DNA from: Obrimoposthia wandeli | Lineage: Eukaryota | Direction: 5' to 3' | Length of the DNA: 64,000 nucleotides | Assembly (NCBI GenBank): GCA_977020255.1 | Contig: CDROCS010006580.1 | Coordinates: 1 to 64,000 of the forward strand | Part shown: positions 1-64,000 of the stretch, piece by piece | Numbering within the stretch: position 1 is the stretch's first letter | Layout: the number at the start of each line of letters is the position of its first letter | Program-made: the position numbers and the translations under genes | The notes under the pieces: generated by a model | What the model was told of the DNA's origin: nothing | Database searches by the model: none | The model's input: the letters and a program-made list of their open reading frames with translations, nothing else

Positions 1-818
1 GTTAACAAACCGTTAGTTAACATGTGTTTCTTGTGCCTGTCATAAAAGTACTGAGCACTGGGACCTCAGGTAGAGGAGTATATCAATATTAGGTGGATGG
101 AATCATTAGGGGTATGTGAGTTTATATAATTAAGTAAATAATTTAATATCGGCTTTTAACAATTTTGAAATACAAAATAGACTTAAAGTAATCAGTCTTA
201 ATGATTACAAGTGGGTGACTCTTGTCAATTTCGAAATGTTTACCTTGGGGAGTATTCGATGTCTTCTCCTCCTATTTCATTCACTTGAGCTTCTATCGGA
301 GTTGAATCTCAGTTTTCAAAAAAGTATCCTCAGCGTCTGAATTTCGTCTTTCAATTTTATTTGATATTTCCCTCACTCCCTCTTTTTTGTATTTCCAACC
401 TGTCAATAGTATTCAATGGATTATGGATTTTACATTTCTCATGACTCAAGTCGCACACTACCTCAGATTTACTGGTTTTGCTTTACAATGTTGATTCCCC
501 ATGATTCTGTGCTTCCATAGCATTCCTCTACCCCTTGCTGCATCAAGTTGACACCGCAGCTAACCAGTTCTGCTAGTCAGCCCCACATCACTTGACTTCC
601 AAGGTCATCTGAGGCAACCTGAGTTTGATGAACTCATTCATTGGGTTAATTAATTTACCACCACATATCTGTATTTTTGGTTGAATTTTGTATTTGAAAA
701 TTTAGTTTGATATATAATTTTTTTTCATTTGGCACACAAAATTTACCTTTAGGAAGGACTTCAAATTACAACAATTTATTTAACTACAAAATTTATTTGT
801 ACATTTCTGGACCTCACA

Positions 819-1720
819 AGTAGGTAGAAGGATGGAGTCTGAACCACTTGACCCCCGAAAGGGTGACATACCATAAGGATGTCTCGCCACACCATAAGGT
901 ATATATTTGCCTCACCTTCGGTGACCCAACGCCTACCCTTATGTATGGCAAAATTACCCACTTATGGTATGACACTGCTAGAAGGAAGGCAGGAGGCAGG
1001 AGGCAGGGAGGGAGGGAGGTCAAGTGATCTAGACTCCACCCTTCTGCGGCTATAATCTATGGTTGTCCATAATTCAAAGGGTCAAGTGGTCTGATCTCCC
1101 ACCCCTTCTTTTTGTGATATACCACTATGAAGGGTCAATTGAGAAGCCAGTCTCCACCCCTTCTTTTTGAGAATCTCTCCATATAGAGAAGGGTCAATTG
1201 GCTTAGTCTCCACTCTTCTTTTTGAGATATACCACTGTAAGAGGTCAATTGGCTTAGTCTCCACCCTTCTTTTTGAGATATACCACTATGAAAGGGTCAA
1301 TTGGCTTAGTCTCCACCCTTCTTTTAGTGATCTCGTCTCACCCTTCTTTTGGTGATCCCTAGTCTCCACCCTTCTTTTTAGTGATCCCCAAGTCTCACCC
1401 CTTCTTTTTTGTGGTCTAGTCTCCACCCTTCTTTTTGAGATATACCACTATGAGAGAAAAGGATCAAGTGGCTTAGTCTCCACCCTTCTTTTTGTGATCT
1501 AGTCCATAATGAGAAAATTTAGGATAAAGTTCACGCACACCAGTCAGAATGTATGACGTAATCATACACACACTATTCTATGTAATTTAGGCTAAGTTCA
1601 CTCTTATAAGTTAATGAATGTATTACATGTCCACACACATACTATTTTATGTGAAATTTAGATAAAAGTTTTCCTAGGCTTTCCTGATATAAATTATGAT
1701 AAAATTTCTTTAAATAACTT
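819..1720 (+). repeat. Polinton terminal inverted repeat, right-end (PolB-side) variant
   Basis: Collinear with the reverse complement of 39650-40738: terminus, CACCATAAGG motifs, purine/G tract, GGTCAA(G/T)TGGCTTAG(A/T)CTCCA motif, GGTTGTCCATAATTCAAAGGGTCAAG, then inner ACACACTATTCTATGTG units. Confidence 0.85.
1077..1500 (+). repeat. Minisatellite of ~51-bp units followed by ~27-30-bp sub-units
   Basis: Unit approx AAGGGTCAATTGGCTTAGTCTCCACCCTTCTTTTTGAGATATACCACTATG. The ORF at 1167-1355 shows the matching 17-aa periodicity. Confidence 0.9.
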
Positions 1721-1749
1721 CAATTATATATTAAAATAAAAATAAAAAT

Positions 1750-1869
1750 GAAGAAAGTGAGAGAATAATACAAATTAAACACATTTATTATGTAATTTCA
1801 TAATATCATCATCAAACTTAAGTGAATAACATTTTACAAAGTAGAAAGTCCATTCTTTTATACATTCTT
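1750..1869 (-). pseudogene. POLB: pPolB 3'-end fragment with internal deletion (left-arm copy)
   Basis: Reverse complement of 15001-15130; matches 39294-39356 joined to 39581-39645. Confidence 0.85.
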
Positions 1870-1957
1870 TCGTTTCAACATGACTAAGTTACAACAAGGA
1901 ATTAATAGAAAATTAGTAAAAATATTAATTTATTTGAATATTTGAATGAGAGTTTGA

Positions 1958-4900
1958 AGTGTCGATAGTTTGATTGAATGCAAGTGTAATTTAGACTATA
2001 AGTAAATTAAAATAGAGTTTTGTTGAATAAATTATAGTTAGATTGAATACAAGTATGACGAGCAAGTGATTGATAGTTTGAATTTTCAATATTACAAGTA
2101 AATTAAGGTTTAACAAGCGAATGTAATTTTAAAAATAAAGAGTGTCGATAGTTTGAATCGAGACAAGTGTAATGTAGTCTATAAGTAAATTAAAATAGAG
2201 TTTTTGTTGAATAAATTATAGTTAGATTGAATGCAAGTATGACGAGCAAGTGATTGATAGTATGAATTTCAATACAAGTAAATTAGGTTTAGCAAGTGAA
2301 TGTAATTTTAAAAAATAAGAGTGTCGATAGTTTGATTGAATGCAAAGTGTATTTAGACTATAAGTAAATTAAAATAGAGTTTTTTGTTGAATAAATTATA
2401 GTTAGATTGAATGCAAATTATGACGAGCAAGTGATTGATAGTTTGAATTTTCAATACAAGTAGAATTAGGTTTAACAAGCAGATGTAATTTTAAAAAATA
2501 AAATTATTAATCGATAGTTTGATTGAATGCAAGTGTAATTTAGACTATAAGTAGAATTAAAATAGGGTTTTATTTGAATAAATTATGAATTTAGATTAGA
2601 TACAAGTATGACGAGCAAGTGATTGATAGTTTGAATTTTCAATACAAGTAGAGTAAGGTTTAACAAGTGAATGTAATTTTAAAAATAAAGTGTCGATAGT
2701 TTGATTGAATGCAAGTGTAATTTAGACTATAAGTAAATTAAATAGAGTTTTGTTGAATAAATTATAGTTAGATTGAATGCAAATTATGACGAGCAAGTGA
2801 TTGATAGTTTGAATTTTTCAATACAAAGTAAGTGGAGTTTAACAAGTGAATGTAATTTTAAAAATAAGAGTGTCGATATTTTGATTGAATGCAAGTGTAA
2901 TTTAGACTATAAGTAAATTAAAATAGAGTTTTTGTTGAATAAATTATAGTTAGATTGAATGCAAGTATGACGAGCAAGTGATTGATAGTTTGAATTTTCA
3001 ATACAAGTAAGTGGGTTTAACAAGTGAATGTAATTTAAAATAAGGTGTCGATTTTTGATTGAATGCAAGTGTAATTTAGACTATAAGTAAATTAAAATAG
3101 AGTTTTTGTTGAATAAATTATAGTTAGATTGAATGCAAGTACTTATGACGAGCAAGTGATTGATAGTATGAATTTCAATACAAGTAAATTAAGGTTTAGC
3201 AAGTGAATGTAATTTTAAAAATAAGAGTGTCGATAGTTTGATTGAATGCAAGTGTAATTTAGACTATAAGTAGAATTAAAATAGAGTTTTGTTGAATAAA
3301 TTATAGTTAGATTGAATGCAAGTATGACGAACAAGTGATTGATAGTTTGAATTTTCAATACAAGTAAAGTGGGTTTAACAAGTAGATATAATTTTAAAAA
3401 TAAGAGTATCGATAGTTTGGATTGAATGCAAATTAATAATTTAGACTAAAGTAAATTAAAATAGAGTTTTTTGTTGAATAAATTATAGTTAGATTGAATG
3501 CAAGTATGACGAGCAAGTGATTGATAGTATGAATTTCAATGTACAAGTAAAAATTAAGGTTTAGCAAGTGAGATGTAATTTTTAAAAATAAGAGTGTCGA
3601 TAGTTTGATTGAATGTAAGTGTAATTTAGACTATAAGTAAATTAAAATAGAGTTTTTGTTGAATAAATTATAGTTAGATTGAATGCAAGTATGACGAGCA
3701 AGTGATTGATAGTTTGAATTTTCAATACAAGTAAGTGGGTTTAACAAGTGAATGTAATTTTAAAAGTAAGAGTGTCGATAGTTTGATTGAATGCAAATTC
3801 GCCAATTTAGACTATATAAGTAAATTAAAATAGAGTTTTTGTTGAATAAATTATAGTTAGATTGAATGCAAGTATGACGAGCAAGTGATTGATAGTTTGA
3901 ATTTCAATACAAGTAGATGGGTTTATCAAGAGAATATAATTCTAAAAATAAAGTGTCGATAAGTTTTGATTGAAATGCAAATTATAATTTAGACTATAAG
4001 TAAATTAAAATAGAAGTTTTGTTGAATAAATTATAGTTAGATTGAATGCAAGTATGACGAGCAAGTGATTGATAGTATGAATTTCAATACAAGTAAGTGG
4101 GTTTAACAAGTGAATGTAATTTTAAAAATAAGAGTGTCGATAGTTTGATTGAATGCAAGTGTAATTTAGACTATAAGTAAATTAAAATAGAGTTTTTGTT
4201 GAATAAATTATAGTTAGATTGAATGCAAGTATGACGAGCAAGTGATTGATAGTTTGAATTTTCAATACAGTAGTGGGTTTAACATGTAGAATGTAATTTT
4301 AAAAAATAAAATTAGCCGATAGTTTGATTGAATGCAAGTGTAATTTAGACTATAAGTAAATTAAAATAGAGTTTTTGTTGAATAAATTATAGTTAGATTG
4401 AATACGAGTATGACGAGCAAGTGATTGATAGTATGAATTTCAATACAAGTAAGTGGGTTTAACAAGTGAATGTAATTTTAAAAATAAGAGTGTCGATAGT
4501 TTGATTGAATGCAAGTGTAATTTAGACTATAAGTAAATTAAAATAGAGTTTTTTGTTGAAAAAATTATATTAAGATGGAATCCAAGTATGACGAGCAAGT
4601 GATTGATAGTTTGAATTTTCAATACAAGTAAGTGGGTTTAACAAGTGAATGTAATTTTAAAAATAAGAGTGTCGATAGTTTGATTGAATGCAAGTGTAAT
4701 TTAGACTATAAGTAAATTAAAATAGAGTTTTTGTTGAATAAATTATAGTTAGATTGAATGCAAGTATGACGAGCAAGTGATTGATAGTTTGAATTTTCAA
4801 TACAAGTAAAGTGGGTTTAACAAGTGAATGTAATTTTAAAAATAAAGAGTGTCGATAGTTTGATTGAATGCAAGTGTAATTTAGACTATAAAGTAAATTA

Positions 4901-7900
4901 AAATGAGTTTTTGTTGAATAAATTATAGTTAAGATTGAATGCAAGTATGACGAGCAAGTGATTGATAGTATGAATTTCAATACAAGTAAGTGGAGTTTAG
5001 CAAGTGGATGTAATATTAAAAAAAATAAGAGTGTCGATAGTTTGATTGAATGCAAGTGTAATTTAGACTATAAGTAAATTAAAATAGAGTTTTGTTGGAA
5101 TAAAATTATAGTTAGATTGAATGCAAATTATGACGAGCAAGTGATTGATGGTTTGATTTTTCAATACAAGTGAAGTGGGTTTAACAAGTGAATGTAATTT
5201 TAAAAAATAAAGAGTGTCGATAGTTTGATTGAATGCAAAGTGTAATTTAGACTATAAAGTAAGAATTAAAATAGAGTTTTTGTTGAATAAATTATGGTTA
5301 GATTGAATGCAAGTATGACAGGCAAGTGATTGATAGTATGAATTTCAATACAAGTAAGTGGGTTTAGCAGAGTAGATGTAATTTTAAAAATAAGAGTGTC
5401 GATAAGTTTTTAGTTGAATGCAAGTGTAATTTAGACTATAAGTAAATTAAAATAGAGTTTTTGTTGGATAAATTATAGTTAGATTGAATACAAGTATGAC
5501 AGGCAAGTGATTGATAGTTTTCAATACAAGTAAAATTAGGTTTAACAAGTGAATGTAATTTTAAAATAAAAGTGTCGATAAGTTTGATTGAATGCAAGTG
5601 TAATTTAGACTATAAGTAAATTAAAATAGAGTTTTTTGTTGAATAAATTATAGTTAGATTGAATGCAAGTATGACGAGCAAGTGATTGATAGTTTGAATT
5701 TTCAATACAAGTAAGTGGAGTTTAACAAGTGAATGTAATTTTTAAAAATAAAATTGTCGATAGTTTGATTGAATGCAAGTGTAATTTAGACTATAAGTAG
5801 AATTAAAATAGAGTTTTGTTGAATAAATTATATAGTTAGATTGAATGCAAGTATGACAAACATTGATGATTGATAGTATGAATTTCAATACAAGTAAGTG
5901 TGGTTTATGAAGTGAATGTAATTTTAAAAATAAGAGTGTCGATAGTTTGATTGAATGCAAGTGTAATTTAGACTATAAGTAAATTAAATTAAGTTTTTGT
6001 TGAATAAATTATAGTTAGATTGAATACCAAGTATGACGAGCAAGTGATTGATAGTTTGAATTTTCAATACAAGTAAATTAGGTTTAACAAGTGAATGTAA
6101 TTTTAAAAAATAAGAGTGTCGATAGTTTGATTGAATGCAAAGTGTAATTTAGACTATAAATATAATTTAAAATAGAGTTTTTTGTTGAATAAATTATAGT
6201 TAGATTGAATGCAAGTATGACGAGCAAGTGATTGATAGTATGAATTTCAATACAAGTAAATAGGTTTAGCAAGAGAATGTAATTTTAGAAATAAGCGAGT
6301 CGATAGTATGATTGAATACAAGTGTAATTTAGACTATAAAGTAAATTAAAATAGAGTTTTTGTTGAATAAAATTATAATTTAGATTGAATGCCATTATGA
6401 CGAGCAAGTGATTGATAGTTTGAATTTTCAATACAAGTAAAATTAAGGTTTAACAAGTGAATGTAATTTTAAAAATAAGAGTGTCGATAGTTTGATTGAA
6501 TGCAAGTGTAATTTAGACTATAAGTAAATTAAAATAGAGTTTTTGTTGAATAAATTATAGTTAGATTGAATGAAAGTATGACGAGCAAGTGATTGATAGT
6601 TTGAATTTTCAATACAAGTAAATTAAGGTTTTAACAAGTGAATGTAATTTTAAAAATAAGAGTGTCGATAGTTTGATTGAATGAGAGTGTAATTTAGACT
6701 ATAAGTAAATTAAAATAGAGTTTTTGTTGAATAAATTATAGTTAGATTGAATGCAAGTATGACGAGCAAGTGATTGATAGTATGAATTTCAATACAAGTA
6801 AGTGGGTTTAGCAAGTGAATGTAATTTTAAAAATAAGAGTGTCGATAGTTTGATTGAATGCAAGTGTAATTTAGACTATAAGTAAATTAAAATAGAGTTT
6901 TTGTTGAATAAATTGATTAGATTGAATGAAGTATGACGAGCAAGTGATTGATAGTTTGGATTTTCAATACAAGTAAGTGGGGTTTACAAGTGGATTTAAT
7001 TTTAAAAAATAAGAGTGTCGATAGTTTTGATTGAATGCAAGTGTAATTTAGACTATAAGTAAATTAAAATAGAGTTTTTGTTGAATAAATTATAGTTGAT
7101 TGAATGCAGAATTATGACGAGCAAGTGATTGATAGTATGAATTTCAATACAAGTAAGTGGGTTTAGCAAGTGAATGTAATTTTAAAAATAAGAGTGTCGA
7201 TAGTTTGATTGAATGCAAGGTAATTTAGACTATTATTAAATTAAAATATAATTTTTGTTTAATAAATTATATATAGATTGAATACCAGTACTTGTGAGCA
7301 AGTGATTGATAGTTTGAATTTTCAATACAAGTAGAGTGGGTTTAACAAGTGAATGTAATTTTTAAAAAATAAGAGTGTCGATAGTTTGATTGAATGCAAG
7401 TGTAATTTTAGACTATAGAGTAAAATTAAAATAGAGTTTTTGTTGAATAAATTATAGTTAGATTGAATGCAAGTATGACGAGCAAGTGATTGATAGTACA
7501 ATTTCAATATTTAAAGTAAAGTGGGTTTAGCAAGTGAATGTAATTTTAAAAATAAGAATGTCGATAGTTTGATTGAATACAAGTGTAATTTTAGACTATA
7601 AGTAAATTAAAATAGAGTTTTTTGTTGAATAAATTATAGTTAGATTGAATAAATTATGACGAGCAAGTGATTGATAGTATGAATTTCAATACAAAGTAAG
7701 TGGGTTTTAGCAAGTGAATGTAATTTTTAAAAATAAGAGTGTAGATAGTTTGATTGAATGCAAGTGTAATTTAGACTATAAGTAAATTAAAATAGAGTAT
7801 TTGTTTAATAAATTATAGATTGATTGAATGCAAGTATGACGTGCATGTAATTGATAGTTTGAATTTTTCAATACAAGTAAGTGGAGTTTAACAAGTGAAT

Positions 7901-8145
7901 ATAATTTTAAAAATAAAATTAATCGATATTTTGATTGAATGCAAGTGTAATTTAGACTATAAGTAAATTAAAATAGAGTTTTTGTTGAATAAATTATAGT
8001 TAGATTGAATGCAAGTATGACGAGCAAGTGAGTGATAGTTTGAATTTTCAATACAAGTAAGTGGGTTTAGCAAGTGAATGTAATTTAAAAAATAAGAGTG
8101 TCGATAGTTTGATTGAATGCAAGTGTAATTTAGACTATAAGTAAA
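1958..8145 (+). repeat. ~180-bp satellite array (sat1), about 34 monomers
   Basis: Monomer begins GTGTCGATAGTTTGATTGAATGCAAGTGTAATTTAGACTATAAGTAAATTAAAATAGAG and recurs about every 180 bp (e.g. near 4135, 4315, 4495, 4675). Confidence 0.97.
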
Positions 8146-9935
8146 TATTATGCATATATTAACTTTAATATGTTGTAACTTATTACTTTAATATAATTTT
8201 CAACAAAAACTTCAAGTAGTTTACTTATTAATCATAAGTTTAATGTTTTGTACAATAAATTGACTTGTAAACATAATTTATTTTGATATATTTTCAATTT
8301 AATATGTTGTAAGTTATTACTTTAATATAATTTACAACAAAAACTTCAAGTAGTTTACTTATTAAACATAAGTTTAATGTTTTGTACAATAAATTGACTT
8401 GTAAACATAATTTATTTTGATATATTTTCTATTTAAACTCTATTTGTAGTTATTGCTTTAATATAATTTACAACAAAAAAACTTAAGTAATTTACTTGTA
8501 AGCTACAATATTTATTTGTTGTTGTATATATTTAGTTTAAAATGTTGTAAGTTATTACTTTAATATAATTTCAACAAAAACTTCAAGTAGTATACTTATT
8601 AAACATAAGTTTAATGTTTTGTACAATAAATTGACTTGTAAACATAATTTATTTTGATAATTTTTTCAAATTTAATATGTTGTAAGTTATTACTTTAATA
8701 TAATTTAACAAAAACTTCAAATGGTTACTTATATTAAACATAAGTTTAATGTTTTGTACAATAAATTGACTTATGTAAACATAATTTTTTTGATATATTT
8801 TTTCAATTAATATGTTGTAAGTTATTACTTTAATATAATTTACAACAAAAACTTCCAAGTAATTACTTGTAAACTACAATATTTATTTGTTGTTGTATAT
8901 ATTTAGTTTAAAATGTTGTAAGTTATTACTTTAATATAATTTTCAACAAAACTTCAAGTAGTATACTTATTAAACATAAGTTTAATGTTTTGTACAATAA
9001 ATTGACATGTAAACATAATTTATTTTGATATATTTTCCATTTAATATGTTGTAAGTTATTACTTTAATATAATTTACAACAAAAACTTCAAATAGTTTAC
9101 TTATTAAACATAAGTTTAATGTTTCTTGTCAGTGACTTATAACATAATTTCAATTTAATTGTGAAGTTATATATTTTCAATTTAATATGTTGTAAGTTAT
9201 TACTTCATATAATTTACAACAAAACTTCCAAATAATTTACTTATAAACTACAATATTTATTGTTATTTGTATATATATTTTAGTTTAAAATATTTGTAAG
9301 TTATTACTTTAATATAATTTACAACAAAAACTTCAAGTAGTTTACTTATTAAACATAAGTTTAATGTTTTTGTACAATAAATTGACTTGTAAACATAATT
9401 TATTTTGATATATTTCAATTTAATATATTTGTAAGTTATTACTTTAATATAATTTACAACAAAAACTTCAAATAATTTACTTGTAACCTACAATATTTAT
9501 TTGTTGTTGTATATATTTAGTTTAAAATGTTTACTAAGTTATTACTTTAATATAATTTTCAACAAAAACTTCCAAGTAGTTTACTTATTAAACATAAGTT
9601 TAATGTTTTGTACAATAAATTGACTTGTAAAACATAATTTATTTTGATATATTTTCAATTTAATATGTTGTAGTTATTACTTTAACAATTTACAACCAAA
9701 AACTTCAAATGGTTGCTTATTAAACATAAGTTTAATGTTTTGTACAATAAATTGACTTGTAAACATAATTTATTTTGGTATATTTTCAATTTAATATATT
9801 TGTAAGTTATTACTTTAATATAATTTACAACAAAAACTTCAAGTAATTTACTTGTAAATTACAATATTTATTGTTGTTGTTGTATATATTCAGTTTAAAA
9901 TGTTTGTAAGTTAATACTTTAATATAATTTACAAA
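8146..9935 (-). repeat. Second satellite (sat2): ~134-bp and ~101-bp units, left-arm orientation
   Basis: Repeated AATATGTTGTAAGTTATTACTTTAATATAATTTACAACAAAAACTTCAAGTA followed by one of two alternative tails. Confidence 0.95.
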
Positions 9936-10029
9936 TATCGTAACAACCAAGTTAACTTACCAGATAACTGTGTAGTTAAGGTTATTTATCATTTAGTCTG
10001 AAACAATGAATACCGTCATAATCTACAAT

Positions 10030-11450
10030 GCACGTATAATTTTAATTGTCAACTACAGTAAACTATAATTACTCTTTGTGTACAGTAATAATTTCAATAT
10101 ATTAAAGTAAACATTTACAAAATATAATCTGTTTACAAGTCAATTTTATCTAACCTAAATCCTTAAATTATGACGTTAATAAGTATGAGCTACACTTGAA
10201 GTTTTGTTGATTTGTAAATATATTATGTTTACAATTTATCGTACAAATCATTAATATTATGATTATTAAGTAAACTATTTGAAGTTTTGGTTGTAAATTA
10301 TATTAAAGTAATAACTTACAACATATTAAAGTGAATATATGCAAAATTATATTATGTTTACAAGTCAATTTTCGAATGTCTAGTAAACAAAATTAAATAA
10401 CTCGAAAAAGCATTTACTATTCGAAATAATAAACTTAATAGTACTTTATATTTGAAATTTATGTTATATGCAGTGGGCGGGGTACAGCAACTAACTTTAT
10501 AATTAAAATATTTTTATAGTTTAAGGTTAAATATATACAACAACAAATAAATATTGTAGTTTACAAGTAAATTACTTGAAGTTTTTGTTGTAAATTATAT
10601 TAAAGTAATAACTTACAACATATTAAATAGAAAATATATCAAAATAAATTATGTTTACAAGTCAATTTATTGTACAAAACATTAAACTTATGTTTAATAA
10701 GTAAACTACTTGAAGTTTTTGTTGTAAATTATATTAAAGTAATAACTTACAACATATTAAATTGAAAATATATCAAAATAAATTATGTTTACAAGTCAAT
10801 TTATTGTACAAAACATTAAACTTATGTTTAATAAGTAAACTACTTGAAGTTTTTTTGTTGAAATTATATTAAAGTAATAACTTACAACATTTTAAACTAA
10901 ATATATACAACAACAAATAAATATTGTAGTTTACAAGTAAATTACTTGAAGTTTTTGTTGTAAATTATATTAAAGTAATAACTTACAACATATTAAATAG
11001 AAAATATATCAAAATAAATTATGTTTACAAGTCAATTTATTGTACAAAACATTAAACTTATGTTTAATAAGTAAACTACTTGAAGTTTTTGTTGTAAATT
11101 ATATTAAAGTAATAACTTACAACATATTAAATTGAAAATATATCAAAATAAATTATGTTTACAAGTCAATTTATTGTACAAAACATTAAACTTATGATTA
11201 ATAAGTAAACTACTTGAAGTTTTTGTTGAAAATTATATTAAAATAATAAGTTACAACATATTAAAGTTAATATATGCATAAATATATTATGTTTACAAGT
11301 CAATTTATTGTACAAAACATTAAACTTATGTTTAATAAGTAAACTACTTGAAGTTTTTGTTGAAAATTATATTAAAGTTATAACTTACAACATTTTAAAC
11401 TAAATATATACAACAACAAATAAATATTGTAGTTTACAAGTAAATTTTTG
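10030..11450 (+). repeat. sat2 array in inverted orientation (right arm)
   Basis: Reverse complement of the 8146-9935 units; 10541-10909 is repeated almost exactly by the next ~369 bp. Confidence 0.93.
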
Positions 11451-11743
11451 AATGTCTAGTAAACAAAATTAAATAACTCGAAAAAACATTTACTATTCGA
11501 AATAATAAACTTAATAATACTTTATATTTGAAATTTATGTTATATGCAGTGGGCGGGGTACATCAAATAACTTTATAATTAAAATATTTTTATAGTTAAA
11601 GGTTAAAATCACTTGATAAAAACCACAATAATGTGATAAAGAATATTATTTAACATATAAAATGAATTTTTGAAGAAATAAATTGAATATTCATATTATA
11701 TTAAACGGACAATGGCAAAAAAAAAAATATCAAGTAATTTAAA

Positions 11744-14700
11744 AATCAAACTATCGACACTCTTATTTTAAAAATTACATTCACTTGCTAAACCCAATTA
11801 CTTGTATTGAAATTCAAACTATCAATCACTTGCTCGTCATACTTGCATTCAATCTAACTATAATTTATTCCTTAAAAACTCTATTTTAATTTACTTATAG
11901 TCTAAATTACACTTGTCGTCATTCAATCAAACTATCGGCACTCTTATTTTTAAAATTACATTCACTTGCTAAAACCCACTTACTTGTATTTAAATTCACA
12001 TTCTTGCTGGCCCACTACTTATTAATTCTGACTATAATCACTTGCTCGTCATACTTGCATTCAATCTAACTATAATTTATTCAACAAAAACTCTATTTTA
12101 ATACTTATTTACTTATGAGTCTAATGCAGCACACTCTTATTTTATTACAAGTACTTACACTTCCCGCTAAACCCCTTACTTGTATGGTGAGAAGATTCAA
12201 ACTATCAATCACTTGCCTATACTGTGCTCATTCAATTTAACTACAATTTATCCAACCAAAACTCTATTTTCAATTTCTTATACTCTAAATCTCCCTTGCA
12301 TTCAATCAAACTATCGACACTCTTATTTTTAAATTACATTCAGCATTTAGCTAAACCCACTTGCTTTGTATTAAAGAAAATTCAAACCATATCAATCCAC
12401 TTGCTCGTCATACTTGCATTAATCATAACTTGCATTCAATTTATTCACTTCCACAAAAATTTATTCAACAAAACTCTCTTTTAATTTACTTATAGTCTAA
12501 GTGCAGCATTAAATCAAAATATCTTATTTTAATTGTTCATATAATACCAATTAAATTCATACTATCATCCTTAACCATGTACTTTGACACTCATCATAAT
12601 TTTTAAAAAATTACATTCACTTGTTAAAACTCTATTTTGTTCCCTTTATAGTCTTGTATTGAAAATTCAAACTATGTATCACTCAATCAAACTAGTCATA
12701 CTTGCATTTTTTTTAAAATTACAACTATAATTTATTCAACAAAAACTCTATTTTAATTTACTTATAGTCTAAATTACACTTGCATTCAATCAAACTATCG
12801 CACTCTTATTTTAAAATTACATTCACTTGTTAAACCCACTTACTTGTGAAAATTCAAACTATCAATCACTTGCTAGTCATACTTGCATTCAATCTATAAT
12901 TTATTCAACAAAAACTCTATTTTAATTTACTTATAGTCTAAATTACACTTGCATTCAATCAAACTATCGACACTCTTATTTTTTAAAATTACATTCACTT
13001 GCTAAACCCACTACTTGTGTGAATTTCATACTATCAATCACTTGCTCGTCATACTTGCATACAATCTAACTATAATTTATTCAACAAAAACTCTATTTTA
13101 ATTTACTTATAGTCTAAATTACACTTGTATTCAATCAAACTATCGACACTCTTATTTTTAAAATTACATTCACTTACTTGTATTGAAAATTCAAACTATC
13201 AATCACTTGCTCGTCATACTTGCATTCAATCTAACTATAAAATCTATTGTCCAACAAAAACTGAAAATTCAAACTGCAATCACGCCGTCGTCACTTGCAT
13301 TCAATCTAACTATAATTTATTCAACAAAAACTCTATTTTAATTTACTTATAGTCTAAATTACACTTGCATTCAATCAAACTATCGACTTTCTTATTTTTA
13401 AAATTACATTCACTTGCTAAACCCACTTACTTGTATTGAAATTCAAACTATCAATCACTTGCTCGTCATACTTGCATTCAATCTAACTATAATTTATTCA
13501 ACAAAAACTCTATTTTAATTTACATATAGTCTAAATTACACTTGCATTCAATCAAACTATCGACACTCTATTTTAAAATTACATTCACTTGCTAAACCCA
13601 CTACTTGTATTGAAATTCTACTATCATCACTTGCTCGTCATACTTGCATTCAATTAACTATAATTTATTCAACAAAAACTCTATTTTTAATTTACTTATA
13701 GTCTAAATTCACTTGTATCAAACTAAACTATCGACACTCTTATTTTTTAAAATTACATTCACTTATTAAACCCACTTACTTGTATTGAAAATTCAAACTA
13801 TCAATCGCATACTTGCTCGTCATGCGCACTTGCATTCAATCTAACTATAATTTATTCAACAAAAACTCTATTTTAATTTACTTATAGTCTAAATTACACT
13901 TGCATTCAATCAAACTATCGACACTCTTATTTTTAAAATTATTCGCTTGATTAAACCCACTTACTTGTATTGAAAATTCATATCAATCACTTGCTCGTCA
14001 TACTTGCATTCAATCTAACTATAATTTATTCAACAAAAACTCTATTTTAATTTACTTATAGTCTAAATTACACTTGCATTCAATCAAACTATCGACACTC
14101 TTATTTTTTTAAAAATTACATTCACTTGCTAAACCCACTTACTTGTATTGAAATTCATTCTATCAATCACTTGCTCGTCATACTTGCATTCAATCTAACT
14201 ATAATTTATTCAACAAAAACTCTATTTTAATTTACTTATAGTCTAAATTACACTTGCATTCAATCAAACTATCGACACTCTTATTTTAAATTACATTCGC
14301 TTGTTAAACCCACTTACTTGTATTGAAATTCATACTATCAATCACTTGCTCGTCATACTTGCATTCAATCTAACTATAATTTATTCAACAAAAACTCTAT
14401 TTTAATTTACTTATAGTCTAAATTACACTTGCATTCAATCAAACTATCGACACTCTTATTTTTTTAAAATTACATTCTCTTGTTAACCCACTTACTTGGT
14501 CAATTCAAACTATCAATCACTTGCTCGTCATACTTGCATTCAATCTAACTATAATTTATTCAACAAAAACTCTATTTTTAATTTACTTATAGTCTAAGCT
14601 TATTCATTGCTCGTCATTGCGACACTCTTATTTTTAAAATTACATTCGCTTGACACTTAAACCCACTTACTTGTATTGAAAATTCAAACTATCAATCACT

Positions 14701-14840
14701 TGCTCGTCATACTTGCATTCAATCTAACTATAATTTATTCAACAAAAACTCTATTTTAATTTACTTATAGTCTAAATTACACTTGCATTCAATCAAACTA
14801 TCGACACTCTTATTTTAAAAATTACATTCACTTGCTAAGA
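11744..14840 (-). repeat. sat1 array in inverted orientation, about 17 monomers
   Basis: Repeated CACTTGCATTCAATCAAACTATCGACACTCTTATTTT, the reverse complement of sat1; noisy or degenerate at ~11900-12700. Confidence 0.95.
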
Positions 14841-15000
14841 CTCTTACTTGTAAATGACATTCATACTTGCATGCATAATTTTATTCATTTACATTCATTC
14901 TACCTCTCATTTTATTCAAACTCTCATTCAAATATTCAAATAAATTAATATTTTTACTAATTTTCTATTAATTCCGTTGTAACTTAGTCGTTGAAACGAA

Positions 15001-15262
15001 AAGAATGTATAAAGAATGGACTTTCTTACTTTGTAAATGTTATTCACTTAAGTTTGATGATGATATTATGAAATTACATAATAAATGTGTTTAATTTTGT
15101 ATTATTCTCTGACTTCTTTCTTATTTTATTTTTTATTTTAATATATAATTGAAGTTATTTAAAGAAATTTTATCATAATTCTATAAATGTGAAAGCCTAG
15201 GAAAAACTTTGATCTAAATTTCACATAAAATAGTATGTGTGTGATTACGTAATACATTCTTA
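15001..15262 (+). pseudogene. POLB: pPolB 3'-end fragment plus inner part of Polinton TIR (right-arm copy)
   Basis: 15001-15063 matches 39294-39356 and 15065 onward matches 39581 onward. AGCCTAGGAAAAACTTTGATCTAAATTTCACATA...GATTACGTAATACATTC then matches the inner TIR. Confidence 0.88.
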
Positions 15263-15750
15263 ATTGGTTTAAAAGCGTACATGGAAAAAATTTTTTCAGA
15301 CAAATTATTATTTGAAGTCGAACATTATCGTTTATTTATATTTATTTCCCTACAACTCACAAGAACTCAGTACATGCGTAAGAAGCAGAAATGTTCAAAG
15401 TGAGTTTATCTTAGTCGAGATTGAGGGCGAAAATGCCCAAAGATGAACATTATCCAATCAGCATCATCGTGTCTCTAGCATCTAATGGGATTCCAGCGAT
15501 GGGTGAACAAGAAACATTAATCATCTCGGGATAACTAAATACTATTCAATGGCCTATGTCAATAGGTTGCTTGGAATTTCAATGAGATTTCCTAGAAACA
15601 GTATTAACAATTTTATCTGATACATCCATATTTTCTTTTTGTACATTCCATTTTTTTAATTCAAAAATCGTTGGATTATAACGACTGATAATGGCTAAAA
15701 AGAAAATGGTTCAAAAATATTCGTCTATTTGTGATAGTTGATCGGTTATT

Positions 15751-15829
15751 ATGTCGGGAACGCGACGAGGACTTGTTGCTCCACAAAACACTTTTCTGGA
15801 TAATATTATTCGGCGATGTAACGCACAAA
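15751..15829 (+). CDS. eag: EAG-family (KCNH1/5, Kv10-like) potassium channel, coding exon 1 (PAS-cap)
   Basis: Translates MSGTRRGLVAPQNTFLDNIIRRCNAQ, matching the EAG N-terminal RRGLVAPQNTFLxNIIRR signature. 79 bp ending in phase 1 at a GTACGT donor (15830). Confidence 0.93.
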
Positions 15830-18800
15830 GTACGTTGATTTTGATTTCAAGTGTTGAGATTTTCTTATATAAAACTATGTGATATGTGCACATTTCTAGG
15901 CCCAGGAAAACTGTAATATTCGAGAGAAACTGAGATATCAATTACTCAGAGAGCATTAACATTTATAGGCAATTCCCGATTTCTATGACAATAATCTGAA
16001 TTCAACAACAGTTTCTTTAATATTCAAATTTAATCACTAAAATATTAAAAAAAACGCTTACATTTTTATTACTTTACTGAAACGTTTTTGATTTAAATCG
16101 CTTTGTTTTATAATCTGAAGTTGTTGTTTGAATACATCAAAAACTTAAATCAAAAACTTAAATCACAAAGTCAAATACAAAGTCAAAAAGTCTGGATACT
16201 AATATTATTTTGAAAATCTGATTATAAATATAAGAAAATATTAACATCGACATATTACATTTTAATGAAATTAATATTAATAAAAAATCTTGTTTAGACA
16301 TTTGGAGAGCTTACGTTAAAATTCTTAAAATTACATCAGGACAATAAATTTACAAAGATTTGTATGAAAATTAAAGAAAATAAAATGTGTGCCAAATTTC
16401 AAAATTTTCTTTAAAATTATGTGTCTCGAAAATAACTTTATTCGATGAAACACGAATAAATAGGATGAACAAATGTTCTTTTTTTATTTAGAAATACAAT
16501 GTTCCTAATCTTTTAATGCATACCAGTATTGTTGTACGGATGCTTATGGAAATTTTGTTGAGTGTCTTATATTAGCTGCTGATTAGTAATCTAGTGGACT
16601 GCCAAATTAATTACCCTCGAAGAACATGTACCAAGGACTTATTCCAACTGAATTTTAAATATTTGGATTTTATTTTTATAAAGTTAAAAATGTTTTTGAA
16701 CGTCATAGAATAAGAGTAGTAATTGCCCCTAAAATCATTTTAAAAAATCCCGAAAAATTCATATAACAATTCTTAAAGTTATTTCATACTTTAACCCTTG
16801 TAACACGTTTAATTTTCTTAAATTTATTATGGAAAATTTATAAAATTAAAAAAAATTAAATAACTATAGATTATAGTTTAAAATACGATACAGAACGATG
16901 ATACCTTGAAGAAACAAAAAGAAAAAAGAAGTGTTTTGTAAAGTAATTTGCACCACAAAATAAATAATGTCAACAGAAGATATACTTTCGTTAAAAACTA
17001 TTATTCGTTAAAAACTATTATTTATATAATTCAAATCCTATTTACAACAGTCAAATTTAAAAAACATATTATCATATTCAATAAATAAGTAAAATATTAC
17101 AAATAACTTCAAGTTTTAACTTTAAAAATCCTAGTACCTAGTAACATGACGCTAATATGGATACATTCTGTTCAGATGCCATTTTTGTTACTTTTATAAG
17201 GCCAAAAAAGAAACTAGTGACTTTATCTGATAGAAAACATTTCAATTTAGGTATATAAAAAATTTTACTTTAAATATTTTTCAATCGCTGAAAAAATAGG
17301 GTTAACATGAGCTATTTGAATAATAAACCTTCTTTATGCCTATAAGGGTTAAAAAGTAACAATTTTAAACAGTTCTATTTTATTTACATTTGCTACATTT
17401 GCTTTTAAAAATTATTTAGCCTATGTATTTAAAGAGACGATTCAATTACTCCATTAAACTTCTCTGGAAAATTGATCTGCCTAGTCCGCTTTGTTATCTT
17501 GAATATAAGCCTTTCTCTGGATAACCATACGGTAAAATCTCTTTACAAAGTTTAATTTTTCATCGATTTTCACTCTAGACCTCTGGAAGTAGATCTATTT
17601 TTCATACTTTAAATTATTCCATATTTGCCTTTTAATTTTTTATTTACTTGTTTATTTTATGCTATTAAGTTGAAATTTTGAAATGTTTAACAGTAAAAGA
17701 TTATCTGCTGTCAGAAGATACAAAGAAAAATGTAGATATGAAAAACTTTGATAGATTCCAATGTGCAGAATGCAAAAATAAATTTAAAGCAAACCAACAT
17801 TGTGGAGAAAACTAATTCTTTCAAAGTATGGATAGGATGTCACTTTTTCGCATGGCCTTGACATAGAAGGAAACAAGTCAACTGTATTATTCCTTGAGGC
17901 AATTGAAAATTGCAATAATTAAAAGATATTTATAAAAATTACATTTCCGACAGCATTTTTTTTAGTATTATAAAAAAATCTTCCTTTTCACAATGGTAAA
18001 ATTATATAAAGAAAATTTAATAAACATTACTGTTTTATTAATTTTTTAACGTTCTTTTGGTAAACGCTGAACACTTAAACTTTGAATAATAAAACACTTT
18101 ATCAAGCACAAATATATCTTTCCCATGTGAGCTATTTATTAAAATAGTATTGATAAAAACTCCAACCACCTTCTCTTGTAGCTTTTCGCCGCTTCTCTTT
18201 CATTCCAGCCATTGGCTTTGTCAAATCTACTTCATTCAAATATTTCTTAACTCTTCGCTTTAACTGGCCATGCAATTTTTGTCAGATTTTGGTGTACGTT
18301 TTCTGTTTAATTTTCACCTAAAAGCTTAAAGTTGGGTTTAGTTCAGGCACTGTTGGTTGATGCCACTTTCTTCAAACGCTTGAATTGTTAAGATGGCATA
18401 GTGACTGGCGAAAACGATAATGAGAGTTAGGATAATGTCGCTGTATGAACAAATGCACCTAATATAATCTTTACATGTAAATTTATTTTGTGATAGCTTC
18501 ATTACTCTCAGATAATACAGAATGAGAGTTACTCTTTGAATCACTTCTGAAACGATTTTTAATTTCTGTAAAAATACATTTACAAGGGCATATCATTTTT
18601 CGTTAACTCAATAAAGCAGATTTGCTGGAATTATACTATACAAGAGAGCGAAGTACGCTTCATCATTTACTATTATTTCTGGACCACCATTATCATCGAG
18701 AAAAATAATGTCGTAAAGTAAATGAACTCAGGTTTCCATTATGAGTTTTTTCAAAGTGTTACAATTTACGTTCTTCTTCTACAAATTTGTATTTGCAAAG

Positions 18801-21569
18801 CAGTTTTCCTTCACAATGACTACAATAATTCTTCTATGTTACTGGTTAAATGTAGTTTTGATGAATCAAACATAGAACGCAATGAGAAACAATTCACAAT
18901 GATTAACTAGAATCAACTAAGTTTGAGTTATTTGTAGTGCTCTCAATGTTGTGGATCTTCCTCACATAAAAATTGGATACAGACAACACATGGGTTTCTT
19001 GTGATTGTGGGACAGCAGAGATAGTGTTAGTTACTCCACTGACGGAATAGGGTCGGTGTAAAAAGATTTAACTCGGTGAATACATCTAAGGTCACCTGGC
19101 TTTCTCCTCACATGAAACTGGATAAACGATCAGCCCGGTTTTGCAATAAATGTAACAGTAGTTCTCAGAAAAGGGTGTCAATTATTTTAGTGTAGTAATC
19201 TTAAAGCGTCTGACTTCATTGAGCATGGATATGATTTTCTGTGATGCAGCATGTTGATAGGAATGCATTTTCTTCATTGTCAACTGGAGTTTCTTACAGT
19301 GAAGATATAGAATCAAGAACGACGTGGTACAGCTATAATGGAGGATTCTTTAAAGAGAATCTGGTATACAATACAAATAACAGTCTAAATCTTTCAAATC
19401 AATAAATAGTGAACTATTTGACTGTTATTTAGTACAATACTTATCTACACGAGAAAAACAACTTTTGTATGAAATTTCTTCTTCAGCTAATCATGATTAT
19501 TTCAAATAATAAACCCCAATTTTTTTCTGAAATAATTTCTCATTATTTTCTTCGATCCAGGACCGTTTATTTATTGTTATTCTTATTTGGTCTAAACATA
19601 AGCCCTATAGTTTCAATGCATTCTCTTTTAGCCATTATTACTTTTTCAAATGTGGTTTTATACATTCAGATTTATTTGCATTTAAAAATAAATCTGTTCA
19701 CAAATCATTGACGAAAATCTATTTTATCTAACAGTGCAGTCCTAATTTGTGTAGAAGAAAAAGTTAAAATCCTGCTTCAATTTCAAACTTGACTTTACAA
19801 ACAGAGAAATTGGATTTTGAATTTTATTGTAGCGATAAAACTTGGATTTTTATTGTAGTACGTCAAGTAGTACAATCAAGATTTCATTCGGAAAAACTTG
19901 AATCATTGAGCACTCTAAATAGTTTGGCTTGTTTTTTTCTCTCATTTTAGTACTTGCTATTGTTGCATCTTGTAAATTAATCTCATTAATGAAACTACAA
20001 AGGGACAATTATGTGATTTCCGACTTTTTAATCTACTTCTCTCATTTTTACAACTAATTATTTAAACAATTGTTCATTGAAATTTGTCTCAGCGAATTTT
20101 AAGGAATCTAGTTCTTGGAACTGTTCCTTGGTTATCTTTAGAAAGAATGAGCCACGTATCAAATACCAGATGTTAAATGTCTAAAAATAAGTCTAATACT
20201 GTTTTTGGTAGTTTATTACTCAAAAGTGACCATAATTATTTTCGTAATTTGAGAATGTCTTGATCAATCTGCAGTCATCATCACTGCTTCTAAGCTGTTT
20301 AAACATGCTCACTTCATCAGGCTCGAGAAGATCATATATATTTATACATCATGTGGGATCTTAGATCCAATTTTGACATTGATCTCTAGCCAATGGAGCT
20401 AAATGTAGAAACTATAAAAGAGAGAACTTCAAACTTCTTATACAAAATAATTGACTGGTTAGCTACTTTCTTCCAAAAAAATGTGACACGTAACCCAGAT
20501 TAAAAAATGCAATGTATAAAATTAGTTCCAGACAAAAAGGGAATTTATAAACAATGAAGTCTTATTAAATCAAAATTTAGAGGTCAACAAGGTTATTTGA
20601 AAATCGAATCCATTAATTTTTTAAAACTTGAAGCTTCCTCAGATTCCACATTCTTCTTATTTTTTAGCATGAATACAAGCTATATTTCGCGAATTACCAG
20701 AAATTGAGGTTGTAACAGTTATTTTAATTGACTTTCTATATAATTCATTATTCAGTAAGCTGCATGTTGTTATTTTATATATTATATTATTTTGAGTTCA
20801 CATGAAAACCTTAAGAAATGTGATTTTTTTTTCAAAACACACCTGAAAACTATTGTTTTGTTTTATATCAATAATGCTTTGTGAATAAATCATGTAATTT
20901 ATTTCTTTTCACATCCTAAAACAATTCTATTTAATTAGTTTTCCAAAACGTAGTGGAATATAGATAAATGCTTTAAAATATTTGTTTATTTATAGCTTAA
21001 TGGATTTAATAATACAGGCTTATTTTCATTAAATTCCATGCTAGGGAAATATTACTGTACGTAATATGATTTTCCTAGTTTATATCAGATCAATTTGGGG
21101 AGTATTTAATTCTGTCTGTAAGTGTAGACAGATTCTTTTGTTGAAGCAATTCTCGGGAGAAGTAGATTCGTGGTGATCAATGGTTAGAATTTGTGAGAGT
21201 CTGGTTGGTAGGATATAAATTTGTGGTATTTTTTGTCTACCTCATTCCTCTATAATGTATATAGTAACATGAATTATTAAATATTTCCATGGACGTTTTA
21301 ACCATGGAATAAGATGGACAGTTTAGAGTGCTCCTTGAATTCAAGGTCAAATATATTAATTGAAAAATATTTTATTATTGTTTAAATAGAAAAATAATTC
21401 AAAATAATTTTGAATATTTTTTTGAATATGTTTATATTTAAAAAAATTGTATTCTATTTCACTCTTATTGGAATTTATAAGTTTAAACAAACTTAATATT
21501 TTAAATGTAAATTGAAGTCAAAGAATATAATATCAATTATTTTTGCTTACAACTAATGTATATATTTTC

Positions 21570-24160
21570 AATTTATTGTAAACGACAGTAAACTATCAAT
21601 TACTTTTTATGTAATGGAATATTACAGTAATAACTTACAACATATTAAACTAAATATATACAAAATATATTATGTTTACAAGTTAATTTATTGATCAAAT
21701 CATTAAAATTATGATTAATAAGTAAAGTACTTGAAGTTGTTTGTTGTAAATTATATTACAGTAATAACTTACAACATATTAAATTGAAAATATGCAAAAT
21801 TATATTATGTTTACAAGTCAATGTATTGTACAAAACATTAATATTATGATTATTAAGTAAACTACATGAAGTTTTTGTTGTAAATTATATTACAGTAATA
21901 ACTTACAACATATTAAACTGAATATATGCAACAACAAATATTATGTTTACAAGTCAATTTATTGTACAAATCATTAATATTATGATTATTAAGTAAACTA
22001 CTTGAAGTTTTTGTTGTAGATTATATTGAAGTAATAACTTACAGCATATGAAAGTGAATATATGCAAAAATATATTATGTTTACAAGTCAATTTTCGAAT
22101 GTAAAGTAAACAAAATTAAATAACTCGAAAGAAATTTTAATATTTGAAAGAATAAACTTAATAGAAACTTATATTTGGAATTTATATTATATGCAGTCTG
22201 CGTGGTACTTTAGCTACTAACTTTATGATTAAAATATTTTTATAGTTTAAAGATAAAATCACTTGATACAAAACCATAATAATTTGGCAAAGAAATATTG
22301 TTTAATATATAAAATGAATTTTTGAAGAAATAAATTGAATATTCATATTATATTAACAAGACAATGGCAAAAATATCAAGTAATTTAATTATATATATTT
22401 TTATGCGAAGTTTATTATTATACTAATTAACGTCCTAAGTTACAATTTCAGTGATACTCTATAACTCTTATTCATTTACACATTCGGTATTACTAACTTT
22501 TTTAGTTACTCTTTTTATCACTTAGTATCATTTTAAACCATAATATCTAACTCTTATTAACTATTATTCACTTGATACTCTTAATTTTATTATTTTATAA
22601 AATAAATAAAAAAAAGATTATTTAGAAAGTTGAATAATATATTGAGGTATTAAGATGATAATCTAATATGTTTGAAGAAGTTGTTTTATTTGCATATTAA
22701 ACAATGTGATTAAAGATTTGGTATTATAATTTAACGACAAAGCTTTCAGTTTGTTTTCATTTATTTTCATGTCTTTGAAAATAATTTTACAATATTCAAT
22801 ACACAGAGAATAAAATTGTTTGTTGAGTTAATTTACTAAATTTGTATATTTATAAATATATTTTAGAATAGTTAAAAAGAGAAACGAATAATGATAATTT
22901 CAAATTATATTTATGAATATATTTGTATAATCAAGTTATTTGAAAATAAAGAATTCAAATTTATCTAATTATTTAAAAATATTTAAATTATGGAATGTTA
23001 TTAAACGAGATAAGACATTTTAATTATTTAATTGCATGAGTATATATGAACTGTTAACTTTAGAGCAAGTACATTAAGGTAAAAGATGTGAAAATAAAAT
23101 ATGAAAGTTCACATCTTAATTATTATAATTTCATCAGATTGTTACATCATCTTCATTGATTGATAGTATTAATTTAATAATTAGCTAGTACTCACTTACA
23201 GTTTTACATTCACTTATAAAGACTCTTACTTGTATTCGTATTCGCTTGCATCCATACTTGCATTTATTTACATTCATTCTAACTCTCATTATTCAAACTA
23301 GCATTCAAATTCATTGATATTTTTACTAATTTTCATTCATACCTTCAAACTTAGTGTTTTTTCTATTAATCTCGCTGTAACTTAGTCGTTCTAACTTTTA
23401 ATATTATTCAGTATCACTGCTTCTTATAGTTGCTTACTTGTTATTAATCTAACTGTCACTTTATATAAATTGTATTCATACGAATTCTCTTTTTTAATTT
23501 ACTTAGAGTATAAATTACACTCGCATTCAATCATACTCTCGACACTCTTATTATTTTTTTTCCAAATACATTCACTTGCTAAGACTCTTACTTGTATTTG
23601 CATTCTCTTGCATTCATACTTTCATTCATTTACATTCATTCTAACTCTCATTATTCAAACTAGCACTAAAATTCATTAATATTTTTACTAATTTTCGTTC
23701 ATACTTGCAATAGTATTCTTTCTTACTTGTACTTGTAACTGCATTCATTCATACTTGTACTTAAATTCATTGTTAATTGTACTTGCTTTATTTACATTTA
23801 CACTTGTATTAATTCATACAATCGATAATTAATTTTATGTGTTCTTACAAGACATTTTAATTATATTTTAGAAAGTCGAATAATAAATCGAAATACTAAG
23901 TTGATAATCGAATATATACATAATTTGATTTGTTTACATATAAAATAATATAACTAAATATTTTGTATTTTAATTTATAAAAAAAACTTTCAGTAACTTT
24001 GAATAACATGACGTCTTTCAAACATTCATAAGAAAAACTGTCAGCAAAGATGGTTTAGAACCACATAACTTTTAAACATTCCTGGGTTGAGCTGGGCAAG
24101 TGCTAATGTTAAAACATAAAGTTGAACTGATGCAGGATCCTGAAATATACATGATTTCTG
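21570..24160 (+). mobile_element. Older degenerate Polinton derivative with a few sat2 units, the spacer, 1-2 sat1-like monomers and a PolB fragment
   Basis: 21570-22090 is homologous to 10030-10380; 22098-22380 to 11455-11740; 23200-23395 to 14820-14992. 23470-23600 resembles one sat1 monomer. Confidence 0.75.
24009..24159 (+). pseudogene. POLB: pPolB internal fragment
   Basis: Aligns to 38132-38291 (GATGGTTTAGAACCAC...CATTCCTGGGTTGAG...GTTGAACTGATGCAGGATCCTGAAAT) with small deletions. Confidence 0.88.
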
Positions 24161-25379
24161 AAAAAAATTTACTTCAATATCATATTAAAAAAATGTTGTT
24201 TGATGTTTTATTTATTTAATAAATAATTTAAAATTAATATGAATAGCAATACAATTGAAATATAAAATTCTTGGCATTGTTTTAATACATTCATTGTAAA
24301 TAATAAAACGCGCAAACTTTAGAGATATTTGTAAAGTTTCAATCAGTTTTGACAATAATTATATTGATCTTTCGGATATACGTCAATAGATCATATGAAA
24401 ATACTTACAGTATGTTGATTATTTATTAAAAATGGTTGATTATTGCAATTTTTAAATTCAATAAATTAGATATATTATTCTTTTATTATATAACTATATT
24501 TTGATATTTATGTTTTAAAATCAAATTTGTTTAATTACATCAATAAAAACAATGAAAACTTTGCGTAAATTTATATATTCTCAAAATTATTTTTTAAAGT
24601 TTTGATTAAACATTTTGCTTAGTTTTTTTTATATTTAATTAAAATTATATTTCAATATTATATTTTTAAAAATTTTGATGTAAATTTTTTTTTACTTAAT
24701 ATTTATTTAAAATAATGATACTTTAATATTTTATTTTTAAAAATTCCGTTAAATTAAAATTTGTTAAACTGTAACAAAAATTACCAAAATAATTTACCAC
24801 AAATTTAAAATTAATGTTTTTAAAAATTTTTGAATATTAAAAGTACTTTTTTTTCACCAAGTATGCATGACATATAATTTAAGTTATTTAAAGAAATTTT
24901 ACAGGTTTTTAAATATTAATAGGAATGCACAACATATGAGAATACATAAAATACACTAGTCCAATTGCAAAAAATAACTCAATGTGAAAATTGTAAATTG
25001 CCTTAAAAAGTAAAAAGACATGAATAACATTTATTTCTTGAAACATACAAAACCAATATATATTAAAACAGGTATGTTAAACTCGTTTACCACCACATGC
25101 CCCATCAAATATTAAATTTTAACCTGAGTTCCATAAAAAAAATAAAAGGAATCAATTAATATTTTTAAACAATATTAAATTAATATTAAAAAAAGAGAAT
25201 ACAAAATGTTAGCCATGTGGAAAAAATACATACAAAGTTTCAAAGCTGTTTTATCAAATTTAAATAAGATTAACAAAATTAACAAAATTTATTGTGGCTT
25301 TAGATATCTCGAAAATTGTTAACTTTTACAGAAAATTTTAGATTATGTCCGATTTTTAAAACTTTAGACCACAATAATT

Positions 25380-25990
25380 TCTGTATTGAAAATGTTAAAA
25401 ATGTTAAAAATAATCATTAACCTGTTTTGGGAATTTTTTCTTTTTTTTGTAACAAGTTCCTTTAAAGTATCAGTCACAACAGAAGCACCATCAATTGTTA
25501 AACATACCAGGTTATTTGACAAAAAATCTTTTTCAATTAAAACTTTCATCAGATCACTAAAAATATGAACTCCAATAGTTGTATCGTCATTAAGTATAAT
25601 ATCCAAAGGCCTTCACTCACTCTAGAGTTCAAATCACATCTGCGAATAAAAACAGCCAACTTTATGTTTGCAATGTAATAGGTTTCAAATGTTGAAATTA
25701 GTGATGTCAGCTGAGTCCCTAGGTCCTATCTTCATTATATTTCATTGTTGTTGTTTTTGAAGTGTACACTTTAATTCAGACAATTTATCTTACGAAGTTA
25801 CGCAACACATGATTTGTATTCCAGTGCCCTTTAATATTATATTCTTTGCAAACTGTAACAGATTTTTCACAGGTCAAACATGAAGTCTTTTCCTTAAATA
25901 CAAAAAAAGAATGTAATTTCGTTTTTTACCAAACATCATAGAATGATAAATAATAATTTGTCGCTTTTCTACAAGCTACGGTGGAATTTT
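25380..25990 (-). mobile_element. hAT (Buster/GTF2IRD2-SPIN-like) transposase remnant
   Basis: Minus-strand fragments CLTCEKSVTVCKEYNIKGHWNTNH, (DE)SADITN...KLAVFIR and LVCLTIDGASVV resemble conserved hAT blocks; interrupted by stops and deletions. Confidence 0.7.
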
Positions 25991-26799
25991 AATGCAGTGA
26001 AAAAACAGTTAAATCTTCTACAAATTGGGATTTAAAGATTGTTGAGTCTTATTTATTTCCGAGTAAATTTAATCCCGAAATAAACTAATTCTGTTTCATA
26101 ATAGAAAAGTTTGAATACATTCAAATTTCAGACAGTCTTACCTTGAAATTTCATTTTATCCCTTTAAGAGGTACTTATGTAGCATTGTTCATACAAGAAG
26201 CTTTCTCTAATTTCCCCAACAACTATATTTTCTCATTATAATAAAACTTTACTCAAATTAAGATTTATTTTCTAACTTGATCTGATTAATGTCGAATTTG
26301 CTGAGCAATCTTGTATAATGAAAGATGTCAAAGACAATCTGAGAGTGACCATTTTCTTTTTTATGCAAAATGTTTTCTACTGGTGTTTATCGGGATGTAT
26401 TGGGAGAGAAAAGAATAAATCCCGATGGTTATTCATTTAGCATCAACTGAGCAAGTTGAGTATAGGTTAGGTTCAAGGGCTATTAATGGAAAAACAGAAA
26501 AGCGACCGAGTCACCAACTTCTCCATATTGTTGTCAAAGCACCTTACTGAGGATGGTCTGTGGCTATCATTTATAACCCTTGAACGATGCAAATATCCAA
26601 GGTGATGTGCCGTAGAAGAGATAATCCACCACACGCCAAAAATGAAGTCGTTACATTTTAAAAACTTTAGGCCAAATTGCTTGAAATGAAAACTTGTAAT
26701 TTTGCTTATTCGTAAATTCAACTGTCTATTTGACATCAGGGAAATTTCTTATGGACATTATTTTGTAACAATTAGATGACATGGTACTAGACTATCCTA

Positions 26800-27200
26800 T
26801 GCAAACTCGGCAGCTGCTTATACGGTACTGCCAAATTGTGGATGTTAAAAGAAGAAAAAATAACATCATTTGTAAATTTCCAATACTATCTTCTCAAAGC
26901 AGTCGAGTGTAGAAAATACAATGATTTGCTGTTAGCCTGGTTTTAGTTGATTGTGTGATCAAATGAGCAACCATAACACAGAATACCATTGGAATTTTAT
27001 TTAAACAACAGAGTGAAAATCTCTGCAAAAAAGAGATGAGACAAACCTACTATCATTACAATAACGCTTCTCCACATTCCACTAAATTAACTCAAAACAC
27101 AATAGAAAGAATGATTTACAGCTTCCTTATCCATCCTATTCACCAGATCTCCTGCTGAGTGATGGTCTATTTAGTAAACTTAATAAACCACTTTTAATAC
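26800..27200 (+). mobile_element. mariner transposase remnant
   Basis: LPYPSYSPDLLLSDGLF at ~27122-27172 (YSPDL motif), preceded by NNASPHSTKLTQ (DNARPH-like). Confidence 0.7.
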
Positions 27201-28299
27201 CCTAGATGATATCAAAAAAGCTATCGAAGTCATTTTATAAAAAAGGTAGTCAATTAAAGATCGACTACATTTAAGAACTGAATATGATGTATTTTGTTCA
27301 AATATATTTTGTTATTTATAAAACATCGATTTAATTTCTAAAAATAGAATGAAGATGTATCAGAGCATTCTGAACGTTTAAATTGCTCTTTTAGCGTTCT
27401 TTATTTCTGTCAACAAATTTATTTAAAACCTACATTATCAATAAGGAGGGTTACCAAAGAATAGTAAAATTAATTGTTTCACACGATTTCGCACTCTCTT
27501 CTAATAAACAAGAAGCTAAGTCATTTTTCTCTTGTATAGCATATATTTAACCTCTTAAGTCCTAATCTTTGAATAACATTCAATTATGCAAAATTTTTCT
27601 ATGAGCAGATTCCTTCATCAGCCTAATGAAGCATAAACGAAAATTGTTTCAATAAATTTTCCTTTGTATGTTTAATAAAAATAGAAAAAAGTGTTTTAAT
27701 TTCTCTATTTTCAAAACATTATAATTACAAAATAACACTTTAAAATGCAAACAACATGTACAGTAGTGATGGTCTTTTTACAAATGTTGAAGTACAGAGG
27801 TGTAAAGTCTTACAGTATACGATTGATAACTATTATATTTACTATACTTTAAAGAAGTGCGAATTCAATGATGGAAAAGTTATTAAAAATCATAGAGAAT
27901 CATTTATTTACAATCTACAAAAAATTTGGTGATCATTGAAATAGAAAATTGCTTAAAATATAAATAAACAACTACATAAAAACATTTATTTCATCATTAG
28001 TATTTATTAGAATATTTTCACTTACAAATGCATGCAAAACTGCGGTCATCCACGCGTTCAGTGAATTCCGAGACCTCAACTTCATTGAGAGCAGCACAAT
28101 GTTTAATGACATCTATTTTAAGGTCAAACTTAGAATTATATCGTCGACTGTTTTAGATTAGGGGAATTTGGCTATTTCTCGACATTGACATTATTATCCT
28201 AAGCAAATTTCTTGTTATGATTCACAGTATTCACACTTCAGTTTTGATATATTTCAATGGGTAGGCTTCCTTCAATGAAATTCAGCTTTGAACTCTTAT

Positions 28300-28720
28300 T
28301 TTATACTAAATTCCCAATACCATTAACGAACCTCCATCTGTTTCATGAGATCATGCCAATAATAATTACACGGTGGTCCATCTACACTTAGTGTTTCTCG
28401 TCGCAAAACCAAACTTTGTACCAATCTTGTTTGACTTAAATCTTACAAAATCCAAATCATTTGTCTTGGGCTAAGATTCTATTTTCTCCTTTTCTAATTC
28501 TTAAGGTTCTGTATATTGTAGGTATAGATTCTTCATCATTAAGTTCATATTGATTTTATAGAACGAGTGATTCTTTTGACTAGATTTGTGAATCATATTT
28601 CAGTTTCTAACAAAGAGATTATACGACCATTCAAATTATTATTAAATGTTTTCCATAACCCATCCTTCTAAGTAATATTTAAAGTAATTTTATATTTTTA
28701 TTATATTCCTAATATTTACT
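28300..28720 (-). mobile_element. Tc1/Tc3-like transposase remnant
   Basis: Minus strand reads DWYKVWFCDEK..SVDGPPCNYYWHDL...GGSLMVLG, resembling Tc3-type VWFSDEKKFNLDGPDG.YYW.DL...GGG.VMVWG. Confidence 0.65.
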
Positions 28721-29207
28721 AATTTTGCTTCCATTTCGTTTATAATTCCAATTTTTAAAATTTATTAAACTATAATAAGCAAATAATGATCAAATTGATT
28801 TTTTTTATATTTTACTAATTTTCTTTTAATTGAATTTAATTTAGATTCTAACTAAAATAGTATATACATTATATTAAGTTCATATTGATTTTATAGAACG
28901 AGTGATTCTTTTGACTAGATTTGTGAATCATATTTCAGTTTCTAACAAAGAGATTATACGACCATTCAAATTATTATTAAATGTTTTCCATAACCCATCC
29001 TTCTAAGTAATATTTAAAGTAATTTTATATTTTTATTATATTCCTAATATTTACTAATTTTGCTTCCATTTCGTTTATAATTCCAATTTTTAAAATTTAT
29101 TAAACTATAATAAGCAAATAATGATCAAATTGATTTTTTTTATATTTTACTAATTTTCTTTTAATTGAATTTAATTTAGATTCTAACTAAAATAGTATAT
29201 ACATTAT
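28538..29207. repeat. Two-copy ~335-bp tandem duplication
   Basis: The sequence starting ATTAAGTTCATATTGATTTTATAGAACGAG at 28538 recurs at 28873 and looks identical by eye. Confidence 0.93.
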
Positions 29208-29399
29208 ATAAAACCCAAAATTTACTATTAAACATTTTACTTGCATCAAAACTTTCAAAATAGTTCTTTCTTCAATAGCAATAGAATGGCCAAAAATTCC
29301 ATGCTTTTCATGCCTAAGCGACCATGGCTGTACATAATCTATATCTAAAAATAAAACAAATGTATCCTATATACATGTATATATTTTCCTATTTATTAG

Positions 29400-30240
29400 T
29401 CACACTTTGTACACAACGAAGTATTTATCCATGTATATTTACGGCAGAACATGACAAATCAAAGATGGTAAGATACAATAATTTTATTTAGACAAGTGTG
29501 GCATTGCTTCCTCTTCAAGATTCTTCAAATTCGATCATTTTCTGACGGTTAATATTCTTCAGTGGTAATATCTACTTGGAAAAACAATCACCTTAGGCAA
29601 TTATCCAAGAGAAATTGTCTGTGACTGAAGTGATATCCAGTTGATTGTTTGTAAAGAATCTTTGTATTATAAAATACTACTAGGAGCTAACACCGGGTCC
29701 TTGTCTTTGTTGTATACATCTTCCTCATCCAATCCAAACTATCCAACTCCTTCTTTAGTTGAATTGCAATAAAGTATTGTCTCAGGTTTTCTATTTTATT
29801 ATTAGACAAAGAAACATCGGAATAAGACAATTTTTGGCGTTTCAGTTATATGCAGCCCAAGTGATATCAGGCTCAACCTTGAATACCTTAGTGGTATAAA
29901 TACTAACTTCTTTGTTGAGCAGTGATTGTTTTTCCAATGAAAGTTCTCGGCGATTGTAGCGAATTGAACCCGACGATTTAACTTTGATTTGAGATACTGA
30001 TGTAGGACGGGAAAGAGTTATTAAATGTGACGTATTCTTTATTTTTCAGTGCTTGCAAAAGTATCTTCACTACTTGGTGGTCGAATTGAGTTTCTGCTGG
30101 TCGTCTTGCCCCGTTTCCTAAATACACGAAGCCATATATTAAATACTTACTTCCAACTTCAGCTGGCATCCAATTTCTTCTATGGCGATAGTTCAATTAG
30201 TTTTCCTTCAGTCTCTGTTGAAGAACCTCCGAAAGAATAA
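29400..30240 (-). mobile_element. piggyBac transposase pseudogene
   Basis: Minus strand: WMPAEVGSKYLIYGFVYLGNGARRPAETQFDHQVV, SIRYNRREL, RKPETILYCNSTKEGV, RTRC.LLVVFYN, and a C-terminal Cys-rich RKQCHTC. A possible end GGG-TTAA lies at 30987-30993. Confidence 0.75.
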
Positions 30241-32724
30241 AATATATTAAAATACTTTTAGAAATAAATTCAATAGTGGGCAGTGAGATGACGATGATGG
30301 GCGGGTAATGGATCTGGTAATGGAGGTCATATTTTTAAGTAAAATTATGTAAATATTTTATGTGTTTTAACAGGTTAATTTAAGTTAACCTTGGTGATTT
30401 ATGTTTCGAAGTCTTGTAGTGATGGTAAGGTATAATTTAAAGTTAAATAAATCAATGAAAGATTTAGATGAGTTGAAGTTACCAGTTTTTATATTCTATC
30501 CCCCGCTCCGAAACAGTCTCAGTACACTTTTTACTATGACGTATCAATAATATTTCGTTTCCATTGAGCTGTTGGTCCATGGGGTTAACTCGAATACATT
30601 TACCAGTACTTAGATTTAATTCTATCGATGTTGTAATGTCTCGAGCGAGTTAACCTACTAAATCATAATCAATATCGTCAATCAGATTACCGTGGAAAAT
30701 ATTTTCATCTTACAATTCATTTTCCGTTTCTTTTACATTTGAGTCAACCTCAGCAATATTTTCCCCAAGATTCTTTGATATTGTGAAGTTTTCGCATAAG
30801 CTGATATATGACTGCTTGAGAATTTAAGCACATTTATCAAATGTATCCATTAGAAATAAAGATAACCTGAAACATTGGAAATTTTAAAGGTTATTTTGTT
30901 TCCAATGAAAAATAATCATGCTTTCATTACAAAAATATTTAAAATTTATTTTGTGGTTAAAATGATCGTGTGTTTTAAGTGTTAAAGGGTTAATGAGGAC
31001 AAGCCCTTATCAATAATTTAGCCGATTCCTAAAATGTAAAACAGAAATTTAATAATTTCTTTCATGCAACTCAATACAGAATCAAGAAGATGAAATCGGG
31101 AAAATTCTAAAACCGATAGAATTATGTCGTAAGAATATTTGGGGAAAAAATTCGAAATTAGTATATATTCTCTAGCTCACTGAAAAGTGGCTATAGTTTT
31201 ATAACAATAATCTACAATTGCAAATTAACACTTTACTCCAGATGAAGCTCGTTTCTTGTAGCTAGGCTCAGTTCACAATCACTGACAAGTGCGTAGCTCT
31301 TTGGAAATTCTATCTGCTTTCTCGAGCATACATTTCCAAGACGGCGCCGCTGGAAACAAAAGCTCAGACTGATGTTCTCCAAAAATGACATATGTACAGT
31401 GAGTGTAACTTGCGTTGTCTCAGATTTGGTCAGTTGGATCTGCTCTTCCACTTGATTTTTCAAACATTGCCTAGATTGTGGGCATATTTACCTTACACCA
31501 GTTACCTTTCCCAGAACACTCCCCTCACCACAATAGAAGCTTTGTCGTCATCAATGGATAATTTCTGGGAAACTGCTGTAGACTGTTTGCAATTCACGGA
31601 TTGATACACTTATTACCGTTATGCTTTCTTACATATATTTTTATCAGTAAATTCTATTTTCTCAACAATTAACCAACCACATATAATTCAACATTTCACT
31701 TCAGTTACGCTAATTATAGCCCATCAAAAGTACTCAATTTATTTTTCTTAATGAATATGAACGTATTCAGATGTACTCAAAACTAAATTGTCCCAAAAAT
31801 ATATCCACGTGACTTATTTGATCCCAGAAAAAACAAAAATCTTTAGTGTGTTCAGAAACGTTTGGAATGGGTTTCCCAGAAATAAAAAGAGTCAAATCCA
31901 GATATATTAAACTTAAATTCATGCATAGTCACTTGATACATCAGCTTCATTCTCTCAAATACGCTCAAATATTAGATCAATTAAGGGAACGCAGTCTCAG
32001 ACAAAACCGCTTTTCGTCCATGTAAATTATATAGTTTAGATCGGTTGACTCAAAGAGATCCAATCACTCTTGAGCAACTTCGACGTGACAAGACTTTTGA
32101 TGGAGCTTAGAGTGCACTAACAACGAGAGTGTCACTGAGTTGCCGATGGATATTCGATTGCCGACCAGCACCATATTTTGATTTACCTTGACATTGGAAA
32201 CCGGTTTTTGACTTATTGACGCTTCCTCCAGTAATTTCCTTTTCCTTCTTTCACGTATTTAATTATGTGACGTACAGTTGTAAGTGACGAATTCGGTGAA
32301 TATCACCTGTGGTGTAATTATTCTTGCATAATGTATATAATTAAACTAAATTAATAATTCATATTAAAAAAATCCTGGTAAAGCAATATAAATCAATTAT
32401 AATTTTTTCCCATTATCGCTATGTGTTTATATGAGAATTTTGTTTATTTAACAAATATCGTACCTTTTCAAAGTAGTTTATTTTATATTTAAATTCAAAA
32501 TTACATTCAATATATTTACAATCACTTTTTGAAAAGCATAAAATTTGAAATATTACTAACTTAACATATAACTTTTGATCCTTTTTGTTTTTATTTTCTC
32601 CTTTAACGTGTATTTTGCAAATATTAAGCATACGTTTGTTGTCAATTTAATATTATTACCCTATACAATTAATACTAATAATGTCAAAAGATCAAGTAAA
32701 TCCAACTGTTGTTAAAACTACTAT

Positions 32725-33895
32725 AGTAGGTACTTTGATGGAGTCTAGACCACTGGGGGGGGGTCCCCCTTGTGTGCGCACACCAAGTTAAAGGGTGTCA
32801 CACCATAGAAATGTCACACCATAAGGTGTCAAACCATAAGGGTATATGTTGCCTCACCATAGGGGTGTCTTGCCACACCATAAGGGTCTGGCTCAGAAAG
32901 GTTATGAAGGTTTGAAGGTATGGTCGTGACCGTCTATGATCGGCCAACATACCCAAGGGGTTGTGGTCGTCCATAGGTCAAAGGGTCGGACTTAGTTTGG
33001 ACTTGAAACTTTGAAGGTATAATTAAGGTCAACTATGGTCGGCCAACATACCCAAGGGGTTGTGGTCGTCCATAGGTCAAAGGGTCGGACTCAGTTTTGA
33101 CTTGAAATCTCTTGAAGGTATAATTGAGGTCAACTATGGTTGACCAACACATCTAAAGCGGGTCATGGACGTCCATAATTCAAAGGGTCAAGGTCAGTTT
33201 TGACTTGAAACTTTGAAGGTATAATTAAGGTCAACTATGGTTGGCCATCACATTTAAAGGGTTGTGGTCGTCCATAGGTGAAAGGGTCGGGCTAAAAACA
33301 AAGTCAAGTTTAAAATATCAAGGTTTTAGTACATGGTTGGAATCATCTTTAGAAGGTGAATTCACCCATAAAGTATGGTCGGTCATATATGAAGGGGTCG
33401 GGATATAGACCAAATCAAGTTTTAAATGTCAAAGTTTGAATACATGGTTGTAATCATCTTTAGAAGACGAATTCATCCATATAGGTATGGTCGTCCATAG
33501 ATGAAGGGTTAAAAAATATTGGAATTTCATAGTTTCAAGTACATGGTTGTATTCGTCAACATATTACGAGTTTAATCATGTAAAAATTTTTTGGTCGTTC
33601 ACAAGGTAAGGGTCAGATTTGGCATAAGTTAAGGAATTATATAGTAATTAATCAATTATTCTATGTGAAAGTTCACTCTTATCAGTTAAGGAATGTATTA
33701 CGTAATAACACACACACTATTATATGTGAAAATTTAAGCTAAAGTTCACTCTTATCAGTTAAAGAATGTATTACGTAATAATACGCACACTATTCTATGT
33801 GAAAATTTAGATCAAAGTTTTTTCCAGGCTTATGCATCTAAAGAAATATGGTAAAATTTATTTAAATAACATAAATTATATATTAAAATCAAATA
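32725..33895 (+). repeat. Left TIR, with internal ~100-bp (x4), ~115-bp and ~62-bp tandem units
   Basis: Reverse-complementary to 39650-40738, e.g. CCATAAGGGTCTGGCTCAGAAAG vs CTTTCTGAGCCAGACCCTTATGG and GGCTTATGCATCTAAAGAAATATGGTAAA vs TTTACCATATTTCTTTAGATGCATAAGCC. Confidence 0.92.
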
Positions 33896-33911
33896 TCATT
33901 AATGAATATAT

Positions 33912-34364
33912 TTATATACAATTTATATAATCAATACATAGAGAAAAACATTTCAAATAAGCACAATGTTTTCCGTGTTTTCTAAACAGACATCGAATAT
34001 TTTTTGGCATTTTCTTTAAATTTTTGAAACTTTTATTATAATTCACAATTCTCAAATTTGGAAACATTCGTTTCACTAAATTAATTTTCTTTCCATCAAT
34101 AGAATCCATAACATAGAATATTGTTTCAACATCATCAATATGAATATCAGAGCTTTCACCTTCAAACCAGGATAACTGATGATGATGATTTATCAAATAT
34201 AGATTTTTTCTTTTAACTGTAAATGATAAACTACTCCATGGTATTTGATTTTTAAACACGTAATGAAATGGACAAGTCATATCATTCACATACATTATAC
34301 ATAATTTCTTTGGAATATATTGTCCATTATTATCAATAAAACATTCTAAATCAATAAAAGCCAT
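33912..34364 (-). CDS. Polinton accessory protein (~150 aa from MAFIDLECF); possible DEDD/DnaQ-like nuclease fold with C-terminal C/H motif
   Basis: The ORF track gives 175 aa from a non-ATG start at 34439; the first ATG is at 34364. It has an N-terminal FIDLECF acidic motif, HHHQLSWFEG and C-terminal CLFRKHGKHCA. The fold assignment is inference. Confidence 0.6.
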   Translation of the reverse strand: MAFIDLECFIDNNGQYIPKKLCIMYVNDMTCPFHYVFKNQIPWSSLSFTVKRKNLYLINHHHQLSWFEGESSDIHIDDVETIFYVMDSIDGKKINLVKRMFPNLRIVNYNKSFKNLKKMPKNIRCLFRKHGKHCAYLKCFSLCIDYINCI

Positions 34365-34414
34365 TTGAAAAATTAAATGAAATACTATAATGATATATTT
34401 GTTTATACTTAAAA

Positions 34415-34753
34415 TTATTTGTGTTGAAGTTTCAACCATAAAAGACTCAGAGGTCCGCAGTTTTTAGTTAATGGATTCTGACATTTTACTCGATTATAGT
34501 AGACTGGAATGTTTTCTTTTTCAAGTGTAGACACCAACTTTGAAGGATAATAGAATCCAAAAGGATCAAACACTCGAATCTCGAATCTGTCAACGAATAT
34601 TGCTATCCAATGTTCGCCTGGTAGATTTGAAGTATGAGTATTGATAATGTAGCCTCCGGGTTTTAATGATGGAATTTTATCCAATGAATATACTCCATTA
34701 AATTTGTTATTCAATAATATATTTCCGGATTTATAAATTTCTAAAGTACTAAT
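34415..34753 (-). CDS. PRO: Adenain-like cysteine protease (maturation protease); no in-frame ATG
   Basis: Motifs GVYSLDKIP, INT...LPGEHWIAI, VFDPFG and Q.....NCG give the His/Asp/Gln/Cys set. The open frame extends to ATT at 34753 (ISTLEIY...), preceded by TAA. Confidence 0.85.
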   Translation of the reverse strand: MSTLEIYKSGNILLNNKFNGVYSLDKIPSLKPGGYIINTHTSNLPGEHWIAIFVDRFEIRVFDPFGFYYPSKLVSTLEKENIPVYYNRVKCQNPLTKNCGPLSLLWLKLQHK

Positions 34754-34787
34754 TTAAATAAAGAATATAATATAAAATAAGCTTACT

Positions 34788-36008
34788 TCATACAATCACA
34801 GTTTTATTTTTCGTAATCTCAATTTCGGAATCAAATATTCCGTAAATCAAAACACTTGTTGGAACAACCAAAGGAGAATTAAATCTAATTTCAAGTCTTA
34901 AATTACCAGTTTTAGGCACTTGAGTAGTGTTTATATCAAAATCTAGTGCTAAAAGAAAAGTGAAAATCGAACTTCCTGATTTAAAATCAGAAAATCTGAT
35001 ACCGTTATTCAAGTTTTTATCTAAAATATTCATATTTCGAATAATTGACTGCATATATGCTAATGAAAAATTGTTATTATCTAGATTATAAGTTTCTCGA
35101 TAATCTGTATTTCTAGCTAATGATATTGTTGAAACATTAAATGTATTGAACGTAGAAGATTTAACTTTGTATTCCTTACCACCCTGAGGTGTATCTTTGA
35201 AAGCAATCAAAATGAACTTGGGTAAACGATAGTCTCCGAATATTTGATCTTTATTAAGTTCTAAAGAACCCTGAGGAATTGAATATGTTACTAACTGAGT
35301 TTTTCTAATTGGGTAAACTGCATTCTGACATTGCAAACCTAACTGATGTCCAATAATTACTGAAGAATCAACTTTTACTCTTCTAACATACAATCTAGCA
35401 TCTAGAATTTGAATAATTGGTTTTGAAGTTTCTGAATAGAGCGAAAAATTATGCTGATTTCTCATAAATCTCAAATGAACATTAATCCATGGAATCAAAT
35501 ATTTTGGTTGATCAAAGAAATCTAATCTAATTGAATTACACAATGAAAATATTTTAGATTCACTAATCCATTGTTTACGATTTTCTGCATCATCATCATA
35601 CCCGGAACATTCAAGGTTAGTATACTTGGTATCACTACTAAAATTCAAAAGAGTATCGAATATAGCCTTATGAGTATACGTTCCATTTCCTCCTTCAACC
35701 TTTACATTATTAAGTGTTAGAATAACATCTCTAAACAAAGTTTGAAACAGGTAATTCTCTGGAGTTACATCGCTATCTTTCATTAAATCAGTACCATCTT
35801 CATTTACAACTTTTAATTTAATATTTAACAAAGTATCATTCAAATCCAGATAATCTTCTTCAGATGCATGAATATTAAATTCTATGTCATTTAAATTTCC
35901 ACCAGTAATTGAATTGTTTGGAAATATTTCTTCAAAACTTGAATTTTCAATCACTACTTGAGGTAGTGGTCTATCGAAAATACACAATTCAGATTTTATA
36001 CTAGTCAT
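34788..36008 (-). CDS. PY: Major capsid protein (double jelly-roll), 406 aa, intact ORF
   Basis: N-terminal KSELCIFDRPLPQVVIE, IEFNI...EDYLDLNDTLL, LRLDFFDQPKYLIP, RLYVRRVKV, LPKFILIAF and C-terminal GNLRLEIRF are typical of Polinton MCP. Confidence 0.9.
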   Translation of the reverse strand: MTSIKSELCIFDRPLPQVVIENSSFEEIFPNNSITGGNLNDIEFNIHASEEDYLDLNDTLLNIKLKVVNEDGTDLMKDSDVTPENYLFQTLFRDVILTLNNVKVEGGNGTYTHKAIFDTLLNFSSDTKYTNLECSGYDDDAENRKQWISESKIFSLCNSIRLDFFDQPKYLIPWINVHLRFMRNQHNFSLYSETSKPIIQILDARLYVRRVKVDSSVIIGHQLGLQCQNAVYPIRKTQLVTYSIPQGSLELNKDQIFGDYRLPKFILIAFKDTPQGGKEYKVKSSTFNTFNVSTISLARNTDYRETYNLDNNNFSLAYMQSIIRNMNILDKNLNNGIRFSDFKSGSSIFTFLLALDFDINTTQVPKTGNLRLEIRFNSPLVVPTSVLIYGIFDSEIEITKNKTVIV

Positions 36009-36010
36009 TT

Positions 36011-36406
36011 TTAAAAAATAGTACCTTTAAGACGTTTGTTTATACTATTTAAATTATTTCTTTTACGTTTAAGACCCTTTCCATTTTGTTCAACACAATT
36101 TGCGACTTTATTTAAACTCTCAACAGCATTATTTTTTAATTTTGGAATCAAAGTTTTGACTTCTTTGATTGTATTTTCTTTGAGAGATGAAATTATGTTT
36201 TTTGGATTTGTTAACGCAGTTCCTACCGTTTCCCCAATTGCATTGGCAGCACTTGTAGCTGCTGATAAACCAGCTTTTTTAATAAATGGAATAGCTAAAC
36301 TAGAAATAGTTTGAAACCAACCAGATCCATATTGTTTACCAATGAAATAGGGAAGTTCACCGCCCTGTTGACCTTTGCTATAAAATTTTATAATTGATGT
36401 ATTCAT
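36011..36406 (-). CDS. Small basic putative virion core/membrane-active protein, 131 aa
   Basis: Lies between mCP and MCP. QQGGELPYF.G.QYGSGWFQTISSLAIPFIKK is followed by an Ala-rich helix and a basic C-terminus (KGLKRKR). Confidence 0.7.
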   Translation of the reverse strand: MNTSIIKFYSKGQQGGELPYFIGKQYGSGWFQTISSLAIPFIKKAGLSAATSAANAIGETVGTALTNPKNIISSLKENTIKEVKTLIPKLKNNAVESLNKVANCVEQNGKGLKRKRNNLNSINKRLKGTIF

Positions 36407-36443
36407 TTTATATATTTTTATATTTTAAATATATTTATATTGT

Positions 36444-37457
36444 TTATACTTTACGTAAATGAAGAGTTAAACTAGTTTTTGCTCCATATGAAAATGGAAT
36501 TAGATTACCAGCATCATCACGTATATTTACCTCGATTCTATTAATACTTGAATCTCTCATTTTCAAGTACATTGGATTATCAATTTTAACATTTACTACA
36601 TCTCCATATCGATATTTTAATGATTTTAACCAAATAGACTTTAACAGTGGAACATAATCAGATCCTACTAAGACAGAATCTGTTAAACTAGTATAAATAT
36701 ACATTTGATTATATGAGCTAGAAAGTGTTGGTTCTTGAAAACCTTTAATTCGTTTCTCAAAGAAAACATTATTTAAACCTAATAAAGATGCAAGTTTTTC
36801 GTCAAATAAAACTGATTTTACATTTTTCTTTATAAAAATATCAAATAATCCGTTTGAATCTATATTACAGCTTTTAAAAATTTCATTACATTTACTGGCT
36901 ATAATATTACATAATGAAGAACTATCTTGTATCAAATAATTTTGATTAAATTTTATTTCGTATTCATATTCAGCTAAAGAATAAATTGTAATTCTCATTT
37001 TAGCATGAATATTTTTATTTATGTCAACAATTTCATCACTTGTTATAACATGACTAGAAAATTTTTGTATTTCATTAAAACTTATAATTTTTGATTCTTC
37101 TAAAGTTTCGAATTTTAACAACATTCGATGAATACTGTTAATTGTACTTATTTCTAATTTTTGATCCTTTGTAATTTTGAAATTGAAAACATTATTTAAA
37201 TTATTAAAAATTAATCCATTTAAAATTGCAAAAGATACATCGAAAGTTTTCATTTCTATCTTTTCCGTTTTATAAAGTATTTTCGAATTAGTTTGTATTG
37301 TTAAAGGAGTATAATTAAATACAAATTCAGTCAAGGCAACCTCCCATTCACCATCTAAATTTAGAGAGTTTTCCCAATCTACAGTAAATTGATTGGCTGT
37401 ATTGCTAGGTTGAGTACTCGGACAACTATTACTAGGTAAAATAATATATTTTGACAT
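36444..37457 (-). CDS. PX: Minor capsid (penton-like, single jelly-roll) protein, 337 aa, intact ORF
   Basis: N-terminal YIILPSNS...NTANQF.V......LDGEWEVALTE and C-terminal MYIYTSL...VLVGSDYVPLL...IEVNIRDDAG..IPF.YG....LHLRK match Polinton mCP motifs. Confidence 0.88.
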   Translation of the reverse strand: MSKYIILPSNSCPSTQPSNTANQFTVDWENSLNLDGEWEVALTEFVFNYTPLTIQTNSKILYKTEKIEMKTFDVSFAILNGLIFNNLNNVFNFKITKDQKLEISTINSIHRMLLKFETLEESKIISFNEIQKFSSHVITSDEIVDINKNIHAKMRITIYSLAEYEYEIKFNQNYLIQDSSSLCNIIASKCNEIFKSCNIDSNGLFDIFIKKNVKSVLFDEKLASLLGLNNVFFEKRIKGFQEPTLSSSYNQMYIYTSLTDSVLVGSDYVPLLKSIWLKSLKYRYGDVVNVKIDNPMYLKMRDSSINRIEVNIRDDAGNLIPFSYGAKTSLTLHLRKV

Positions 37458-37490
37458 TATTCAATTTGAGAAGCGAATATACAAGAAGGT

Positions 37491-37967
37491 TCAGAGTATC
37501 TGTGCCACTTTACGTAATATTGTAATATTAATATTCTTACCACGACCTTTAGTTTCTAAAATTTCTTGTATTCGATATAGTTTAGGTTTATCAATTAATT
37601 GTAACTCTTGTTTATAAAATTTTCCTTTGATGATGACGTTATCAATATCTTTTAAAATATACATTATTGGATTTTGTTTATAATTAATATCATGAATTTG
37701 AAAAACCTCATCACTCCAATTTTGATTAAAATTTTTAATAAATGGACTAATACTTATTTTAGAAATTCGAACATAATCATCAATTTTACACTTGGCCTTA
37801 CTCTTTTTGACTTTTGAATTTTGACTCAACAAAATATCAAATTCATTTTTCTTATTTATATCTACAGGTTTTAAATCATTTAATCCTCTATGTTTAGAAT
37901 GATTATAAACATAAATAATTTTCGGTAAAACTTCAATCCATTTCTTATTACCCTGTTTAGTAAAATA
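37491..37967 (-). pseudogene. INT: Retroviral-like integrase, C-terminal part only (catalytic N-terminal region deleted)
   Basis: Open from 37967: YFTKQGNKKWIEVLPKIIYVYNHSKHRG...KPVDI, then VRISK...NWSDEVFQI...YILKD...IKGKFYKQELQ and a degenerate chromo-like tail; TGA immediately upstream. Confidence 0.88.
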
Positions 37968-37985
37968 TCATTAAATGTCCTCTAG

Positions 37986-39597
37986 AATAAGTTAAGTTTA
38001 CCAGTAAAATGGAATGATAAAATCACAGACACTGAATATCAAAAAGCACAAGATGTTTGGAAAATAACCAATTGTAGAAATATGTTGGATTATATGTTAG
38101 TTTACTTAAAGACTGACGTATATTTATTAGCTGACGTGTTTCAAACATTCAGAAGAAAAGCTCTCAGTGAAGATGGTTTAGAACCACTTAACTTTTTTAG
38201 CATTCCTGGGTTGAGTTGGGCAAGTGCTCTAAAAATGTTAAAACATAAGGTTGAACTGATGCAGGATCCTGAAATGTACAACATGATTTCTTCGGGTATA
38301 CGAGGAGGAATGACATTTGTCAATAAGCATCATGTAGTCGCTGATGAAGAAACAAGTCTTTTATATATAGATGTTAATAATTTATATGGATGGGCTCTTG
38401 ATCAACCTTTACCAAAAGGAGATTTTGAATGGATTCTTGATGATATAAAATTAAACGAAATATTGCATGAAATGAAAAATGTGAACATGGAACATATTGA
38501 ATATGGTTATGTTATGGAAGTAGACTTGGTAATACCAGAAAACCTTCATGACTTTTTAGATGATCTTCCTATAGCTCCAGAAAAGAAATGTCCACCTGGT
38601 AAAAAAGTTGAAAAACTTTTAATGACGCATTCGCCAAAAAGTCATTATGTTATTCATTGGAGACTATTGCAGATGTATGTTAGTTTAGGAGCAGTGGTAA
38701 CAATTATTCATCGAGCAGTAAAATTCTCTCAGGCTAAGATATTCGTAGAATATATAGAATATAATTCAGAAATGAGATCACAAGCAACGAATAAATGTGA
38801 CAAAGATTTTTATAAACTTAAAAATCTTAGTTTGTATGGAAAGACCGTTGAAAATGTTAAGAAACGGTTGAATCTTCGCATCTGCACTAGTTCTACAAAA
38901 TTAATTACATATACTAGCAAACCTAAGTTTCAACGAACAATTGAAATTCATGATAATTTAATAGCTGTTTTATTAAGAAAAGACTTTATTTGTCTCGATC
39001 GACCAAATTATATAGGCCAAGCTGTACTAGACCTTAGCAAATTACGAATGTATACTCTTCAGTATCATGATTTGCAAATATATCGTAATTTATTCAATTG
39101 TTCAATTAATATAGTTGCCGGTGATACCGACTCATTCTTTTTGGAATGTAAAAAACGTTAATTTAAGAAAACAGTTGTTACCAAAAATGATTGCAGATGG
39201 ATTATTAGATACGTCAAATTATAATGTGAATGATCCATTATATTCTAATAAATTTAATAGTAAAATAGGTTTATTTAAAGATGAATCGGAAGGAAGAATG
39301 TATAAAGAATGGATTTTCTTACTTTGTAAATGTTATTCACTTAAGTTTGAAGATGACTTTGAAAATAATAAAGCAAAAGGAGTAAATCTTAAGGGATCAA
39401 CGGTTGTACATCAAACATATTTAGACGTGTATGAAAACGGTAATGCATATACTATACCACAAAAGAAGTTTGGAACAATAAATCATCAACTATACACAAT
39501 CATAACACAAAAGACTGCTCTCAGCTCATCAGATGACAAACGCTATTGGATCGAGAAAAATAGAAGCCGCGCTTATGGACATTATGAAATTACATAA
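37986..39597 (+). pseudogene. POLB: Protein-primed family B DNA polymerase, 5'-truncated, with one frameshift
   Basis: YLKTDVYLLADVFQTFR, IRGGMTF, motif A YIDVNNLYGWA, motif B KLKNLSLYGKT, motif C AGDTDS, and terminal DDKRY...AYGHY. The frame shifts in the A-run at ~39147-39152 (ORFs 38082-39161 and 39115-39597). Confidence 0.93.
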
Positions 39598-39649
39598 TAA
39601 ATGTGTTTAATTTTGTATTATTCTCTGACTTCTTTCTTATTTATTTTTG

Positions 39650-40738
39650 ATTTAATATAAATTTACCATATTTCTTTAGATGCATAAGCCTGGGAAAAAC
39701 TTTGTACTGAATTTTCACATAGAATAGTGTGTGTATGATTACGTAATACATTCCTTAACTGATAAGAGTGAACTTTAGCTTAAATTTTCACATAGAATAG
39801 TGTGTGTGTTATTAAAAACCACATTCCTTAACTGATAAGAGTGAACTTTAAACTAAATTTTCACATAGAATAGGATATGTATGATTACGTAATACATTCC
39901 TTAACTGATAAGAGTGAACTTTCACATAGAATAATTGATTGAATACTATATAATTTCTTAATTTATGCCAAATCTGACCCTTAACTTGTGGACGACCATA
40001 AAATTTTTACATGAATAAACTCGTAATATGTTGACGAATACAACCATGTACTTGAAACTATGAAATTCCAACTTTTTTAACCCTTCATCTATGGACGACC
40101 ATACCTATATGGATGAATTCGTCTTCTAAAGATGATTACAACCATGTATTCAAACCTTGACATTTAAAACTTGATTTGGTCTATAGCTCGACCCTTTGAT
40201 TTATGGACAGTCATACTTTATGGGTGACTTCGTCTTCTAAAGATGATTACAACCATGTACTAAAACCTTGATATTTTAAACTTGACTTTGTTTTTAGCCC
40301 GACCCTTTCACCTATGGACGACCACAAATCTTTAGATGTGATGACCAACCATAGTTGACCTTAATTATACCTTCAAAGTTTCAAGTCAAAACTGACCTTG
40401 ACCCTTTGATTTATGGACGACCACAACCCTTTAGATATGTTGGTTGACCATAGACGGTCATGGCCATACCTTAAAACCTTCATGTCAAAACTGACCTTGA
40501 CCCTTTGAATTATGGACGACCACAACCCTTTAGTGGTATACCAAAGAAGGTTGGAGACTAAGCCACTGAACCCTTCCCCCTTCCCCCCTCCCCCCTATCA
40601 TAAACTTTCTGAGCCAGACCCTTATGGTGTGGCAAGATACCCTTATGGTGTGACACCCTTATGTTGAAAATCCTTTAACATTGTGTGCGCACAAGGGGTG
40701 GGGGGTCAAGTGGCTTAGACTCCATCCTTCTACCTACT
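39650..40738 (-). repeat. Right TIR, with an extra ~115-bp block (C-tracts and an inverted copy of the terminus)
   Basis: Reverse complement of the left TIR, except that ~40480-40598 has no counterpart on the left. Confidence 0.92.
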
Positions 40739-42039
40739 TACTATATGTCAGATGAAATCTACAACAACCAAAAATGATATTGTGCCAAATTTTCGACTTA
40801 AATCTTAAGAAATTCTTGAAATAATATTACCAATTGTTGTTAAGATAGTAAACACATCAATAATTACAAGTGTATGAATAAAACCATTACCTGAAGTTAA
40901 AAATATAGTTTTTAAAGTAATTTATACAGTTAAGTAATTTAGAAATAAAAAATGTACTCCCTACTTGCTATTCAACTTATAAAAGTTATCATTCAACTGA
41001 AACTGCATTGCTTAGGCTAATTAATAATAACAAATGAGTACTAATGATATTTTCTAGATCTATATGCAGAATTTGACACTGTTAATTATAAACTATTATT
41101 AAAAGGTTTGGAAAAATTGGAATCAATGAAAAGCTGCCGAATTGGCAAAAAAATTATTTACTTTTTGCAAATTATAAATTAATCAGAAAAAATACTTAAC
41201 TTTAAAAGTTAAAATAATAAAATCACAAACCTTAAGCAAATTTTATTAAACGTATTTTTTAAATTCAAGTAAACAAAATATTGTTAAATTTTCTGTTAGT
41301 ATTACAAAATTCTATCAATGTTTTACGCAATTTATTGTTCTGTTATGTTTGTAGATGCGCATTCTTCATAATTTGTCAATATTGAGGAATATTAATCAAT
41401 TCTCCATTAATTCCTCGTCTGAAAATATTTCATTCAAATGATCACATATTAATACAACGAATAGTAAAATTGGTTTGTTTTCTATTTTGCTGTTTTGGGT
41501 ATCCATAAAGATTTTACTTCGCATTCAAAATTACATTTACCCCTAAATACTGGCTTCTTGACGTGTAATCTTGCAGTCTGTAAAACAATTTATTGTATAA
41601 AATTAACATTATTTCAACTGAAATATCGTACTTTCATCTGAAAATTTGATTTTTGCAATGCATAATCTTTTATGGTAAACAACGTCGTTAATGCATTCTC
41701 CAAATTCAAACACATCATTCATCCTGTACCAGCTCTCAGGAATTGTCACATATTTCCCAACGGACCTTTAAATATCTTGAAGAAAGAGTATGGCCGCATC
41801 TACTAATAATTCATATTTTCATATTATTGACATCAATTTCTGTTGTTTTAATTTGAGTCACGTTTTTTAAAATTTTAAACTGCAAAAAATTCATTTGAAC
41901 TAAAATTAAATAATTTAAAAGTCAGTAAAAATCTTAAAATTATTCAAAACTCGAAACTATAGCATTTCAATTTTAATATTTGGAATATTTGGACTAATAC
42001 GCTTTGTGGAAATACAACGTGAGTGTACATAAGTTCATT

Positions 42040-42084
42040 TGAATGTGCGCGGTTGCGACGCCGCGTAGCTTAGAGGGAACAGTG
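42040..42084 (-). repeat. Probable solo hAT-type terminal inverted repeat
   Basis: GCGTAGCTTAGAGGGAACAGTG (rc CACTGTTCCCTCTAAGCTACGC) resembles CA(A/G)TGTTCCCTCTAA hAT ends; no partner end found. Confidence 0.4.
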
Positions 42085-44599
42085 ATTATAATAATGACTA
42101 ATATGATTCTAATATGCTATAAAAAATGCTACGTAAATAATTTGAACAATTTTTGTATGAAATTATTTCAAAGAACCTGCTGCTAAATATCAATATATTC
42201 TAACTGTAAAATTCGAAACGGTACATTAAAATGTTTCAAACAAAAAGTGCGTTTTGATCTAATAAGTTCTCTTCAAAGAATTGAAAGCATCAACCGGAAA
42301 TTTGGTTTCTTTTTATGATTGATCTCATGATTTATTTTTGTATAAAAACAATAAGTTAACATACACATTAATTCGGCGAAAGAACAAAGGATGTATCAGA
42401 ATAAATTGAATTGAAAGAAAATAAATCTTTAACTGATTTATTACACTGATTTGCACACGTACATACACATAACTTATATTTATTAAGAATATGCCTGTTG
42501 AATTTAAATGAATTATCTTTATTCGAGTTTTTTTATGGTGGAACATTTCGTTACAAACAATTTCGATCATTTTATCACATACTTCACTATAACGATAAAG
42601 TTAAATAAATATTGTCCAATTCAAAAAATATAGATCATGGTTGATTTTATTTATTCATTTAAACTAAAGCTTAGAAATTAATTTTCTCTAATAATTTATT
42701 AGTAATAACACATTCAATTAATGTAATTAATTAGTAATATATTTTTTTAATACATTCAGTGAATCTACGAACTAAACAATGATTTTTTAAAGAATTAACA
42801 ATTTTAAGCTGACAAACATTGTAATAGGAAAGGAATCATATATTAGTTGGAATTGAGACGAGTTTAACCATAGAATTCGAAAATTTTCAAAAGGATCTGA
42901 TAGAGTTAAAATATAAATGAACAGAAATATAAGCTTACAATTAATATTTCTCTAACTTGTTAGTAAAAAATAAATGAATAAATATCAGTAAATCGCAACA
43001 AAAAGTATCGAGTCTAATCGAAATACATTAATCATTGAAAAAACTAAAATCACAACAAAAAAAATCTGTAAAAATTACGAATGACTTTATATTGCTAATA
43101 AATAGTTTTTTCAATAATTAAAAACTGTTACGATATATCAGATTTTAATGGAAGAAAAATATATTCGATGAGCCTATACCGAATACTTGCTTTTGTATAC
43201 AAACAACAGCATACAAATTGTTTAAAATTAAAAATAAGTAAGCAAAGAAAAATGTATACTCAGTGCCAATTAGATAGATTTATAACAATATGAATACTGA
43301 CATTTTATATCTTAATTTATATAATAAATTATAATTTATAACCTATATATGATTTAAGAATTTCGACTTTAAATACATGCGTTTTCCGGTATTTTATTCA
43401 AATTGATAAGAATTGGCACTGTAAATCGAATGATTTTAGGCGCATTGAGAAAACTGAAGCTACGGTTAAAGAAAATGTCTGATATTATACCGACAAGTTG
43501 CTCTATACACAAAAATTCAATTCAATACAAAGGAAAAAACTTTAATGGTCACATATATTTGAACGAGTTTTGTATATATAGCAATTAAAACACTTAATTA
43601 GATCCCAACAGTATTGGGAAACAGTATTATGAAATGAAGACCGGACATAGAAATATAGTTTTGGGAGAAACTTAAATTTCACAAAGAATGTATATTTAGA
43701 CCCAACTAAGACTCCATTGTAATTATTTATTCAAAATTCTGTCGTTTTCATATTTTTTCTGCTGGTTCCCAAAATGGAACGCTAAGAACGACAGGGTATA
43801 AATAATGGTCATTTTAGATTTTTTTATTTCCTTTATATGTAGCATATTACAAATGAAATGGCATGTAAAATTGGGTTATTTACGTTTTAATATATAATTT
43901 TTATCCATATAAAACTATAAATCCTGTTATAAATAAATGTTAAATTATAAACAAATAATATAAAATATAAAACATCATTATTATTATTGTTCAAATATAA
44001 ACCATCAGCTCATATTTCATAACACCAATTTACATGACCTACTCAACATACAACACCAATCAAAACATCAAAAAAACGGTTTGGTGTAGATTTTATACGC
44101 ATTTTAAATAATGTTCCCATTTGGGAACGTTGGTTCTTAAAGGGTTAACAAAGTGTGGAACTGAATCTTTGAACTATACGAATGTTCGTTTTGTCTCATT
44201 AAAAATAAATAAGCCGAGAAACCAATAGGACAAAACTGGTCACATTCAAAATCGAAAGTTTATTCAAATGGCTGTAACGCTTGGGCCAAGGTTGATCATT
44301 AAAATAATTTTGAAATAAACTTTAAAAAATGATAATGGGTGAATCAAGAAACAATTTCCGACTGTATCAGAAAGAAGAATTATGCTATTCTAAACTAAAT
44401 TTAACAAGTTTTTGATCAAATTTTTAATCGTATAAACACACCACGGAGTAATACATTCTTCAGGTTACAAAGTAATGGTCTTAAATAAGCCAAATATATT
44501 TCAGGAAATCTGTTTCATTTTTCTAATAGATTTAAAATTATTAAGCGTATACCTTGACCTTTTTAATCAAATTCCTTACAACTAAATAAAAAAAATTCT

Positions 44600-45260
44600 A
44601 TACTTTTCATCCAAATAATTTCTGTCGTTGTCAGCAAATAATTCCCTTTGTAACCAAATTTTCGAAATCTCCCCTGATACGAAACCTAAAGACTTCAAAA
44701 GTCAATTTTTGACATTCTAAACATATTGATTCTTTCCCCTTGAAGCTAATGCTTCATTGAGTAATGGGGGTGAATGAGAACTTGTCATTTTATTTGTTTT
44801 AGAAAAGATTGAGTCTTTATAGCAGAATGTGGCCGGGCATTGTCTTACTCAATGGCAACTTATTTTCTATTTGCAATTGTGTGGATATTATATCCCTTCC
44901 AGCTGACTTAATTGATTGATCAGCTTTTAATAATTCACAATCAACAATTTCGTATATATTCCACCAATTTCCCGTGCTTTTATGGCTTAAGATTTGGCTT
45001 ACACCTTTCGCCTTTGTCAAACCATTGATGTTTTCTCGTTGTATTGTCGAAATGGAGCGATTTTTCTTATCCAGTAATCATTCTGCTGAAATATGATTGT
45101 TTAGAAAAGTTGACTACACTGGTCTTGAGGAATCCATCTGCCTATCGGTAAAACTTTCTTGATCAGGTTGCATGTGAGTTCCCCGAGTGAGTGATCATTA
45201 TCTTCTTCGACCAATGCCTTCAAAAAGTCAACTTAACTTTGTCCCCCGTAGTTGATTCCC
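44600..45260 (-). mobile_element. mariner transposase remnant
   Basis: Minus strand: LKALVEED...GRWIPQ (WVPHEL-like), RMITG*EK.LHFDNTTRKHQW, WWNIYEIVDCELLK, DNARPHSA and HPHYS. Confidence 0.8.
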
Positions 45261-48200
45261 TCAAATAATAAGAGTTAAGTCCCAACTCGATATTCAAATG
45301 TCATTACATGTATGAGATTCGCATTGTCAACTTCAAATATTTTATAATCGAAATTATTGAAAATAGACCCCAACTTTTATATATACTATATTATTAAAAC
45401 ACTATAATTAACGAGTATTAATTTTATTAAAAATATCGCAGTGCTTATGATAACTTGTTTGAATATTTCCTTACTATAGTGCTTGAATATTTACGACAAC
45501 GAATATGTTCTATTAACGTGGTATTTTCCACATGGACATACATATATCTGGTCTTGTATAGATTTTGATAACATTTCGGTGTTGACTTCAACGAAAAGTC
45601 AGTATCTAGCATCTTGAAAACTCTAGAAATTCAATTCTACAAAGCCAAAAAACGTTTTGACGATTATTTAGACTAAGTTGTCATGACAAATTTCTCCAAA
45701 TGAGTGGGTAAATTTGTACTTCGTTTGTTTGAATAATGAATTTTTTTGATGGAATTGGGTTCGATGCTTATTTTTCCAGCGACTTTTGACGTATTTCCTG
45801 GCCAGTTACAAAACTTGAAAAAAGGGAAATTGAGACAATATTTTGTTAATACAATTCAGAGTTGAAATGTAGATAAAAAATCGATTCGTTTTCCAGTGCA
45901 ATTGTCCTTGTTAATATTTTTTGTTTGATTGAAAGGTTTCAAAAAATGAAAATATAATTTTTATTCTGAATGTTAATTTTTTTCTTCGAGTAATTTAAAA
46001 TTCAATTTGAAATTCCACCTACTTGATACATTTTTCAAGTATTTGTGAGGAGATACTTTATTTAAAAGATTGTTATAAAAATCTATGTTTTTCATACTTT
46101 TTTGATCATGACTCACATTTGAATCACAAACAAGGGAATAACCCTACATGCTCCACTGAATTTAAAAATAATAAAATTTAAATAAAAGCTAATATTTATA
46201 AGATATCATGTTTCATGCATAATTGCTAAATACCATTGATAAATATTTACCAACAGCTAAAACTTATTAATAAACATTAGGTATAATAATAATTCTTGTG
46301 ATAAAACGACCAATTTGAAAACAAACTATACTCTATAGCCATACGTTTGTAAAACAAAAAACGTGATATAATTCTTGACAAAAGAAACACCACAGATAGA
46401 TAATATTTTATGCATAGTGTAAAGTATTTTAATTTTATTTTCTTAGCAATGTTTTGCAGTGTTAAATATGTAATAAAATTTCGTATTTACAATAAAATTT
46501 CTTCGAAACGAAACATGTGGTTGGCATTTTTATGGATCTATTCCGATTAGCTAAACTGGGTTGTTTTTAAAAAATGATTATGCATATATCCATTTAGTGG
46601 CAAAATGAGTCTGCAATAATTGTTTCACCTGCATTCAACCAGCTGTAGTGTACAATAACCACCAACAGACTCACCACAGACCAACTAACAGTTATATTAT
46701 TTTTGGTCAAATTGTGGTCGGGGTATTGATTGTGGTGTTTCCTACTGTTCATCCCACTGATGTGACCGTCTCCCATTGTTGTACTTTATTAATTTTGTCT
46801 AAATAAAATGACGATAAAATCGAAAATCTTTTAATTTATTAAGTTTTTGCTGATTTTTGAGGTACCCATTTTAATAGAAGCTCCACGACCTACTAGGTCT
46901 TCTAAGCCAGTGATTTCAAACCTTAACTTTTCAACGGATCTTTTAGTGTTTTATAATTAGCAGAACCATTACCAAACGCCATATTTATACTACAAAAGCT
47001 TCCACAGCCGTGTGACCTAATTTATATTCATAAAAAATAATCTGTTTTTTGGTTTGGATTCATACCAAATTCTGAGTCCCTTTCTAAAATAAAATTATAA
47101 AATTGTTCTACATACCGTATAAATGTAATAAATGGATAATAAAGGAATACTGCAGGTACAAAATTTGACTCATTAAAACTAGTAAAAGAAGGTATTGGAA
47201 TTTGAAAATTGAAAACCGAAAATAATAATCCAACAACCTGTTATATCAAATTTCACCAAATATACTTTAGTAATTTTTATGTAATTAAATTTTTTTCTCA
47301 TAAATTTCTAAAAATATCAATTTCTAAGTCGAACAATTATCTCTATTTGATATCAGCAGCAAAACAAATATGACATTTAATAATTCCTCCAAAAAGCATA
47401 TTTTAAGATTATGAAAACATATCTTTGTCTTTTAAACACCAATTTTTTAAATATTGACATGTTTGAAAACTCTACGTACTTAAAATTAAAATATTCAATT
47501 TTGAAATATCCACCTGACATTTCTGTCATAGGCCAATTATTTTAATTAGACACAAAAGTGTGGAGGGTTAACATATTTTACTGATTTTCGTAGTCCAATG
47601 GTAAAAAAATACAGAAAAGATCAAGATTGTGACTCTTAAATATCAAAATGCTGCTTAGATACTCTCAAATGATACGAAATTCTCAAAGATAAGATGGTAG
47701 GTTCACTATGGATACAACATTTCAGAAATTCCCGTGGCAGCAATTGGCAATAAAAAAATTCATGGCAGCAGATCATTTGAATGTAATTACCTTTCCATCA
47801 TTTTCAGTTATTTTACTGTTAATTAAATTTAGTGAGGTCTGTAGGATGTAAATTATAACTGAAATGAATAAACAAACATGTAATGTTTTTAAATATGATT
47901 TTATGAACTTACTATTTTTATTTAATTATTTTAAATTATATCTAAAACAAAAGTTCTCTCTACTAACACAGTCTGTAGTCTGCCCTTTTTGTAAGCAATA
48001 ATTTAAGCTCTTTAAATCTAAGACATTTTCATCATTTAATTGTAAAAAATAAGCAATTGGTAAGCAATAGTTACTGTGTAAAATGTTTTGTCTAGCTCGA
48101 CAAAAGCTCTTCATAGGAATAGCGAATTGAAACAGCATTAAGACCACGTATTATTCAAACTGCGTTTAAGAAGTAAAAAAATATTTCTGCTTAATCTAGC

Positions 48201-48499
48201 ATAGAGTTAATTTCTAGAAAAAGTCAAATTTACTTCTTGACAGAGGTCGTATTTCTTCGTCATCGTGAAATAGATACATATATCTAATCTAATTTAACCA
48301 AGTCAATTCTTAGTCTACTTTTCATATACACTGCTTTTCGACGAGTCTGTGTTTCATATTGCTTTATGACATCAGTCAAAGAGTTTGTGGAGATATGTAA
48401 ATTAAAAACTACCCAGTTTTAAATTTCAATTTCTTTTTTTAGAGTTACACAGAAATATTAACGGAATTTATTACTGGGGGATTTCGTGATTTAAGAGAT

Positions 48500-49420
48500 T
48501 TTAAAAGTACTGTTTTAGATAACGCAAGCCAGCACATATTATGGGGATTAAGATCTTAGTACTAAACAATCAAGTATAGATTTTGCCAATGACATTTTAA
48601 ATTGTTCAATTTCAAATATTTCCCCACCCTATTTGTTCTTTGAGAATTTCTTAATAAATATGCCGTTATAATCGTTGTTTCTAAGATATATATACAAGTT
48701 CACGTCACTAAGCTTGTGAATATCATATAAAGGAGGGCTTGGTGAAAATAATATCTTTGTTGATAATAGATAGGATTTTGGATTCCATTTTGACAATGAA
48801 ACTTCCTTTAATGTTCACTTATATTAGGGCTTTTCTTTGATTTGAATTGAACTCTGACGACTTTGTTTAAAATTATGCAAGAAATTGAATTGATAAGCTG
48901 GAATATTAAACAATAAAGAATTTTGAAAATCCAGTCTTGATATAATAATTGCATCTCAATAGGCAGGTATTTTCTTATTTCTAAATATATATATTTTTAC
49001 GCAATACCAAATATATCTGATATGACTATTGTATGTTGTTATCACTTTATTAATTGGACAATTTATTGTAATGTTTCATCGAGAAAGGAACCAATGTTCT
49101 TTAGTTTACTTTTTAAATTAATAATATTATCCCCAACCTATATAAACCTTTTTAATCTTTTTTATGGCTTATATAATTTTTTAATCCAAATAAAATAGGC
49201 TCATTATTATTTTCATTTATCTCAATTGTCTTGATTTCATCATAATAACTATTTAATTATTAATATTTTATATTTTTCTTATAATCACTACGATTGGATC
49301 AAGAATCGAACCTTGAAGAACACCGCATTTTAAATCAACAGTAGATAGATATCGAGAGATCGCCAAAATATTTTAGCTTATTAAGCTACGTAATGGGGTC
49401 AAAGATTAGGGAATGCCATT
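48500..49420 (-). mobile_element. Non-LTR retrotransposon reverse transcriptase 3' remnant (CR1/L2/Jockey-like)
   Basis: Minus strand CGVLQGSILDP (GVPQGSILGP motif) at ~49300-49335, and a degenerate FLDETLQ (LGVxxDxxL-W-like) at ~49070-49100. Confidence 0.55.
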
Positions 49421-52400
49421 TTTATTTCTGTGTTAATTTTTTAATATAAAGTATAAATCTAAATATTTGGTGTAGAAATAAAGCTACTTTTGAAAAAAAC
49501 AATTTCCGATATAAGTTATTTGTTTTCGCCAATAATCTCAAAAGTTATACATCTGAAAATAAAACCCAGTAATACTCAGTATTCAATGTATCAGTGTTTT
49601 TGCGAGTGTTAGATCCCTAACATAACTATGCAGAAAAAGAAAGTGAGTTAGAAAACTAAAATTGTAAACAATTCTCGACCAATTCTTCACGAAGGTCAAA
49701 GCGGGGGAATTGTCCATTGGTCTACAAAACACGGTCGATAGTGTAAAAATGTTAATAAATGTTGTGAATACCTTGTTGTACCATGAAATTATTTGTGAAA
49801 CCAAACTTTTCCAAGATGCATAATAAAATATTACTTCATATCATCTTTGAAAGTCACAAACGTTAATTAATTATATTTATGCAAAATACGTCGTACATTA
49901 ATGAACTGAACATAATTTTAAAGCATAAATTAATTTCAATCGATTCAAAAGTTTCTATAGTAGAATAAGTACATAAAACTTTACAAACACTAACATGCAT
50001 ACACATACATATCAGTCGTGTCATCGTAGCCAATTAATCTTGTTAACGAATGAATATTAAATGAGGTAATCTTCTTCAAAGGCCCATCATCTAGACTTGG
50101 GTATCCTAAAGAAAACCTAATCTCTAAAGGACTAAACATTTGAGATATAAGGTTTGATAAAATACTCGTTCTCAGGTAGATAAGTCTTCTCCGAGTGGAA
50201 CATAAATAAAAAATGTTTGGATTAATTTTAATTATAGACGTTATCATCAACGTGGTTAAACTTTTGTATTAAAAGTTTAGTATTTTAAATGTATATGAGC
50301 TCTCCAAATTGTAGGACCTTTGGTTTAGTTTTCATTACAGTTCAAGTTTCTATGTTATTGTAATTTCATTAATAAAGTAATTTATTCATATGAATTAAAA
50401 ATAATCTATACACTACTATTATTTCGGTAAATTATAAATTTATATTTACAGTTAAATTTAGAAAAGTCTACTAAAAATTAAACTTAGATTTCAGATGATA
50501 TTTTCATACACAAAAATATGTTAGGGTTATTTTCTAAGATAAAAGTTAAATGAATAGTTTTATATTAAAAGAACAACAAAATCGATAAATAAAAGCTTTT
50601 CTAAATTTAGATGTTTCTTTTTTCTTTTTAAAGCACACGTCTTTCATACATAATTTTCAGTGATAGTTGTTTATATATATTTAAGGTCTACAACCCTACA
50701 TATTTATCCATTAGATATTAGATATCCAACTCTAATCCTAACGTTAATTCAAATAAGTTCTTTTCCTAATTCTAAAATCTTTCGATAATTTCAGGTTCCA
50801 ACACCCGAATCGAGACTTACTAGAGCTTATTTGACACAAAAGAATATACAGCCAGTTAGAAATAAATTTGAATTTTTTTGAAGAACTTGAAAAAATAAGT
50901 AGAATAAAGAATTCATGTGAATATTAAAACTCTACAACACATATTTTTCTGAAGAATTTTTGGAATATTTTTATGATAAAATGAATAATTTATATAGGTC
51001 AGCTCAATTATTCTCGGCATTACACGCTATACGAGACATAAAAACGAAATTGTAAATGGTAAACGATTTATTACTACTTTTGATATAGTTAAATCAGTTT
51101 TGGGTTTGGGTTTGGATTATTATTTGCATTTTTATGAACATATATTTATTTTATTTTTTCTATAAAATTTGGATATGTTATTTATTTTTGACGATTTTTT
51201 AGTCATATAAATGGAATAGTTTCTTAACAAGAAGTACAACTTATTTACTCTAACTTACTTTATTATGATTTGTGGTGTCAAAGATATGGATTATGTACAA
51301 TTTAAATATACTGAATTGAAAATAATATGTAAATGTCTTTAAGTTGATTTTTCAAGTGATTGAATGAAAAAAAATCGATGTAAATTATTTGGATCTAAGA
51401 GTAACATAAATTATATTAAAGAAATCAAAAGTTTTAGATATGTCAATGAAAATATTAATAATTTAAGAAGAAATTAAAGAATTCTATCGATGAATATAAG
51501 AAATTGTAACAATGTTGAAAAATTCAAGCCTCAGCTGAAATCCTTACTTTATATACAATATTATGAAAGAAGATGTGCATTTGAATTAAAAATTATTAGA
51601 TTTATTAGATATTAGCGCTAAATTAAATATATTATTGTAAAAATGTATTTTCATTCTTTTTCTTTCAGCGACTCCTAGAATAAAAACACTTAGCTAACGG
51701 TCTCCCTTATATCAAGTTGGTAGTAAAATTTAGGTAAAGGTAATAATTGAACAATATTTTTCCATATAATATCGATAATTTTGGCCAAGCGTTTTTGTCT
51801 TTAGTCAGAATATCATTGAATCCACTTCAACCAAATAAGTGAATAAGCAGTAGCAAACAGCGAGCTTCAGTGGATGTAACTGGAAAGTGCTTGGTAACTC
51901 GACGGGCCAATCAAACCATAACGTTATCCTGGTTGTGAAGATTTTCTGCAAAGCGATCCATATGTGGGACCTTGTCCCAGGAATAATTATACAATCCGGG
52001 AAAAATGTCATACAGACAGCGAGAACATTCCTCAAACTCACACTAGCTATATGTTTACAAAAAACGTTACGGCTAATTCAGGAATTGTATAAATTACGAA
52101 ATAATGAAAAATTATCAAAAATATGTTCCTGAGGTTCTTGAGGGTAAAACAGCTCCAACCAGCTGAAAAGGAATATAATTCTGTTAAGAGCGTTTTATGC
52201 TAACTCTGCAGTGTCTTACCTCGCAGTTACCGTAGTCCAATTTCAGCAAGCTCACAAAATTGGAAGGCCTAAATTCGCATGAACGTTTCATATTGTCCCA
52301 GGAACATTTCCAGTCAGTTAACTCTTTATAACCATCGATATTGTATTTTCAATCTTCTAATAGCGTTCATTGCCGTCAGAATAAAAATATGCAATAAAAC

Positions 52401-52825
52401 AATTCCATATTTGATGCCCATATTGAATGGAAAGTAAGCACAGAAAACAACATCATTTTTGATAAATTGTACCAAGTTTGGATAGAAGAGTTTTAGAAGA
52501 TATAACTTTTCTACAAATGCCAGGTATCTCGAGGGAGACTTTAGAGGGATTTAGCCACTAAGTGGTTCGATTAGTCTTTTGTCATTTAAAACATGTCTGA
52601 TGATCGATTTGCGCGTTTCCTCTGACTTGGTACCATAACTGAAGGTTTAGCTCATTCCACACCGTCAGTTCTGTTTACCTAATATGGCCTCTAGTTATTC
52701 GTATTAGATTGTGTTACACATCATTTCCGTTTAAAGTTTGAGAAAATATTGAGAACCTGAAATCCCCAATACTTGTTACCATTCAGTACTCAGCATTGAT
52801 AGCATAGATCTTGTTGTGTCTACAG

Positions 52826-53056
52826 ACAACAGCTTCTTGTTGGCGAGCGCTAAGATCCTCGACTACCCGATCGTGTACTGTAATGACGCCTTCCACAAGC
52901 TGACTGGCTTCAGCAAAGCCGAGATCATGCAGAAAGGAGGCCTTTGTACCTTCCTCCAAGGCGAGTCGACCACCAAAGACAGTGTCAGGGCCATCGAGAC
53001 TGCCATGGAGAAGCAGGAGGTTGATCAAACGGAAACTGTTCTCTACAAGAAGAATA
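52826..53056 (+). CDS. eag: EAG-family channel coding exon 2 (PAS domain)
   Basis: CTACAG acceptor; phase 1 fits exon 1; reads NSFLLASAKILDYPIVYCNDAFHKLTGFSKAEIMQK...VLYKKN. 231 bp, ending at a GTGAGT donor (53057). Confidence 0.95.
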
Positions 53057-53332
53057 GTGAGTTGGTAACAACAGTTTCCTGATTCCAAATTGTTGAACAT
53101 GCAACTTAACATAATTCAAAGACACATAACTATGTTTACTTATACTTCATCATCAAACATTTTCAAATACATTTTGAGGTGGAATTTCTAATTCGAAGTG
53201 ACAACTGATTATATAATTTTGTACTATATATTTTAAATAATCGATATTTTGAACGCTTTGAAGCAATCTGTTTCCTTAATTATTCCTACAGAGATTGATA
53301 TTTGTTATTAGAAGTTTCTTTCAATAACAAAT

Positions 53333-53741
53333 CAGGGCTTCCCAATCTTTTCTGGATCCGGCACTCTGCAACATTATTTCTAATAACACTGACACCCTAT
53401 TTTCAAGATAAATAAATAAATTTAAGACAAAATGTAAACCACACAAAATTTATTAATATCAATTTTTTTCCAAGCTCAACCAGCTAGAGGTTAAATATTT
53501 AGTTGGATTGAGTTTAGCATTTTGAACTTCAGACCACCGCTTTTGTAGATTTTAAATTAAAAATATAAATGTTGTTAACTACGATTGGGTTGTCAAGCTT
53601 TAGCTCGTAAAGGGATCACATTGGAAATAAAAATATTCTGCATGTTTTTGTTGTAGTTAATATTAATTTTGATAAAGATTATGCCAGGTTTATTTGAAAT
53701 AGTGTTGGGGTGCCGGATCCAGAAAAGGTTGGGATGTATTT
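53333..53741. mobile_element. hAT-type MITE with ~45-bp imperfect TIRs
   Basis: CAGGGCTTCCCAATCTTTTCTGGATCCGGCAC at 53333 pairs with GTGCCGGATCCAGAAAAGGTTGGGA at ~53710-53734. The right tip is eroded and no TSD is seen. Confidence 0.75.
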
Positions 53742-54197
53742 TATAACTTCAAAAAATATCCAATTACTTTTAAATATTTAGAACATTGTTATAAAAATAT
53801 ATTTAAATTAAAGTACACTCTTTAATCATCAGCCATTATTTAGCCTAGTTGAAATTTTAACGTCGGTAATTCAATGCATTTGTAAAATGTGCATAACGTA
53901 CTTATTAGTTAATTCAGAATTATAAATTTTCATTAATTGTCAGATATGTACTTGAATATCCACAGTTGTTACTCTACGCTGTTGCGATTACATTTCAACA
54001 ATACAAAAAATTGATTTACATTTTAATTCGGGCCACTTTGGATTGCTTCTTCTTCGAGATCTTGAATTTACATGTTTAACACTAATAATGAATTCATTAA
54101 GCCATCGCTGAATATTTAATTCTTTCATTGAGAAATTTTTCGCTGTGACACGAATTTATTTACTTATTTTGGTTTGTTTATCTTTACTTTTCGTTTT

Positions 54198-55181
54198 TGT
54201 ATATGTTGCGTTGAATGTACATAATCACAAATAAATAATTTATATCTGTTTTATAACTATTTTTAACATTTTTTTAACAACATGAGATTATTTTTATTGT
54301 TTTTACAATATTTTTAATAATTTTTTAATTTTATAGATTTATTTTAGAAATATAATATTAAAATAAGTATGGTCATATTAATAAATTTTATTTATTTTAT
54401 TTTATTTTAGAAGATAATTGTCTGATTTGAGCATTTTGAATAAGACACGAAAAGATAAGCGTATTTTTGTGAACTTCGAAAAGTAAAAGAGTGCAGATAA
54501 GATAATAGAATATTCGAATCGCTTAGTAGAAAAGGATTGCGTACGGGTTCCTATTCCTGGTGTTGATCGAGGAAGAAGTGATCCAGGGAATCTTATAGGA
54601 GTTGTTTCTATGGTCATTGATGGAAGTTATGAAATTGCTACATCTAGTGGTTATTTAAAGAGCCGTTTTAGCAGAAATCAAGTCGAAAAATGTAACAATA
54701 GACTTATTGAGCTTGAAGATGTACCTGCAAATGTAATTTCTCTGAGATCGGCTATAAAAGAGCAGTCGATAGGGGATGGCCAAGGGTACATTAAATGCTT
54801 TTACAAGGGAGAATGTGTTACAAGACGATGTAAATGTGTAAAAATTAATTTAAAATGCAATTCAAGATGTAATAATTCACTTATCTGTAGAAATAAATAG
54901 ATTAATATTTTGTTCTTCTTAATTAAGACATTGGATATTAAAGATTAAAATTATAAATTAATAAATATTTATTAAAAAATATTATATTATTAAAATTAAA
55001 TACTTTTTATTTTAAAAATTAAATATTTATAGTTATAAATTTAAATTTATAATTTAAATTCTCATATCTAATTAATTTAAAAAAATAAGTAGAAATATTA
55101 ATTAAAAGAATGTTAAAAATAGTTATAAAACAGATATAAATTATTTATTTGTGATTATGTACATTCAACGCAACATATACA
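54198..55181 (+). mobile_element. Internally deleted Ginger-like DNA transposon (KRBA2/SCAND3-type integrase C-terminus) with ~80-bp TIRs
   Basis: Near-perfect TIRs TGTATATGTTGCGTTGAATGTACATAATCAC... at 54198-54277 and 55104-55181 (TGT...ACA). Inside: VRVPIPGVDRGRSDPGNLIGVV...GQGYIKC...RCKC...CNSRC...CRNK*. The superfamily name is inference. Confidence 0.75.
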
Positions 55182-55386
55182 ACTTTATATTCATTATTTT
55201 CTATATTTTAGTTTTTAATACACCTTTACACAAATTGTAAACTTAAATAATGTGACTTATAAACGGGTGTGGCCGCAAATTAGGGTTACAATTATATACT
55301 TCTTTTCGCAAATTTAAATTGATTTCATAAAATAATGAGCATGTCATAGATTTAGGGATTCGTTTAATATATTTCGATGTTTTCAG

Positions 55387-55521
55387 AAACGAAATTATCC
55401 ATTCTTCTCAAAGTCAGTCCCATACGAAATGACAAAAATCATGTGATTCTATTTCTGCTGACTTTCCGGGATTTGACAGCGTTCAAACAAATGAACGAGG
55501 AAGAGGAAAATTCGGCCGAAA
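55387..55521 (+). CDS. eag: EAG-family channel coding exon 3 (PAC end of PAS)
   Basis: TTTTCAG acceptor; phase 1; KTKLSILLKVSPIRNDKNHVILFLLTFRDLTAFKQMNEEEENSAE matches EAG PIRN...VxLFLxTFxDxTAFKQ. GTAGGT donor at 55522. Confidence 0.9.
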
Positions 55522-56664
55522 GTAGGTTTGATTTCATTCTAAGTTATCTCATGTCACCTGTAAAGTTTCCGATTTCCCAATAGTCTTCCGAATGCACGGA
55601 TGAATATCTGTTCAGATTTTAGTCACTAGCAGATTTTTTCTTTGAAGTTTTTGATGAATTTATTAATTGGGATATGTGCTCAGAATAAGTGGCTTTTGTA
55701 AATGATCTCTTTGAAATTATGGTGAGAGTCTACTATTAATTTAAGTTGGAGCTATTTTCATTATACCAGATTAGTTTATTTCATACTAATCGACCTTCAT
55801 TATCAAAGCACATAAAACTTTAAAGTTGGTAATGTATTTTGAAAATAAATATCAATTTTATATGTGACCTTTTGTCCTTTGCATAGAGACCAACTTAATG
55901 TATATTTACTTTTAAAATATTTTAATAAAATTATCAAAGGTTCTACCAAAAGAGGGACGCTAGCATATTGAAAGTTTGCCATTTCAAAACATTTGAAGTT
56001 GGACATTTATGAAACGAGCCTTTATATACAACTTCCAAATTAGTAAACAAAAACATTTGGTGTTATATACATCAATAGAGATAGTTTGTAATTCTTATAT
56101 GACATAAAAACGAAGGCTTGAATATGAGGCTACTTTTAAAATAGTGCAGTAGTGAAGAAATTATGTGAAATAATTTAAATAATAACGGAGAAATATATTT
56201 ATTATGAAATTGGTGCGGTGGTCAACCGGAGTTGATAAGGATGACCTTGTGATGTTTATGCTGCATGAGTTCACACCAAGTCCACGAGAGATAGTGCTGA
56301 GTGAGGTGAAAGTGAACCAAGGAACGAAGGTCAGCTTGTACAACGAGGGACAAATAAAAAAACAATCGACAAGTCGGTCAATCATGATTATCCTTAATCT
56401 ATGACTTCAATAATTTACTATAACTAGTTATAGTTGGATATAAGTTTGTTAAAATTATTTTGTGGAAGTAAAACACCACAAGTTGTAAATAAATGAAAAC
56501 AGAGAAACACATTGCAGGAAGACCAATAAAATAGATGGGAGGATATAATATAATAGTTTAGGAAAACAGATAGAGAGTTCTGTTGCGATATAAATAATTC
56601 TGGTAAGATAAAATTGTTAAACTGTTTTAGTAATTTGATTCTAAATGTATTGCAAACTTTAGAG

Positions 56665-56899
56665 CAGTGGGTTTCAACCTTTTTGCTGTTGCGACACACT
56701 CAAAATGTTTTATATATCTCGCCGCACATCATGGTTAGAGGTGTCGAACCCGTTTTATCTCGCCATTGAGTCATTCACATTCAGAAGTTCTTTTATTCTT
56801 TAAAATTATCTGGTGTTGCCACCCTAAAATTTTTAAAATCATATAAATTTTTATACGACACTTGTATGACGTTCGCAACTCACTGCTTGAGAAACATTG
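56665..56899. mobile_element. hAT (Buster/Charlie-type) MITE
   Basis: Ends CAGTGGGTTTCAACC and GCTTGAGAAACATTG. Flanks CTTTAGAG / GTCTAGGG both fit nnnTAnnn and match at 5 of 8 positions. Confidence 0.65.
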
Positions 56900-58339
56900 G
56901 TCTAGGGAGATGACATGGTCTGTTCAGTGAATTTTAAGATAAAAGCATTTCTTATTGATATTAAATATTTTGCCTAACACATCAAATTTATATTATTTTT
57001 CCTATGTCATATATTTCATAACAGACTTAACCTTCATATAAGTAAAGTCCTGCCACTTATAGAATTTACATTTAGGGGTCTTCAGTAGAAGATTTAAGTT
57101 AATTAGTATACCCCTACAAATAAAAATATATATAGAAAATAATTTTTACTTTTCGAAAGCTCGGTTATTCGAAATCAGAATTCCAACATCGTTAAATTAA
57201 ACTCAAACCATTACTCATATCTCAACAGATGTCATGTGGAAATTTCAATTCAATAATAGATTCCATCTTCTTGAGGGATTCAAAAACAAGGTACAAAAAA
57301 CTCGCTCTGAAAATTGTTTCTGTTCCTTTATCTCAATATTTAAATATTTCAATTTCAAAATTTTCAATGTAATAATCATAAAGATCTAGTTATTGAAAAC
57401 TTTCAAATAGTAAGCTCATTTGGAGAAGCATATTTTGGTTCTTTGATTTCTGTCTCCAGGAAAATTGAAATGAAAATGGACATATGTTGAAATATTGGAT
57501 ATGATATGTGTAAAAGTTGACAACATTCAAGTTATGTTTTTGAACCATTGAATCTTGACCCAAATCACCAAATATGGGTTAAAATTTAAAAATTATTAAA
57601 AGTTTAAACCTAAATATTTTTTAGGAAATTTAGGATTTAAAGTAAAGATTTGTTAAAAAAAAATTTAATATTAAAATAAAGTTTGGAATAATTTCAAATA
57701 TTTATGTAGTTTTGATTATATTTTTAAATAATTTTAAATATGAATATATTTTGATCCCTTTTTTGTATTGAAATTGAAAACAGTTTAGCCCTACTATTTG
57801 ATGTAAAATAAGTCTTTTACAAGTTATTTTTTTACATGTTTCACTATGACATTATATTAAGCGTTTATATAATTCGTTGAATAATATTTAATTTAAAAAT
57901 AATCCATTTGTTTATATAAGTTAATTAAATCTTACACAAATTTATTTTCAAATCAAGTTTGTATTTTAAATAAGGTAAAATATTTTTCTCATGTATTTTT
58001 TATGCTCTACATTCTATGAACATTAAAATTCCTCAAAGAAAATATTAAAATTTTGCAGAAAAAATAGAAATTTGAAAAAACAATATTTAGTTAGAAAAAT
58101 CAAATTATATGAAACATAAAACATAATGAGAAAAATTCAAATTTGGAAAGCATAAAAAAGAAAAGTGCAATTTTTGTTGTTGTTGTTCGTAAGAGATGAC
58201 TTCGTGATTTGGTCAGAAAAAAATGTTATGTACCTATTTGACTTTTATAATGAAAATAAAACAATTAAATTAATATCTAAACAATAAAAAACACTTTGAA
58301 TTTCTTAAAAAAATAATTAAAAAATTAAGTCAAATCAAG

Positions 58340-58620
58340 AAAATTATCTCAAAATGTTCTATCAGGCTCTGTCAGTTTTACACAACGAAAATAACTTTTT
58401 CCAACAAGATAATACTCCTAATATACTTCAAAGGAATCGAAAACAATAATATATAAGTAATGGACTGACCAGCTATTTCTCCTGGTCATCATTTGGATAT
58501 TTTAAGGAATTTTAGGAAGAAGATTATTTAATACAACTTCAACAATATTAGTCAATTAAAACAAGCCCTGACGAAGAAGTGGGAAAATTGGAAAACTAAT
58601 AGTTTTCTTATCTCTATAAA
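58340..58620 (+). mobile_element. Tc1-like transposase remnant
   Basis: FQQDNTP, VMD*PAISP (W-P-x-x-SPD-like) and LKQALTKKWE in order. Confidence 0.6.
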
Positions 58621-60150
58621 TCTTTCTGGGCTTTTGTGTAATGTTTTGATTAAGAAATGGACTCGTGGTGCTTAAAGCATGTAAAGTTGAGTTCGTTCTA
58701 GTATTTATTTTAAATAACACAATGTGGCTCTACAGTTACTTAACAGTTAGAGAACCCTTAAAATAGAAAGCGAACTGTTTGTAATAAAATAACAACTTAA
58801 TGTAACAAATTTAAAATGAATAGACGAAACAATAAAATAGCTTTCTGTAAATGGATAATAATTTAAATAATATAACTAATTTTTTTGAAAATTGTGAAAT
58901 ATACGGTGGCAATAAAGTTTTGTAACGAAGCATACAAACAGAAAATAAATTTTCAAAATAAAATTTGTTAAAGTTAGAAAACTTCATGTATTAAATATAT
59001 AACGAAAATTTCTTTATTTTCTTTCATTTTAACCTGAAAACTTATTAAAGTTTAATCAAGCCTCAAGAAAACATTGAACTGCATTTATATAATAAAAACT
59101 GAGAGAGAGAAAAACTAAATTTCAGTTTTAATATCAAGTTTTGACAGTCTTTTCAATATCTAATTGAAATGTCTGGTTCTGATATTTGAAATAGATTGGC
59201 TTTTTGTTTTATGGAATGAAGGATATCAGTTAACTTGAAATTGGCTCTGAGAATTGGTTTCATTTGGGTTTTATCATTTTGACTTCAAGTTTAATAAATA
59301 AAATAAACAATTAATAACTTTTAAAAATATTCCCCCTTTCTATAGTTATTTTATAGTTCTAGTCTAAATGTGTTAAATTATTAAAAAATGTTATTGAAAA
59401 AAATCCAAATCAGAACTTTGAAATATGGGCATGATCAGAAAACATATTTATATACACAAAATAGCGATTTTACACATGAAACACTATGTTGAGTTATAAT
59501 AACTAATTTAAGTACGATCTGTTTTGAAAATATTAAATGTTTGTATTTGTTTCTAATAGATGGATATATGTCGAAATAACTATTGACAAAGGCATTAACT
59601 TTATATTTTTAGAAAACGCCTAACTTTTAAATTTGAGCTTTATAGCTTTAAATATCTTAATTTAAAAAATTAAAACTCATCGAAAAATCAGTATTATTTA
59701 GTTAAGAAGAGACAGTATAAACTTAGCTAATCAAAACGTTTACTTATTTCTTTGTAACAGTGAAATAAATTAAAGGAAAATAGTTGTAAATCCTTAATCC
59801 ATTAGGCTTGGATTTACTGACGTCTTTTATTACTAAACTATCAATTTTTTTATATCTTTAGGAAACATTAGTAACAATTTAGTCGATTATAAACTGTTAA
59901 TTGTATTAAATGGCTGCATTAAAGTCCTGCTTCTCGGTATTGATATTCACAAAAACAATTTGATATGAAGTTGCGTTACTATTAACGTTTATAGAATTGG
60001 AAATATTTTCTCTCTCGTTTTATGATTAAATATTTCTCTATATTCACTTTCAACTTATTCAAGTGATGCACATATTTTCAGTGATTTGAATTTTCTCCAC
60101 GAACAAGGTTTACAAATTTAATTACTATTTCATCCAACAATATCAACTTG

Positions 60151-60264
60151 CAAATTATACACAAAGAACTGACATCTTAGAAAATATCAAATTATACACA
60201 AAGAACTGACATCTTAGAAAATATAAAATTATACACAAAGAACTGACATCTTAGAAAATATCAA
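60151..60264 (+). repeat. Three-copy 37-bp tandem repeat
   Basis: CAAATTATACACAAAGAACTGACATCTTAGAAAATAT at 60151, 60188 and 60225. Confidence 0.95.
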
Positions 60265-60699
60265 AATCGTATTAACATATTTTTTGAAATTTCTAATGAT
60301 GACAAATTGTAAACATATCACAGATACAAAGTGGATGTTTCTTTATATGAAATGCACTTCTCTCAAATATAAAATCTAACGAATAATGTAACTAAACTAT
60401 CTAAAACATGACCAGATTCCAAATTGCTGGAGAAGAAAACGTTTTGTTTTTATTTACAAAAATAATTCTCAAATTGTTATTCAAATATTGTTGCGAAATT
60501 TTGAAAATGAGGCTTTCAAGGAGTTCAAATTTAAATTCATATTGAAATGTAGTATTTAACATAATAACAGAACTAATAAAAATAAATATATTTATTACTC
60601 AACATCAATTCCTTTTTCCATTATTTTCTGAATAGTTATGTGATTAGCTGATTCTTGCATTATCAACATTGTTACAGTTTCTTATATTCATCGATAGAT

Positions 60700-61162
60700 T
60701 GTTAGCAGGTACAAATCAATACATTCGTCATCGCCACTTTGAAACCAAACGCCCCATTCTCGCCAAATCGAATGAAAATCGAATGAAAATGAAAAGAAAA
60801 TAGAAGCGGTTAAGTGAAGAACAGCCAATTTTAAAGAATAACTCCACGGAAAGTAAGACAGTTACTAAGATAGCCTTCCAAATCTCAAGAGAAATTGCTG
60901 ACGTTGAGATGTGCAAACAAGCATCGTTCTTGTCTGACTAACGACCACTTGGAAGTCATTTTGCAAACTTCAACGTCAAATATGACTCCCGAATACGAAT
61001 AGCTTGCTAACGAAAAGAGATATATATTTCTCATTGAATGTCATTATTAAACAAATTTAAACTACTTATTTGTTATTTTCTCATTTGCGTATATATTTAT
61101 GTGGCCCTCAAAATTTTAATATTATTTTTATGACCTTTTCACTTTTGAGTTGTAGGACCCTG
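60700..61162 (+). mobile_element. hAT (GTF2IRD2/SPIN-like) fragment with right terminus
   Basis: RHFETK...KIAFQISREIA resembles the hAT N-terminal region. It ends TTTGAGTTGTAGGACCCTG, followed by GTTTATAT (nnnTAnnn). Confidence 0.55.
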
Positions 61163-64000
61163 GTTTATATCTTTGGGGCGGTTTGACATTTCTGGTTAAT
61201 TTTTTGTTCTAATGTGGCTTTATTGTAACAAAATCGGTGCTATAAATTAAATGAACATGGACGCGTTGAGAAAAGGGAAACTACGGTTGATCTAAACACA
61301 AATATAAAAAAACAAAGATTTTAGGAAGAAAGTAAGAAAATATGTAGAAAACTGGCTGCCGCGTTCTTTGTAAATTACACAACAAAGAATTATATGGTAT
61401 TTTAGAAAGAATTCGGAGATTTTAATATTTACTTCATAGATCTGAAACAAAAATATAAAATATAAATGCACAAAATTGGAAAAGTGAATAAATTTTGTAT
61501 ACAAACGAGTTCAGTTGAAAATGTTGATTTGGATTGTCAATTTCCCATTTGTCAGCGTATTACCACCGGAAAACCGCCAATTAGAGTTGAAATTGCAGGT
61601 AAATGTTTTGATCAGACGCCAAATACGTTGTATGAATAATGTTTGATGGTCGAAGTAATGAGCATTACCGATGAAAACAATTATAATGCTGACCAATTCG
61701 TTACCTCCCCCTACACTGTCAATTGTCTGAGCATCTGCAAAATCTGACTGAATCGTCAATCAAAGCAATCGGAAAGATATACAAGTATACTCGGAAGCTT
61801 TGTAACTGATATTGCAGCGATATATACTCTACAGGGGGATTTCTGGCCAACGTGTCATTTAAGATATATATCACTAAGACTTCTTAAAACTTGAAGTTGT
61901 ACTTTTGAATTAGTTTCCATCCTTTCAAGTAGCTTATCAGATAAAAAATCACGTATCTCAACTAGTCAGAGTCGTTTCGAAAATCATTGAACATTAGAAA
62001 AATATCACCTAAAATTATTAAGCTATGCTATATTATTAGAAAAATGACATTGTACTCCAAAATGAAACTGTAGCTACTTACTGAAACACAATATGGGTAG
62101 CACTAATTGGCAAAAGAAACTTGGCCAAATAAATAGGAAAAATACTAGGAAAAAATATGGTCGAGTAATGGTCTTTGTGGACAGACGCACACTTAATGTA
62201 ATCTATATATAGTTTATTAGGGCATTAATTAGTGTGATTCAGCTTTGTATTTCTGAGTCAAGCCATAGTAACGTTCTTGACAATTTTAAATCAAATTGGT
62301 TATTTAAACTATTTTTTAAATACATTCATAATCGTGAAGGTGTTTATAATAACTCATAAATTATATAACTTCATTTTGTTCGTTTAAACCAGTGATGGTC
62401 AAATGGCTGCACATGCCTGTGTTACAAGTACTAGTGAGATAAAATTCATGGTAAAATTACGCTAAAAATCGTTGTAAACATTTTGTAAATCAATCATGTC
62501 TCTACTGACGATAATAAGTAGCTAAACTTCTCAAACTGTACACCTCTCATCGGATCTACAATGAATCTCAACAATTTTGAACGTCATTTGCATCGCTCCT
62601 GAGCTGCATGTGTTAAATTTAAGAGTATGTTTGAGCAAAACTGAAGAAAACACAAGTTGATAGACTATAAGTGGCTTTGTAATTTTGATTTTGTCACAGA
62701 TAACTTTAGTTCATTGCACACAGCATAACCCAGAATTCAGAATATTGAAATTGGATTTTATCTTTAACATTTTATTTGAATTTAAAAATATTTCAAAAAG
62801 TGCTGAAAACGCAACTCTTTGACTTTTCGATTTTGAATATCGTGTAGATAATGTCTCACGTTCCTGAACTTTCACAACTTCCTCAAACAAGGGTTTTATG
62901 AGTTGTGGTTCGTTTTCAAATTTTATCGACACAAAGACTTTTTTCACCAAATGTGTATGGAAAAAAATGAAACATTTTTATAAAGAGTTATTAGAAGGAA
63001 CATGTGGTAACATATTATGCAAGTTTGAGTGTCAGAACCTCTTTTGGCTCCGCTTCAGAATCCTTGAAAGAATCGTTTATTGAAAAGTATTTAAAAATCA
63101 AAACTTTTTCCAAATTTGAAATGTCATTTTATAGTTCTAACGTTCTGATAATTGACTAAATATTTGCTAACAGTACTCAAATTTTGAGTTTCCTCACATT
63201 CGTAGAATTCGCACATTGACTTAAAAGTAGGTCTTTTGGGGTTTTCCATTTCAAACTCGATTTGGATTTAAACAGAACAAAGATATTTGATAATTAATGA
63301 TAAGTAAAACTGTTGATAAATATGCAATGTATCTACTTAAACGGATAAATCCAAATTCGAGGTTAAGCTCAAATTTACAGGAAGTGAAAAGAAATACAAA
63401 AGCATTTTTTTTAAATTTCTTACTTTTTACATATTACTCCACGTTCGACTAAAACCCATAGTGATCAAGCAAATCTAAGTTGCACTTTCAAGAAATATAA
63501 TATTTTAGGGTGTCCAAAAGGTTTCTTTTCAACAAATTGGGATAGTAAAAATATCGTTAGATTTTTTAATATTCTCAGTACCTTAAGTTAACTTGTTAGA
63601 CAAAATTAATCTAACTTTTTACACAGCTCGAGATAACTTTGAATTTTTTAATAAAGGTTAATGCATAAAAATTTCGAACTATCAAAACTGACAATTCACA
63701 TTTTTTAGTTTTACTCATTTTAAACATATTAACCAATAATTTACCTAAATCTACGTTTTTAAAATTCCCCTTTTTCATTTTCCATACTATGACAAATTAA
63801 TGTTCTTATAGTTTTTGTTTTACCAAAAATTAGCAAATCCAAAGTTGTCCAACATACTGAGAGTACGGTCCTATTGTATACCAGTTTGAAATAAAACGTT
63901 TTTTGGATAAAACAACTTTTTGTAATTGAGGCTACTAAAGACTTAAGACCGTTGCAAAAGAGTTTTAGTACAAAATCCTCTTCACATCAATAAAAATGCT

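What the first reader, a model, noticed from the sequence alone, without database searches (positions are those of the whole stretch)
819..15262. ~14.4-kb foldback made of two head-to-head copies of the Polinton PolB-side end: a possible snap-back defective Polinton genome
Seen: the structure starts at 819 with the exact Polinton terminus. Both arms carry the same deleted PolB 3' fragment with an identical junction (GATGATGA|TATTATG, 39356 fused to 39581) beside inner-TIR sequence. Both satellites are mirrored about ~9935-10030. Both arms are of the right-end type, so this is not a normal element with left and right ends. Known: Polintons are thought to replicate by protein-primed strand displacement via TIR panhandles, and linear viruses produce snap-back defective genomes. 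Inference: template switching made a palindromic, gene-less genome that needs only termini in cis. Restoring the missing ~0.8-kb outer right TIR gives ~15 kb, within the usual Polinton size range, so the satellites might act as stuffer DNA for packaging.
Basis: partly seen in the sequence, partly recalled or inferred. Interest (0 to 1): 0.85.

Follow-up and report, generated by a model that had tools for sequence, protein, structure and literature searches.

The report
Gene-less palindromic parasite of Polinton elements
This stretch is one poorly sequenced copy of a real, young family of gene-free jumping elements made of two mirror-image copies of one end of a virus-like Polinton transposon filled with tandem repeats; it likely spreads by borrowing Polinton enzymes, but the copy lengths argue against the repeats being packaging filler.

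Summary
The structure is real but belongs to a family, not to this locus alone. Its PolB deletion junction occurs 118 times in the genome. Twenty-nine copies have two full arms and their own 6-bp target duplications (27 perfect, 2 at 5/6). Both arms are the PolB-side end, and arms of one copy are more alike than shuffled pairs, even 2-4 kb inside, so they are repeatedly copied onto each other. A 5.5-kb precursor-like copy with single repeat units, and five PolB-less helper/satellite hybrids sharing one breakpoint, give a plausible lineage. The stuffer idea is not supported: gene-bearing Polintons here are 11.6-13.3 kb, not 15 kb, and satellite copies span 2.7-34 kb (median 8.4; 5 of 29 near unit length). 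The window copy is noisy contig-end sequence (94% to family versus 99% for mid-contig copies), lacks its right end and target duplication, and its interior may be partly misassembled. The scan noted this family before in this genome, and similar elements in others. Whether arm copying happens outside the chromosome (snap-back) or by gene conversion is unresolved.

The parts
813..818 (.). 6-bp left flank CTCACA (would-be target duplication; no partner at the right end)
   Evidence: same 6 bases before the same terminus on contig C2732
819..1745 (+). Left terminal inverted repeat: AGTAGG terminus, ~51-bp repeats (1076-1508), inner TIR with 73-bp repeats (1509-1745); same TIR subtype as several gene-bearing Polintons
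1746..1869 (-). PolB 3'-end remnant with a 224-bp internal deletion (39356 joined to 39581), pointing outward
   Evidence: junction 21-mer has 118 exact genome hits
1870..1957 (+). 88-bp spacer from the non-coding cassette, present in both arms of family copies
1958..8146 (+). ~181-bp tandem array, about 34 units (0.2-2 kb in most other copies)
8154..9934 (+). 134-bp tandem array with a 371-bp higher-order unit
9935..10075 (+). 141-bp non-mirrored central segment; its junction to the 134-bp array is shared by 15 other contigs
10076..10531 (-). Short inverted 134-bp repeats plus a partial copy of the 293-bp block (10374-10531); the junction that follows was found in no other fetched locus
10528..11447 (-). 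Inverted 134/371-bp array
11450..11742 (+). 293-bp block; mirrored in both arms of many family copies but only on the right here
11744..14921 (-). Inverted ~181-bp array, about 18 units; 12019-12818 is very noisy (74-81% to the best other copy)
14916..15263 (-). Right arm: spacer, PolB remnant with the same junction, inner TIR cut off at 15263; outer ~0.8 kb and target duplication absent
21484..24159 (+). Separate fragment of the older derivative family: same non-coding cassette with few repeat units, next to a PolB piece
32725..40738 (.). 8.0-kb internally deleted Polinton with TACTAT target duplication (protease-like, double-jelly-roll capsid-like, integrase piece, 3' part of PolB); reference for the ends and the PolB remnant

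Best explanation
This is a truncated, error-rich copy of a multi-copy, gene-less family whose members consist of two inverted copies of the PolB-side end of a Polinton around tandem arrays; they carry Polinton ends and 6-bp target duplications and are likely copied and inserted in trans by the polymerase and integrase of the gene-bearing Polintons of the same genome. Likely history: (1) a deleted Polinton picked up a ~2-kb non-coding cassette with single copies of both repeat units and had its PolB-side end copied onto the other end (C3075 type, 5.5 kb); (2) further deletions shortened PolB and the cassette; (3) the whole TIR-PolB remnant-cassette half was copied onto the other end by fold-back; (4) the two units expanded into arrays. 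Arm-to-arm copying has recurred on several branches, most simply when the displaced single strand of a replicating linear molecule pairs its long arms and one arm templates the other. The satellites are passengers of free length, not stuffer. Shown: structure, independent insertions, arm concordance, precursor-like and hybrid forms, lengths. Inferred: trans-mobilisation, order of events, and that the copying occurs during replication outside the chromosome.
For: 118 exact junction hits, 59 per strand, 0 in the reversed control; all 22 same-contig pairs among the 100 listed are inverted. 22 of 27 loci with both termini called have 6/6 TSDs and 2 have 5/6; five more two-arm copies have 6/6. Among 60 flanks the only cross-locus matches were two pairs that involve the excluded composite loci. 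Gene-bearing copies share the same TIR subtype and carry integrase (rve, E 4e-10), an A32-like ATPase (E 8e-6), PolB (E 7e-21) and a DJR-like capsid; the capsid ORF has at least 102 matches at 97-100%. Arm concordance: within-copy distance 0.0087 versus 0.0236 permuted, 0 of 10,000 shuffles (25 copies). It holds outside the natural TIR: PolB remnant + spacer 0.0036 vs 0.0050 (29 copies) and the 293-bp block 0.0067 vs 0.0166 (12 copies), 0 of 10,000 each; the partner arm shares the minority variant in 38 of 43 carriers versus 6.8 expected. C3583 is a near-pure 2,723-bp palindrome with a perfect TSD. C3075 has 1.1-kb inverted ends that include undeleted PolB 3' end, single repeat units and a TSD. 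Five hybrids (capsid/integrase/ATPase half plus satellite arm) share one breakpoint and have five different TSDs. Mixed-arm copies keep perfect TSDs (C1265, C3587, C1084), whereas chimeric Galileo copies lack them (PMC3573991, passages).
Against: No extrachromosomal, protein-capped or packaged form was seen; no raw long reads were available. Arm concordance is incomplete: 3 of 25 copies have arms over 3% apart, and 10 of 29 exceed 2.5% in the inner TIR alone. Conversion between arms in the chromosome predicts the same concordance, and related copies are not independent events, so the shuffle counts are not probabilities. Six copies with perfect TSDs keep only 36-295 bp of one arm, so long arms may not be needed, or are lost after insertion. 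The origin of the cassette is unknown (no match over 40 bp in 16 fetched stretches of gene-bearing copies). C2084 is a perfect mirror including its flanks, so foldback artefacts do occur in this assembly.
Confidence: 0.6

Rival explanations
1. Same family and same borrowed integrase, but arm extension and homogenisation occur in the chromosome by break repair or gene conversion between the inverted ends, as proposed for Galileo; no viral-type snap-back step is needed.
For: Galileo shows TIR extension into internal sequence, tandem repeats inside TIRs and chimeric copies, explained by repair from the opposite TIR (PMC3573991, passages). Partial concordance, mixed-arm copies and one-arm deletions with different breakpoints fit patchy post-insertion repair.
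Against: Mixed-arm copies and hybrids keep their TSDs, and one hybrid breakpoint was amplified to five loci, so rearranged forms were themselves replicated. Concordance reaches 2-4 kb inward across a tandem array. Neither point excludes conversion without crossover.
Confidence: 0.25
2. A packaged defective-interfering genome whose satellites act as stuffer to reach capsid size.
For: Intact vertebrate Mavericks vary only about 10% in length, read as a capsid constraint (PMC8097293, passages). Only 2 of 29 two-arm copies are under 5.8 kb although two bare arms need about 2.5 kb; with 23 broken copies as lower bounds the median rises to about 9.3 kb. The five PolB-less hybrids are 10.2-11.3 kb, near unit length.
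Against: Unit length is 11.6-13.3 kb in five gene-bearing copies. Two-arm copies run 2.7-34.5 kb, median 8.4 kb, CV 0.61; 5 of 29 fall in 10.5-14.6 kb and 21 are under 9.5 kb. No particle evidence.
Confidence: 0.08
3. A composite transposon: two neighbouring derivative copies inserted head-to-head were mobilised together by their outer ends.
For: Composites exist (C6413 and C2666 have unlike arms and no TSD) and these elements often sit in other Polintons.
Against: No internal terminus or internal target duplication at the centre of typical copies; the inner boundary of the mirror differs between subtypes; both arms share derived variants on many branches, which one founding composite cannot give.
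Confidence: 0.04
4. The palindrome is an assembly or read-foldback artefact.
For: True for details of this copy: contig-start sequence at median 94% identity and 8 gap openings per 400 bp, versus 99.0-99.5% and 0-1 for two mid-contig copies; three junctions unique to it; right junction not bridged by 31 letters on both sides in any listed contig piece. C2084 has mirrored flanks.
Against: 29 other copies with unrelated flanks and direct 6-bp TSDs; a foldback read gives mirrored flanks, not a direct duplication.
Confidence: 0.03

Closest known systems
Polinton/Maverick elements (PMC8097293, PMC6431247; passages read)
   Same: AGTAG-type end motif, long TIRs, 6-bp TSD, PolB-derived sequence; same TIR subtype as gene-bearing copies in this genome.
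   Different: No genes; both ends are the PolB-side end with arms extended far past the TIR; filled with two satellites; free length. The defective copies in PMC8097293 are described as degraded fossils, whereas these amplified after losing their genes.
Tetris foldback element of Drosophila virilis (PMC4079207; abstract and section 10 read)
   Same: Non-autonomous, modular long inverted arms (flanking domain, tandem-repeat domain, inner domain), variable non-coding middle, repeats expanding to kb arrays.
   Different: Tetris has 8-10 bp TSDs and no identified autonomous partner in the passages read; here the partner is a co-resident Polinton, and precursor-like and hybrid forms are present.
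Galileo 'two recombinant TIR' non-autonomous copies, Drosophila mojavensis (PMC3573991; passages)
   Same: TIR extended by copying internal sequence from one end to the other; tandem repeats in the TIR; chimeric copies.
   Different: P-superfamily cut-and-paste element with 7-bp TSD and TIRs up to about 1.3 kb; its chimeras lack TSDs. Here mirrored arms reach 2-4 kb and mixed-arm copies keep TSDs.
Copy-back / snap-back defective viral genomes (PMC13506859; passages)
   Same: One genome end duplicated in reverse, no coding capacity, helper dependence (inferred here).
   Different: Described there mainly for RNA viruses and as free genomes. A strict snap-back is palindromic almost throughout; most copies here have a non-mirrored centre, closer to copy-back. 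These are integrated and inherited; interference and packaging are untested.

Membership tests
Polinton/Maverick (autonomous) | Encodes pPolB, integrase, ATPase, protease, capsid proteins | tested here: not met
   No ORF of 150 aa or more in 819-15263; only a ~120-bp PolB remnant per arm
Non-autonomous Polinton derivative | Polinton terminal motif at both ends | tested here: met
   Family: both termini called at 27 of 31 loci. Window copy: left end only
Non-autonomous Polinton derivative | 6-bp target-site duplication at independent loci | tested here: met
   22 of 27 at 6/6, 2 at 5/6, 3 without; five more at 6/6. Absent in the window copy
Non-autonomous Polinton derivative | Gene-bearing partner with the same ends in the same genome | tested here: met
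   Same TIR subtype on gene-bearing copies; integrase, ATPase, PolB, DJR-like capsid
Non-autonomous Polinton derivative | Mobilisation in trans shown directly | not testable with these tools
   Inferred from ends, TSDs and low divergence between copies
Foldback-type element (Tetris/Galileo structure) | Long modular inverted arms with internal tandem repeats and variable non-coding middle | tested here: met
Snap-back / copy-back defective genome | Both ends are copies of one parental end | tested here: met
   PolB remnant points outward in both arms
Snap-back / copy-back defective genome | Near-complete palindrome (strict snap-back) | tested here: inconclusive
   Met by C3583 only; other copies have a non-mirrored central array
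Snap-back / copy-back defective genome | Replicates as a free molecule, is packaged, interferes with helper | not testable with these tools
   Only assembled contigs of four runs of one sample were available
Stuffer-sized packaged defective genome | Lengths cluster at helper genome length | tested here: not met
   5 of 29 within 10.5-14.6 kb; median 8.4 kb versus 11.6-13.3 kb

The most novel reading that the evidence does not exclude
An inherited, integrating copy-back parasite of a Polinton: a gene-less linear replicon whose multi-kb arms re-template each other during protein-primed replication, which recombines with its helper to spawn PolB-less capsid-bearing hybrids and seeds satellite arrays across the genome. 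Its sequence record would be a direct footprint of the still unobserved free-replicating stage of animal Polintons.
Probability: 0.4. Interest if true: 0.75.

Novelty: new variant of a known kind. Interest (0 to 1): 0.52.

Why it matters
Animal Mavericks have not been seen as particles (PMC8097293, abstract listing), and their replication model rests on analogy with adenoviruses. A young gene-less family with a unique junction marker, a precursor-like form, helper hybrids and measurable arm-to-arm copying makes three questions testable: whether Polinton DNA replicates as a free linear molecule with paired ends, how little end sequence is needed in cis (36-295 bp survive in one-arm copies), and whether length is constrained. 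It also links Polintons to the birth and dispersal of satellite DNA and explains many contig breaks in this assembly. Structurally it repeats a known foldback layout, and the scan has noted similar elements before, which tempers the surprise.

Tried and rejected
Read support. Four runs of one sample, all assembled contigs. At the right junction two contigs match the window from 15252 onward with only 12-15 letters on the element side, short of the tool's 31-letter bar. At the left junction one 54-bp contig covers 30 flank and 23 element letters, and most of the flank was uncovered. Both are inconclusive; summed depths were not used as copy numbers.

An allelic full copy of this locus was not found: the right flank is unique and the left flank leads only to the C2732 end. 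Shared 6-mers between loci (GTCCTG, TACTAT, AATTTT) are not allelism, as their flanks did not match.

No Rfam family in 800-24400. The cassette has no real match in gene-bearing copies. A Helitron origin for it was considered from a recalled 3'-end resemblance and was not tested. The capsid ORF gave nothing in Pfam, PDB sequences or PHROGs; its label rests on the Atlas feature match (0.98, DJR-like family on 15-65% of cluster members; recognition score below the tool's bar). A single-sequence fold was submitted and not finished when checked; it is not used.

Rows dropped before counts: C2084 (mirrored flanks), C6413 and C2666 (unlike arms, no TSD), the window copy (noisy), C2508 and C1581 (one terminus not called). 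18 of the 118 junction hits were not listed and not examined. Two of the longest copies (C1991, C552) contain unidentified non-satellite middles of about 7.6 and 23.5 kb and were kept at full length.

Literature: nine searches listed no paper describing a palindromic gene-less Polinton family. The original Polinton paper and two reviews were not held; from memory, non-autonomous Polintons are already known from that work and from Repbase, which I could not check. No supplements were read.
Full report
OBSERVATION. Self-comparison and repeat finding confirm the main anatomy. The element starts at 819 with the Polinton terminus. The left arm runs through a TIR (819-1745), a ~120-bp PolB 3' remnant pointing outward, an 88-bp spacer, about 34 units of a 181-bp repeat (1958-8146) and a 134/371-bp array (8154-9934). 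After a 141-bp non-mirrored segment come the inverted 134-bp repeats, a 293-bp block, about 18 inverted 181-bp units and the inverted spacer, PolB remnant and inner TIR, cut off at 15263. The PolB junction (39356 joined to 39581 of the Polinton at 32725-40738) is the same in both arms. There is no ORF of 150 aa or more and no Rfam match. The mirror is not exact, and the outer arm is a different TIR subtype from the neighbouring Polinton.

QUALITY OF THIS COPY. The left flank and arm also end contig C2732, with the same CTCACA flank, at only 89.5% identity. The C2732 version is 1 of 450 sites from family members, 35 of 439 from the window's left arm, and 99.4% identical to the window's right arm. 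In 37 pieces of 400 bp the window copy is a median 94% identical to its best family match, with 8 gap openings; two mid-contig copies score 99.0-99.5% with 0-1, and the window's own Polinton about 99%. Three junctions of this copy were found in no other fetched locus, while two are shared by 15 and 43 contigs. Short-read contigs did not bridge either outer junction by the tool's standard. So the array sizes, the interior duplication and the right truncation of this copy are unverified.

IT IS A FAMILY. The left arm matches at least 40 loci. The junction 21-mer has 118 exact hits, 59 per strand and none in the control; the 22 same-contig pairs among the 100 listed are all inverted. Of 31 loci examined, 27 had both termini called: 22 have a perfect 6-bp target duplication, 2 have 5 of 6, and 3 have none (one mirror with inverted flanks, two composites). 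Five further two-arm copies have perfect duplications, giving 29. The typical layout is TIR, PolB remnant, spacer, 181-bp array, 293-bp block, central 134-bp array, then the same in reverse. Divergence between copies is low (median 3%, many under 1%), so amplification is recent. Many copies run off contig ends inside the arrays.

THE LIKELY HELPER. Ten loci fetched around capsid hits gave five gene-bearing copies with both termini and TSDs, 11.6-13.3 kb long, in two TIR subtypes, one identical in kind to the finding's arms. One such copy carries integrase and A32-like ATPase domains; PolB and a weak adenoviral protease match come from the window's Polinton, and its 406-aa ORF resembles double-jelly-roll capsid clusters. 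That ORF has at least 102 matches at 97-100% identity. Shared ends and the 6-bp duplication typical of Mavericks (PMC8097293, passages) make trans-mobilisation the natural inference.

LINEAGE. C3075 is a 5,523-bp copy with a TSD whose inverted ends (1.1 kb) already include the undeleted PolB 3' end, and whose interior holds a non-coding cassette with single units of both repeats and the 293-bp block in the same relative orientation as in the family's arm. The window holds a fragment of this older type at 21484-24159. The finding's arm reads as a deleted version of that element's PolB-side half, duplicated in reverse. The order of events is inferred from structure, not from a rooted tree. Five hybrids join the capsid/integrase/ATPase half of a Polinton to a satellite arm at one breakpoint, each with its own TSD, so derivative and helper have recombined and the product spread.

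ARMS COPY EACH OTHER. In a tree of inner arms, left and right arms of the same copy pair on many separate branches. Mean within-copy distance is 0.0087 against 0.0236 for shuffled pairs, 0 of 10,000 (25 copies); 22 of 31 two-carrier variants are shared by the two arms of one copy. The effect holds beyond the natural TIR, in the PolB remnant plus spacer (29 copies) and in the 293-bp block 2-4 kb inward (12 copies). It is incomplete: three copies have arms from different subfamilies yet keep perfect TSDs, and 10 of 29 differ by over 2.5% in the inner TIR. Related copies are not independent, so these counts show recurrence rather than a rate. Pairing of long arms on a displaced strand during protein-primed replication (adenovirus-type model, from my own knowledge) explains this simply; repair from the opposite arm in the chromosome, as argued for Galileo (PMC3573991, passages), explains it nearly as well.

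STUFFER TEST. Two-arm copies span 2.7-34.5 kb, median 8.4 kb, quartiles 6.5-10.8 kb; 5 of 29 lie in 10.5-14.6 kb, 21 are under 9.5 kb and 3 are longer. Adding 23 broken or incompletely fetched copies as lower bounds moves the median to about 9.3 kb. A loose lower limit is not excluded, since only two copies are under 5.8 kb and the hybrids sit at 10.2-11.3 kb, and lengths may change after insertion.

COMPARISON AND NOVELTY. It works like a non-autonomous foldback element (Tetris, PMC4079207, abstract and section 10; extended-TIR Galileo copies) and is shaped like a copy-back defective genome (PMC13506859, passages), but it is built from Polinton ends. It is not an autonomous Polinton, and packaging or interference is untested. 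Nine literature searches listed no description of a palindromic gene-less Polinton family; three key papers were not held, and non-autonomous Polintons as such are known to me from memory only. The scan's notes report what appears to be this family elsewhere in this genome and similar elements in other genomes; these are unchecked leads, not support.

VERDICT. Real family, poorly assembled copy. New variant of a known kind; interest 0.52. Family and Polinton-type mobilisation about 0.93; arm copying during free replication 0.6 as part of the best explanation; chromosomal conversion 0.25; stuffer 0.08.

Noticed in passing
G000 C789:218487-229813, C138:296657-306934, C257:243622-254531, C2704:492397-502613, C2968:96861-107922: A family of PolB-less hybrids (10.2-11.3 kb): the capsid/integrase/ATPase half of a Polinton joined at one shared breakpoint to a satellite arm, each with its own TSD (four 6/6, one 5/6).
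   Followed up: partly
L090:2242-2799 (G000 C28): A gene-bearing Polinton copy carries a TBP-domain ORF (PF00352, E 3e-12) between the ATPase and PolB; the hybrids' breakpoint falls just beside it and they lack it.
   Followed up: no
window 21484-24159; L122 (G000 C3075:51927-57449): An older, abundant derivative family (40 of 3530 candidates scored, 88-91% identity) carries the same ~2-kb non-coding cassette with single or few repeat units; its origin is unknown.
   Followed up: partly
window 32725-40738: 8.0-kb internally deleted Polinton with TACTAT TSD; lacks the ATPase region, part of the integrase and the 5' part of PolB relative to 12-kb copies. Its capsid ORF has at least 102 near-identical genome matches.
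   Followed up: partly
G000 C205, C3414, C4576, C785, C3480, C2620: Copies with perfect TSDs in which one arm is reduced to 36-295 bp of the terminus, each with a different breakpoint.
   Followed up: partly
G000 C2084:42570-50322: Perfect mirror that includes 400 bp of flank at 100%: probable read foldback or inverted duplication in this assembly.
   Followed up: partly
window 15058 and 15267-15370: In four contig sets of one sample nearly all depth at 15058 carries the PolB letter, so the junction family is a small minority of PolB-end sequence. A second contig (depth 14.5 against 32.8) has other letters upstream of 15267, hinting at a 2:1 haplotype split.
   Followed up: no
G000 C3285, C1876, C2620, C6413: Several satellite-filled copies lie in or beside more diverged Polinton sequence (64-78% identity); possible target preference.
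   Followed up: no
window 1076-1508: The ~51-bp TIR repeats contain inverted copies of the terminal motif (internal terminus-like hits).
   Followed up: no
window 28538-29212: Exact 335-bp tandem duplication; may be an assembly duplication.
   Followed up: no

Follow-up and report, generated by a model that had tools for sequence, protein, structure and literature searches.

Two satellites within non-autonomous Polinton derivatives of Obrimoposthia wandeli, and a truncated intronic copy in their likely stepwise birth

The first formation of a satellite monomer is rarely visible, and its precursors are usually lost. A 64,000-nucleotide stretch of the Obrimoposthia wandeli genome (contig CDROCS010006580.1 of assembly GCA_977020255.1, positions 1 to 64,000; hereafter the window) raises the question of whether such a precursor has survived next to its products: it carries a foldback element filled with arrays of two satellites, sat1 and sat2, and, farther downstream, a small element with a few units of related sequence. 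The original prediction, made from the letters of the window, took the latter for the unamplified progenitor of both satellites, which would have grown by local amplification from sequence that may once have been housed in a Polinton's central region. The analysis presented here leads us to a different reading, to which we assign a probability of roughly 0.75: sat1 and sat2 lie inside non-autonomous Polinton derivatives genome-wide and were likely born there in steps, starting from a non-coding module present in single copy, and the small element is a truncated older member of that family whose three sat2 units were likely imported from a younger relative.

The element at 21483-24902 and its surroundings

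The element first delimited at 21570-24160 is real but runs farther, from about 21483 to 24902, where matches to its relatives start and stop; its left flank is unique. It is a truncated, gene-less, non-autonomous Polinton derivative with an older type of body, referred to below as tier A, and it sits inside a predicted intron. It has no termini and no 6-bp TSD left; its TIR is reduced to 30 bp of the inner part (24872..24902; 97% identical to 15143-15172 and 1700-1729, 94% to 33851-33881), AGT-type ends being absent, and where a Polinton would carry pPolB, integrase, ATPase, capsid and protease it holds only a 151-bp broken PolB fragment (24009..24159; 87% identical to 38132-38291, E 5e-50). 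TIR subtypes in the family also differ in their internal repeats, of 99/111/73 bp as against 26/52/78 bp (819-1510 and the TIRs of loci L061-L080).

The remaining parts, like the element itself, are read on the forward strand. A "head" segment (21572..21618; 91-100% identical to tier-A copies) precedes the first sat2 half and leads into a sat2 array (21619..22094) of 3.5 copies of 134-136 bp with four unit starts, in which the derived junction is present three times. It is followed by a spacer (22095..22388) that falls into the tier-A group of the spacer tree (100/98) and is shared with the foldback (22097-22388 vs. 11450-11742, 85% identity, E 7e-93), by a segment retained in the older family and deleted from the array-bearing lineages (22389..22808), as comparison with relatives and joints of 22385-22388 to 22809-22812 in the read contigs of one sample show, and by the non-coding marker segment m2 (22809..23203), which was used for a tree and an AU test. 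The sat1 flank occurs twice: its first copy (23204..23364) is 87.5% identical to 23567-23723 and, over 23204-23355, 78% to 14822-14988, and its second (23599..23723), equivalent to the end of the foldback array, adjoins a single sat1-like core with pre-duplication flanks (23468..23598, placed by sequence match, junction scoring and tree), core and second flank together (23468-23696) matching 14732-14965 at 81%. An old internal duplicate of 22621-22750 (23867..24008, ~75% identity) precedes the PolB fragment. The pieces originally listed (diverged sat2 units, spacer, sat1-like monomer with flank, PolB fragment) are thus all present, and the term "unamplified" holds for sat1 only, sat2 having already reached 3.5 units. 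A coding remnant sought in seven copies of the module yielded no stop-free frame clearly above shuffles (longest stretch 94 codons vs. a shuffle maximum of 90), and all 15 tblastx matches listed for the module fell in the TIR.

The foldback (819..15266, from repeat and self-comparison) comprises a left TIR, a PolB piece of 63 bp, inverted arms that carry the sat1 and sat2 arrays, and a truncated right TIR. A tandem-repeat scan places 34 sat1 units of 181 bp on the reverse strand of the left arm (1958..8146), and self-comparison with unit counts places about 15-17 on the forward strand of the right arm (11744..14867), while two inverted sat2 arrays of ~14 and 9 units occupy the center (8146..11451). 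The ~34 and ~17 monomers previously assigned to the two satellites are therefore both sat1 counts, for the left and right arm. The PolB piece differs between the elements, that of the foldback corresponding to 39294-39356 and that of the 21483-24902 copy to 38132-38291.

Both elements flank or interrupt a predicted eag/KCNH channel gene. Its exon 1 (15751..15829, forward strand, from splice ends and frame) can be joined in uninterrupted frame, the intron ends being GT..AG, to exon 2 (52826..53056, forward strand), which encodes a PAS domain (KCNH1 match, E 7e-21); the 21483-24902 copy lies in the predicted intron 1 (15830-52825, 37 kb), together with an internally deleted Polinton of 8,014 bp with a 6-bp TSD (32725..40738) that is without 4.5-5.3 kb of central coding sequence, and the foldback stops ~490 bp short of the start codon. 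In two relatives (L019 and L020) the junction of module and PolB falls at 37986-37995, within ~30 bp of the 8-kb element's deletion breakpoint (~37968). Elsewhere in the window, a perfect 335-bp tandem duplication at 28538-29209, where read contig depth is ~2x that of the flank, is probably real, and a frame of 137 codons (54487-54900), Cys-rich at its end and lacking a Pfam match, is what we take to be probably a transposon fragment.

Satellite arrays and their carriers across the genome

The AT-rich, 1.35-Gb assembly contains the sat1 core 20,577 times in exact form and the arm junction 3,014 times, which contradicts amplification confined to this locus: with thousands of arms genome-wide, amplification is a property of a mobile family and not of the window. 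The head-to-tail arrangement of the monomers, the kilobase-scale arrays and this high copy number place the repeats among satellites, a membership read from sequence, and every array whose ends are visible is bounded by element sequence. In a contig-order sample confined to exact sat1 matches, which diverged or unassembled free arrays would escape (the first 100 of the 20,577, grouped by eye into 30 clusters), 30 of 30 clusters lie inside Polinton derivatives: 18 have an arm junction within 1.3 kb, and the other 12, once fetched, all have TIRs. Among similarity-ranked loci, a TIR and the 63-bp PolB piece next to a sat1 array were found in 19 of 20 ranked by sat1 and 17 of 20 ranked by sat2 (36/40); the three sat2-ranked misses showed TIR and PolB after extension, giving 39/40 with L039 left unextended. 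The proposed residence of the satellites in Polinton derivatives is thereby supported, and even the longest sat2 region observed, ~14 kb in one element, is still within TIRs.

The array carriers are foldbacks, with inverted arms of 1,177 bp (99% identical, L025), 2,109 bp (91%, L029) and 1,366 bp (96%, L085) in addition to the element at 819-15266; the 21483-24902 copy is not a foldback. AGTAGG termini and 6-bp target duplications mark the complete elements, the latter present in five of the six relatives with both ends located (L012, L013, L025, L029 and L085, but not L100), of which L012 and L013 are complete tier-A elements. As regards a targeting of Polintons by these elements, Polinton coding sequence lies within 1 kb of 12 of 56 element ends, a raw count from which we draw no claim.

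Two further arrangements were observed. L135-L136 (G000:C1873) holds a third, independent tandem array, which arose from the module that likely gave sat1 and sat2: its 517-bp unit, built from the spacer, a stretch of the middle segment and 121 bp of PolB, is repeated ~21 times, the copies being 98% alike. At L137 (G000:C1627), an element of 4.2 kb is repeated head to tail in its entirety, TIR included. Together, the 517-bp array and the tandem whole elements indicate that the array-making process recurs.

A graded series and the placement of the intronic copy

The non-repetitive middle of the 21483-24902 copy has 3,532 genome candidates, the scored full-length ones being 86-91% identical to it, and a tight pattern for its spacer junction finds at least 149 exact matches; the supposed progenitor is thus one member of a large family. 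From top-ranked matches we assigned its relatives to tiers, tier A being 20 copies with the older body, of which 13 have PolB downstream of the module and 9 the very PolB piece found at 24009-24159; Polinton TIR sequence lies no farther than 10 kb from 19 of the 20. The sat2 junction is absent from all 20 tier-A copies and present in all 20 of tier B and all 40 array loci, and the sat1 junction is found in 0/20, 11/20 and 38/40, respectively. The 21483-24902 copy has three sat2 junctions and no sat1 junction, and its three derived junctions against none in the 20 relatives speak against progenitor status.

The tiers form a graded series. The 134-bp sat2 unit is missing from tier A. There its two halves stand apart, A after the head and B, in 9 of the 20 copies, 100-255 bp upstream of A. 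One locus, L134, which could itself be a chimera, has a long duplicated sat2 unit adjoining a short one, and in the sat2 precursor a T-rich short motif is common to both ends of the filler. In tier B the segment 22389-22808 is gone, and sat2 arrays are accompanied by one to ~13 early sat1 units, L101 and L106 still having one; early sat1 arrays retain both unique flanks. The youngest elements are foldbacks in which a sat1 half is changed and the arrays are long. According to the m2 tree, tier B, the array lineage, forms a clade (98/85) within tier A, sister to L016 (95/84), with the proviso that the trees are midpoint-rooted, the markers short (115-400 bp) and several bootstraps not settled; mutual m2 identity is 92.3% in tier A vs. 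96.7% in tier B. Nested deletions, junctions and diversity together suggest an order of events from no arrays to sat2, then to duplicated sat1 and finally to long foldback arrays. We propose that sat2 arose when a [B half, filler, head, A half] segment was duplicated in tandem and the filler then dropped out at a short shared sequence, and that sat1 would have started with a ~177-bp duplication between two similar short sites.

The 21483-24902 copy is placed differently by its different parts. Its sat1-like unit has the ancestral flank and no array junction and groups with single-unit relatives at moderate support (91/77). A common clade for its three sat2 units is rejected (p-AU 0.0098), and with it an independent rebirth of sat2 within the copy; each unit is instead partnered in the tree by tier-B units of the same position. 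The sat2 units thus nest among array units once the copy is included in the monomer phylogeny, an outcome that the original prediction had itself named as speaking for a decayed array and not an ancestor. Compared with L081, a locus picked for its similarity, the sat2 units differ by 4.1% and the flanks by 9.2% (Fisher p 0.01). The copy is therefore likely a chimera, formed by recombination or gene conversion, that took its sat2 units from a younger relative.

The same stepwise birth could also have left the 21483-24902 copy as a surviving early intermediate, in which sat2 had been born, sat1 had not, and the middle segment was still present. Its layout does fit between tiers A and B, its sat2 units are without the variants of the foldback subclade, and its spacer is compatible with a sister position to the array lineage (p-AU 0.49). 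On m2, however, the same grouping is rejected (p-AU 0.005), and the copy has 2 of 22 tier-B states, inside the range of 0-5 seen in the other tier-A copies. The layout is also rare: a search returned three pattern matches, two of them true, against 149 older-type junctions, although the patterns are unequal in sensitivity. The match at L133 arose by chance, and the sole other true copy, L134, which lends the intermediate a second example, does not group with the 21483-24902 copy in either tree. We consider survival of an intermediate improbable; whether a chimera or a relic early branch, the copy is not the progenitor.

Source of the module, mechanism and known parallels

The parent family has the core genes of a Polinton, namely pPolB, integrase, an A32-like ATPase and an adenovirus-type protease (PF03175, E 7e-21; PF00665, E 6e-10; PF04665, E 3e-6; PF00770, E 0.003, the last under the cut-off). 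A 412-aa ORF without a Pfam or PDB sequence match is one that we label a putative capsid by its size and position. The genome's Polinton load is very heavy, with 36,908 candidates for the N-terminal part of PolB, 144 of them scored, and at least two Polinton families. The original suggestion that the module may derive from the central region missing in the 8-kb element did not hold up: in 20 family copies (L061-L080, two of them incomplete across a gap) that region encodes the PolB N-terminus, an ORF with a TATA-binding-protein (TBP) domain, the A32-like ATPase, a 138-codon ORF and the integrase, and none of the 20 central stretches contains sat1, sat2, the spacer or their junctions. The best standard BLAST matches there are AT-rich scraps of 13-55 bp, and relaxed matches (~60% identity) are equalled or beaten by shuffled queries. 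The second Polinton family (65-70% identical) was likewise rejected as a source, the coding stretches examined, including the PolB-to-integrase region (L125), giving no module matches. The module was likely captured as non-coding DNA. The TBP-domain ORF (PF00352, E 3e-10; L068:2113-2730) stands head to head with PolB in full-length copies, is present in all 20 central stretches and also in the second family (40-50%), and has seven database homologues.

That the module lies outside both autonomous families examined, and hence came from elsewhere, would also agree with free satellite arrays having come first and been captured by Polinton ends, the single-unit copies then being decayed arrays; arrays far outnumber single units, and the trees are without an outgroup root. 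Yet the single-unit copies are without either array junction, have unique flanks on both sides and the segment deleted in the array lineages, and are more diverse than the array copies (the 92.3% vs. 96.7% at m2), and no free array turned up among the 30 contig-order clusters or the 40 ranked loci, all of which makes an arrays-first origin very improbable. Hardly credible at all is the 21483-24902 copy as unamplified progenitor with local amplification and a module from the deleted central region, for which the shared spacer and flank, the single sat1 unit and proximity within the window could be cited, in the face of the large older family, the empty central stretches, the nested sat2 units with their derived junctions, genome-wide amplification, the AU rejections and a foldback closer to relatives on other contigs (94-97%) than to this copy (81-86%).

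In the stepwise birth that we favor, the abundant full-length Polintons would have supplied polymerase and integrase in trans for copying and inserting the derivatives; Polinton ends, and 6-bp TSDs on five of six complete relatives, point to such movement by the full-length copies' integrase. Candidate sources of the arrays and inverted arms are template slips, fold-back copying in replication, and host unequal exchange or repair. We would venture a broader picture, tentatively and with the odds against it as a whole, from what we regard as a likeness of the derivatives to defective viral genomes: gene-less derivatives may be the counterpart, in an endogenous virus, of defective interfering genomes and at once a satellite factory, in which the helper's protein-primed polymerase slips, folds back and mints 134-, 181- and 517-bp monomers and whole 4.2-kb units, integration spreads them, and all birth stages survive in one genome.

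The closest model is Tetris, with its TIR-220 repeats, in Drosophila virilis, a foldback whose internal tandem repeats grow to kilobase-size arrays and whose monomer is traced, in the available part of the source, to a within-element duplication (PMC4079207). Like Tetris, the carriers described here are non-autonomous foldbacks with arrays expanding inside the element. Tetris is characterized there by 8-10 bp TSDs, a tentative Mutator assignment, three complete copies and no known driver, whereas the present family has Polinton ends, 6-bp TSDs, abundant full-length helpers, two monomers co-amplified and surviving pre-birth stages. The non-autonomous Cg_HINE Helentrons of Crassostrea gigas similarly carry satellite-like arrays as central repeats dispersed genome-wide, with two repeat types in a row in exceptional cases; their carrier is a Helentron and not a Polinton, and the inverted-arm layout is absent from the portion of the Cg_HINE description available (PMC7492417).

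Satellites with similarity to Polintons are already on record as LmiSat34-299 (PMC4935994) and CgiSat52 (PMC8268682). In the sections available these are database similarity notes, whereas sat1 and sat2 are non-coding cargo and not Polinton coding sequence; a closer parallel is the 517-bp array, whose unit includes a PolB piece. Maverick/Polinton elements are defined, in the accessible part of the source, by TIRs, AGT-type ends, a 6-bp TSD, pPolB, integrase, ATPase and protease, features that the parent family shares, whereas the satellite carriers have kept PolB scraps as the sole remains of its genes; copies here number thousands, against a vertebrate median of eight (PMC8097293). A 2022 review of transposon-born repeats mentions neither Maverick nor Polinton in its main text (PMC9659126), and a planarian genome preprint reports Maverick expansion, the word "satellite" being absent from the main text (10.64898/2025.12.11.693146). 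Our literature search, with most subscription papers and Repbase outside it, found no paper describing stepwise satellite birth in non-autonomous Polintons.

The 21483-24902 copy has no special status of its own. Across thousands of insertions with scorable junctions, this genome retains pre-birth copies, a long-unit intermediate and arrays both short and long, so that duplication plus deletion at short shared sequences can be put to a direct test. Polintons are thereby added to the known carriers in which tandem repeats are generated and dispersed.
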